NCBI RefSeq assembly: GCF_000150275.1
Contig: NW_002060968.1
Location: forward strand, 229,797-293,796
Length of the DNA: 64,000 nt
Direction of reading: 5' to 3'
Source: Trichoplax adhaerens
Taxonomy: Eukaryota > Animalia > Placozoa
Positions 1 through 64,000 of the stretch are shown in pieces (position 1 is the stretch's first letter; the number at the start of each line of letters is the position of its first letter). The notes beneath the pieces are model-generated. The model saw only the letters and a program-made list of their open reading frames with translations. It searched no databases and was not told where the DNA came from. The translations under genes were made by a program, and so were the position numbers.

Positions 1-3000
1 TCTTTCAATGTCATTTAAATTTACTTTATGAATTGAAATTATACAGAAATTAATTATATTACACAGGCTAAACAAAATTGAAACATATTTAAGCTATAAC
101 AGTAAATAGAGAATAGCAATCCATGTAGAAATTTAAATTCAACATTACTAGCGTTAAAGGCTAGGATTTGAGGCAGAATTTGGTAAAGATAGGTTTGTAA
201 AGTTATAATTTACTGTCATAATTATTTATTAACTATAGATCTATAACTAATTATAAGCCTAATTTATAATACTTTGGGTAGTGAATGTCCAACTATCATA
301 CGAGTATACCGTATAACTGTGATATGACTGTACGCGTTAATATCATTAAATGGAATTCAATCTGAAAACAGAGGAAGATAGTTCCTAAAAACTTAAATAC
401 ATTGTAATATAATTATTCGTACGAGCCAACATCTGATGAACCTTACAATAGACCTGAAATAGCAATTATGGCAATCAAGAATGCCCAGCCGAGGATAATC
501 TTTATGTTTAGCGTACCGTATCTGGCATAACTAGAATTTCACTTGCTCAAATTTGAAGCTGCCCAACCTAGTAGCATAGCCCATATAATAATAAATACAA
601 CTTCAATATACTGCAGTACAGTAGCAATAATGGGTATTAAAATAACCTGACAATAATCTTGACTATAAATTATGTTAAATTCTTGGCTTTTTACTTATCC
701 CATTTAAATAAACTGCTACTATCAGCTGGAAGCAAAATTCATCAAAATCAATAGACATAAGAAAATATCATAAAAGTTTATGTAAGTACATGAAATTATA
801 AATACTAATGACTATTGCTTTGCAATCTTTCCATACACATGCATACTTAATAGTCGGATAAAACACGTCATTTGATAAATAATACCTCTAATTGTCATCA
901 ATTCAAAAACGTTTCTATTTATTATGTAAACAGTACTAGTATCCATGAATTCTGTTATTCATTTTTCCATCTATAACATATACACTATGATATTAATAAC
1001 AAAATTGAAGGATTACTTTTGCTATCTACTAAACAATTGACTTATTTATTCATTAATACTATAAAAAATTGATTTATGTCATGAAGTAATTTATAAGAAA
1101 ATGAAAGCGTATATCATGGATGATCAAGCTACTACAATATGGTAATGATAACTGTTTGAAATGTCAATCTACTTTATTGATTGTTACCCTTGTGCTCCCA
1201 TTCCACTTATTACGTAATTAATGACTAGTAACACGTCAAAGTAAACATAGAGGTCGCTTTAGGAACGTGGAATCATAGCTAGGTAATATGATGTAATATA
1301 TGGAGTTGTCTTCATCTTAACTAAATAATCAAACTAAAAAATAAATTATCTAGTAATAGCATATATTCTGGATTAAACTCAATGCTAAAGAATTTTATAA
1401 ATTAACGTAAATCAAATCATAATTGAATTAAATAGCTGATTGGACTAAATAATAAGAATAATAGTATAATCTAAATAAGATTATTAATAACAAAGATAGA
1501 GAAAAAAAGAAATAAGTTTTGTCTTTCAATACTTTTAACAGAATATCCCACATATATTGTAATACCACTTTGCATGGCAAATTAGCAAAAAAACTAATAC
1601 ATATACTATTACTGGTAATTTCTTTTGATATAGTTTATAATTGTTTTATAGAATAATACTGCTATTAGAAATAGGCCATGCTAGCAATCATTTTATTGCT
1701 ATAACATTAATTCTTTGCCATCCATTCACGATATATCATTATTTATCGAAACACTTTATTTTAAAGTATTAATTTTACATCAGCGTATTCGCATATTGGT
1801 ATACAGTAAATATACAATTTTATATTTAAAATATTTCCCAAGGTGTATTGAGCATATAATGCAATAATAAAAGTACCTCTAAATAAATAAAAATATATGT
1901 TTTCCTCCTTCACGCTCTTCGAGTGTGAAGGGAATATGACTAGTATATAATGGCAAATTAATTTCATGAATAATTAAAAATATAGACTTAATTTTCGTCT
2001 GCATCTGCCAAAATCAGACATAAGAAAAAGATAGATGGGATGTCTTCCTCCCCTTCATTCTCTTTACTCTACTCTCATTTTTTTGTTCTAAAATAGATTT
2101 TGATATGTTAATGCCGTAAGAAAAAGTGATCTAAAACAATAGAGTATTTTAAACCGATAACAGGGTACGTTAACATTTTAATAGTTCTCAATTTTCAATT
2201 GCAATTGCATTCCATTAATAACTGTTGAAAAGAAGAAGCAGCAACTTAATTTCTATCAATTTAACAATTATACCTTAGAAATCTACAACAAAAACAACAT
2301 CTAGGAATATCGTATTGAAATAAATTTCTTCTAGTTGTCATCGATTTAATCTAAATACTTCGCAACTATCATCTAGTATCTTAATTCAATCTATCTAATA
2401 GTTATTCATGGGCTTATTCATTATTTCATAAAGAATTTAAGCTTTCAAATTATAATTATTAATGTCAAAAATAATTCTATTACTTTATCTGGACCTATTA
2501 GTATTTAAGCAAATGCTTTATTCTAGGATTCAATAGAATAGTTAAATTCAAATCATTGAATATTAATATTATATTTGAAGAATTGTAGGATACTAAAGAA
2601 GAAATCTAAATTTTAATTGTCATCCTAGTCAATAGAATAGAGACAGTATTATGTTATGTACGTATTAAGTATAGTATATATGTATATCAATGTATCCTAC
2701 ACTGTAATACAGGAGTATAATAATTCATTAGTATGCTTAGATTAGCAACAACATTTATATAACATTTAATTTTGATGCACATCAGTTAAATTTTTTAACA
2801 GTTGGCTACTATATCTAAATAAATACTTAAATTGTTAGTATAGACCATAGTTAGTTGTTAAATTAGCATTTTAAAAAGTTTACTTTTTTGGCTCATAAAA
2901 TATCAAGACATTATCTGTATTGGCTAGGGATTTAGGATAGCTTACTAAACCAAATTTAGGAAGGAACAGCTTCATAAACGCGAATCAAGAGTATTATACA

Positions 3001-6000
3001 AATGCTAAAAATCCAGTTGGATCATCTTGAAGGTAAGAATATTAGCTATCCAATTAGATGAAATAAAAATTTTCGGGGTCTATGGAGTGTAATGATCAAA
3101 TTAAAAAGCCGCATAGATATAAAAGTGGTAATTTATGATGAATTAAAAATGCTTACTCAAGTGGTAGTTAAAAATGACATTTTTTATACAGCATTATTTT
3201 AACTTCTTTATTTATGAAACAGCTCTTGCATATAATTATCATCTTGGGATAAGTAAAAATAACTGTGAAATAAGTTTAAAATTAGACTAGCATAGGATAC
3301 TAATCATATATACCTTAATAATGAGTCCAAATAGGCTTAGTACACTAATAGAATAGCTAAAACCAAATCTTTTTTGAAATTATGTTTTATCTTAAGTTAT
3401 AAAACGGCAGTAGATGTTACGGTACAGTTTCTGAGTATCAGGAAGATATAGCTATAAGGATATCAAAAATATAATTCGTAGATAATTTAATTTAGACTAT
3501 TTAATAATAAATTTAGTATCAACTTTAGTTGATCAATAATACAAGTAGGGGGGGCCCAGGAATCATAATTGATATTACTAACAACTTAAAATTTTTATTT
3601 TAGAGTAAACTGACATACGAAATAGTGTCTACCCTACCATAACTTTACATAATGAGCAATTTCAAGACACATTTACTATTATCCGAAGAAAATCACTCTT
3701 GCATATTAGAAATATAATATATCTGTTGGAGATTGATTCATGATCGCCCATGGTATAATAGACAATAAAATTATTTGATGTTAAAAGAAAATATGGCTAT
3801 TCGACAGACATTAATAAATTTACCTTCAACAGCTTTAGTAGAGTTTTCTAGCTCGCATAACCAATTTATGTCATACCTTAGTTAAGTCATTCTAAAATAA
3901 AATAACCGATATTAAAAATAGCTAATCGATAGCACTAAATTTGATTAACTAGTTGTCCATTAGGACAATCATATATCCGAGATTAATGAGGAAATGAAAT
4001 TACGGTTTACTCCATTTCTTTGATTGTAAATTCTGCTTTGACTTAAAGATGAGACTGTATTTTATAAAGTTAGCAAAGGATTTATTACGGCTACACTTAT
4101 CTTCGACAACTTAAGAATTATTTGCAATAGCCGCCTTTTGCGATATCAAGCTAGATCGATTAGAAGCATTACTAGCCACGTTCTTGATCTAGAATTCTTT
4201 CGGCCCTGCATGACAATTAAGCAAATTTCATGATGGAGAATTGAAATGTTTTGTTCAAATTAGACAGTTTAATGAAGCAATATTGTTATTAAAGTATATT
4301 ATTTAATCGTATTTGCTGTGATATGTGCATAGCTATATATAGAAATAGTTGCCTGGTAAATAGATAATAAGGAGTTGATTATATGTATAGGGAACGATGG
4401 ATAGCAGAAAATGGAGCACATCAGAGTATAAAGAGAAGCATTACTTCAACAGATCTAGTGATTATTAACAAATTCATGTAGGACATAGTATTGGTAGCCT
4501 GTAATTTCAAGCAAATATGCATATCATCGTAGTAGATTTAAACACTGAAATTCTAACTGGAATAATCGGCACAAAGGTTTAAAAGTATTCAGCACAGAAG
4601 CAAGTCAGCTTTAAGAAAGCAATTATCATCATTTGGAGTAAAGTGCACGACTTTCTGCTGAAATTACCTAACCAACGCATAACTAATATTAACTGAGCCC
4701 AAAAATATGCTTAAAATAAATTTAGATAACTAAATTGTAAATCCCTCCGGTGCAATTATCGACATTGTCTCCCTAAGCGTGATCCTAGAATTGAAATAGA
4801 TTAGCTATACAGTTACATTACCCTTCAGTTTTATTTACTAATATTGATTAAGATTTGCTCTGGGAACAAATGAACAAATAAACTACTATAACATCATTTA
4901 GTTTATTTTATTGTTACGACGATGGCGAATGATTTTATGCAATAGCACTTTTAAAAGCATTTTATTGTCATATGGATGTCCTTTCCGATTTCACCAAGAA
5001 TATGGAAACAAGAATTAGACAGTAAATAAACAATGTCATATCTACATTGAATCGGCTCTTATAGCATAGTGTATAGTCCAGCACATTTGGTCAATATTGA
5101 AAAAATTTTGATTGAAAAAAGAATGACTGCATTTGCTGTTCATGCGATAGTCTATCAAGATATTTACCTTCCGTAATAAAGTACTTCCTTGACTTTGAAA
5201 AACTGACTTAACAGCGTCATTTATTAAAGCAATTCATAAAATTTTAAGTAAAATAGGCACTAAATTTTTTATTTATTTTAGCATTATCCGGTTCAAATGA
5301 CAACATGATTGAAAGCATAACAGGTTCCTATTTAAGATCTATTAAATTCGTTGCGTGTAAAGAGTAACTTCGAACAAAATATGAGTCATGATGTAAAAGT
5401 TAATTTAAGACGAAACGGAAGAATATTAATTATTGGCAAAAATAAGTTGTCAGAGTAGTTAAGCTTCTTACAGTACTCCATTAGACAATTTAAGAATAAT
5501 CATTGGCTATATTTATTTTCATTTCATCCTTATCATTTGTAAGGTACTATGGATATCTTCAAATATAGCCAAACAAGTTTTTATCCAAACCTAATTAGAA
5601 TCTTTCCAATCCATCGTATTGTGCAGATGATTATTTGCATCTTAGTGCTAATAAATCATCTGCAGTAGAGTTAATATATTGGCACAAATGATTGATTTGA
5701 TCGATTAGAACTATAAGACCATCAATAATAGTACTGTATTTTAACTAATCCAGCCTATGGAAAAGGGCAAAATTGAACAAATGTGAATTTTACTTGGTAT
5801 TGCTATTACTATCGCTAATCGAAAAATATTCTCACAGTAGTCATTTCGTGAATCTTTCACCATAGGATTATAGTAATACAATCTCTCCCAACTCTCAGCT
5901 ATTCTTACCTGCAGGTGTAAAAATCATTTAAATTTAGATCTTATACTCATTTAGTCATCTTAATTAAACATTATCCAATTAATATACGCCTAAAGTGCTC

Positions 6001-8589
6001 ACGTAGCAATTATGAATAGCCATTAAAATTTTATAACCATGTGATTACATAAAAATGCTTCTAAGCATTGCTATGTAAATCTGAGAGTATTGAAGAAATC
6101 TCATCAGATGAATAGGAGCACCCTAAATTCGATCTACTACATCATTCTTGTAGATTAACTAACAAGTTCGAATCAATTTTTTATATCCAATCAATTAATG
6201 CAGCGATAATAGTAAGTAACTTACCAGCCCTTCTGAATGACTAACGTCGTACCTATATTTACGGCATAAATTAATAAATACCAGAATTGTTGGCACCATT
6301 AATTCTTAATCATCGATCAATTCTATTTTAATATCATTATTTTCTCACAAAACTTTTATTTGATTTTGATCAAGAAGCTCTTTTCTATTTTAGTTGAGAA
6401 GATGTTAGAGAATTTTGTTAATATCAAGAGATTACAATCACATTAAAAGATTTGATATGAATATTGGCAAGCAGACCTGGATAAACATCAGTCAATCGAG
6501 TTCTGATGGTACTATTGAGTTTTTAACTTAATAGACTATAGCGATGAGGATATGGAATTATTTTCGATTGTCATGCAATCATATATAAGAATGTAATGAT
6601 TCAGAAGATAGTAAGCGATATCATCCGATTTTAGAAGGTATTTTTTTTTTATTTGCTAGCTTACAGCGCAAAATTCTGTTCATGTTGAAGAATCATTACA
6701 GATATTCATGACTAAATAATAGTAACAACCCTACAGAAATGTTTCTAGTTGAGCTTGCCGACAAAGTTTGCATAGCCCCATTTCCATCAGTTAAAGTAAA
6801 TTAAAGGGGACTTCAGCGCGATTTATCATAGTCTGTTACTTAGCTACTTGAAGAATATAACGATAACTTATGGTTAATATTTAAACAGTGCTTTACATTT
6901 TGTACAGGGTGCAAAAGAGATTTTATATTTCGCTAATTTATATTGGAACTGTAGCTACTAGCTAATGATCATACACGAGCGCATTTAGGCTAAAATGCGG
7001 TTATTCTTAGCAGGATTCCGTCTTTAGTACCTAGTAAATTATGCCAAAATAGATCACAGCTGAAGAATATAAGAACACAGATATCATAGGAATGATTTTC
7101 TATTAATGTTCGTTCACGAGCGGCTTAGAACGATATTAATGTTTGCAGAAATTAGGTGAAGGATATCAAATATGGATCGTTGAACTATTCTCCTATTTAC
7201 CGGCTTCAAAAACTGATCATTTCATTTACGCTAGCATAGTGAAATGGAAAGCTCTCAATCTCTATGCTATATTTCCACAAATCGCATGAAAATAATTTTG
7301 CTAAATGATCATTATGGCTTGATCTTGTGCCTTGTTACGATGATGATCGAGAAGAAGAACAGTAGCTGTGATATTGAATCATTACCCTAACATTTCTCAT
7401 TTTACTTGAAGAATCATTCAGTATTTCAATTTATTGGGTAAAAATTTCTGACCCAGCGATCGTTGAAATCGCTTAGAAATTTAAACATAGTAAAAGAATG
7501 TTCTTACAGATAATACGATCATATTTCCTTTCAAATTTCTTATGCAAGAAAGGACAACAGCCTCCAATATCAGTTTACAACGACAATATCATTATTTATG
7601 AAATTGGAGGCTGATTAAGTAACTACAGAATTTCTGTCATCTTTCATTGAATTGCTCTGTAGGAATATCGATGAAGAAATATTTGATTGGCAGAGTTCTA
7701 CCTCCTTTCATTTTGAATTGTAACATTAATTGGGGCTATTCCTATCTTGTGATCAAGAATTCGATAAAATACTATCTTTGTCTAAATGGCTTGAGGGATA
7801 GAAAATCGGTTTTGCATAAAAGCTTCCATCTATGAAATGATTACCCATACAAAGACTCGATTCATTGACTATGAAATCTGTTCCATAAATAACCATGAAA
7901 TATTGGAACTTTTCATCGGCTGAGAAAAATAGCGAAAGGCTATCAATGTAAAGCGAATGTAGATGGTGAAATAAATAACTATCAGTTAGTCTTTCATTGA
8001 CAGCAAATATTTCAATTTCACTTTATTGCAAGTTAGAAAATGAAATGAAGAATTGCTATCCCAGACTAATGCCTTTATGATGAGAAAGAAAAGGAAATTC
8101 TATTACAATTTCATAGCACAAATCCAGCCTTGAATCAGTAAAAACTAATATTATTTTTATCCTTGAGCGAAGAATGTTTTCTTGTTGCCATTCTTAACAG
8201 CTAAAATAACTTAAAGGAAGGATTATTGATGACCTTGTCAATCTTTCATTAGAGAATGAAATACTATCGGAGTGGCCTTCATTTAAATTGCTATCCTTCA
8301 CAAGGAAATACCTAAGAATAAGGTTATCCAGCAGTTTTACCCTGTAGCCATGCAATCCTAACATAGCTGATGTCATTTATTACCCTCTTTATTCTTGTCA
8401 GCTCTTGCTTTCCGATGGATGTAATTATTGACACCAATTGATTCGATTGCTACCGCATACCTTCTTGTAGTCCTTCCTTGATTGCTGCAATGACAGACAT
8501 TAAGCAATTTTGTTTGCATCACAAAATTGTTGCAATCTATTATCAATAGATGAAGTTATTCGTTGTGCAAATTAATATGATTTAGTTAG

Positions 8590-9960
8590 GCAAGTATCCT
8601 TGTCATCCTTTGCTTAAAGATGGAATTATCAGCGTAAATCAATTTTAATGGTGGCTCTAAGCTATATTCATTTAATATTCCACCAATAGAGGGTGTTAAA
8701 TGAATTAATCCACATTTATTTGTTACAATGTGTAAATATTCTTGTAATCTTTGACAGAGAACCGGAATCATGAACGTAGATCCATTTTATTTGTAACTGA
8801 TAACCACTATTCTTGTAATCTTCCTCTAACAGATGATATTATTAGAGTTAGAAACTAATAGAGCTGTGACAGTCAATCCATTTTTATTCCCTACTGTAGA
8901 TCAATGTTCTTTTAATCTTTCACAGATAGATAGAACTTAATCTACTTGATTTATTACTATCATATGTATTCCTATAGTCTTTCGCAGAGAGATGGAATCG
9001 TCAGTGTACAGTAAGTCAATTTTAATGGTGGTTGCAAGCTATATTTATATAATTTTTCACTAGCAGAGAGATGTTACTAGAATGACTCCACTTTTATTTT
9101 TACAGTACGCCATTATTCTTGTAATCTTTCATAGAGAAATGGAATCTTGAACTTAAATCAATTTTATTAGTAGCTATCAGCAACTATTTTTGTAATCTTT
9201 CACTAGCAGATGATATTATTAGAGTTAATCTCTAGCAAGCTGTTCAAGTCGATCCATTTTATTCGCTATTGCACAGAAATATTCTTGTAATCTTTCACAG
9301 TAAAATGGGATTTAATCCACTCTCGTTGTTACCTCACCCAAGTATTCTTGTAATCTTTAAGAGAAAGATGGAGTTTAATTCACTCTCGTTGCTACCTCAC
9401 CCAAGTATTCTAGTAATCTTTCCCTGAAAGATGGGATTAAATCCATTTTCGTTGTTACCTCATCCCAGTATTATTGCAATCTTTCCCTGAAAGATGGGAT
9501 TTAATCCACTTTCGTTGTTACCTTACGCAAGTATTCTTGTAGTCTTTCAAAGAGAAATAGAATCATCAGCGTAAATCAGATGTATTCATTACTATGGGCA
9601 AATATTCTTGTAATCATTCACAGAGGCATGAATTATTAGCGTAAATCAATTTCATTTGCAACTGTCAGTATATATTCTTGCAATCTTTTAATAGCCGAAG
9701 CTGCTATTAGAATTTATTTATTTCATATGTAATTAGGCACAAAGATTTATTGTATTCTTTCACTCACAGATGATATTATTAGAGTCAGCGACTAGTAAAG
9801 CTATTCGAGTTGATCTATTTTATTGGCTACTAGAATCAAATATTCGTGTAATTTTTAATGGAGATGGGATCCCAAGCACACATCAATTTCATCACCCCTA
9901 CAGTCCAACATTCTTGCACCCTTTAACGAATAAATGAAATCGTCAACATAAATCGATTAG
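8590..9960 (-). repeat. Degenerate tandem repeat (63-75 bp units), probably the remnant of a repeat-protein exon
   Basis: The core TATTCTTGTAATCTTT(C)ACAGA..GATGGAATC recurs more than 15 times. An exact 63-bp period is visible at 9341/9404/9467/9530. On the minus strand one frame repeatedly reads IPSxxERLQEYLxxVxxKxD (e.g. ORF 8586..8771 IPVLCQRLQEYLHIVTNK), but with many stop codons. Confidence 0.7.
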
Positions 9961-12900
9961 TGCTACAAAAAACTTTTGTCATCTCTAGCACTTAATTACT
10001 GATAGATAGAAATATCGACTTTACTCCATTTCGTGAATGCCACTCTAAATCTATTCACGGATACCCTAGCTATCTTTTTAATTTCTGGCATTTAACTTCA
10101 AACAGATGAAATTATCGGAATAAATCATCCTTAAAACGTTCGTTTGGACTTCATCGTAATCCACCAACTCGGAAGCAAACTGCATGATAAGAGTGTATCA
10201 CCTTCTGAATTTGGCCTTAAAAGAGTATTGTCATTACTCTAATACTATAAACTCATCATTAAATCAATTACTAAGGATAATCCAATTCCTATCGGCATCA
10301 CAAGTTTAACTGCTAGTGGCCTCTACCTTCAATAACATGCAATATTGCAATCCCACCGTGCAACAGTCTATCGTTCTAGCGTCATAAAAAAAATATTGCC
10401 AGTAAATTGCCTGGAGCATATTTGAAAGTTAGAATTTATTGTTTCAAAATGAAATAAAACAGTAAAGGTTCAATAGTAATTTTAAGAAACTTGAATAATA
10501 TCTTTTATTGAAAGCAGTCTGTTGTAAAGCCAAGAGAATATCATGGATAGGAATGCCATTTTCATAGCAAACAGTTTACTAATGTGTTTTTGATCATGAC
10601 TGATTTCACTATACCTAATTCTCATGGCTCCCTTTCATTCTTTACCGGTACAAAGGATCCCTTTGAAAATGGTTGTATAAAAGCCAAGTTCGAAAATCGA
10701 AAACACTAGGCTTTGTACACGGAATTGTTACCCTAGGCTAGTCCTATTTACTACTCTGCTTGCAGATTCTATCTTGCCCTTTCTCATTCAACAAAATGTA
10801 CGCAATTACCTTGCCAACACTTTAATGATTAGAATAATAATCAGCTAACATTGTCTCTTTCTTTGCTGCATGCTTTATTCCTAAATTGTTCACCTCTCAG
10901 TTAGTCAGTTAGTATACTTTGACTTGCAGAAACGACGACTGGCTTATCCGGCTAGAGCCTTCCTCAGTTATGGGAAAATCTGTAAATCAATAATCGAATC
11001 TACAGTAATTGAAATAAATCAATTCCCTGAAAACTGTTTACCATGATCATTTAGGCTAATCATGCTGAGCTGTTGTACTTGCCAATATCATTATTTGTCG
11101 AAATAATTAAGTTCCAATTCAGTTATGCAACCGTTTCTACTACATAGTCATTTCAGTCGCTTCTATCACTCTTTCATTTGTGGATAATTTTATCTGGCAT
11201 ATTTCTCCATCATAGTTTTATTCTGATATCAAGGTGATAGCATCCATCTTTACAAAGTCCCACAAAAAGTTCTACAATCACTTACAGCACTCAACTTTTA
11301 ATTTCTTCGACTCCACAAAATTGATTATGGAAAACTTTTTTGTAAAAGTTAACCAATAATCCGCTGCCATATCAAGCAGTAAAAATTGAAAGTGTAATCC
11401 ATACAAGTTAGATTCCCTATTAAATTACATCCAAAACAATCTAGGCTTTACGTATTGAATCTTAGCTGCGCTGATAGTGACTTTAGTCAAGTTTAAAAAT
11501 CGTTTCCTTAACTGGAATCCATATTCTTACTTTTCCTTATATAATGTCATAAAATTGGAACCCAAATGTAATTCGTATACCGCAATTTTAACTCAGTGTA
11601 ACGTCTGCCCTTAATATGGGCTATTAATAATCAGAAGACAACTACTAATAGAAGTTAAGAACTAACATTACTTCATATACGATTAAAACTGGCAAAACAT
11701 CTTCTGCTACCTTCTCAATAACTATAGCTTCCTACTTTACTAGTATATAGCGATTATCGACACCCGTATGTATTTTAGTTAAGAACGAGATAATAACCGT
11801 CAAGACATTGAAGATAGATATCTCGACTTATATAAGATATCCTATACTAACGTTAACAGTTATTTAATTTAGTTAATTCACCTTGCTAATGTTGCAGTAT
11901 TCTCATGATTAATAAATAGCCAATTCGTATAGCCCTTTCTTTAGGCATAATATATTAACAGAAATCAACCATAAGATCTAATTACATTGATGGTGTACGG
12001 GTCTTTCATCAATTTTGTCGGTAATTGAGGTAGATAAGAATTCCCTTATAGTGTAGGATTCTTTAAAGAAACTTTTAGCTTCTATATGATTATCACGATC
12101 ACTTATCACTAACTTTATAGTGTTGGTATACCTTAAAAGGTTTAAAATCAATGATTTTGGTAAAATTAATCATCACTAAAATAGATAGTTATGTTACGGT
12201 ACCAAATTGAGGGATAATTTCTTTCCAAATATTACCGGCCCGGATATAATAGTATCCGGGTTTTACTCAACTCATCTTATTATCAATCTCTATATCAATA
12301 TTAGCATAGTTTACTGTCGGAAAAATTGGCAATTAGATTAACTTATTTTTTCAAGTATGCATTTACCTAAAATGACCTCTGCCTGTTAAAAATTTAAGAT
12401 CTTTATTACCCTATTAATCATCGAGTTACCATAGGCTAATATAATTATATCCATTGAATTCATTCGCCGGATCACTATATTTGCACAACTAAGCTATAGT
12501 ATTCCTTCTCATTAATATTCCGTCGTGAGTCCAAATATTCCGCATATTCCACATCTCATTGCACCTTGGACCTTCTTTTTGTTTCGAATGCTGGCTGAAT
12601 GGATCGCTATTTTACTTTATTGTAACTAATGATTGGTATTTCTCTTTTATGCTCCATCCTCACTACCAATTAATTGGTATGATGCACTTACTATTGCACC
12701 TGGCTCCTCTTTTTATTCCAAATGTTAGTCACATTAAGTTGCGGTCTTAATTTATGTATGAATGCTCAAAGATGTCTCTTTCTAACTAATTACCCGCCAT
12801 TAGTGTAAAACATTCTTTCTTAAATTTTTTCTAGTCTAAGAACAAAGTAAACAAACTCGTTGCATTTATCATTGATTTTTACATGTTCCCCAAATGCTGC

Positions 12901-14608
12901 ATATTCTATACATCGTAAATATTTGGATATTCTGGGGTTTTAAAAATTCGCTTAATTTAAATCATCATGATAATATATGAACAGTCACCGATAAAAATTT
13001 CTCTGTAAGTCTGATATCTTCCACATGTTCTATACATCTTTGCACTTTGGATCTATTTTATTCTGTTTCTAAATACCGGCTAAGCAATCTCTATTTATAA
13101 TGTTAATCAATTGTAGCTTGAAATCAAGTATGATTAAATATTTAACATTATTTAATCTACACTCATCAAAATAAATAATAATATTATGCTTGATTGCTTA
13201 TGGGTATAGATGATAAATTCAGTGTAAATTGCAGCCATTGATACATTATCAGTAACTAGTGAATAAAAGAAATAAGTAGAATACATATAGAATTTACATC
13301 CTTATAATATTGATCTTTATAATTATAAATAGTATAGAAACTACCTTGATCAGTCTTGTATTAGCCAGAATGACATAGAAAATGGCTTCAATTCAATGTT
13401 GAATCGGTGTTTTTAAACTTTATCTACAGTAAATTTCCTTTTTGTCAGACAAGGTTCAAGTGAATAGCTTACTAAATTATTTACAATTTTACGCATTACT
13501 GTTTATTCATTATCGTGAGGATACTTGCTGCAAGAATAGCGGTTCGCGTGATCCTTTTTGCATTCATAAGGTTAAAAAGGACCAAGATAGCCCCAAAGCG
13601 TGACTAATTGTGGAATTAAGGACAAAGAATCGACCCGTATACGATTTCATACGGATGCTACATTTTGAAGGAATAAGCAATTCGAATTTGTTCACTCTAC
13701 AGGACTCTTAACTCTCATAGGATAGTAAAACTGTTTCATTTGATGCGGACAGCAATTCCAGATGGGTATTCAAATAGTATTGATGACAAAATCTTATTAC
13801 ATTATTGATTGGTAAATTTAAAATATATTCCCTTGATATTTAAAACTTTTATTAATTTATAATTTTTGTATGACTCTTTAACGATGAATATTGACATAGA
13901 TCAAATGACGCTTGATAGGATTATAATAAATTCGTAAAATGAGTCATTAGCTGATAAATTAAAATTGAGATCGAGAAATTACTTTCTACAAAAAAGATAA
14001 AATGTTAGTCAAGATCTGTTCTAATTATAGGCCAATTTCATTATCCTATGCGAAAAATACTTCAGTTTGAATGGAGATAATTTTAGTATATCAATGATTG
14101 GTCACAATTGTAAGTAGTATTAATAAACCCAATATCAACTTGTACAGTATAATCTTGAGGGGACTAGGTTATGTTCTTGTCCAGACTGTATAAGCAATAT
14201 CCGTCATAATAATATTTATTTACAAGCCCACTTCCTATGGCAAAGACTGTTTTAGAAATATCATTGTTACTATATTATAATACCATTTTATCATTATTGA
14301 CTTAAATACATTAACTTCACCTTATCAACTGATCTAAGCTTATATTTTGTTGATTACTTTTAGCCTATAATTAATTCATGTATTTTTTTATTTAAATCCA
14401 TGGCTGAAAATAGATCCAGTAGCAAGGCTAGATTAAAATAACATAGTAATTGGTCAACATTTATCTAGCCAAGTAACCAACAACGTTGGCCAATCGATTA
14501 TCGATATTGATTTACCGTGCAAGGAATAAAAGGAATCGAGCCAATTGTTACATCTTTCAATTTAATTTTTAAGCTATCGGTTCATGTTGGAAAAGTAATA
14601 TAGGCATC

Positions 14609-15751
14609 ATGCATACCAACGTTAGCTGTGAAGATAACATGACCGCTTTTCTCATTACACATACTATGACAGCGACTGTTTTGCAAGCAACATCGATATC
14701 GTTATTTATTATTTCAAGTATTATGGGCAGTATGGCCATATGTTACATTATCTATAAAGATAAAGCATTACATAATGTTACTGGAGCATTAGTAGCTAAC
14801 TTAATGATGTCAGATTTTTGCGTGGCAGTACTCAACATGCCTGCTGCTTTAATATCTTGTATCATTGGTCGTGGTATTGAAAATAATACATTATGCCAAT
14901 TGGCTGGCGTTTCTAATTCATTATTCCGTTATGCTTCTATATTAACTTTGGCAGCCATTAGTGTTGATCGTTACATTGCTGTTGTACGTCCATTAAAATA
15001 TTTTTTGATTATGACTTGTCGTCGATGTTTTATAATTATTAGCGCAATTTGGCTACAAGCGATTACATGCTCTCTATTACCACTGATGGGTTGGGGCCGA
15101 TATATTTATAAACCGGAGGAGTTTATTTGTCGTCCAAGTTTCTTATGGCCCAGTGAAGATCGTGGTTTTACTTTAGTTATTTTAATAACGTGTTTTCTAA
15201 TACCTTTTGCAATTATTATAACAACATCAATTCGAGTTGTTCGTATTGCTAAAATTCAACGAAAAAAGGTCAGTAGTATTACTGTTCATGTTCGAGAACG
15301 TGGATCGGTATCAGGTATATCCTATCTTGGTAGTCATTGCGAAAGCGTTCGAGATTACAATCATGCGTCATCGATCTCTTCAGCAAATAAATTGTTTACC
15401 GAGATTTCTCCAAAACTCAGCCATCGAAAGAGTACTGCAGCTTGGGGTATGAGTAGTAATAAAAAATTCGATTCTAGTAGTGTTAAGACATTAATATTTA
15501 TCGGTGGCATAGCCTTCGCATGTTGCTCACCGTATTTCATCGTGAGTTATCTATTTTCTGTTATACGCGTTTCTTGTGTATATTATCGTGTCTTTGTAGC
15601 CTTAAAAGGTATAACTGCATGGCTGATATTTATGAATTCAGCTCTTAATCCGTTTATTTACGGCTTTATTAATGTTAATTATAGAAAATATTTTTTAAAA
15701 TGGTTAAAATTATCGTCATCGTCTACTGCAATAAGACCTTTAAGTCAATGA
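14609..15751 (+). CDS. Intronless class A (rhodopsin-like) GPCR, 380 aa, orphan
   Basis: Seven hydrophobic segments. Motifs: TM2 ANLMMSDF, TM3 Cys plus SVDRYIAVVRPLKY, TM4 W, ECL2 Cys (FICRP), TM5 FLIPF, TM6 CCSPYF, TM7 NSALNPFIY. Confidence 0.93.
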   Translation: MHTNVSCEDNMTAFLITHTMTATVLQATSISLFIISSIMGSMAICYIIYKDKALHNVTGALVANLMMSDFCVAVLNMPAALISCIIGRGIENNTLCQLAGVSNSLFRYASILTLAAISVDRYIAVVRPLKYFLIMTCRRCFIIISAIWLQAITCSLLPLMGWGRYIYKPEEFICRPSFLWPSEDRGFTLVILITCFLIPFAIIITTSIRVVRIAKIQRKKVSSITVHVRERGSVSGISYLGSHCESVRDYNHASSISSANKLFTEISPKLSHRKSTAAWGMSSNKKFDSSSVKTLIFIGGIAFACCSPYFIVSYLFSVIRVSCVYYRVFVALKGITAWLIFMNSALNPFIYGFINVNYRKYFLKWLKLSSSSTAIRPLSQ

Positions 15752-17153
15752 TAGTTATTGTTTTTATCCGTTGATATTGTAATTCTTGTAATCCTATTTA
15801 AATCTTTTAAAGATTTATCCAATGTAATAATAGTTTGTTACTGCAACTGTAGAATTTTTATATATATGCATTTTGCTTGATATTAATAGCGATTGTTACA
15901 CACTGTATTTATTCTTTGCTAAGATGCTGTACAAAATTAAAAAAAAAAAAATTGCTTTTGTAATTGTCTTGCTACGATTTTGTTATTGCAAACACCCGTA
16001 CCTAGAATTTCCAAAAATGGAGCAATAAAGTTTAAGTTAATAGTTTGTTATATCCGTCTTGGGATACTTACTATTTTAACAGTGACTAGTGCTTACGTGT
16101 AGCATACTACAGTTACTATTCATATACGAATGTTAAATCTACGACTAGTAAATTTTATTACTGTACCTTTGAACTTATACAATACAAGAATAGAAGTGTA
16201 TGCCAACTCTATTAGATAAATTTGTATCAGTTAGGTATGTTCGACGTCGAATATGATGATATTTCTAGATCACTTAATATGGTTTACTTTTCTCTTTGTA
16301 CTAGCACGTTATTATCTCGGTGTGCATGCATATTAAGCATGCTGTAGAATAACATCTTGGTTCGGTAAAATTTGCTAGAGGCCTTGTCAGGATATTATTC
16401 ATGTATCATCTGATATGACGTACTTTTTTCTTGTCAGAAAATTACTATACTGTACCAAGATGTAGAGAGGTAGACTAAACGTGCTCCAATAATGTATAGT
16501 TGTATAAAAATTAATTTTTAAAATACATATTATACCAAGTCACGAGTATCAAACCTAGAGTCCCTCAAATTCTCACCTACCGTTCTGAGGGCTAAAGATT
16601 CCGATGTGGTTGCTGATTACATTATATATATAAATTTCCTAATCAGCACTTGAATAATTCAGTACAATTGTGTAACTGTAAACAAATAGTTCCATCAATA
16701 CATGTCAAACGCTGTACCCATATTTTTTTTTATTTACGGAGACTGTTAAGTAACGTCGAAGCGCAACAATTGTTAGATTTTATTATTAAGTATGCAATAA
16801 TAAAACGAAGAGTCATTGAGATCAATTTTCAGTTGATACATATTTCGTTTATAATACTATAAAGATTGATGAAGAACTGTTAACTAGTACTAAATAATAT
16901 CAGTGAGTTTCATATATATCGAAATATGACATTGAATAATAATAATAATGATGCCAATCCCATATACAACGTCCTAAAATCGAGTACCAATCTACCTCTA
17001 CATCTTTACGCTAATTACTTTCAGCTGACAACCTAAGTTACATCTACAACTGTCAACTAGATAGTAATAGCAGTAAGCCGTTTGCTGTGCATTGAATGCA
17101 CCTATTGACTGTAGATAATCTTTTCTGATATTTTACAATGTACCATTCCAAAT

Positions 17154-19924
<2,771 letters not shown>

Positions 19925-20134
19925 AGTAGAATAATATAACTGGATGAATTGCTTAGCAGTTTAAGTTAATATGAACTCGATGAATCGATTTTGGAATTAT
20001 ATGGATTGTCGTTGCCTTCGGAACGGCCAAGAGGGCATAGAAAGCGTAAGGCTGCTGTCCAAATCAACGTATCAAGTGCCTCTATTACTATGGCTGCCCT
20101 GGTGAGAATTTACTTACTCGAGATTTTCCTATAG

Positions 20135-21160
20135 TCCCCCTATCAGGCTCTAACCCGTCCCGTCTCCCGTCCGTTAGACTACAGCATATCGTAGAATTAA
20201 TTAATTAATTAAAAGAGATTTTGAGCAGGCCATTTGAACATAATATTAAACATTTCATTGTGAACAACGCTGGTATATCGTAGGGGTCAAAAAGATTATG
20301 GGGAGACTTACCTCTATCAGGCTCTTCCCTTCCCGTCTCCCGTCCCGTAGACTGCAGTATATCGTAGAGGTAGAAAAGATTTTGGGGAGATTTACCTCTA
20401 TCAATCGGATTCTACCCCGTCCCGTAGACTACAGTATATCGTAGAGGTAAAAAAGATTTTTGGCGAGACTTACCTCTATCAGGCTCTCCCCTTTCTCGTC
20501 TGCCGTCCCGTAGACTACTGTACAGTATATCGTAAAGGTAGAAAAGATTTTTGGCGAGACTTACCTCTATCAGGCTCTTCCCTTTCCCGTCTCCCGTCCC
20601 GTAGACTGTAGTATATCGTAGAGGTAGAAAAGATTTTGGGGAGATTTACCTCTATCAATCAGATTCTACCCCGTCCCGTAGACTACAGTATATCGTAGAG
20701 GTAGAAAAGATTTTGGGGAGATTTACCTCTATCAATCAGATTCTACCCCGTCCCGTAGACTGCAGTATATCGTAGAGGTAAAAAAGATTTTTGGCGAGAC
20801 TTACCTCTATCAGGCTCTCCCCTTTCTCGTCTGCCGTCCCGTAGACTACTGTACAGTATATCGTAGAGGTAGAAAAGATTTTTGGCGAGACTTACCTCTA
20901 TCAGGCTCTTCCCTTTCCCGTCTCCCGTCCCGTAGACTGCAGTATATCGTAGAGGTAGAATCGATTTTGGAGAGACTTACCTCTATCAGGCTCTACCCCG
21001 TCCCGTAGACTACAGTATATCGTAGAGGTAAAATAGATTTTTGGCGAGACTTACCTCTATCAGGCTCTCCCCTTTCCCGTAGACTGCAGTATATCGTAGA
21101 GGTAGAATCGATTTTGGAGAGACTTACCTCTATCAGGCTCTACAGTACATCGTAGAGGTA
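20135..21160. repeat. GC-richer minisatellite: ~11-12 units of 73-91 bp, each bounded by the inverted pair TACCTCTA...TAGAGGTA
   Basis: TACCTCTATCA occurs at about 20309, 20393, 20471, 20562, 20647, 20723, 20802, 20893, 20978, 21052 and 21125. Each is followed by CCCGTAGACT(A/G)(C/T)AGTATATCGTA(G/A)AGGTA (last unit truncated) and a GATTTT(T)GG linker. Confidence 0.93.
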
Positions 21161-23074
21161 AAGAAGCAATATTTTTGTTTTTAGCTCATAAGTACAGACA
21201 CTGACAAAGTGATACTGAGTTAGTACTGATATCATGAGTTGATGGCTGTGGACTGCAATGATAGTCTAACAGTCTTGAGTGCGGGCCGTAGCATGATCAT
21301 TTTGTACATAAAATGATCCTTTCTAGACAACGATGGTGGATGTAATGAAAGCGCAGTCGATTGGAGTAGAGTAAGCATGGCTAAGTAGCGCTCTTGACGA
21401 ACCAGTAAATTCAGTGTAAAGAATTGGAGGCAGAGTGCAGCTGGCAATATCGACTATTTCCTATGGTCTTGGAGAGAATGACTACGGTAGATTAGGTGGT
21501 GGGCATGTGACAGGATAAGTCATGAAATAGTAGTAAGAAGAGAGAAGGAATGATCTCGTATCCCAAGGCTCGTACAGTATTAACAAATGCCAATCTCTGA
21601 TTATATCCACAGTCGGTACGAGGCGATTTTTACCTTTGGATGTTGTCAATTTTGCATCAATTTGCACAAAAGTGCATCGTATCGTGAATGCAATGTTTTA
21701 ATAGGGACGGATAGCACTTGACTTGAAGATTCTCTATCCGTGATTCAGTTTTACTTTCAAGCTGTAAATTTAGTGCTATAAGCATCCAAAGCTTCATTTT
21801 TCCACACACTAAGACTTGCTCTGGATTTGCATGAAGGAAATCAGTAACGTACTACGGCATAAACATGTATATCGATGGCTCGGTATTAACGGCATTCATT
21901 GGCAATCTACAGGATAACATATGAGGAAAATGGATTTCGTGTTCATATAAGCACTATAAATGAATAGACTCAAGTTTGGGCAATAAAGGGATACTTCATT
22001 GAATGCTGGCTAGGCTTTTATGCTACTAGTCTTACTTTGCCATAACATATCATTCGGAGTTTGGTGTGTAGTGTTGTTAGACATTGGACTATTTTAAAGT
22101 TTATTTATTGGGGAACAGGAAGAAGAGATGATATACGCGTATTAAATCTACGGTTAGTAAGTGATTAATTTACCGATGCAGTTACGCAACACAAGAATAC
22201 AACTGCATTACAATTCTAATGCATGAATTTGTATTATTTAGGTATGTTCGACGTTGGATAAGATGCCATTTCTAGATCACTGGATATGGTATACATTTCT
22301 GACGGTACGATGATTTATTTATGAATATCGCGATATGCAAGTTGAGTACGCTTTAAAATAACTACTGTTTTGTTCCAAGTCTTGTTAGGGTGTCCAGTAT
22401 CAGCTGATAGAATGTATTTGACTCTTGGAAGAAAATTACTATATTGGGGCAAAACGCAGAGGAGTCAAGGCTAATTACATACGCTGATTACATTATAATA
22501 ATAAAGTTCCTAACCAACACTTGAATAATTCAGTAGTATTGTAGAGCTGTAAGCAAATTGTTCTATCAATATATATCAATCGCCGTATCCATATTTTATT
22601 TTATTTCATTTACAGAGACAGTTAATTAACGTCGAAGCGCACAATGCTTCTTATTAGGTAAGAATGCAATAATAAAACGAAGAGTTATTGAGATCGATTT
22701 TCAGTTGATGCGTAGACATTTCGTTTAGAACATTATCAAGATTGAGGAAAAACTGTTAACTAGTACTACATTATATCAGTGAGTTTCATATATATCGCAA
22801 TATGACTTTGAAGAATAATAATGATACCAATCCCATAGACAACGTCCTAAAATCGAGCTCCAATCTACCTCTACATCTTTACGCTAATTACTTTCAGCTG
22901 ACAATCTAAGTTACATCTACAATTATGGACTAGATAGTAATAACAGTAATTACGCTGTTATCCTGCTTAGCTCTTTGTAATCTGTTAAAAAAAAAGACTT
23001 TTTGCTGTGCATTGAATGTACCTATTGACTGTAGATAATCTTTTCTGATATTTTACAAAAGTACGATTTCAAAT

Positions 23075-25825
<2,751 letters not shown>

Positions 25826-26139
25826 GGTTGAGCAATAGAACCAGATCAATTGCTTGGCAGTTTCAGTCAATATCAACTAGATAATCGATTTTATGCCCTT
25901 CAATACAGATGGTTGGGATAGAAACTTTTGCAAGAGCAGAAATGGCAGCAACTTGCAGACGAGTTTTGAGATTGCAGCCACAACACGATGACGAACCCGA
26001 TTGGTGAGAAGACGGCCACCAAGGTCGATCGACTCTATCAAACAGTACTGCCGATTGCGGTCTAAATCAACGTATCAACTGCAGTAGTAACTGTTGTTGG
26101 CCAACAGCAGGAAGATTTCAGGGTCTGTCTCGACCAGGG

Positions 26140-27600
26140 TGCTCCCTCCACAGTCTACAGTCTACAGTCTACAGTCGCATACTGTGGACTACAGTACAAT
26201 CGGATACTGTACCATGTCCGGTACAGTGCACAGTACAGTACAGGGACGACGACTACAGTACCTTCCGGTACTGTACACTGTAGAGTTGGTGGATGAAGGG
26301 ATCCTGTACTGTACCTGTGTACCACGTGATGAACTTCGGTGGCACTACGCAAAAGAAGCTGTGGAGGCTAAATCAGCCCAAAGTCGATGATAGGCGAGGC
26401 GGAAAAAGTCTGCCAGTCCGAGAGTGGACCGTCCTGTCCAAGTTCCCAGCCAGGTCATGCATGGTCTTGTTTACCTTCCCCCAAAACTCCCCTACTAGGG
26501 TTTTTCCATGCTTGTACACAGTACTGTAAACTACTGTACTGTCTACTGCACAGTAGTTACTGTACAGTAGACCTGGACTGAGTACTCTCGGACTGACGGA
26601 TATTTTCCGCATCGCTTATCAAAATACAGTACTGTACTGTGTCCTACCATGGAAAAACCCTTGTACTGTACTGTACTGTATGACTTACAGTACAGTACTG
26701 TACTGTAGACCTAGACTGTCACTGGACTCAATACACTCGGACTGACGGACATTCTTCCCATCGCTTATCAAACTATTGTACTGTACTACATAGAGTCCAG
26801 TCTCTGGGACTACTGTACTGACGGACATTTTCCCCATCGCCTTACACTACTGTATGACTTACTGTACAGTAGACCTGGACTGAGTACTCTCGGACTGACG
26901 GATATTTTCCGCATCGCTTATCAAAATACAGTACTGTACTGTGTCCTACCATGGAAAAACCCTTGTACTGTACTGTCCTTTGGGGATACTGTAAAGAAGA
27001 CCATGTACTGTACAGTACTGTATGACTTACAGTACAGTACTGTACTGTAGACCTAGACTGTCACTGGACTCAATACACTCGGACTGACGGACATTTTCCC
27101 CATCGCCTTACACTACTGTATGACTTACTGGACTGTAGATTTTCGGATCGCATTTCGGATTTTATGTAGCGCTTTCAATCGGATTAAATGTTTAGTCGTA
27201 GTGGGGTTATAATACACTACTGTAGACCTAGACTGTCACTGGACTAACACACTCGGACTGACGGACATTCTTCCCATTGCTTATCAAACTATTGTACTAC
27301 ATAGAGTCCAGTCTCTGGGACTACTGTACTGACGGACATTTTCCCCATCGCCTTACACTACTGTATGACTTACTGTACTGTAGACCTAGACTGTCACTGG
27401 ACTCAATACACTCGGACTGACGGACATTCTTCCCATTGCTTATCAAACTACATAGAGTCCAGTCTCCGGGACTATTGTCCAGTACTATACTGTACGACTC
27501 TACAGTACAGTAAAACAGTCTACAGTGTACAGTACGGTACTGGATGCCTGGCAGTCGAGTACATGTACTGTACATCTTGTACTGTACGGTAGCAGGTCTA
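26140..27600. repeat. Complex satellite and TACAG/TACTG-rich tract in the divergent METAP2-LRRC59 intergenic region
   Basis: The unit TAGACCT(A/G)GACTG...CTCGGACTGACGGA(C/T)ATT..CCCATCGCTTA recurs at about 26570, 26705, 26870, 27048, 27222 and 27381. A block at ~26557-26675 is repeated 302 bp later. (TACAG)n/(TACTG)n is dense throughout. Confidence 0.9.
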
Positions 27601-27895
27601 GTCAGGGGAAAGTCAAACCAGTTATTGTACTGTTGCGTCACCATTCAAACGTCAGACTAGCGCAGTGACATTCGATGACTGACTCACCGAGATTATCCAA
27701 CTGAAAGTGCTTCCGCCATTGAATTCAAGTTTCTCCTCTGCTTTCCTTGATTTCCTTTGCAGTCCATTGCTAGAAATTTCCTCGTCAATTCCACCTTTGC
27801 CTAGGTTTCATTTCCTATCCAACAAGGAGACACAAACATACTGTGGTGGAATCGGGTAGACAAGAGGAACATTGATCCAATCCAAGACGTTGAAA

Positions 27896-30800
27896 ATGGC
27901 ATCCAAAGAAGCCAGTCAAAAGCAATTCAAGTTCATCAAAGACAAATTAGATGGCAATCATTTGGATTTGAGTTTATGCAGTTTAACTAAGATTCCTGTT
28001 AAAGAATTGGTAAGTACATTGGTCATTTTGTCATGTCAACATGTCAAGGACTTGCAGTTATGCTTGGCCATGTTGTCTATCCTATGTCATTCCATTCTTC
28101 AACCACCATTGACGTACTGTACGGTAGCCATCAACAATCAGCTCCGTTCCTGCTCAACCTTCATAACATGCTACTCGACCATGCAGGATGATAGTCAGTT
28201 AGTGGTGTATTGCTTCTTCTTCTTTACGATCTCAATGAGTAGAAAGACTATTCTCAACCTTTCTATCCAATAGAGACACTGTAGGCAGTTGCTGCGGAGT
28301 AGCGCCTACGGTAGAGGAGGATTCTATTTGGACAGATTACCGACTAAAACGTTCATCACATGGATAAAGAATAACATGTACAGTAAATCATGCAACTGCC
28401 AATCGCTTACCAACTATTACTATAGCGTAACTAGTCTTGACAAGCTAGCAAAAATAACATAACGTTGTCATTGCCAATCCAGGGAAAACTTCTACTTGAC
28501 ATCATGCAATCACCTGCACACCTGCCTCTTCATACTAGAGGCAATCATCACCTCCAACCAATGGATAGGAAATTGATTATCTTTGCAAAACACGATAATA
28601 TCATGACCAAACAATCGACTGCTGCCATAGTATGAAATGGACTTGAGTGGATAGAAAGTCCTTCAAGCAAAGTAATTGTACGTACTGGATGTGCTATAAT
28701 CCTACCAGTGGATACAGTCAAGAGTATGATCGACAAACAGAATCAATGGAGTCGTAGTCAAGTTGAAATTAGAAATTTGCGGTAAAGCAACGTGCGTCCA
28801 AGCTATCCTTTAGCACGACCCAATAGGAAGATTAGAGTAGTCATATTAACAAAAGCAAGTTGACACAGTAATTGCAAGTGCAGGTAGAAAGTTGAACTTG
28901 ACTGGATAAAATCCAACCCTTTGTACTGCACAATGTGCAATGTACAGCAATCATTTCACACCATCATCAATGGCCATCTCCAATAAGCAATAGACGAATG
29001 CATATCAAATGATTAATGCTTACAAAATGATAGTATTGCAAAACAACGTATTCTTATCTTGATAATAAAATATTGTGTTTTATTCTCTTCCTTACATAAC
29101 TGTAAAGTCGATGATTCCTAAAGCAAATCAAGTCGATCTCAGCTGCAATCAATTAACCAGTATTCCGGTGAGTTAAAACTACCCAAGTTAACTCTATCTT
29201 CTATGTTATATCAGCAACCTCTCATGCAAACATGAGGTCAATCTGTACGGAGAGGTGGTGTGGTTTAGGCACAAGCATACAGTGAACAAGTATTATACAA
29301 TGCAAAATAGATGCTTTTTGAGGGGGAATACAGTAAATTGGCGAATTCGATATTGAGTACGTAGACACTAAGCAGTATAAAACAACTGCTAAAGGTGTTT
29401 TGAGCTGTTCTTATCCTTAAGGCATGCAATAGATACGATAGAATTTGATACACAGTAATATCAATGGTGTTACAGTACATAATGTTAGACAAATAAATTA
29501 TCAAAGTAAGGAAATACTTGCAAAAAATCATTCTTAGAATGCTCGTTACTCTTCCCTAGTTTTTACTGACGTTGCAATCAGTTTTATAGCTCTACAGATA
29601 GGCTATGCCATTCAGTCTTGTCTAAATTTGATCTGTAACTGTAATTTCTACTACCTCCATTCATTACTTTGCTTTTATGCACTGCTGAAATAGGAATCAT
29701 TTTGCACCTTGTCCTATATCGTAATGTTGGATTTAAGTAGTAACAAGTTAACAAGCTTGCCGTCGCATTTTGGTCAACTTCGTAATCTGAAAAAATTAGA
29801 GTTATACCGCAATCAATTAACCGATTTACCAAGTAGCATGTTTAAATTAGCAAACTTAAAATGGTTAGACTTAAAAGATAATCCTCTTAATCCAGAATTA
29901 AAAGGCATCGCTGGTAACTGCGTGACAGAAAACGAATGCAAAAATTGTGCTGTTAAGGTATTGCTCGTCTGATTATAAGTTATAAAGACAATAATTGTAT
30001 TAACGGTAAGTAGGTAGAATGCGCTCAATAATATGCAATTGGGATTATCGGATGCCATTGTTGGCAGGTTGTAGGTCATTTGAAAAAACGACAAGCTGAT
30101 GAAGAAAGGAGCAGACAAGAACAGCTGAAAGAACAGCAGAAACTCGAAAGAGGTTAGTTAATCGAGATTGATAATGCTACAAAAGAATTGAATAGTTGTT
30201 ATGGCTATTATTCCTTGTCAGAAAATAAACCTATTTAAGGAAATGCCACTGTTACAATTTTAAAAAGAGTACTAATAAAGAGGAAAGGCTCTCTTACATT
30301 AAAATGTATTTGTTTCTCAGAAAAAGAAGCTCAAAAGAAGGCCGAAGAAGCGAAAGAAAAGGAAGTGCTACGTCGACGTAAAGCAGAGGAGAAAGAGAAA
30401 CGTAGAAAAGAATACCAAACTCAGTTACAAAAACAACAGAGTCAAGCTGCTACAAAATCAGTCAATGAAGATACCGATCAGGACTTGGACACTAAAGCAG
30501 TTAATTCAGGTGAAGTTCGCAATGTACATTTTATAACATACAGTACTTAAATCGACCACTCACATGCAGTTAAGGATACCTTTAATCCAATAGTGTAATG
30601 TAAATTTATTACTTAAATATCAATATGGCTTTTTACATTACACACTTGTATCGCAATATTAAATAGTTTAACTTTAATTTCGCTGATTGAGACATTTTAC
30701 AGCTTGGTTTTTCATGTAGCCAAACTTTAATGACGTTGTTATCATTCGTAATAATATTAAAGGATTAGCTCGTAGTTACCTTATTTATCTTCTTTTTTAT

Positions 30801-31006
30801 TAATCTTTCATTTTAATTCTCAATTTGTAGGAAATGTGAGGAAAAGAGAGTCAGGAAATATCTTTATAACATTGTTACTATTAGTTGTAGTCGTAGCTGT
30901 ATTGCTAGTAGGAATTCTTTATGGCTGTCGAAATAATTCACACGAAATTTGTCGAAAAATTAAAAGTACTAAATGGTTTGATTATGTAGCCGATAAAATA
31001 ATGTAG
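27896..31006 (+). CDS. LRRC59: Leucine-rich repeat-containing protein 59 (LRRs, coiled coil, C-terminal membrane anchor), 6 exons, ~295 aa
   Basis: Exons 27896-28009, 29108-29167, 29694-29957, 30068-30152, 30321-30509 and 30831-31006 are in frame. KDKLDGNHLDLSL..PVKEL, DLSCNQLTSIP, LKWLDLKDNPL..IAGNC....CKNCAVKV, KAEEKEKRRKEY and TM IFITLLLLVVVVAVLLVGILYGC match the human LRRC59 pattern as I recall it. Confidence 0.92.
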
Positions 31007-31837
31007 GCATGGATAAGTATCTAGTAATACATTTAAAATCTGATATGCAAAGAGGCATAAAAAAATAAAGATTGCCAGATATTTTTAAAAATTTTCTTCT
31101 TTGTCGCTTCGATGTCCATGTGCTCCATGAATAGGTTTAATGATACAGTAATGTTATTTGTGCTCAATTTCTGAATTATAACGCTCCATTTACCACTTCA
31201 AAAAGTGCTCTTTAAGTGCAGTTGAATACAAATTGAACTGAAAGATTCGCAAGAACGAAAATGTAAATTGGACTGGAAGTTCTGCAAACGTGCTCATGGC
31301 AGTATTGTGAAGCTCATATCATAAGCAAGTGTACGGTTATCAATTAAGTGAAATTACACTTAAAGCCTTTATTGCAATTATCATCATTACTATCCGTAGA
31401 TAAAGTTACTGTACCCAAACTCTTGGGTATGGACTAACTCACAGTCACTTGCCATGATAACCGTGTTCGTCCGCCAAATCGTGAATAACTCTCTGATTAT
31501 TCATGTTCTATCTGAACGCAATTATTAGATATTCAAGAAGTTTCTATTATTACGCCAATTGAGGTGCGCTATGGGCAAACCTAGCAAGGACTATTGTACT
31601 TGATATACGAGTACAAAGTTCGAATAAATTACAGCGATGTCATAGAATGATTCGTTTGGGGAATTTTTCAATTAAATGATCTTATCCTAAAATTATCATT
31701 TGTTTTTTTTAATATTAATTTTTATAGCCATGTCAATATAAATCACACTAGATAATGTTGAAGCACTATTACAATGGTATTTTTATCGAACATGAAACTG
31801 ATCATCTTTGTTACTATACATAAAATTAGCCTTCTGT

Positions 31838-32492
31838 TTATTTCTGTTCAGGTTTTCGATCTCTTCTGACCACAGGTGATTGCTGACTCAGTCGATTCTA
31901 AAATAAAATGGAGGTGAATTAATTTTTGTTTTATCCATCGACTATATAGAAAACTGAGTCAATCATGACTAGGAATAAATCAATAGCTGCCGCTGCAGAT
32001 ACTTCTTCTCATTTAAGCAACCTCACACCTGTTTCTCAACTTGAGAAAGATATCTCAAATCCTGCTGTATTATCAGGAAAGAATCGGCTGCACTGTCGCT
32101 GTGGCTTGTGGACAAAGATGTTCCATGATTCTGCTTATCTGACTGCGAAGCTGCTGATAGGCGTCTTATAACTCTTGCAAGGCGCACTTCGTCGATTGAA
32201 TTATATATACTCTCGTTATCACTGTCATTGGATGATTGGGATCCAGAAAGATTTGTTTTTGCTATAGCAGAATCGGCAAGATTCGACTCCTGCAATATCT
32301 GAAGAAGATTTTCTTGGTTCTTGATACTTTGATTTGCGTCGCGTTAATAAATGGAGAGTTATTCCAGTTTAAAACTAATAAAGCTGTTAAGATAATGCAT
32401 ACTCGCCTTTTGTACTAAGAAAATGTACCTGATGTACCAGTAAGCATTTGCTGTTAGTCTATCGATTAAATGGTGTGCATTTGTTCTATATC
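31838..32492 (-). other. Possible orphan exons or gene remnant (Ser-rich, no recognisable domain)
   Basis: Open frame 32023..32295 ends in CAG|gtgtga. An acceptor ttttag leads into NRLSQQSPVVRRDRKPEQK* (~31897-31838). A further exon-like block lies at ~32492-32429, but joining it in frame meets two stops. Confidence 0.25.
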
Positions 32493-34413
32493 CTGTATGA
32501 TGGAAGGACACATTCCTATCTTAACATGTGGTATTCATTAGTCTATAGCATCAACAAACGTTAGGCATTGGCTGGGGATTGCAATTACTTATTTTGGGGG
32601 TAATTTGTGTACGTGTGTATAAATATTGCAATTGTAAATACAATATACAAACAAATTCATGGATATTCATCAAACTTGGATGCACAGCTAATTACTATCT
32701 GTTTTACTTTTATTGCACCTATTTACGAGGATGTCGAACTGGCTTCTGATCGCATTCATGCTGTTATTGTTTTTTTTATTAGGTAGCGTTATCCAAGCAT
32801 TATGCTGTAAGGAGTAAATCTGCTTTGTGTTAGCTATAGACATCGTCAAAATAGTAAAACTACAAATATTATTTTTAGATTTTATGAAGAAGAAACGCTT
32901 CCATAATCATATATTTAAATATAGTTCAGTTGGACATTATAAGAGCGCTAAAGTTAGCGATAATTTGCATTAAACTTTACATAGCCGCGAAAGAGCTGTT
33001 TTTATACAGTATGGTAATAATTTATTTACAGTTTATTTCTACGTGAATATAACATATGAAGTAGTATTGTATTGCAATCGTTCTATGATTAGGATATCAC
33101 GAGACGATACGGTAAGTTTTTGGTTATTAACACTAATCCGTTGATGTCCGTACACAGTCTTAGAATAAAATTCTTATTTAATTTTCGATACATGCTCGTA
33201 ATTATAAAGACGGCTTCTAGATTTGTTGCAGTAAGATCAGTATCGTTCATAATGTGGATTATAAACTTTTGTAATTATTTGTAAGCCATTTCGATTATCT
33301 TACAATTGGCTCTATCGGATTCTCCACAACATAGAATCTTAATACTTGTGCGCTTAATTCTTTGTTACTATCTTAAGATCATTTAATTTTGGTTGGTATA
33401 TTCATGATATTTTAGTGTTCTCATCACGTAACGATCTCAGTACTTGCAAAATTGCCTGTAACACCCAAAAATATACAATTATTCTAGTTTGGTGATGATA
33501 AAGGAAGGAGCGTTTTAATAATATAGTATGCTGATTGCTTTTATGTCAGAAATGAGCTGTTCTGCAAGATATCGCTCCAGACAGCATCAAACCAGTGCTA
33601 TAAGCTCCTCGTCATCCCTTTAAATCTATATTTCAGTGGAAAACTTAAATATTACATAAAATACGTGAATAGCTAACCTAACACATAAAACAATTCTATG
33701 ATGATGGAAGTCTTGTTTATAAGGTTGTATATGTAGTTCACAGTACAGCTTAAGCCTTGACCATTATTGTTTTCAACCTTACATAGCCGACGGTATGGTA
33801 TGACGAATTATTCTTTGACCAAAATCATAGTAAAAACTGCCAGATTTATTATTATGAGAACAAATGCATTGTATGTATTAAAATATCGATGGTAGAATTT
33901 TTGTTTTATGGCAATGATTTAAGAAATTTGAGAAGATTAATAAATTCATTAATTATAATCTGTTAATACTGATGCAACTATGATCGAATGAGTATGCCGA
34001 AAGAAAAGATACAGTAAGAAAAACAAACTTAAAGTTAAATTTCTAGTTGGGTTAATCAAATCGAGCGTAGTTAACTTTCGTCTCTAATCCTACATAGGGT
34101 TGTGTAACTGCACATTACAATCTATAATTATATAATTTATATAGAAATTTAAAAAAAATTACCTATAATTTTCACCGATAATTAGAATAGCTTTAAAACA
34201 AGGTGTAAAAGAAGTGATGATGTGCAAATTACTAATTTATTTTTGCATCATACACAAATAACTGAGTAATATCAAATAAAGACTACTATTGGCTACATGT
34301 ATGAATATGGTTTGGTCCTAATAGAATTAGTAGTTTGTAATCAATTTTCAATCCATAGACATTTGTTATAGTAAGATAGTACGGAAGAAATTGTTAAGCT
34401 GTAGGGGTACTTT

Positions 34414-37400
34414 TCATGTTTTGGTAGAGCTAATCGCTAAAGCAATATCATTCCGACCTATTCGTCTCAAAGCTGTCTTCAGTCCATCAACATTAACATT
34501 TGGGCAATTTTTATTATACCAGATATCGAGAAATTTCATTACTTGATCGAAAACTCTACTTTCTTGAGCTTTGATTGTATCAACATCGATAAATGGGCCT
34601 AATATAGCAGCCAGTTTTGTCCAATCGATGCCAATTCTATCTGCAATTTCGAAAAAGCAATTCCTTGGATCTATAGAGTTACGGCAATATTGCAAATAAA
34701 TTAAGATGAAAAATGCTTAAACGAGAAATATTGCTAAATAGTACTTGTAATTAATATAAATAATGATTTGCCAATGTAAGAACTTTGCTATATATGTAGA
34801 ATTTAAAATATAAGATATAATAAGTTTGCATTGCATGCATATAGAGTACAAGAAATGGCTGGAAATATAGAAATACAATCAAATAAAGCAGATATAGATC
34901 AGCCGGCTAATTTTGCACCGAATATTATATCTACGCTGATACATTACGAGATCAAGCAATCATTAAACTGTATCTTTGGGATATAGCTTTGTTTTTATCT
35001 ATAGTAAAATATTTATACAAGTATAAATACTATATGTATTTTTATACTTAGTTCAGCTGCTTCTACAACAAATATTACATATTCCTTTCTTGTATTTAGT
35101 TGATAAAATATTGAATACATCATAGCAAGATGTTTATTTGATAAGTGTTACACTCACCATGTCTACTTGCCACTTTTTTCTTTTTACCGAAATTCCGATC
35201 ACGTATTGATTCTGATTTATGCGATCCTTTACGTTTACCAAAGCGATTGATATCTGATGTTTCTGCAAAATAGTTAGAGACTACTTCCGTCATCTTGTCA
35301 GCTAAGATAATAATCATTATTTTGAGAGATTACGCAGTTAATTTGAAGAGTAAATGCCGTAATCGATACTGTTAGAAAATAGATACTATTAACAAGATCG
35401 CGAATTCATCACTAAAGCAAGTAAATGTTATACCTATTGGAACATGGTATAATTTACTTTTATTTACTTTATTGCTAATTTACTTGACAAATACACTGTT
35501 TAAATTGAGATGCATTTTAACTTCTTCATTAAGTAATATCTAGTCTATATCTTTACCCACCGTATGTATTTGTTAATCTTTCCTTTCTAAGAAGCATCCA
35601 GTCACGTGTAGGCTTCGATTTAAAAAACTTCTCACATAAAACACAACGAATAATATCTACACTATCCGCGAAATAACTATCCACTATTTCTGTCATCTTA
35701 CTACATTCATTACATCTAACATAAAATCTACTTTGTGCTGATTTAAACTTTGGCATTCTTTCATTAATTGTCTCGTTTAGTTTATCTCTAATTATTATAT
35801 GTGGTTGTATCTTACTAATCCAACTACCGATATTATTCTCAATCCGAGACGCAATTTCTTTCGGATATTTCTGATAGCAATAGAGTAAGCTAATACGAGA
35901 TTCTTCTTTCTTAACAACAATCTGACATTGATAATCAGGTATGTAGTATTTAGCACATCGATAATAAACTTTTACTCTTGAGTTATTCCACACTTTTAAA
36001 CAAGCCGATAAAAGGCAATAAAATATACCGTCAGGAATATACGGTATAACTTTTTCGTCGTATCCAATGTATAGCCAATCTGATACACGATAATCTGTTA
36101 GATCTAACGTACCAACAGATGAATTAAGTAGATAAGGTATAAAATATTGCTGGTGACATTCTTTGTTATCAAGACTATCATGTTGATCCTCAATTTTACA
36201 GATAATATTATAACTATCCATTAATTGTAACACGAAATCTTTCTCTTTCTTTTTCAATTCGAAATCTACTACAATATTATCAATGTACGCTTCAGATATT
36301 TTTCCAGTCTGATAAGCTTGATTATAAGATTCTCTTACATTAGTGGCCTTATATTCGCGTTTATCGAGTTTAATAATCGATCGAAATATATTGAGTAGCC
36401 AATCGAGATTAGTTACAATCATTTCTTCTACGCCTTTTTTACGACAATATACAATATCGCCTATATCATGTAAGTATAATAACATACTACGCAATTTCTC
36501 ATCGTTTTCATATAACTCGCAATCTATAGCTAACTGCTTTACTTCTTCCAATGTCATAATATTATGAATTCTATTAATAATACGATTAAACTGTGTTGTT
36601 GATGCGGCTTGTCTGCTTATGTCATTAACTGATGTATGCAATATAGATGCCATAATATACCATCGAATCGGAATCGATTTTTTCATAAAAGGTAAACTAG
36701 ACACGATTCGCTTTATTAATTCATGTAACTGTAACGTAGTCTGTCGACGTTGCTCGATAGCCGCTGAAGATTTATCATCGGGATCGCAATGAAATATGAT
36801 GTCTGAAAAGCATATATTAGATTTATAGATAGGCATTGTTACAATAATAGAATTCTCAAACGCCTTAAATCTACGTTGACGCTCTTGACAATCTTGTATT
36901 TGATCGCCATGAGATGCTACTAAGATGACAACTGGTAAAGAATATTGTTGCAATTTACCATCAATTTCTACTTGGACAGTCTCATCGCCATCATGGCTAC
37001 CAATAATCGATGTAAGCCATTCTTGCATAGCATATCGATAAGTCATATTAGTTGGGTTTCCTTCTCTATCAATAACAAAGTCATCGAAATCACGAGTAAT
37101 ATTAAAAACTAAAATATAGATACTATTTCCAGATAGAAACGGACGATGCGTAACATGATAGACAGCTTGACCTCCGAAATCGACTAATTTACCATATTGA
37201 TTATCGTCATCTACTATTTCGCCTTTCATATCGATTATAGATCGCATAAAATCTTCGTACATTAAGATTTTGTGGATTTTTTGTGTTATTGAGACAGTAG
37301 ATACAAGGGTATCGATAGCCATAGGTCGATTATCGCTAATTACCGACTTTATTTTATCAGTGCTAATAAATGTGTCTGTTTCTATCGTCTGTATTTGACG

Positions 37401-40400
37401 ATCTACTTTACTAACTTGGATATCTGGGTTGATATTAGGTACAATATTCAGTTTTGTCTTGAATTTTTGTATAGCTGCTAACACTTTCCTATACAATACT
37501 ATCTGGAAGTGATAAATCTTCTTGTCTAAGATATTATATACAATAAGATTAACATATCTGCCGGTGTCGTCGATAATCTCAGTTTGGCTTACGCTAATAA
37601 TTATTCCTTGATTTGTAAATACGTTCATAATAGTCGTTTTACCCACACTTTCAGGACCGGCAAAGATAATTTTAGTAAAATCATTACGACATTGTCCATC
37701 TTGCAGCGCTTCATTATAAGCTTTAATGTATTCTTTATCATTGATAGCTAAATTAATATTAATTGATCAAATTATTAACCACAATAGGAATAGTTGTTAA
37801 TATACAGGATCAATATCTATCAACGACTAGGTTATGAGCGTAAATTAATTAAATTAAACTTCGTTTACGTAGTAAATAATAGTTTTTAAAAATAAATCTA
37901 TTCAAAGAAAATGGAAATTTAGCGATTTACAGTATTAATGAAATCAAATATTCAAGTTTGATCGCTGTATCATTAAGTAAACTATAGTTGCTATCAAGGT
38001 TGACAGTATTTTATGATAGATGAGAAGTAGAACAGCTCGTTAGTAATAAAAGTAGATAAAGATAATGCAGTATTTTCTTACCATCTGTATATGTGGAATT
38101 TTTACTTTTTAAATCCGTATTTGCGACTTTGAGGCTACCCTCTATTCATCAATTAATTATATATTAGTGAAGTCACATAAGTGATAGCTCGCAATTCAAA
38201 TTCTTGAGTAAGTCGTAGAGTTCAGCATTTACCTTGTAGTATTTTCATGGCATAACTCGATAATAATGGATTCGACTGAGCTTGTAGTAACATAGCGTTA
38301 AGATTCTCTATTATTTTATTCTGTTTTTGATTACAGAGACTGGCTATTAATATTATCAAATGGTCTTGCGATAAATTTCTCTCTAGCCAAAATCGTAACA
38401 TATTCGTAGCTAAAACCGAACTATGGCTTGCATAACGACATTGTTGCTCAAGATATTGGATATCATCATTAGAAATGCCCAAATGGATTGCCAAGTTTAT
38501 CCACTTATCTCCAATACCGTTTGCAATAGTAGAATAACATACCTCTATAGCGTAAAATACAAGAATATTTGGAATGGCTATTACAGCTATATTAAATAGT
38601 TAAAGATTATGTGTTTTGTACATTGTAATCAATTACTGTTCATTATCACACTATTAGTCTTAACAAACAGTTAGTGTTAATCGTTGTCGTTAGATATTTG
38701 ATTTTAGTACAAAAAATTTGCACGGGTGTAAACTCTAGTATTAATGTGTATATTTATAATAATTATTTAATGTCCCTTGATCCATTTTACTACCAATTAC
38801 TAACCATTGAACTTTTCTATTGCGGCTTTTTCTTCATCGATATACTTATTGGTCGAATTATCTTCAATTTCTATATCATTTTGGTCAAGTCCTACTGTAT
38901 AACATAATTGTAGCCTAAAATTATTTATTTGAATACATATCGGTAATTGTTTAGGATTATGAAATGTTAATCCTTGTATGGTTAAATTACCTTTACCATT
39001 TCAAACATTTTAAATGATACCGTTGTTGATATGTTGAAAATAATAGTACATTATTTCTTTATTATAACTTACTGACATATTAATTTACCAAAAGAATACT
39101 GATTAAAATATAATTTTAGATGTCTACTATATAACATACTTTCTGTTTATGGCATTAGATTGCATTAGTACAGGCTCTTTTTAGTCTTATAGCTTAATAA
39201 GAATGATCGACTAAACAGAGTTAAATCGCTATGCAGTGTAACGTTACATCGATATCTAATAAATAAACTGCTGCAACCTTGATCACTACTTTGCATTGAG
39301 TGTTGATCTTGATGTTCCTCGACTAGAAATAAAGAACAGAGTTAAGATTCTTATCAAAATTAGAGCAAACAGGTTATCAGTCCTGCTTGTAGGCAGAATT
39401 TTACCATCTAGTGCTACTTTCATGCTAATTTCGTTTAAAAAAATAAGTATTGTTACTTAGATAGCAGGTAAAATTTGCGTAAGTTATTTTCTTGTCAGAA
39501 ACGATCTACGATTACGAAAATTTGTTGTATTTAAATGATGTGATGTATAAAGTACAGTAGTAATTTGTACTAAAACTAGGACAGAAAATTGTAGTAAAGA
39601 TATTCTTCTTGATTTTACCAATGTTATCTTGTTTTGTTGTTAATTAATCATTATTTTATATATGCAAGAATATTCATTCAGTTTATATGAATACCGATTT
39701 CTAGGGTGTATTACTTTCTTAGAGTTTGTCATTTGAAAGAAAACTCTTTTATTGTGCTGAGTAGGTGATGGACTTTTAGCTCATTACTTCTCTTTTATGG
39801 GATATTCTGATGATAAACCCTTCAACGTTGAACTTGTTGTAATGTCGTCATGTCATAACACTAAACTTACGTACTATTTGAAATAAAATATAATGTCCAA
39901 TGGCAAAAATGCTTCATCGACTAATGTATGCTTGATTTAATATCGCTTAAATAAGTTATTAAAATTTTCTAGTTGGGTCAGTAATGTTGATGTCTAATTC
40001 TGTTTACTAATAATTGGAAATACAAGTTTTAGTTTTGAACTACACATGAGAAAATTCATAAATAGTAATTGGACTGTACCAATCTGTTCATAAATTGTCC
40101 TTCAACACGATTAATATTTTGGGCAGAAGAAACATTAGGAAAATCATGAACTAATTTGCAAAATTCAAGTTGATTTAGCTTATAAATTAAGGCTGTAAAG
40201 GAGTCAAAGACTTGTTGTATGGAAGTATTACGATATAGAATATCATTCCTAATTGGGCTAAATGAATTATATAATATAGAACTGCTGTCTATTAAAATTG
40301 AATGAATGAAGGATGGCTCTCTTTTCAATCCAAATGCTATGCTTTAAAATCATTACTGTTTATTATGAGAACGTAAACTGTTTATGTTACACTCATTAAT

Positions 40401-43400
40401 CATTAATTATAATATAATTGGAGTAGAACTAGGTATGGAGAGAAATATGAAGTTAATTGCTATCGATGACATTCATGCTACTACCGTATTCTAGCGACAG
40501 TAGTTGTTGATGGAAAGAAAGAACAAAAACATGAGTGTGGTATATTAGTGAGTTTGAATTTTCAGATCCGATTAAGGTTCAATTATTCGGTATGTTCCTT
40601 TTAACTTTAAAATGAGTGAAGTGGTCCAAGTAGATGCCGTATCTTAATAAAATTATTTCATAATTTTCATAATAAAGCAAGAATCAATAACCAGAAAATT
40701 CTATCGTCTCTCAGATTATAGCTAACTTGCCAATCAAAGTAATGAGTATAGCATTAGCCTTAACGATTAGTTTACTCAAACAAGCTATGTTTTATGTTAT
40801 TATTATGAAATGAGATTTTCGTTCGTTGTATCGATACAGTTTCTATATTCTAAGGTAACTATAACTTTAACTTATTCTGTTTGACTATAGTAGCACAGGA
40901 ATAAAATTTATAGTATGCACGTTAGTAGAAGAATTTATAGATGAAATAGTTGCCTGAATGCATTTCTTACAAGTTATCATTTGTTGTGCATTGTTTATCG
41001 GCAGTTATCTTATTTGCAAGAATGTTATCGTATTCGTTAGTATTTGTAATATGCCGTTAGCAAACCGTTAGCTTTGTTCAACTATATAACGGTACAGTTA
41101 TAGCTATAAAAGTTTAGTTCAATACTCTAGCTTTACTCGACTCTTGTAGAAGATTTCTAGCAAATCTTCCTTGTTACAAAGTAGAAGAGTTTCGGAAAAG
41201 TAACGGTTATGCTAACATTTTAATGAAATTGTTGATGTAAATTAGGTATTTATTGGAACGTAAAAGGTGAAAATATATTGGATGAAAAATTGTTCGAGTA
41301 GTGCTGAAATCAAGAAATTACCTGGTGATCGTGTAGAACGATGGATGACTGTTGGATTGATTGTAAGTTGCTGATGAAGAATATTGGCTATTTTTGATGC
41401 GACAATCTCATCCCCTTTTTCTTCCAATAACAGTAAATTATTACATTTATCAATTTCTTTCGTGGAATAGAGGATTTGAGGGTGATTTTCTTCATAGAGA
41501 TTGCGTAGACTATCGATGGATTTTCGATAGTATAAGATTGCTTGGAGATAATTAGACTGTCGGCGACAGACTGCGGCTAGTTTTTGATAACATTGCGCAG
41601 TCTGAGGATGATTCTCGCCTAATGTTACTAAATAAACTTGCAATGCCTTGTTATATAGAGATAGAGCATCATCGAGTTTTCTTTGCTTACAATAGGTAAA
41701 TCCAATATTAATATACGTTGAAGCAATATTTGGATGATTTTCGCCAAATTCTGCTAGATAAATCTTTAATGATTTGTTGTACATTAATAGAGCGTCTTCA
41801 CACTTGCCTTTTACCATATAGATAGCTCCAATATTGTTGTAGGTTGCAGCAATGCTTGGATGATTATCACCAAGTTGTGCTAGTTCAATTTGCAATGCAT
41901 TGTTAAGCATTAATAGAGCGTCATTATGCTTTTTTTGATGATCATAGACAGCTGCAATGTTGTTATATGTAGTAGCAATAGTCGGATGATTCTCACCAAG
42001 TTGTTGTAGTTGAATCTTAAGTGATTTGTTATGCATTAATAGAGCGTCATCATAATTTTTTTGGCTATCATAAACCAATCCAATTTTGTTATACGTTGAA
42101 GCAACTTTAGGATGATTATCACCTAATTGTGCTAGTTCGATCTTGAGCGATTTGTTATACAGTGATAGAGCATCCTCATATTTGCCTTGATTATAATAAA
42201 CAAGTCCCATGTTACCGTAGATGAAAGCAAGACTCGGATGATTTTCACCCTGTTTTGGTAGTTTAATTTTCAGTGATTCTTTCAATATAGATAGAGCGTC
42301 ATCGTACTTACTTTGCTTATTGTAGACTAGTGCAATGTTGTTATATGTTACAGCAACATTGAGATGATTTTCACCAAGCTGTGCTAGTTCTATCTTCAGT
42401 GATTTGTTATGCATTAATAAAGCATCGTTGTACTTGCCTTGTTCGTAATACACTTGTCCAATATTGCTATATGTAATGGCAATTTTGGGATGATTTTCAC
42501 CAAATTGGACTATTTCAATGTTTAATGATTTGTTATACATTAATACAGCGTCATTATATTTGCCCTGATGGTTGTAGATATTCGCAATTTTCTTATAGGT
42601 TGTAGCAACATAACGATGATTTTCACCAAGTTGTATTAATGTAATCTTGAGTGATTTGTTTAATATTGCTAGAGCGTCATTATACTTGCCTTGATTCGTA
42701 TAAACTTGTCCAATCTTGTCATATGCTTTAGCAATATTTGGATGATTCTCACCAAAATGCTTTAGTCGAATCCCGAGCGATGTGTTATACATTGCGAGAG
42801 CGTTATCGTACTTGCCTTGATCAATATAGACATCTCCAATGTTGCAATAGGTTATAGCAGTGTGCGGATGGTTGTCATCAAGCTGAACTATTTGAATTTT
42901 TAATGCTTTATGATGCATTGATAAAGCGTCCTCATACTTGCCTTGATTACTATAAACAAGTCCAATACTGCTATACATTACGGCAGTATTTGGATGTCTG
43001 TCACCAAATTTTGCTATTTGAATCTTCAATGATTTGTTATACATTGATAGTGCTGCATCATACTTGCCTTGATGATTATAAACTGCTCCAATGTTGCTAT
43101 ATGTTGTAGCAATAGCTGGATTATTGTCACCCAGCTGTGCTCGATCAATCTCCAATGATTTGTTATACATTAATAGAGCGTCATCATATTTGTCTTGCCT
43201 ACTATAGACTTGTGCAATGTTGTAGTATGCTAAAGCCATTTTTGGATGATGATCACCAAGTTGTTCTAATCGAATCTTCATTGATTTTTTATACATTGAT
43301 AGAGCCTCATCATACTTACTTTGTTCATAATAGATATCTCCAATGGAGTTATACGAGTAAGCGACATTGATATCTTGACTCCCTAAACAATTTAATTTCA

Positions 43401-43785
43401 TTTCAAGTGACTTATTAAATTCGGTTAAAGCTCCTTCGAAATCACCTTGCAATCGTTTAATGAAGCCCTGATGATCTAAACACTTTGAAATTTTCTCTTC
43501 ATTTTGTAGTTGCTTGGCTATTTTCTCTGCTTTCCTGCTCCATTCATCGATTTTTATTAATTCATGCAGATGTTCATAACATTTAGCTATATTAAGATAA
43601 ATATCACATTCAAGATGACGAAGACTATGATCGTTACTCTCGGATATCAATTGAATTTCGGTTGCAGCTTCCATGAAATAAGATAGCGCTTGTTTATAAT
43701 TGCCTTCTTTTCGACATTTCACACCCTTTTGGTTTATGGATTTGGCTTCGTTCAGGACATTCACACTAGTCGACGTACTCGCCAT
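34414..43785 (-). CDS. Roco gene A: TPR array (3 cap + 15 x 42-aa repeats) - death domain - Roc GTPase - COR - basic linker - death domain, ~1852 aa
   Basis: Exons 43785-41322, 39322-39278, 38894-38805, 38544-38233, 38141-38082, 37747-35561, 35301-35158 and 34670-34414 are all GT-AG and give one open frame of 5559 nt. P-loop KIIFAGPESVGKTT, G3 LVDFGGQ, G4 VILVASHGD; COR motifs PIRW, LLYLHDIGDIVY, WL. Death-domain signatures IGDKWINLAIHLGIS..I..L...ML.FW and IGIDWTKLAAILG...FLDIW...LKTALRRIGRND. Confidence 0.85.
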
Positions 43786-45199
43786 ATTTCAGTTTATAGC
43801 AGGACCGAAAGCATTTACTCTGATAAAATAGACAATAACACTCTACCAGAAACAAATTTTAATTGTAATAGCAGTACGAAAGATCAGTACAATCGCTTGT
43901 TTAAAGTTATTCAACTGTCAATATACCGTATATCGACATCAACGTAATTACCGCAATAAAGTCTAGGTAGCATTTTATTCTAGAGTTTGTATATATAGTA
44001 TTTTACATACATATAAAGATAAATGGAATTACACTACAACTTGACAACGAAATAGCCATCAATCTCTGAATTCTGTATCCTTCAATTAATCAGTAATTTT
44101 TATGATATGAAAATTACCTTCTGTAGTAATTGCAATAAGAGAAATAGAAAATAAAATTTTCCTTTACTATAGTAATTTAAATTACAAATACTGTATGATG
44201 TTATTTTCTAAGCGGGGATAATGGTGCTTTTGGTGAGATCTTTGTAAAGATTGTATATTTACTGCGGTATATCATCAAAGAAAGACCAAGAATAATTAAG
44301 ACTGTTGGATAAATATTATATAGTCTTTGTTGTACAGTAATCGTTATTGTGGAAAATGGATGCAAGATTATAAAAGTGAGGGCGACGTAATAGAGTCAGA
44401 TTGCTATAATACTGTTGACTATTCACATTCTCAGTTAATATCAAAAATCACTCAACCGTCTTAGTAAGAAAGGGATACTTTATTGTAGTTTATAATGGCC
44501 AAACTCCCTCCCAGAAAAATTCCCGGCTTTTATACCCTCGATAGCAGATTATACCATAGAGGGCCTGCAGAATCTACAGTAAGTCTTCCTAATGCTTGCA
44601 AGCCTTGATCATGCAGGTTCTTCCTTATAGTCCTAATATAGCTATTATATGTCATAGATACTGCACAAATCGTAGTAGCACCTTCTAAATGTTATTACAA
44701 GCAGTGGTATAATTCTGCAAGTCTAACCATAAAGGTTCTCCCTTATGTTCCTAAAATAGCTATTCTGTTTGCTGTGTTACAGTTGCTGCACTAATCTTAG
44801 CATTTTTAAAATGTGAGTTAAACTGACAGTTCAAGCAGAGGTATAAGTCTGTTTATACAGGCTGGATGTACTAGTATATGTAAAATTCGGTAGTTATGGT
44901 TGAGCAACATGTAAGCTATCGTAAGATAATGAAAGAATATCAGAACTGCTAAGATTATAGAAATCAATTCGACACATACTATAACAGTCGATGAAATGGA
45001 AAATGATTGATTTTAAGATATTGCGAAAGTTGTTGGCTTTATAGATAACTAAGTATGACAAAGTACATTAACATCTAGTGCCTGGCAATTGTAAGTAATA
45101 GTTAAGAATGAATCACAAATTGCTCATGTTCTAAAATACGCTAGTAATGCAATACAATCTCAATACACTATACTTGTTTATTAAAGTAAACCACATAAT

Positions 45200-46935
45200 T
45201 TTCATGCATCTGTTGGAATCATACCATTCTACGAATCTTTTCTTATCTAATCATAAATGTTGCCACATCCGTCTACATGTTGCATTTATTTACCTTTAGT
45301 ACTCGCTTTGCAATATATTTCACAGACCCTAAATGTAATACTAACTTAGTTGAATCAATTTTAGGGTATTTTTGTACTGATCAAAGTATTGAGAGATTTA
45401 CCTACCCTGAGAAACATCATCAAACTTGTTGATGGCCTTAAAAAAACGTTATGGAACAATTGACAGTGTTGTAATTTAGATTAAGATTGTTTACTCTATT
45501 TATTAGTTAGTATCGATCAACGATTACAGACTCTCTAGTATTAGAAGATTCCATGATTACAACCTTTATGAAAGAATCGAAGAAATTGTCTGTTAAATTG
45601 AAAATTCCGAGAGACCTCCTATCTGATCATTTAACCACATCATAAAAATTAAATTATTATGATAGCCCATTAACTCATGATACGTATGTACTGTAAGTGT
45701 AAGTCAGAAATTAAGATAATGATGGAAGTAAATTAATATTTTATTATTTTATGTATTAATAGTACCGTAGTGGTTTTACTAATATTAAAAATGTTGATTA
45801 GGGAAAAGAAATCGTACAAATGTGCTGATTAATATTCCATCAAGAAATAACTTCATCGAAGAAATGTCTTCAGAATTGATTTTGATAATTACCGTATTTG
45901 ACATTTCTCTATAGATGACACTCTTTTATTTTATAAGTACCAGGATGATGCACGATGCTTTACTAATTTGAAACTTCTCGTCATTTGTCAAAGATGCGTG
46001 CTCGTTTCAAGATTGCTGTGCTCTAGCTTAATTTTTATGACTGTCAATCATCGATGTTAATTATCCTTACATAGCTGCCCAAATGTTATATTAACTGGTT
46101 TTCTATCCTGGTCGATTACAACAATATCAATGGTATGAATGATATTAAATAGTGTAATAACATATAAATAATATTTCCAAATAGGAATAGACAATGTGAT
46201 CCATGATATAGTAGATGCTATTGACTTCCAGTGTTAGTTCAGTTTTCATAGCAGCTATCATCAACACTTATAATCTTGCTGTTTAGACTCTGTCTGATTT
46301 TGCATAAAACTTTCATAAATTACGATTGTATGATTCAATTTCGGTGTTCAATCTTCAGGTGGATCGATATTATTACTAATTAGGGTCTTTCAGTAGAAGA
46401 ATTTCTAAAAATATGTAAGATCTCGCTTACTTCACTTCACTTCAATTTGATCAGTTTGCTAGAATTTGCAAAACACCATCTTATCTCACAACAAGAATAG
46501 CCGAAGTTGTTTACGTCCTTTTCCAGTTCTTTTAACTTTCAGAACTAATAACCTGATTACCACCAAAGCAACGTCAGTTTCTTCGAACAGACAGATGGTT
46601 TCGTCCTCATTTTTGTTTAGTAAATGGCCTACCTACGCTAATTTGATTTTTAAACTATTCTGTCGCTTTAAACGCGTTTCGTGTTATCATATTTGGAAGT
46701 CAATTTTTGCCACGTTCAAAATATTGAAGTGATCAGATTTACCAACTTCTTAATATCTTTCACAAAGTATAATGTCAGTTTCACCAGAGGCGTGCTTAAT
46801 CTCTATACATGCACTCATAATAGATGTTGTATCAGCTATTTCATGATTAGCAACAACGATTTGGTGAAATCATTGCAGCATTTGACTAGCAGTAATAATT
46901 CATTTTAAGCTAATAAATATTCTTTATCATTGATA
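45200..46935 (-). pseudogene. Decayed Roc-COR exon (third paralog)
   Basis: The minus strand from 46935 reads INDKEYLLA*NELLLLVKCCNDFTK/IVVANHEIADTTSIM, versus intact INDKEYIKAYNEALQDGQCRNDFTKIIFAGPESVGKTTIM. About 46150-46035 reads LFNIIHTIDIVVIDQDRKPVNITF/AAM*G*LTSMIDSH, versus VFNITRDFDDFVIDREGNPTNMTYRYAMQEWLTSIIGSH. It has stops, frameshifts and a destroyed P-loop. The left boundary is approximate. Confidence 0.8.
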
Positions 46936-47496
46936 ATTAATGTTACAAAACACAGGTAAAGTTATTAAACAGGAACACTATAACGAATATCATGATATTA
47001 TCTAGACAAACATTTTATACGTATTTACTAGTAGCTTGCAGTACTCCGAGTATGTAGCAATTCTTAAGTAATTTTTTGGTTAGTAATGTTAGTACAAAAT
47101 TAATTATTACATATTGAGCAGTAAATATTGATAATTACTTATGCAGGATTAGTAACCTCTACATAATATTTAGACTGTATTAAGAAATTAGTATCTGTAT
47201 TATTAACTATTCTATCAAACCATGTATTCCGGTATGATGTTAATATCATATAGATGTTGTGCAATCACATATTACACTCAATGGTTGATATAGAAATTAC
47301 TAATGAAAAATTATGTTACTAAATTACTGTTGATGGTATTAAAATAGGGTATAAAAGTCGCGAAAATGTGCAAATGACTTTTAAGTTTTTGATTAACCAC
47401 AGACACAATTAATAATAGGTACTGTAATCAATTTTTGTTAAAAAATATAACAATTGTAGTGAAAAATGCTTTATAATATAGTAATATGTACCAATT

Positions 47497-50400
47497 CTAA
47501 GTAGAACTAATAGCCAAAACAATATCATTTCGACCTATTCGTTCTAAAGCTGCCTTAAGTTGATCAACATTAACATTTGGAAAATTTCTGTCATACCAAG
47601 TATCCAAAAATTTCATAGCTCGGTCGAAAATTCTATTATCTTGTTCTTTGATAACATCAACATCAATAGATCGATCTAATCTTGCAGCTAATCTCGTCCA
47701 ATCGAGACCGATTCTATTTGCAATTTGGAAGAAGTGATACTTGGAGTCTGTAGCATTACATTAACATTGTAAATAAATTACAATGAAAATAATGAAGCAA
47801 GGATATAGTTAAGTGAAACTTGTAATGATTTTAAAGTTATGATTTGTCAATACAAGAGCTTTGTTATATTTATCGATTACGAACTAGTAAATTTAGAATT
47901 GAACTGATGTACATTAAACACAAAAAATAGCCGGAAGCATGTGCAGACTGGTTGGCTAATGTTGCTACTGTTTTTGTTAAAGATGAAAATATTAAATAAC
48001 TTGTACTTTCTAATTTATTTCGATAGTTAAATTCATCTTAATGAAGTTCTAACTTTGTTTTTGTCTACTTTAAGATATAAACACGGGCACATCTATATCA
48101 GCTAGACGTTTATTACATATATCTTACACTCACCTTTTCTACTTGCCATTCTTTTCTTTTTATCAGCATTTCGATCATGTGTCAATTCTGATTTACACGA
48201 TCCTTTACGTTTTCCAAAGCGATTGATATCTGGTCTTTCTGCGAAATAATTATAGGACAGTTTTGTTACCTTGTCAGCTACGACAATTATTATTATTTAA
48301 AGAGATTACGCAGTTAATTTGAAGAGTAAATGCCGTAATCGATACTGTTAGAAAATAGATACTATTAACAAGATCGCGAATTCATCACTAAAGCAAGTAA
48401 ATGTTATACTTATTGGAACATGGTATAATTTACTTTTATTTACTTTATTGCTAATTTACTTGACAAATACACTATTTAAATTGAGATGCATTTTAGCTTC
48501 TTCATCAAGTAATATCTAGTCTATATCTTTACCCACCGTATGTATTTGTTAATCTTTCCTTTCTAAGAAGCATCCAGTCACGTGTAGGCTTCGATTTAAA
48601 AAATTTCTCACATAAAACACAACGAATAATATCTACACTATCCGCGAAATAACTATCCACTATTTCTGTCATCTTACTACATTCATTACATCTAACATAA
48701 AATCTGCTTTGTGCTGATTTAAACTTTGGCATTCTTTCATTAATTGTCTCGTTTAGTTTATCTCTAATTATTATATGTGGTTGTATCTTACTAATCCAAC
48801 TACCGATATTATTCTCAATCCTAGACGCAATTTCTTTCGGATATTTCTGATAGCAATAGAGTAAGCTAATACGAGATTCTTCTTTCTTAACAACAATCTG
48901 ACATTGATAATCAGGTATGTAGTATTTAGCACATCGATAATAAACTTTTACTCTTGAGTTATTCCACACTTTTAAACAAGCCGATAAAAGGCAATAAAAT
49001 ATACCGTCAGGAATATACGGTATAACTTTTTCGTCGTATCCAATGTATAGCCAATCTGATACACGATAATCTGTTAGATCTAACGTACCAACAGATGAAT
49101 TAAGTAGATAAGGTATAAAATATTGCTGGTGACATTCTTTGTTATCAAGACTATCATGTTGATCCTCAATTTTACAGATAATATTATAACTATCCATTAA
49201 TTGTAACACGAAATCTTTCTCTTTCTTTTTCAATTCGAAATCTACTACAATATTATCAATGTACGCTTCAGATATTTTTCCAGTCTGATAAGCTTGATTA
49301 TAAGATTCTCTTACATTAGCACTCTTATATTCGCGTTTATCGAGTTTAATAATCGATCGAAATATATTGAGTAGCCAATCGAGATTAGTTACAATCATTT
49401 CTTCTACGCCTTTTTTACGACAATATACAATATCGCCTATATCATGTAAGTATAATAACATACTACGCAATTTCTCATCGTTTTCATATAACTCGCAATC
49501 TATAGCTAACTGCTTTACTTCTTCCAATGTCATAATATTATGAATTCTATTAATAATACGATTAAACTGTGTTGTTGATGCGGCTTGTCTGCTTATGTCA
49601 TTAACTGATGTATGCAATATAGATGCCATAATATACCATCGAATCGGAATCGATTTTTTCATAAAAGGTAAACTAGACACGATTCGCTTTATTAATTCAT
49701 GTAACTGTAACGTAGTCTGTCGACGTTGCTCGATAGCCGCTGAAGATTTATCATCGGGATCGCAATGAAATATGATGTCTGAAAAGCATATATTAGATTT
49801 ATAGATAGGCATTGTTGCAATAATAGAATTCTCAAACGTCTTAAATCTACGTTGACGCTCTTGACAATCTTGTATTCGATCGCCATGAGATGCTACTAAG
49901 ATGACAACTGGTAAAGAATATTGTTGCAATTTACCATCAATTTCTACTTGGACAGTCTCATCGCCATCATGGCTACCAATAATCGATGTAAGCCATTCTT
50001 GCATAGCATATCGATAAGTCATATTAGTTGGGTTTCCTTCTCTATCAATAACAAAGTCATCGAAATCACGAGTAATATTAAAAACTAAAATATAGATACT
50101 ATTTCCAGATAGAAATGGACGATGCGTAACATGATAGACAGCTTGACCTCCGAAATCGACTAATTTACCATATTGATTATCGTCATCTACTATTTCGCCT
50201 TTCATATCGATTATAGATCGCATAAAATCTTCGTACATTAAGATTTTGTGGATTTTTTGTGTTATTGAGACAGTAGATACAAGAGTATCGATAGCCATAG
50301 GTCGATTATCGCTAATTACCGACTTTATTTTATCAGTGCTAATAAATGTGTCTGTTTCTATCGTCTGTATTTGACGATCTACTTTACTAACTTGGATATC

Positions 50401-53400
50401 TGGGTTGATATTAGGTACAATATTCAGTTTTGTCTTGAATTTTTGTATAGCTGCTAACACTTTCCTATACAATACTATCTGAAAGTGATAAATCTTCTTG
50501 TCTAAGATATTGTATACAATAAGATTAACATATCTTCCGGTGTCGTCGATAATCTCAGTTTGGCTTACGCTAATAATTATTCCTTGATTTGTAAATACGT
50601 TCATAATAGTCGTTTTACCCACACTTTCAGGACCGGCAAAGATAATTTTAGTAAAATCATTACGACATTGTCCATCTTGCAGCGCTTCATTATAAGCTTT
50701 AATGTATTCTTTATCATTGATAGCTAAATTAATATTAATTGATCAAATTATTAACCACGATAGAAATATTTCCCAAAGTATAGTATTATTATGACCTATA
50801 AACCGTAAATAGTAATAAAAGTAGAGAGAGAGAGTGTAGTTAAAATTTCCTCACCTTCAGTATATGTGGAATTTTCACTTTTCAAATCCGTGTTTTCAAT
50901 CTTGAGACTACCATCTATTTAATAATTAATTAGTGAATGTAAATAAAATCTTGCGACTCACATCATTCAATAAATTAATTAATGCAGCATTTACCCTGTA
51001 AAATTTTCATCACATAACTCGATAATAATGGATTCGATTGGGCTTTCAGTAAGATATCGTTAAGATTCTTTGTTATTTTGTATAGTTTTAGATTAAAGAG
51101 GCTGGTTATTAATATTACCAAGTGGTTTTGGGATAGATTTTTCTTAAGCCAAAAATGCAGTATTTTGATGGCTAAAACCGAACTAGGACTTGGATGATGA
51201 CATTGCTCGATATATTGGATATCATCATTAGAAATGCCTAAATCGATTGATAAGTTTATCCACTTGTCTCCAATTTCGTTCGCAATAGTCGAATAACATT
51301 TCTCTATAGTGGAAGTTACAACATAATCCAAAATGGGTATTACGGTAATGTTAAATAGTATATGTGATATAAATATATTTATTTACGGATTGAGTTTGTG
51401 TAGATCAGTAGTCGATTACTACATATTATGAATGCTATTAATTTTCACAAATGTTTACTGTTAATTATTATCATTAGACTTTGGTATTAATTTACAGTAT
51501 TATAAATGTTACTGATAATGCCTTTCGATCAATTTTACTATTAATTACTAACCGTTAAAAATTTCTATTGCCTCTTTTTCTTTGTTGATATCCACATTAG
51601 TCGAGTTATCTCCAGCTTTCTTGTCATTTTGTTCAAATTCTACTGTAATACATATTTGAAATTTTAAGCAAATTACTCCAACATATATATATTTCAGACT
51701 ATGAAATACGAACATATGCATGGTTGTTTTACTTGTGTATCATTTCGAACATATAAATGATAGCTGACGACTTGAAAATAGTAATATTGCTGTTATATCA
51801 TTACTATAACTCACTACTATACATTTATCAAGATGGTATTGACTTGAATTTTATTTCAAGATCATCCATTTTTACTGGCAAGAATTATTTTAAGTCTTAT
51901 ATTTTGGTATGAATGATTTAATAAACAGAGCTACATCATTATATTTTACAACGTTACATCGATATTCAATATATTGTATAGACTACCATAACCTTGATTA
52001 TTACTTTGCCTCGAGTGCTGTCCTTGGTATTTCAAATCTAGAGATAAAGATAAAGTATTATATCATAGTTCGAGCAACATATTAGAATAGTCTGACAGTT
52101 CTATTTCCAGACAAGATTTCTACTGATATTGTGCTACATTAACGTTCATTTTTTTGAATAACAAGTATTGTTAGCCAACTAGCTGGTAATATTTGATGTA
52201 AGTTATTTTCTGTGTCGGGTATGGTCTAAATTACTTGGATTTGTTTCGTTTAAGTGATATGGTGTATAACTTAATAATAAAAAATACATTGGAGAAGAAA
52301 ATTGTATTATAGATATTTTCCTAGTCTTTGCCCATGCTATTCTTATCTTGAATAATAATTATTTAAAACATGAACAGTTACAGTTACAGATGGAATCATA
52401 CTGACTCATTTTGTGTAAATGTCGATTTCTGCAACGTGATATTGCTTTAGTGTTTGTAGTATTGGAATGAAATCTCTTTATTATATTGAGTAAAGGGTGG
52501 AGTTCTAACAAAATTATTTCTTCTGTATGCAACAGTCTAAAAATAGTAGAATTTATTGCAATGTAATGATATTATGATACAAAAAATTGTATGGCTACTT
52601 GGAGTTAAACATAACGTTCATTGGCGAAAATATTCCACTAACTTATGTGTGTTGGATTTATTGCTGGTTAAATGAGCTATTTTAATTTATTAGTTGATCA
52701 GTAATATTGATGTCTAGTTACAAAAGAATAATTAGAAGATACAAGTTCTAATTTTAAATTACCAATAAGAAAATGAACGTACATTATTTGTACTAGACGA
52801 AGTTTTATTGGAAATATTTTCCCCCTTTATACTATTGACTTATAGGTCAGAAAGAAATCTACAGTATGCAAGAACACAAACCAATTTGCAATATTAAAAT
52901 TGTTTGGCTCGTAAATTGTTGATGTAGGGCGGCATTAACTTGTTGTATGGAAATATTACAAAGTATGTAGCATAATTCCTAATTGTATTATGAAAAGTAT
53001 AACAGGAATTGTTCTGTATAAAAATTGAATAAATGAATGATAGTTCTCTTGTTAACCCAAATATTATACTTGCCTGGATTAATCTATTTAAAAAAATTGA
53101 TTTCTTGTGTTGTACTCATGAGTCGCTAATTTAGCATGAGATTATTTGTGACCTATTCTAATAACTATAGTAACGGCTGCTGACAGAAGGCAAGTATATG
53201 AACGTAGCCTCTTAATTAGTTGGAATTATCGATTCTACTTATTGCTTAATCATTTGTCGTATTTCTATTTACTTCCGTATAGGTAGCTTTGGTCCAAGAC
53301 CATATCGCGTTTTGATAAACTGATTTCAATACTTTTATAATGCTGCAACAATCAGTAATAAAATATTTCTATCGTTACTCTGTTTTTACTATTAATTAGC

Positions 53401-55960
53401 CAATCGATTTAATGTGATATAAATAAAGCATTAAGTTTTATCGACTTGTCTACTCGAAGAAACTATGCTTAAAAATTATACTAGTACTTTAAATAAAATT
53501 ATTGAAATGGATTGATTATTCGTTTAATTTTGATGCATTAACAAGATTGAGCAAATAAGTTGGCTAGAACGATTATTCTACTAGTGAATTGAATTTTAAT
53601 GATGCGTAAACTTACTATGGCGCTGTGTGTTATCTTTTATTCCCGTTTGACTTTCTTGGCTATTTTCTTTATCTGGTGAAAATAGAAGGTGAATATGTAT
53701 TAAATAGATGATAAATGGCTAGATTAGAGCTTAAAATCTAGTAATCACCTGGTGATGTTGTGGAATCATGAACTACTGTTTGATTGACTACATGTTCTTG
53801 TAAGGGCTGATGAATAACTTTGGCTGTTTCTGATGTAACAGTTCCTTTCTCATTTTCGTGTAGTTGATTATTACATTCAGCAATTTGTTTGGCAACATGG
53901 AGGATTTGAGGGTGATTTTCTTCATAGACGTTGTGTAGGGAATCGATGGACTTTCGATAGAGTGAAATTGCTTGATGATAATTAGACTGTCGATGATCAA
54001 CTTGAGCTAGTTTTTCATAGCATTTGGCTGTATGAAGATGATTCTCACCTAGTGTTGCCAAAAGGACTTGCAATGACTTGCTATACATAAATCGAGCATC
54101 ATCGTATTTGCTTTGTTCAATATAGAGACTTCCAATGTTGATATATATTAAAGCAGTAGTTGGGTGATTGTTACCAAATTTTGTTAGATAAATCTTTAGT
54201 GATTTTTTTAACATTGATAGAGCATCTGTATGCTTATGTTGACTCTCATAGATTGCTGCAATGTTGTTATATGTTACTGCAATATTTGGATGATTGTCAT
54301 TAGATTGCGTTAATTGAATCTTCAGTGATTTGTTATATAGTAATAGAGCATCTTCAGACTTTCCTTGGCGATAATAAGCAGTGGCAATGTTGGCATATGT
54401 TGAAGCAATGCTTGGATGATTGTCGCCAAGTCGTGCTAATTCAATCTTGAGTGTTTTGTTATACATTAATAGAGCATCATTATATTTGCCTTGGTATTGA
54501 TAGACAGTTCCAATGCTGCCATACGTATTAGCAAGATCGGGACGATTACTATCATGTTGTGCTAGTTGAATCTTGAGTGATTTGTTCAGCATTGATAGAG
54601 CATCATTATACTTGCCTTGACCACTATAAATATCTCCAATTCTTTTATATGTAAAAGCAATACGAGGATGATTGCCACCAAGTTGTGATAATTGAATCTT
54701 GAGGGATTTGTTCAACATTGATAGAGCATCATCGTATTTGCTTTGCTTAGCATAGACACTTGCGATATTGCTACATGATATAGCAATGTCGGGATGATCA
54801 TCACCAAGTTGTGCTAGTTTAATCTTGAGTGATTTGTTAAACATTAATAAAGCGTCATTATGCTTGCCTTGTTTATAATAGATACTTGCAATATTGGAAT
54901 AGATTGCAGCATTTGAATGATTGCCATTAGGGTGTGCTACTGCAATCTGTAGTGATTTGTCGAACATTAAAAGAGCATCATCGAATTTGCCTTGCTGATA
55001 GTAGACACTTCCAATATTGCAATAGGTATTAGCAATTTCTGGATGATTGTCATCGCCTTGCATTAATTTAATCTTCAATGATTTCTTGTACATTGACAGG
55101 GCATCATTATGTTTGCCTTGATGCAGATAAACAACTCCAATGCTATTATACCTATTAGCAACATCAGGATGATTTTCACCAAGTTGTTCTATTTTAATCT
55201 TCAGCGATGCGTAATACATTGATAGAGCGTTATTATACTTGCCTTGATGACTGTAAGTATCGCCAAAGTTGCGGTATGTTAGAGCAAGACTTGGATGATT
55301 GTCACCAAGATGTACTAGTTGAATCTTTAGAGATTTATTAAGCATTGATAAAGCCTCATCGTGCTTGCTTTGAAGATTATAGGTTCTTGCAATGCTATCG
55401 TATGTTTGAGCAATATTTAGATGATCGTCACCAAATATTACTAATTGCATCTTTAACGATTTGTTAAACATTGATAGAGCCTCATCATGCTTTCTTTGAT
55501 CATTATAGACATCTCCAATTGCACGATAGGACTTACTTATAATGCTATGTTCATTTCCGAAGCATTTTAGTCTCATTTTAAGTGCTTTATTAATATCAAT
55601 CAAAGCTCCACTGTAATCGCCTTGTATCCGTTTAATAAGCCCCTGATTATTTAAACATGTTGAAATTTTCACTTCATCTTGTAGTTGCTTAGCTAATTCC
55701 TCTGCTTTTCTGTTCCATTTATCGGCTTTTACCAATTCATGTTGATGTAAATAACAATAAGTTATGTTGAGATAAATACTACATTCAAGTTGCTGATAAT
55801 CATTATCACTACTCTTGGATATCCATTGAATTTTAGTTACAGCTTCTATGAAATAGGATAGCGCTTGTTCATAGTTTTCTTCATCTCGAGATTTCTCACC
55901 ATTTTGATTCATGGATTTGATTTCGTCGAGGACAGTTGAATTAGTAGATAAACTAGTCAT
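47497..55960 (-). CDS. Roco gene B: TPR array (3 cap + 13 repeats) - death domain - Roc - COR - basic linker - death domain, ~1765 aa
   Basis: Exons 55960-53749, 52037-51993, 51642-51553, 51303-50995, 50914-50855, 50723-48537, 48277-48134 and 47747-47497 sit at splice positions homologous to gene A, with an open frame of 5298 nt. Terminal death domain DSKYHFFQIANRIGLDWTRLAARL...LKAALERIGRNDIVLAISST*. Confidence 0.85.
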
Positions 55961-56442
55961 ACTTCAGTCTATAGCAAGATTAAAAGCGTATAGCTTGATG
56001 AAATAGACAGCGATGCACTACTGAAGAGATTATACTTTTGATAGCTGCTCAAATGATAGAGTTCACATGCATTGCATCGCATGCAGGTTTAAAAGAAAAT
56101 AACATAACGTACTGTAATAAGAGAATAGGAATGAATGTTTTCTTTCACGATGGTCTCATTTGAACTACAAATAATGTTTAAATTTGTTATTATCCAAGTG
56201 GGGAATAATTATAACATTATTGGCGATTATGCATTCATCATATCATCAAGAATTACCAAGAATAATTAACGTTGTTGAAGAAATATTGTATATTCTCTGT
56301 TGTGCAGTAATCATTATCGGGGAAAATTGGTGCAAGACTATAGAAACGAGAGCGGCATAATTAAGTCAGATCGCTAAAATAAAGTAGAAAAAGTAGAAAG
56401 TGTGTAACGTTATACGGTTATTGAAAACAAGATAGGAATTAT

Positions 56443-56850
56443 TCGATAGAGTAAGATTGCTTGGTGATAATTAGACTGTCGGCGATAGACTGCGGCTAGT
56501 TTTTGATGACATTGCTTAATATAAGGATGATTCTCACCTAATATTGCTAAATAAACTTGCAATGCCTAGTATTAGATGGAAAGAGGATCATTGAATTTTC
56601 TGTGTCTGTAACAAGTTAATCCACTATTGACATACGTTCCAGCAATATTTGGATGATTGTTGCCAAATGCTGCTTGATAAATCTTGAATGATTTGTTATA
56701 CATTGATACAGTAGAGTGTCTTTACACTTGCCTTTTTTTCTGATAGATAGTTGCAATATTGTTGTATATTATAGCAATAATTGGATGGTTGTCACCAAGT
56801 TGCACTATTTCTAGCTGTAATGATTTGTTATGCATTGATAGATCGTCATC
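56443..56850 (-). pseudogene. Decayed TPR-array fragment (~3 repeats)
   Basis: Aligns by eye to the last repeats of gene A (~41525-41930), e.g. TTAGACTGTCGGCGA(C/T)AGACTGCGGCTAGTTTTTGAT, CAATATTTGGATGATT and ACACTTGCCTTTT. It has indels and stops and no start or flanking exons. Confidence 0.85.
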
Positions 56851-58255
56851 ACTTATGTAGCAATTTATTCTATCTTTAAACGTTCAATTCTTCTTTTTGA
56901 TATCATTCATCACTCCTTGTCTTATACCGAACATCAAATCCATCGGTTGCTTGAACATAAAGTACTTCTTAGAAATTCTGTAAAATGATGTAACATGTGC
57001 AGGCAAATTTGTTCAATACCAGCACATTATCATTGCTATAGAAGCAAGTCTAACAAGAGCAAAAGAGACAAACACAAATTCATAATTATAAATAGATTAT
57101 CTTATGTATGTTTTATTAACTAATTTGTTAATACACGGGCTTCTGTAAAACAGGTACACATTTAAAATTTTTATATTTAGCAACAAAATTTACTTCGTTA
57201 TCAAGTCAAGGCCAAACTCTTTATCATAGAGACATATGTAAACAATTGGTCGAGCTATCATAGAATAGATGTATTATTATATTTATACTCAATACGTACT
57301 ATGTAATAAAGAAAGTATGAATATTAGCCTGTTTACTTTTAAGCGTGGACAACCGTGCATAATCATTTTAAGAAATGAGCTTAACAACAGCAGGATGATA
57401 GCTTTCCATTCTGACTTGGGAAGTATTGGATAAAATAGACTAAGCTGAAAACATGGAATATAAATGATACAATATGAATGAACACTTTGTTGAAGACCAT
57501 CGTAGATATTGATACAGTAGTTAATATCATTACAGACACAAGGTTAATGATAAGGCATTGCTAATTAATTTATATAAAATTAAAAAGTTGACATTTATCA
57601 GAACTTTCCCTGACCGCTCAAGGTATTTCGCAGCAGTATTCGAAATAGAACCATAATGACTGCTATGAGCGTAAATAATGATACAATACTGCTAGTATTA
57701 TATTTACAGCATGATATGGTAGCAGACACAAAAAAATAGAGTGTTACTATAGCGTACTCAATGTCTATTCTGGTCAATAATTGTGCTGACGATAAGTTTA
57801 CAAATCGGTAAGCGGAGATTGCATGGAATACACAAAGACGTAATAGCATCTGCAGTCTCTTCCCGTACTGTCTATGCAATCGATTACAGAACCAGCTAAT
57901 TCTTTATATATAATTTTAAAACCAAAATAGTATCTTTTTTCCTATGACTTGCTACATCATTCCGTGCTGGGGTACAGTATTATATCACTCGATGATAATT
58001 TAGTAAAGATACACCGATAGCTAGCTATCTCGAATGTAGAATTTGATGCCGGAATACAATAAACAATTTTATGTACAATACAATTATTATTATTGTTATG
58101 AGTTGTAAGCTGCTGCTACATAATCTTACTGTAATAAATGATATCTACAGCATCAACTGTTGAAGACGACAATCAGAACATTTATTCTGATGTGAGAAAT
58201 TTAAGTTATCGTTATCTATTTACATTTTTAATGTATAATGTTATCATGATGGGTT

Positions 58256-63041
<4,786 letters not shown>

Positions 63042-63057
63042 CTTAAGGACTTTCTAA

Positions 63058-63170
63058 CGGCCACACCTGTATACAAGACCGTCATGCTTTGCGCTACGGC
63101 ACACCTTCCACAGTGGTTGCCATAGCGACCAACGTCTGGAGTAGACGCTGTAGGCTCATTGGGTGAAAAA
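63058..63170. promoter_or_regulatory. Putative KLF proximal promoter: RFX X-box-like site, CCAAT box, CACCC-like sites
   Basis: GTTGCCATAGCGAC at 63116-63129 is one mismatch from GTTGCCATAGCAAC. Minus-strand CACCCAAT at ~63158-63165. GGCCACACCT at 63059-63068. All lie within 130 bp of the proposed ATG in a locally GC-richer patch. Confidence 0.5.
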
Positions 63171-64000
63171 TGCGCCACAAGTAGGACTGCAATTATTCAA
63201 ATGAGTATTTAAAACAAGTTGTTTGTTGTTAATTCGTTGTTTGTGAAGCTGTTGATAGAATGGGCTAGTTAGTGATCATGTCGGCAAGGACTGTTGATGT
63301 TGGATGACAACAGTCTTGCCGGCGTTGCAATATCCCACTGGTGTATCATGGACTAGGACAAGCAAAGGAAAAACCTTCCACCTTTTGGTTGTCTATGGCT
63401 GTACCTAGCCACCAGCGCTCGAGTTTTGCGTTGGGTGAGCTTTCTTAGCAATTCATCGGAGGCTCTTAATGACTGTATAATGAACCGTTGCATGACCCAT
63501 TAATCAGCGTGTTGTAACTTACTCATGCGATGCAAATAGATGAATATCATCCAGTTCATGCTGCCATTAGATCATGAAATACACTACAGTACGGGATGCC
63601 TTTCTCTGCTCGCGTCCTTCAGTACAAAATCATGTCGAGACCTATCCCATTTTGGGTCATTCTGCTATACGGTTTCGACGAAACCGTCGACCATACTGCA
63701 CAAAACCAACCTGGTATCGACAGCAATGCGCATGTTTCTCATGGATAGTATAGTGGGCCATGACAGACATGGGATACAGTTGAAATGACCACAAAACAAT
63801 CGATTACTTACCTGTTTCAGTAGAGTATATGGCGCTTTCCGTCCTTCCTTCCTTTCCTACAGTACCACAGTGTACAGTACAGTACAATACTGTTGCTGCG
63901 TGCAGTACAGTACTCTAGTGGACAGGAATGTTGACTGGTGTGAATCCACTTATTCTCATCTGCTTCATACTATTACATACACGTGATACAGCTGAAATGA

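What the first reader, a model, noticed from the sequence alone, without database searches (positions are those of the whole stretch)
34414..56850. Cluster of TPR-DD-Roc-COR-DD genes: candidate NLR-analogous immune or cell-death receptors with a GTPase switch
Seen: the separate ORFs in the track (TPR 847/740 aa, death domains, Roc-COR 697 aa) splice into two single, kinase-less proteins with matching 8-exon structure, accompanied by two pseudogenic fragments. Established: Roc-COR is the dimerising GTPase module of LRRK2, DAPK1 and MFHAS1; death domains recruit signalling adaptors; animal, plant and fungal NLRs use variable repeat sensor + NTPase switch + death-fold effector and evolve in birth-and-death clusters. 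I recall placozoan Roco expansions being noted in general terms but know of no functional characterisation. Inference: the TPR solenoid senses a ligand, Roc-COR changes oligomeric state, and two flanking death domains transmit the signal.
Basis: partly seen in the sequence, partly recalled or inferred. Interest (0 to 1): 0.9.

Follow-up and report, generated by a model that had tools for sequence, protein, structure and literature searches.

The report
Two tandem placozoan TPR-Death-Roco genes
Two neighbouring Trichoplax genes each encode a large kinase-less protein (TPR repeats, death domain, Roc-COR GTPase, second death domain) belonging to an already published placozoan gene expansion; the genes are real, but an immune-receptor role is untested.

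Summary
The core observation holds. Window 34414-43785 (gene A) and 47497-55960 (gene B) are tandem paralogues on the minus strand of a Trichoplax adhaerens scaffold. Each has a TPR exon, an internal death-domain exon, one Roc-COR exon and a terminal death-domain exon, joined by short phase-1 exons.

RNA-like contigs from two studies show GT-AG junctions that link every exon of B from a 57-nt mini-exon to the last death domain. They also show one junction of A.

Two details are wrong:
- B has nine exons, not eight. The observed junction is 53616^52037, not 53749^52037.
- I found only one pseudogene fragment (56443-56850).

The TPR-exon junction itself rests on frame logic and gene models, not on RNA.

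Gene B is already annotated as TRIADDRAFT_61714, without the internal death domain. Gene A is split in the annotation (its Roc-COR part is TRIADDRAFT_61712).

The family (TPR/CARD/Death ROCO genes of Trichoplax) was published in 2014. The idea that Roc-COR "AP-GTPases" parallel STAND/NLR switches is also in print. This scan has met the family at other loci of this genome.

Function is inferred from domains only, so this is a new member of a known kind. New here: corrected gene models, a 2.45-kb gene-conversion tract over the Roc-COR exon, and at least 33 near-full-length Roc-COR loci.

The parts
41322..43785 (-). Gene A exon 1: N-terminal region plus about 16 units of a 42-aa KLC/NPHP3-type TPR (821 codons + 1 base)
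   Evidence: ORF; Pfam TPR_12 E 2e-177; 42-aa register; donor CAG|GTAATT at 41322
39278..39322 (-). Gene A exon 2 (45 nt linker, phase 1)
   Evidence: Homologous to B exon 52037-51993, whose acceptor is seen in RNA-like contigs. The junction with A exon 1 is inferred only.
38805..38894 (-). Gene A exon 3 (90 nt acidic linker)
   Evidence: homologous to RNA-supported B exon 51642-51553
38233..38544 (-). Gene A exon 4: internal death domain (DD1)
   Evidence: Pfam Death 37.3 bits vs cut-off 22.6; present in H2 models of paralogues
38082..38141 (-). Gene A exon 5 (60 nt linker)
35561..37747 (-). Gene A exon 6: Roc GTPase (about 37685-36696, with a disordered insertion), COR-A (about 36695-36126), COR-B (about 36125-35742), C4 zinc-ribbon-like tail (about 35741-35601)
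   Evidence: Pfam Roc and COR-A above cut-off; profile hit to C. tepidum Roco 3dpu, E 6.5e-10; AF2 pLDDT 77.7, pTM 0.80; Foldseek top hits LRRK1, CtRoco and LRRK2 at E about 1e-15; G1 GPESVGKT, G3 DFGG, G4 SHGD
35158..35262 (-). Gene A exon 7 (105 nt basic linker)
   Evidence: X8 contig joins it to the Roc-COR exon; its loose end matches 35162-35191
34414..34670 (-). Gene A exon 8: C-terminal death domain (DD2) and stop
   Evidence: Pfam Death 46.6 bits; frame
53749..55960 (-). Gene B exon 1: about 14 TPR units (737 codons + 1 base)
   Evidence: equals residues 1-737 of TRIADDRAFT_61714
53616..53672 (-).
   Evidence: RNA-like contigs join 53616 to 52037. The acceptor at 53672 comes from the JGI/H2 models and the frame. 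No homologue in A.
51993..52037 (-). Gene B exon 2
   Evidence: Joints and loose ends in X4
51553..51642 (-). Gene B exon 3
   Evidence: X4 record 14 and loose ends
50995..51303 (-). Gene B exon 4: internal death domain, skipped by the JGI and H2 gene models
   Evidence: X4 joints 51553|51303 and 50995|50914; Pfam Death 25.7 bits; missing from P0151 and P0165
50855..50914 (-). Gene B exon 5
   Evidence: X4 joints
48537..50723 (-). Gene B exon 6: Roc-COR plus C4 tail, 99.3% aa identical to A's
48134..48238 (-). Gene B exon 7
   Evidence: Joint 48537|48238 in a contig of X4 lying on B; the X8 contig at this joint is gene A's; the JGI model uses a longer acceptor at 48278
47497..47747 (-). Gene B exon 8: C-terminal death domain and stop
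   Evidence: X4 loose end at 48134 matches 47718-47747 exactly; Pfam Death 52.1 bits
35320..37790 (.). Near-identical tract (98-100% to 48296-50766) covering the Roc-COR exon and intron edges; flanks are 64-81% identical
   Evidence: dS is 0.021 in exon 6 against 0.57-0.89 in exons 1, 3, 4, 5 and 8. DNA-like run X1 has about twice the depth there.
56443..56850 (-). TPR pseudogene fragment upstream of gene B (about 3 repeats, 3 in-frame stops)

Best explanation
These are two intact, tandemly duplicated members of the published placozoan ROCO (Roc-COR, 'AP-GTPase') expansion. Spliced RNA-like contigs are seen for both. Each gene encodes one protein of roughly 1800 aa with no kinase domain or other effector detected. 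Its order is: 14-16 KLC/NPHP3-type TPRs, a linker, a death domain, a Roc GTPase with an internal disordered insertion, COR-A/COR-B, a C4 zinc-ribbon-like tail, a basic linker and a second death domain. Shown here: the gene structure, the domain identities, the Roc-COR fold, conserved nucleotide-binding motifs, purifying selection, and recent gene conversion of the Roc-COR exon. Inferred: the protein acts as a GTP-gated scaffold. The variable TPR array would bind a partner or ligand, the Roc-COR module would change conformation or oligomeric state as in bacterial Roco and LRRK proteins, and the death domains would recruit other death-fold proteins by homotypic contacts. On this reading its logic parallels DAPK1 and NLR/Apaf-1-type switches. 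I put the gene and domain claims at about 0.9 and the cell-death or immune signalling role at about 0.35.
For: Domains are above Pfam cut-offs. A profile of 22 paralogous exons hits C. tepidum Roco, M. barkeri Roco2 and LRRK2 Roc. The AF2 model has pTM 0.80 and its top 36 Foldseek hits are all Roc-COR structures. G1, G3 and G4 motifs are kept across paralogues. RNA-like contigs carry seven GT-AG junctions in B and one in A. Frames are open through all exons. dN/dS is 0.10-0.50 in seven of the eight exons compared; the 34-codon exon 7 gives 0.90. Gene B is TRIADDRAFT_61714. Models of H2 paralogues show TPR-Death-Roc-COR(-Death). The family is large and clustered and includes broken copies: 73 matches, about 33 near-full-length. 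Roc-COR is also fused to NB-ARC/APAF1_C in TRIADDRAFT_62071, and an amphioxus relative is DED-Death-Roc-COR, which links the module to death-fold and apoptosis machinery. The general switch concept is published.
Against: No functional, expression-induction or interaction data exist for these genes; a search for their identifiers found no paper. RNA was not seen to join the TPR exon to the rest. The runs are only guessed to be RNA, and the contigs are short. Overall TPR dN/dS is 0.50, so there is no sign of positive selection at that resolution. The sensor-first domain order, with a death domain on each side of the GTPase, differs from NLRs.
Confidence: 0.6

Rival explanations
1. Same genes and same protein, but an ordinary intracellular signalling scaffold of the DAPK1/MFHAS1/LRRK type (cytoskeleton, trafficking, feeding, chemotaxis or developmental apoptosis control), not a receptor for non-self.
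For: Characterised animal ROCO proteins mostly act in such pathways. Civiero et al. 2014 suggested chemotaxis or phagocytosis roles for the placozoan expansion. TPR dN/dS of 0.50 shows no positive selection overall. The Kamm et al. 2019 placozoan immunity survey does not list Roco genes.
Against: The family has dozens of clustered paralogues, pseudogenes and varying repeat numbers, and it is fused to NB-ARC and flanked by death-fold domains. That pattern is more typical of conflict or immune families than of housekeeping scaffolds.
Confidence: 0.3
2. The TPR ORF is a separate gene that ends at its read-through stop. The DD-Roc-COR-DD part is a second gene with its own start, as gene A's Roc-COR part is annotated on its own in the JGI set (TRIADDRAFT_61712).
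For: No RNA contig was shown crossing the TPR-exon donor in either gene. A search with the last 150 residues of A's TPR exon found no protein of 82-262 aa.
Against: B exons E1b, E2 and E3 are open, phase-1 symmetric and contain no ATG, so they must continue an upstream coding exon. Donors at 41322 and 53749 are canonical and in frame. The JGI model for B, and H2 models for B and for A (a 1165-aa model that starts at A's ATG and runs into Roc-COR), join them. Many H2 paralogue models are TPR-Roc-COR fusions.
Confidence: 0.05
3. One or both copies are decaying duplicates without function, and the near-identical tract is an assembly artefact.
For: The family contains many broken copies. A TPR pseudogene fragment sits next door. 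The H2 assembly is broken at the tract.
Against: All 17 exons are open. dN/dS is below 1. Spliced contigs exist for both copies. DNA-like contigs show about twice the depth in the tract, as expected for two real copies. The H2 contigs are colinear with both copies at 98.7-99.3%.
Confidence: 0.05

Closest known systems
T. adhaerens ROCO expansion (Civiero et al. 2014, PMC4104024); gene B is TRIADDRAFT_61714 and gene A's Roc-COR part is TRIADDRAFT_61712
   Same: Same organism, same family, and for gene B the same gene: Roc-COR surrounded by TPR and death domains.
   Different: The paper lists at least 17 genes from JGI models. Here about 33 near-full-length Roc-COR exons are seen. The internal death-domain exon is missing from the JGI and H2 models but present in RNA-like contigs. 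Gene A is not annotated as one gene in the JGI set.
DAPK1 (kinase-CaM-ANK-Roc-COR-Death)
   Same: A repeat array N-terminal to Roc-COR and a C-terminal death domain; a cell-death link through the death domain.
   Different: No kinase or calmodulin-binding region. TPR replaces ankyrin. There is an extra death domain between the repeats and Roc, and a C4 tail after COR. Sequence identity is too low for orthology: PDB hits are only to the switch II and COR-A segments.
Bacterial Roco (C. tepidum LRR-Roc-COR; 3dpu, 6hlu, 8r4b), MFHAS1, and the Roc-COR cores of LRRK1/LRRK2
   Same: Best sequence-profile and fold matches. The architecture is also repeat, Roc, COR without a kinase in CtRoco and MFHAS1.
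   Different: TPR replaces LRR. Death domains are added. About 12-14% identity in the structural alignments. The Roc domain carries a disordered insertion of about 50 aa.
NLR / Apaf-1-type STAND receptors, including the placozoan NB-ARC-TPR/WD40 set (Kamm et al. 2019, PMC6321704)
   Same: The logic of repeat sensor, NTP switch and death-fold domain. The same TPR_10/TPR_12 repeat type. Clustered, expanding families. One Trichoplax protein even fuses NB-ARC to Roc-COR.
   Different: The switch is a Ras-like GTPase with COR, not a STAND ATPase. The domain order is sensor first. No NACHT or NB-ARC hit in these genes. It is an analogue, not a member.
Brown-algal LRR-ROCO candidate immune receptors (PMC3341825, PMC11378527) and prokaryotic AP-GTPase conflict systems (PMC8195603)
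   Same: ROCO families proposed as immune or conflict switches with variable repeat arrays, and lineage-specific expansions.
   Different: Those use LRRs and other effectors. Brown-algal diversity comes from shuffling of 72-bp LRR exons, whereas here the whole TPR array is one exon.
Amphioxus DED-Death-Roc-COR protein (BRAFLDRAFT_75746)
   Same: Death-fold domains fused to Roc-COR in another animal.
   Different: No TPR array. The death-fold domains are all N-terminal. About 29% identity over part of the Roc-COR exon (residues 303-580).

Membership tests
ROCO (Roc-COR GTPases) | Ras-like Roc G domain with nucleotide-binding motifs | tested here: met
   Pfam Roc 31.3 bits vs cut-off 27 on the whole exon. 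G1 GPESVGKT, G3 DFGG(Q/H) and G4 (S/T)H(G/A)D are conserved in paralogues. The fold matches LRRK1, LRRK2 and CtRoco.
ROCO (Roc-COR GTPases) | COR domain directly C-terminal to Roc in the same polypeptide | tested here: met
   Pfam COR-A 45.9 bits vs 35.3. The profile aligns to CtRoco COR. Foldseek E is about 1e-15 over about 750 columns.
ROCO (Roc-COR GTPases) | GTP binding and hydrolysis, and nucleotide-dependent dimer/monomer cycle through COR | not testable with these tools
   Needs purified protein. Only motif conservation can be shown here.
Death domain superfamily (PF00531) | Death-domain profile match above the curated cut-off | tested here: met
   A DD1 37.3, B DD1 25.7, A DD2 46.6 and B DD2 52.1 bits, all above the 22.6 cut-off.
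KLC/NPHP3-type TPR arrays (TPR_12/TPR_10) | Tandem 42-aa TPR units | tested here: met
   TPR_12 E 2e-177 (A) and 7e-143 (B). A strict 42-aa register with about 16 units in A and about 14 in B.
NLR / STAND NTPases | NACHT or NB-ARC (STAND) nucleotide-binding domain | tested here: not met
   No STAND family among the Pfam hits of any ORF or exon scanned (TPR, death-domain and Roc-COR exons); the short linker exons E1b, E2, E3, E5 and E7 were not scanned. The switch is Roc-COR.
DAPK1 / LRRK orthologues | Protein kinase domain (plus ANK for DAPK1, LRR/WD40 for LRRK) | tested here: not met
   No kinase, ANK, LRR or WD40 hit in any ORF or exon scanned; the short linker exons were not scanned. No intronic ORF scanned has a Pfam hit.

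The most novel reading that the evidence does not exclude
The dual-death-domain TPR-Roco proteins are true cytosolic receptors. Ligand binding on the TPR array would release a GTP-dependent change in Roc-COR that exposes both death domains and nucleates a death-fold signalling assembly. That would be an animal immune or cell-death receptor class built on a Ras-like GTPase instead of a STAND ATPase. In it the switch exon is kept uniform by gene conversion while the sensor and adaptor exons diverge.
Probability: 0.2. Interest if true: 0.75.

Novelty: new member of a known kind. Interest (0 to 1): 0.35.

Why it matters
If these proteins do act as receptors, placozoans would carry a second NLR-like system, with dozens of paralogues, that runs on a GTPase switch. 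That bears on how often the sensor-switch-death-fold design has arisen in early animals.

As things stand, the value is practical:
- Corrected gene models for TRIADDRAFT_61714 and TRIADDRAFT_61712, including an internal death domain that public models omit.
- A clear case of exon-limited gene conversion.
- A warning that the H2 sister-lineage model RDD37154.1 is an assembly chimera.

Tried and rejected
- **Single-sequence PDB search:** the Roc-COR exon gave only one weak hit (4wnr, E 4.6e-4). A profile of 22 paralogues was needed.
- **Search with the last 150 aa of A's TPR exon** (to find transcript-derived proteins crossing 41322^39322): nothing found.
- **Search with the whole TPR exon of A:** swamped by bacterial and metagenomic TPR proteins, many with CHAT or NB-ARC. 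It did not return A's own model.
- **Exact look-up of the two TPR ORFs as proteins:** not in the collection.
- **Homodimer prediction for COR plus tail (residues 375-728, two copies):** no verdict, so it counts neither for nor against.
- **Homologue of B's 57-nt exon in A's first intron:** none. Only chance 7-10-mers matched, and 23 frame-compatible cryptic AG..GT candidates carry no support.
- **Second pseudogene fragment:** none found with 55 family proteins at E <= 1e-4. ORFs 40059-40343 and 57598-57879 have no Pfam hit.
- **Paper search for the gene identifiers:** no paper.
- **Joined spliced proteins:** never built, searched or folded. All searches were exon by exon by reference. Frame continuity was checked by phase arithmetic and per-exon translation only.


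Full report
**Where this is.** The window is G000:C1389:229797-293796 of a 105.6-Mb, 1414-contig genome. Proteins that match it exactly are T. adhaerens models, and the sister lineage Trichoplax sp. H2 matches at 98.7-99.3%. Base composition is about 30% G+C.

- The 847-aa and 740-aa ORFs are dense TPR_12/TPR_10/NPHP3-type arrays in a strict 42-aa register, with about 16 units in A and about 14 in B.
- The two 697-aa ORFs carry Roc and COR-A. Four short ORFs are death domains.
- Taken as whole exons, all four Death hits and both Roc and COR-A exceed Pfam's curated cut-offs.
- The two gene bodies are colinear paralogues.

**Gene models.** Tblastx between the copies and splice-site reading gave an exon set for each gene.
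- Gene A has 8 exons: 43785-41322, 39322-39278, 38894-38805, 38544-38233, 38141-38082, 37747-35561, 35262-35158 and 34670-34414. That is 5520 nt, or 1839 aa.
- Gene B has 9 exons: 55960-53749, 53672-53616, 52037-51993, 51642-51553, 51303-50995, 50914-50855, 50723-48537, 48238-48134 and 47747-47497. That is 5316 nt, or 1771 aa.
- Every intron is GT..AG and phase 1, and no exon has an internal stop.
- I did not build, search or fold the joined proteins. All searches were exon by exon.

**Transcript evidence.** One call of read laying on 47811-53810 used Logan contigs of four runs.
- X1 behaves as DNA: it covers everything and shows no joints.
- X4 behaves as clean RNA. Its depth in the intron bins is fully explained by the exon pieces alone.
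- X4 gives joints 53616|52037 (two allelic contigs), 51553|51303, 50995|50914, 50855|50723 and 48537|48238.
- Loose ends that I matched back to the window give 51993|51642 and 48134|47747.
- So B's exons from the 57-nt mini-exon through the last death domain are chained pairwise by spliced contigs.
- X8 comes from another study. It has a contig whose exon-7 part carries 10 mismatches to B and whose loose end matches 35162-35191 exactly. This is gene A's Roc-COR to exon-7 splice, so a spliced gene-A contig is present in that run.

The acceptor at 52037 is fed by the donor at 53616.
- The mini-exon has no acceptor and no homologue in A. The two genes therefore differ in exon number.
- The junction out of the TPR exon was not observed in either gene. 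The X4 contigs stop at 53674, which is exactly 30 nt from an allelic difference at 53644. That is where a k=31 graph bubble would end, so the break says nothing about splicing.

**Why I still hold the single-gene model.**
- B's exons E1b to E3 are open, phase-symmetric and contain no ATG.
- The donors are canonical and in frame.
- JGI model TRIADDRAFT_61714 (P0151, 1681 aa) and H2 model RDD37154.1 (P0165) both use E1, then E1b, then E2.
- The H2 annotation has a 1165-aa model that starts at A's ATG and runs into the Roc-COR exon.
- Numerous H2 paralogue models are TPR-(Death)-Roc-COR-(Death) fusions.

**Annotation corrections.**
- Both P0151 and P0165 skip the internal death-domain exon that X4 includes, and P0151 uses a longer exon-7 acceptor (48278). 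The arithmetic reproduces 1681 aa exactly without that exon.
- Gene A's Roc-COR part is annotated alone as TRIADDRAFT_61712 (P0164, 876 aa), with odd 5' exons and no terminal death domain.
- P0165 is a chimera. Its first part is gene B and its last two exons are gene A's. H2 contig NOWV01000269.1 jumps from window 48100 to 37792 across the shared tract, while the intervening 11.4 kb sits on contig NOWV01000496.1.

**The Roc-COR exon.**
- A single-sequence PDB search was nearly blank.
- An alignment of 22 paralogous exons from this genome gave profile hits to C. tepidum Roco (E 6.5e-10, in both the switch II and COR-A segments), M. barkeri Roco2 and LRRK2 Roc.
- The AlphaFold2 model has pLDDT 77.7 and pTM 0.80. 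Its 36 best PDB matches are all LRRK1, LRRK2, CtRoco or MbRoco (best E 1.7e-15).
- Motifs G1 (GPESVGKT), G3 (DFGG followed by Q or H) and G4 ((S/T)H(G/A)D, with H as in LRRK2) are kept.
- Family-specific features are a poorly conserved segment between switch I and beta-3 that is disordered in the model (residues 103-150), and four invariant or near-invariant cysteines after COR-B that form hairpins like a zinc ribbon.

**Evolution of the pair.**
- Identity is 98-100% from about 37790 to 35320 (equivalent to 50766 to 48296). This covers the Roc-COR exon, about 40 nt of upstream intron and about 240 nt of downstream intron. It drops to 64-81% on both sides.
- dS is 0.021 in that exon, against 0.57-0.89 in the TPR exon, both death-domain exons and linker exons 3 and 5. 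This is recent gene conversion or unequal exchange limited to the switch exon.
- DNA-like contigs have about twice the depth there, and H2 shows both copies, so it is not an assembly duplication.
- dN/dS is 0.50 for the TPR exon, 0.23-0.26 for the death domains and 0.16 for Roc-COR. Both genes are under constraint, and there is no overall signal of positive selection.
- One TPR fragment with three stops lies upstream of B. No second fragment was found.

**Family census.**
- The Roc-COR exon has 73 matches in the genome. About 33 cover at least 500 residues, 31 of them without stops. At least 14 shorter matches carry stops. Many lie in clusters on C1404, C1392, C1372, C1368 and C1414.
- DD2-type exons number 48, and about a dozen lie directly downstream of a Roc-COR exon.
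- The internal DD1-type exon has only 10 matches. The two-death-domain layout therefore marks a small subclade.
- Outside placozoans, the six relatives I looked up (24-29% identity) are a coral (Montipora) protein, two amphioxus proteins (one DED-Death-Roc-COR), a labyrinthulomycete LRRK-like protein and an unnamed Logan-run protein; five of the ten hits looked up were still Trichoplax sp. H2 proteins.

**What is already known.**
- Civiero et al. 2014 (PMC4104024) reported at least 17 T. adhaerens ROCO genes with CARD, death, TPR, LRR and AAA domains, and speculated on chemotaxis or phagocytosis. Teng et al. 2024 (PMC11378527) repeat this.
- Kaur et al. 2020 and 2021 (PMC7159879, PMC8195603) treat AP-GTPases with COR as switches parallel to STAND NTPases in apoptosis and conflict systems, coupled to LRR, WD or TPR repeats.
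- Kamm et al. 2019 (PMC6321704) survey placozoan immunity without mentioning Roco.
- No paper names these two genes.
- Earlier notes of this scan describe the same family at other loci of this genome, and follow-up agents also judged it published.

**Verdict.** The genes and their architecture are real, and the models given here improve on the public ones. The NLR-like reading is a reasonable analogy that others have already drawn for this GTPase class, and nothing here tests it. The proteins are ROCO members and not NLRs. This is a new member of a known kind, of modest interest.

Noticed in passing
window 35320-37790 vs 48296-50766: A sharp-edged, 98-100% identical tract limited to the Roc-COR exon and its intron edges. 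The rest of the two genes is 64-81% identical. dS is 0.021 in the tract against 0.57-0.89 in exons 1, 3, 4, 5 and 8, which points to recent gene conversion.
   Followed up: yes
L021 (H2 contig NOWV01000269.1) and L022 (NOWV01000496.1): The H2 assembly is broken at that tract. As a result, H2 protein RDD37154.1 joins gene B's exons 1-6 to gene A's exons 7-8. The missing 11.4 kb is a separate contig.
   Followed up: yes
window 50995-51303 (B) and 38233-38544 (A): The internal death-domain exon is skipped in both public models of gene B (JGI TRIADDRAFT_61714 and H2 RDD37154.1), but the RNA-like contigs include it.
   Followed up: yes
window 35601-35741 and 48577-48717: Four invariant or near-invariant cysteines (CxxC ... 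CxxC) after COR-B in all 22 aligned paralogues. The model shows them as paired hairpins like a zinc ribbon. I know of no description of this in other ROCO proteins.
   Followed up: partly
window about 37296-37439 (residues 103-150 of the exon): A poorly conserved, disordered insertion inside the Roc G domain, between the P-loop/switch I part and the DFGG strand.
   Followed up: partly
G000:C1383:394768-396432 (P0004, TRIADDRAFT_62071): A paralogue whose gene model fuses NB-ARC and the APAF-1 helical domain to Roc-COR, putting a STAND ATPase and a Roc GTPase in one predicted protein.
   Followed up: no
G000:C1402:583305-583556, C1402:1487770-1488021, C1207:7275-7526: Death-domain exons that are 65-68% identical to gene A's terminal death domain, as close as gene B's (69%), yet have no Roc-COR match nearby. 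This suggests the tail exon moves between gene families.
   Followed up: no
window 52890-53081: A contig of run X7 lies inside gene B's long intron. The stretch is low-copy (itself, gene A's intron at 73%, and one locus on C1410 at 68%) and is unexplained. X7 also holds an unspliced piece of gene A, so it may contain pre-mRNA or DNA.
   Followed up: partly
window 14609-15751 (+): An intronless 380-aa rhodopsin-family GPCR ORF (7tm_1, E 3e-46).
   Followed up: no
window 44269-44411 and 56240-56381: A 143-nt stretch, 80% identical, lies about 300-600 nt upstream of both start codons. It may be shared promoter or 5' UTR sequence of the duplication unit.
   Followed up: no

Follow-up and report, generated by a model that had tools for sequence, protein, structure and literature searches.

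How two long-diverged neighbouring genes came to carry one nearly identical domain exon is the question that this locus raises. The window, a stretch of 64,000 nucleotides of the Trichoplax adhaerens genome, contains two tandem Roco paralogs, A (34414–43785) and B (47497–55960), which lie on the minus strand in the same orientation about 13 kb apart. Both genes have the order TPR, Death domain, Roc-COR, Death domain, with one domain per exon. Comparison of A and B was carried out exon by exon; reading frames were open in both genes, splice sites matched the consensus, and every exon was in phase 1. A third paralog, C, served as the outgroup for the A/B distances, and outgroup paralogs were used to polarise differences. 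A and B were sisters relative to paralogs C and D, and these outgroups are therefore uninformative on the direction of any conversion between them.

The near-identical tract occupies 35325–37782 in gene A, with bounding mismatches at 35323/35324 and 37783, and 48301–50758 in gene B (both minus strand). Over its 2458 bp the two copies showed 19 mismatches and no indels at a constant offset of 12,976 bp (99.23% identity). At this offset, identity per 100 bp was 94–100% within the tract and 21–40%, the random level, outside it. Assuming the lowest divergence found in the flanks (17.5%), the binomial chance of so few mismatches (at most 19 among 2458 sites) was ~1e-171. The tract comprises the entire 2187-nt Roc-COR exon (E7) together with 236 nt of intron 7 downstream and 35 nt of intron 6 upstream; its intronic part is 271 nt, and both ends lie within introns. 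Intron 7 carried four of the mismatches, intron 6 none, and the exon 15 in 13 codons, eight of them synonymous and five changing an amino acid (Q282R, A295T, V302A, A467S, T468A). A 4-nt cluster of mismatches lay at 36344–36347 within the exon. The preliminary description, which had given a sharp-edged, gap-free tract of this length and offset with about 20 substitutions, five amino-acid changes, and ~235 and ~35 bp of intron, was exact; the counts were 19 mismatches, five replacements, and 236 and 35 nt of intron.

Exon E7 lies at 35561–37747 in A (minus strand; 2187 nt with 728 full codons, phase 1 at either end) and at 48537–50723 in B (minus strand, 2187 nt, stop-free in the same frame). 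Its translation contained a G1 motif, GPESVGKT, at residue 30, a G3 motif, DFGGQ, at residue 189, and SHGD, a candidate G4, at residue 278, with ~150 residues between G1 and G3. Pfam COR-A scored 46 bits in both copies (cut-off 35.3), directly after the GTPase region. Pfam Roc scored 20.9 bits, under its cut-off of 27, and a match to an archaeal Roco structure (PDB 4wnr, E=4.6e-4) was limited to the switch II region. At least 40 copies of a Roc-COR exon were present in this genome, most of them single open exons of ~2.1 kb. According to Civiero et al. 2014 (cited in PMC11378527), the Trichoplax ROCO family numbers at least 17 genes, among whose domains are TPR, LRR, CARD and Death. A and B share with this family the architecture of TPR, Roc-COR and Death domain. 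The published accounts of the family consulted here cover domain diversity, whereas the feature described here is an exchange of sequence between members; no link between Trichoplax Roco genes and gene conversion was found among the papers searched. Homologues in Trichoplax sp. H2 carry the annotation ‘Nephrocystin-3’ or ‘Kinesin light chain’.

The rest of the two genes was clearly diverged, some 20–35% apart, with 71–83% nucleotide and 50–79% amino-acid identity in flanking exons. Introns outside the tract were 62–74% identical over aligned columns, with numerous indels, in agreement with the earlier remark that introns there were barely alignable and exons diverged. Downstream of E7 (all coordinates on the minus strand), the linker exon E8 (A 35158–35301, B 48134–48277) was 79% identical in nucleotides and 66% in amino acids, with a synonymous divergence (dS) of 0.37; the H2 annotation places its acceptor 39 nt further, at ~35262 rather than 35301. 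Exon E9, with the C-terminal Death domain (Pfam Death, E=5e-12) and the stop codon (A 34414–34670, B 47497–47747), was 77% and 67% identical, with a dS of 0.74. Upstream, exon E5 (A 38233–38544, B 50995–51303) encodes the first Death domain (Pfam Death) and was 82% and 73% identical, with a dS of 0.60. The short linker exons were E6 (60 nt; A 38082–38141, B 50855–50914; phase 1, AG/GT sites conserved; dS 0.89), E4 (90 nt; A 38805–38894, B 51553–51642; dS 0.74) and E3 (45 nt; A 39278–39322, B 51993–52037; dS 1.2 over 14 codons). Exon E1 provides the start codon and the TPR array, encoding 821 aa in A (41322–43785; Pfam TPR_12 E=2e-177; phase-1 donor at 41322) and 737 aa in B (53749–55960). Amino-acid identity here was 59%, and two of A's 42-aa repeats are missing from B. 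An A-only ORF of 95 aa at 40343–40059 was considered as an extra exon and excluded from the gene model, as it was frame-broken in B and had no Pfam match. No Rfam family reached its gathering score in a search for functional RNA across 33500–57500, which covers the tract and introns.

The contrast between tract and flanks extended to sites on which protein-level selection does not act. dS was 0.021 in the Roc-COR exon versus 0.37–1.2 in the six other shared exons, and intron divergence (K) was 0.017 (236 nt) and 0 (35 nt) within the tract versus 0.32–0.52 outside; introns and synonymous sites were thus homogenised 25–30-fold relative to the flanks. The ratio of the A–B distance to the distance of A or B from paralog C was 0.66 for the first Death domain and 0.67 for the TPR N-terminus versus 0.022 for Roc-COR, and with paralog C as the yardstick, the A and B Roc-COR exons would be expected to be ~82% identical without conversion. 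Purifying selection alone was ruled out by the homogenised introns and silent sites, which bears out the earlier argument that such identity lies beyond protein-level selection. Per-exon dS had also been proposed as a check, with equal values in tract and flanks counting against conversion, and the values were not equal.

Non-allelic (interlocus) gene conversion between the tandem A and B paralogs is the explanation that we favour, with a probability of roughly 85%. Because both flanks are homologous and in register, the event was a homologous replacement and not an insertion. On the left, intron 7 of A (35302–35560, minus strand, 259 nt) lies in the tract from 35325 to 35560, and the remaining 23 sites (35302–35324), of which six differ, lie outside. 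The ~80% identity of the left flank at 35124–35324 reflects the small coding exon E8 located there rather than a gradual fading of the tract. On the right, intron 6 of A (37748–38081, minus strand, 334 nt) contributes only 37748–37782; the flank was alignable for at least 13 nt past the tract, after which a pre-existing indel followed. Intron 6 of B is 129 nt long, and ~207 nt of A (~37796–38002) had no counterpart there. A's longer intron aligned with paralog C, by which B probably carries a deletion.

These junctions also bear on non-homologous cassette replacement (exon shuffling), in which the phase-1 Roc-COR exon would have been copied illegitimately together with short intron stubs. The phase 1 of all A and B exons, and the placement of each domain on its own exon, would suit such a process. 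However, at both junctions the near-identity gave way to diverged but homologous sequence with the register unchanged, the offset of 12,976 was kept through E8 with no indel at the left junction, and the 2458 bp showed no target duplications, filler or length change. In-register junctions without filler are what homologous repair gives, and we consider exon shuffling very improbable.

Under gene conversion, one copy would have suffered a break within its Roc-COR exon or close to it, with repair most likely templated by the neighbouring paralog through synthesis-dependent strand annealing or heteroduplex repair. About 2.46 kb would thereby have been copied without reciprocal exchange, leaving copy number unchanged. 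The upstream tract end lies about 35 nt from the 207-bp intron length difference, which may have blocked further heteroduplex extension. The proposal of recent gene conversion between old paralogs thus held up, with neutral sites homogenised, flanks in register and both genes intact. Its ‘recent’ applies only in a relative sense: the dS ratio gives the event about 3% of the age of the duplication, and it appears to be older than the split between strains H1 and H2.

An assembly artefact, in which the H1 assembler put into one paralog reads that belonged to the other copy or to that copy's second allele, would produce a similar pattern. Near-identical repeats pose problems for assemblers, the H2 contig is interrupted at each of the two copies, and the tract divergence of 0.77% resembles the allelic heterozygosity of these genomes, which have an allelic SNP rate of ~1% (PMC6057997); part of the 19 differences may accordingly be allelic. 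Against this, the window contained no Ns, and the tract junctions were seamless and in register. The longest perfectly identical run between A and B in the tract of the H1 assembly was 498 bp. Assembly-wide, only two copies of the tract were found at 99% identity or more, and the next best reached 75%; no orphan exon of 76–98% identity was present in the 105.6-Mb assembly. The 75% copies each lay on a large scaffold in their own context, so there is no displaced ‘true’ exon.

The assembly of Trichoplax sp. H2 provided further evidence. Its contig NOWV01000496.1 corresponded to window positions 48856–37498 at 99.0% identity, with B's own downstream flank joined to the tract (48301–48856) and A's own flank likewise joined. 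Both contig ends lay within the tract, and the left junction of A (35325) and the right junction of B (50758) fell outside the contig. Eight of the 10 A/B diagnostic sites kept their copy assignment in this contig, and 112 H2-specific differences were spread along it. The second step of the H2 assembly was reference-guided, using AlignGraph with the H1 genome (PMC6057997), and the copy assignment of variants in H2 is therefore not fully independent. The mis-join named in the preliminary description as an alternative found no support in this second strain, in whose partly H1-guided assembly the tract is joined to each copy's own flank. Since the H2 contig has both flank–tract joins and eight of 10 variants, the tract is very probably real and, on this comparison of sequences, probably older than the H1/H2 split. 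An artefact is highly unlikely.

The differences within the tract were polarised by outgroup states, and derived changes were present in both the A and the B copies. Transitions outnumbered transversions by 16:3. Both observations are as expected if the differences are new mutations that arose after conversion. The dN/dS within the tract was ~0.16.

The remaining question is whether the homogenisation was recurrent and kept by selection. Concerted evolution of this kind would maintain a shared GTPase and dimerisation core, for example for A–B heterodimers of the kind formed by paired receptors, as diversification went on in the TPR sensors and the Death domains. Dimerisation of Roco proteins has been assigned to COR (PMC11378527). 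Homologous repair between templates presumed to be ~18% diverged is expected to be inefficient, which makes a series of earlier conversions conceivable in place of one event, and conversion would be easier to explain if the exon had never diverged far. We compared five tandem Roco sets, A/B included, for Roc-COR homogenisation, and a homogenised block was found in two of them. The second was a tandem pair on scaffold C1375, in which a 1354-bp block at 98.3% identity covered the COR half of the exon and ~150 nt of intron and adjoined a flank at 66%; this block, however, runs into an assembly gap, where it stops. The tandem arrays C1392, C1381 and C1404 had no homogenised block, and their Roc-COR exons were 70–78% identical. 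There was no signature of GC-biased conversion, the GC3 of E7 (0.25–0.26) being no higher than that of other exons, and the eight of 10 differences shared with H2 imply no turnover since the H1/H2 split. The 271 nt of intron in the tract, and tract ends that are intronic, one of them near a 207-bp indel, also argue against an adaptive reading. Recurrent, selectively kept homogenisation is on this evidence unlikely. It is quite unlikely that the Roc-COR exon is a preferred, selectively retained target across tandem Trichoplax Roco pairs, allowing A–B heterodimers while TPR and Death domains diverge. A neutral account is enough, in that homologous repair finds its easiest substrate in the exon that is longest, most conserved and free of repeats, and heterodimer compatibility, which the preliminary description had raised as a possibility, is not needed to explain the tract.

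Interlocus conversion between tandem duplicates is well known from the human gamma-globin genes HBG1/HBG2, from RHD/RHCE, and from the red and green opsins. Like A and B, these pairs are older tandem paralogs with a patch of near-identity that includes introns and silent sites, has sharp non-coding edges and leaves copy number unchanged. A and B differ from them in the placozoan host, in the fairly long tract of 2.46 kb, and in its correspondence to exactly one domain exon of a multi-domain, receptor-like gene. The host reproduces mostly vegetatively, which makes a mitotic origin of the A/B conversion plausible. Clustered immune receptor genes, such as plant NLR clusters and the vertebrate MHC and KIR genes, also exchange sequence. 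The likeness lies in tandem receptor-like genes with a homogenised, conserved nucleotide-binding core and diversifying repeat sensors; unlike in those clusters, an immune role for A and B is conjecture, and only two of five tandem sets carry a block. If the reading of selective homogenisation were true, placozoans would have in such pairs a counterpart to the paired or networked receptors of immunity.

The tract is very probably real but an ordinary kind of event, bearing the classic mark of a gene part of which has been overwritten by its neighbour, and taken alone it reveals neither a new mechanism nor a new function. As a clean, well-bounded conversion at the scale of a domain, it documents homologous exchange between paralogs in a placozoan, a member of an animal lineage considered to be mainly asexual. 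The resulting proteins have a common Roc-COR core, five residues apart, combined with TPR arrays that are 59% identical and Death domains that are 73% and 67% identical. For trees of Roco genes this is a warning, as within a single gene the history of the Roc-COR exon can differ from that of the exons for TPR and Death domains. The locus is also a breakpoint for short-read assemblies, the H2 contig ending within both copies of the tract.

Genes A and B are tandem Roco paralogs lying in the same orientation on the minus strand, and their exons were traced through A/B alignments and conserved AG/GT splice sites. In gene A, these were E1 (TPR; 43785-41322), E3 (39322-39278), E4 (38894-38805), E5 (Death; 38544-38233), E6 (38141-38082), E7 (Roc-COR; 37747-35561), E8 (35301-35158), and E9 (Death; 34670-34414), all on the minus strand. 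The same exon set in gene B occupied 55960-47497 (minus strand), and all introns of both genes were phase 1. All searches and dS estimates were run on individual exons. Pfam matches above threshold were TPR_12, Death (twice), and COR-A, and the Pfam Roc score was under threshold. The G1, G3, and HxD-type G4 motifs were present in E7, and its switch II matched an archaeal Roco structure. Within this Roc domain (35562-37745, minus strand; residues 30-189), about 150 residues separate the P-loop GPESVGKT from DFGGQ, a spacing far above that of typical Roc domains. For T. adhaerens, PMC11378527 reports at least 17 ROCO genes, with domains that include TPR, CARD, and Death, and our own count of Roc-COR exon matches in the genome exceeded 40. 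The window, which corresponds to C1389:229797-293796 of the assembly, had 33% GC and contained no Ns.

The two genes share a 2458-bp tract (35325-37782 in A; 48301-50758 in B) in which 19 positions differed, with no indels and an offset that stayed at 12,976 bp throughout. At this offset, identity in 100-bp steps was 94-100% within the tract compared to 21-40% outside. BLASTN of one half of the locus against the other gave 97.6% identity over 35124-37795, and adjoining colinear blocks reached only 67-76%. Besides the entire 2187-nt Roc-COR exon, the tract took in 35 nt of upstream intron 6 and most of downstream intron 7 (236 of 259 nt). Mismatches fell in E7 (15) and intron 7 (4), and none in the intron 6 portion; those in E7, which include one 4-nt cluster, produced eight synonymous codons and five amino-acid changes. 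The preliminary description of the tract, with its ungapped offset, about 20 substitutions, five amino-acid changes, and intron stubs, was accurate in every number checked.

On three measures, sequence identity in the tract exceeds what constraint would produce. Nei-Gojobori dS between A and B was 0.021 for E7, compared to 1.21 (E3), 0.74 (E4), 0.60 (E5), 0.89 (E6), 0.37 (E8), and 0.74 (E9). Jukes-Cantor distances over aligned intron columns were 0.017 and 0 within the tract, compared to 0.32-0.52 for every other intron. As a yardstick, we used a third paralog, C, on another contig (C1414). The ratio of the A-B distance to the distance to C was 0.66 for the first Death domain and 0.67 for the TPR N-terminus, but 0.022 for Roc-COR, for which about 82% A/B identity would be expected without exchange. 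The earlier proposal that protein-level selection does not account for the identity was borne out by the E7 and intron values, and the dS comparison it had called for separated the tract from its flanks. GC3 of E7 was not elevated.

The tract edges were sharp. At the left, the last mismatches were at 35323/35324, beyond which the remaining 23 nt of intron 7 and E8 kept the tract offset at ~74-80% identity. At the right, the first mismatch was at 37783, followed by lower-identity homology for a few tens of bases and then ~207 nt in A without a counterpart in B. This length difference is probably a deletion in intron 6 of B, because paralog C can be aligned to the longer intron of A. The flanks are in register on both sides, which points to homologous replacement and not to insertion of a cassette. 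Together with the dS and intron distances, this upholds the suggested gene conversion between old paralogs, and we consider it very likely (probability about 0.85, from sequence comparison) that the ~2.46-kb tract is genuine, with sharp bounds, and arose by non-allelic gene conversion between tandem Roco paralogs of Trichoplax.

The possibility of an assembly artefact was addressed by searching the whole assembly of the T. adhaerens genome under study (H1; 105.6 Mb, 1414 contigs) with the tract. Only copies A and B matched at ≥99%; the next-best matches (75%) lay on large scaffolds, each in its own gene context, and no displaced diverged Roc-COR exon was found across the assembly. The longest perfectly identical run between the copies was 498 bp. 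A representative-protein search retrieved TrispH2_011809 from a second strain, Trichoplax sp. H2, encoded on an 11.7-kb contig (NOWV01000496.1) that matched window 48856-37498 at 99.0% (112 differences). This contig starts inside the B tract, runs through B E8 and E9, intergenic DNA, and A E1-E6, and ends inside the A tract, so that in the second strain, too, the private flank of either copy runs into tract sequence. Contig breaks at both tract copies are what would be expected where short reads cannot span a repeat. The H1 copy assignment was kept at 8/10 A/B diagnostic sites covered by the contig, the exceptions being 35730 (48706 in the B copy, read on the B part of H2) and 37536. The H2 assembly began as a de novo MaSuRCA build that was afterwards extended by AlignGraph using the H1 genome (PMC6057997), and is therefore only partly independent. 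Three H1/H2 differences (37771, 37779, and 37783) clustered in a 13-bp stretch that coincides exactly with the right edge of the tract, and at 37783, copy A of H2 has the state of copy B in H1.

By the dS ratio, the event would have an age roughly 3% that of the duplication. Shared diagnostic sites suggest that it predates the H1/H2 split, with the H2 assembly being partly H1-guided. The A-B divergence in the tract (0.77%) was of the same order as the H1-H2 divergence at the locus (~1%) and as allelic heterozygosity (~1%; PMC6057997). By outgroup states, both copies carried derived changes, the 4-nt cluster being derived in A, and transitions outnumbered transversions 16 to 3; derived changes in both copies and a transition excess are what post-conversion mutation predicts. 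A and B are sister copies with respect to every other paralog, which therefore do not indicate a donor.

Four further tandem Roco arrays were compared. The C1375 pair (C1375:184001-214000) shared a 1354-bp block at 98.3% identity (joined coordinates 6784-8133 vs. 21899-23252) that took in the COR half of the exon and ~150 nt of downstream intron; its adjoining flank was 66% identical, and it ended at a 50-N assembly gap in the second copy. No such block was present in the C1392, C1381, and C1404 arrays, whose exons were 70-78% identical. Putative exchange in the Roc-COR exon thus recurs in the Roco family without occurring in every array compared. Most simply, this is because no other conserved, non-repetitive stretch of these genes is as long. 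Paralogs C (C1414:12749171-12753569) and D (C1383:438697-442532), on different scaffolds, shared two stretches, one of 2826 bp at 97.8% that comprises the Roc-COR exon with its stubs and one of 1015 bp at 99.2%; homology did not extend past them, including below the exon, and D lacked a 560-bp piece that holds the first Death exon in C. Their similarity may stem from partial duplication in the recent past or from a haplotype scaffold. Gene conversion of this type is a classical phenomenon. Our search of the available literature found no report of the A/B tract or its recurrence in the Trichoplax Roco family, and both this instance and the hint of recurrence appear undescribed.

Several minor features were observed. 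The E8 peptide (35158-35301, minus strand) resembled the last ~46 residues of the Roc-COR exon (35562-35699, minus strand; 35% identity), a likeness suggestive of a small internal duplication; in the H2 annotation, E8 begins 39 nt further on (35262 in A, 48238 in B). The first intron of A held a 95-aa open frame (40059-40343, minus strand) with a possible phase-1 acceptor and no Pfam match. The homologous stretch of B has a broken frame, and the A frame represents either an exon that has decayed or a fortuitous ORF. Just upstream of the gene B start, a degenerate TPR exon remnant (56413-56883, minus strand) contained internal stops and showed 60% amino-acid identity to the final part of the TPR array of A; it may be what is left of a third tandem copy. 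Elsewhere, a direct duplication of ~5.9 kb (17348-19801 vs. 23270-25696; 92-99% identical) lay where GC content was higher (37-45%), and an array of short tandem repeats followed each copy (20273-21143, 73-91-nt units; 26563-27468, ~61-149-nt units). An intronless 380-aa ORF at 14609-15751 (plus strand) encoded a rhodopsin-family GPCR (Pfam 7tm_1, E=3e-46).
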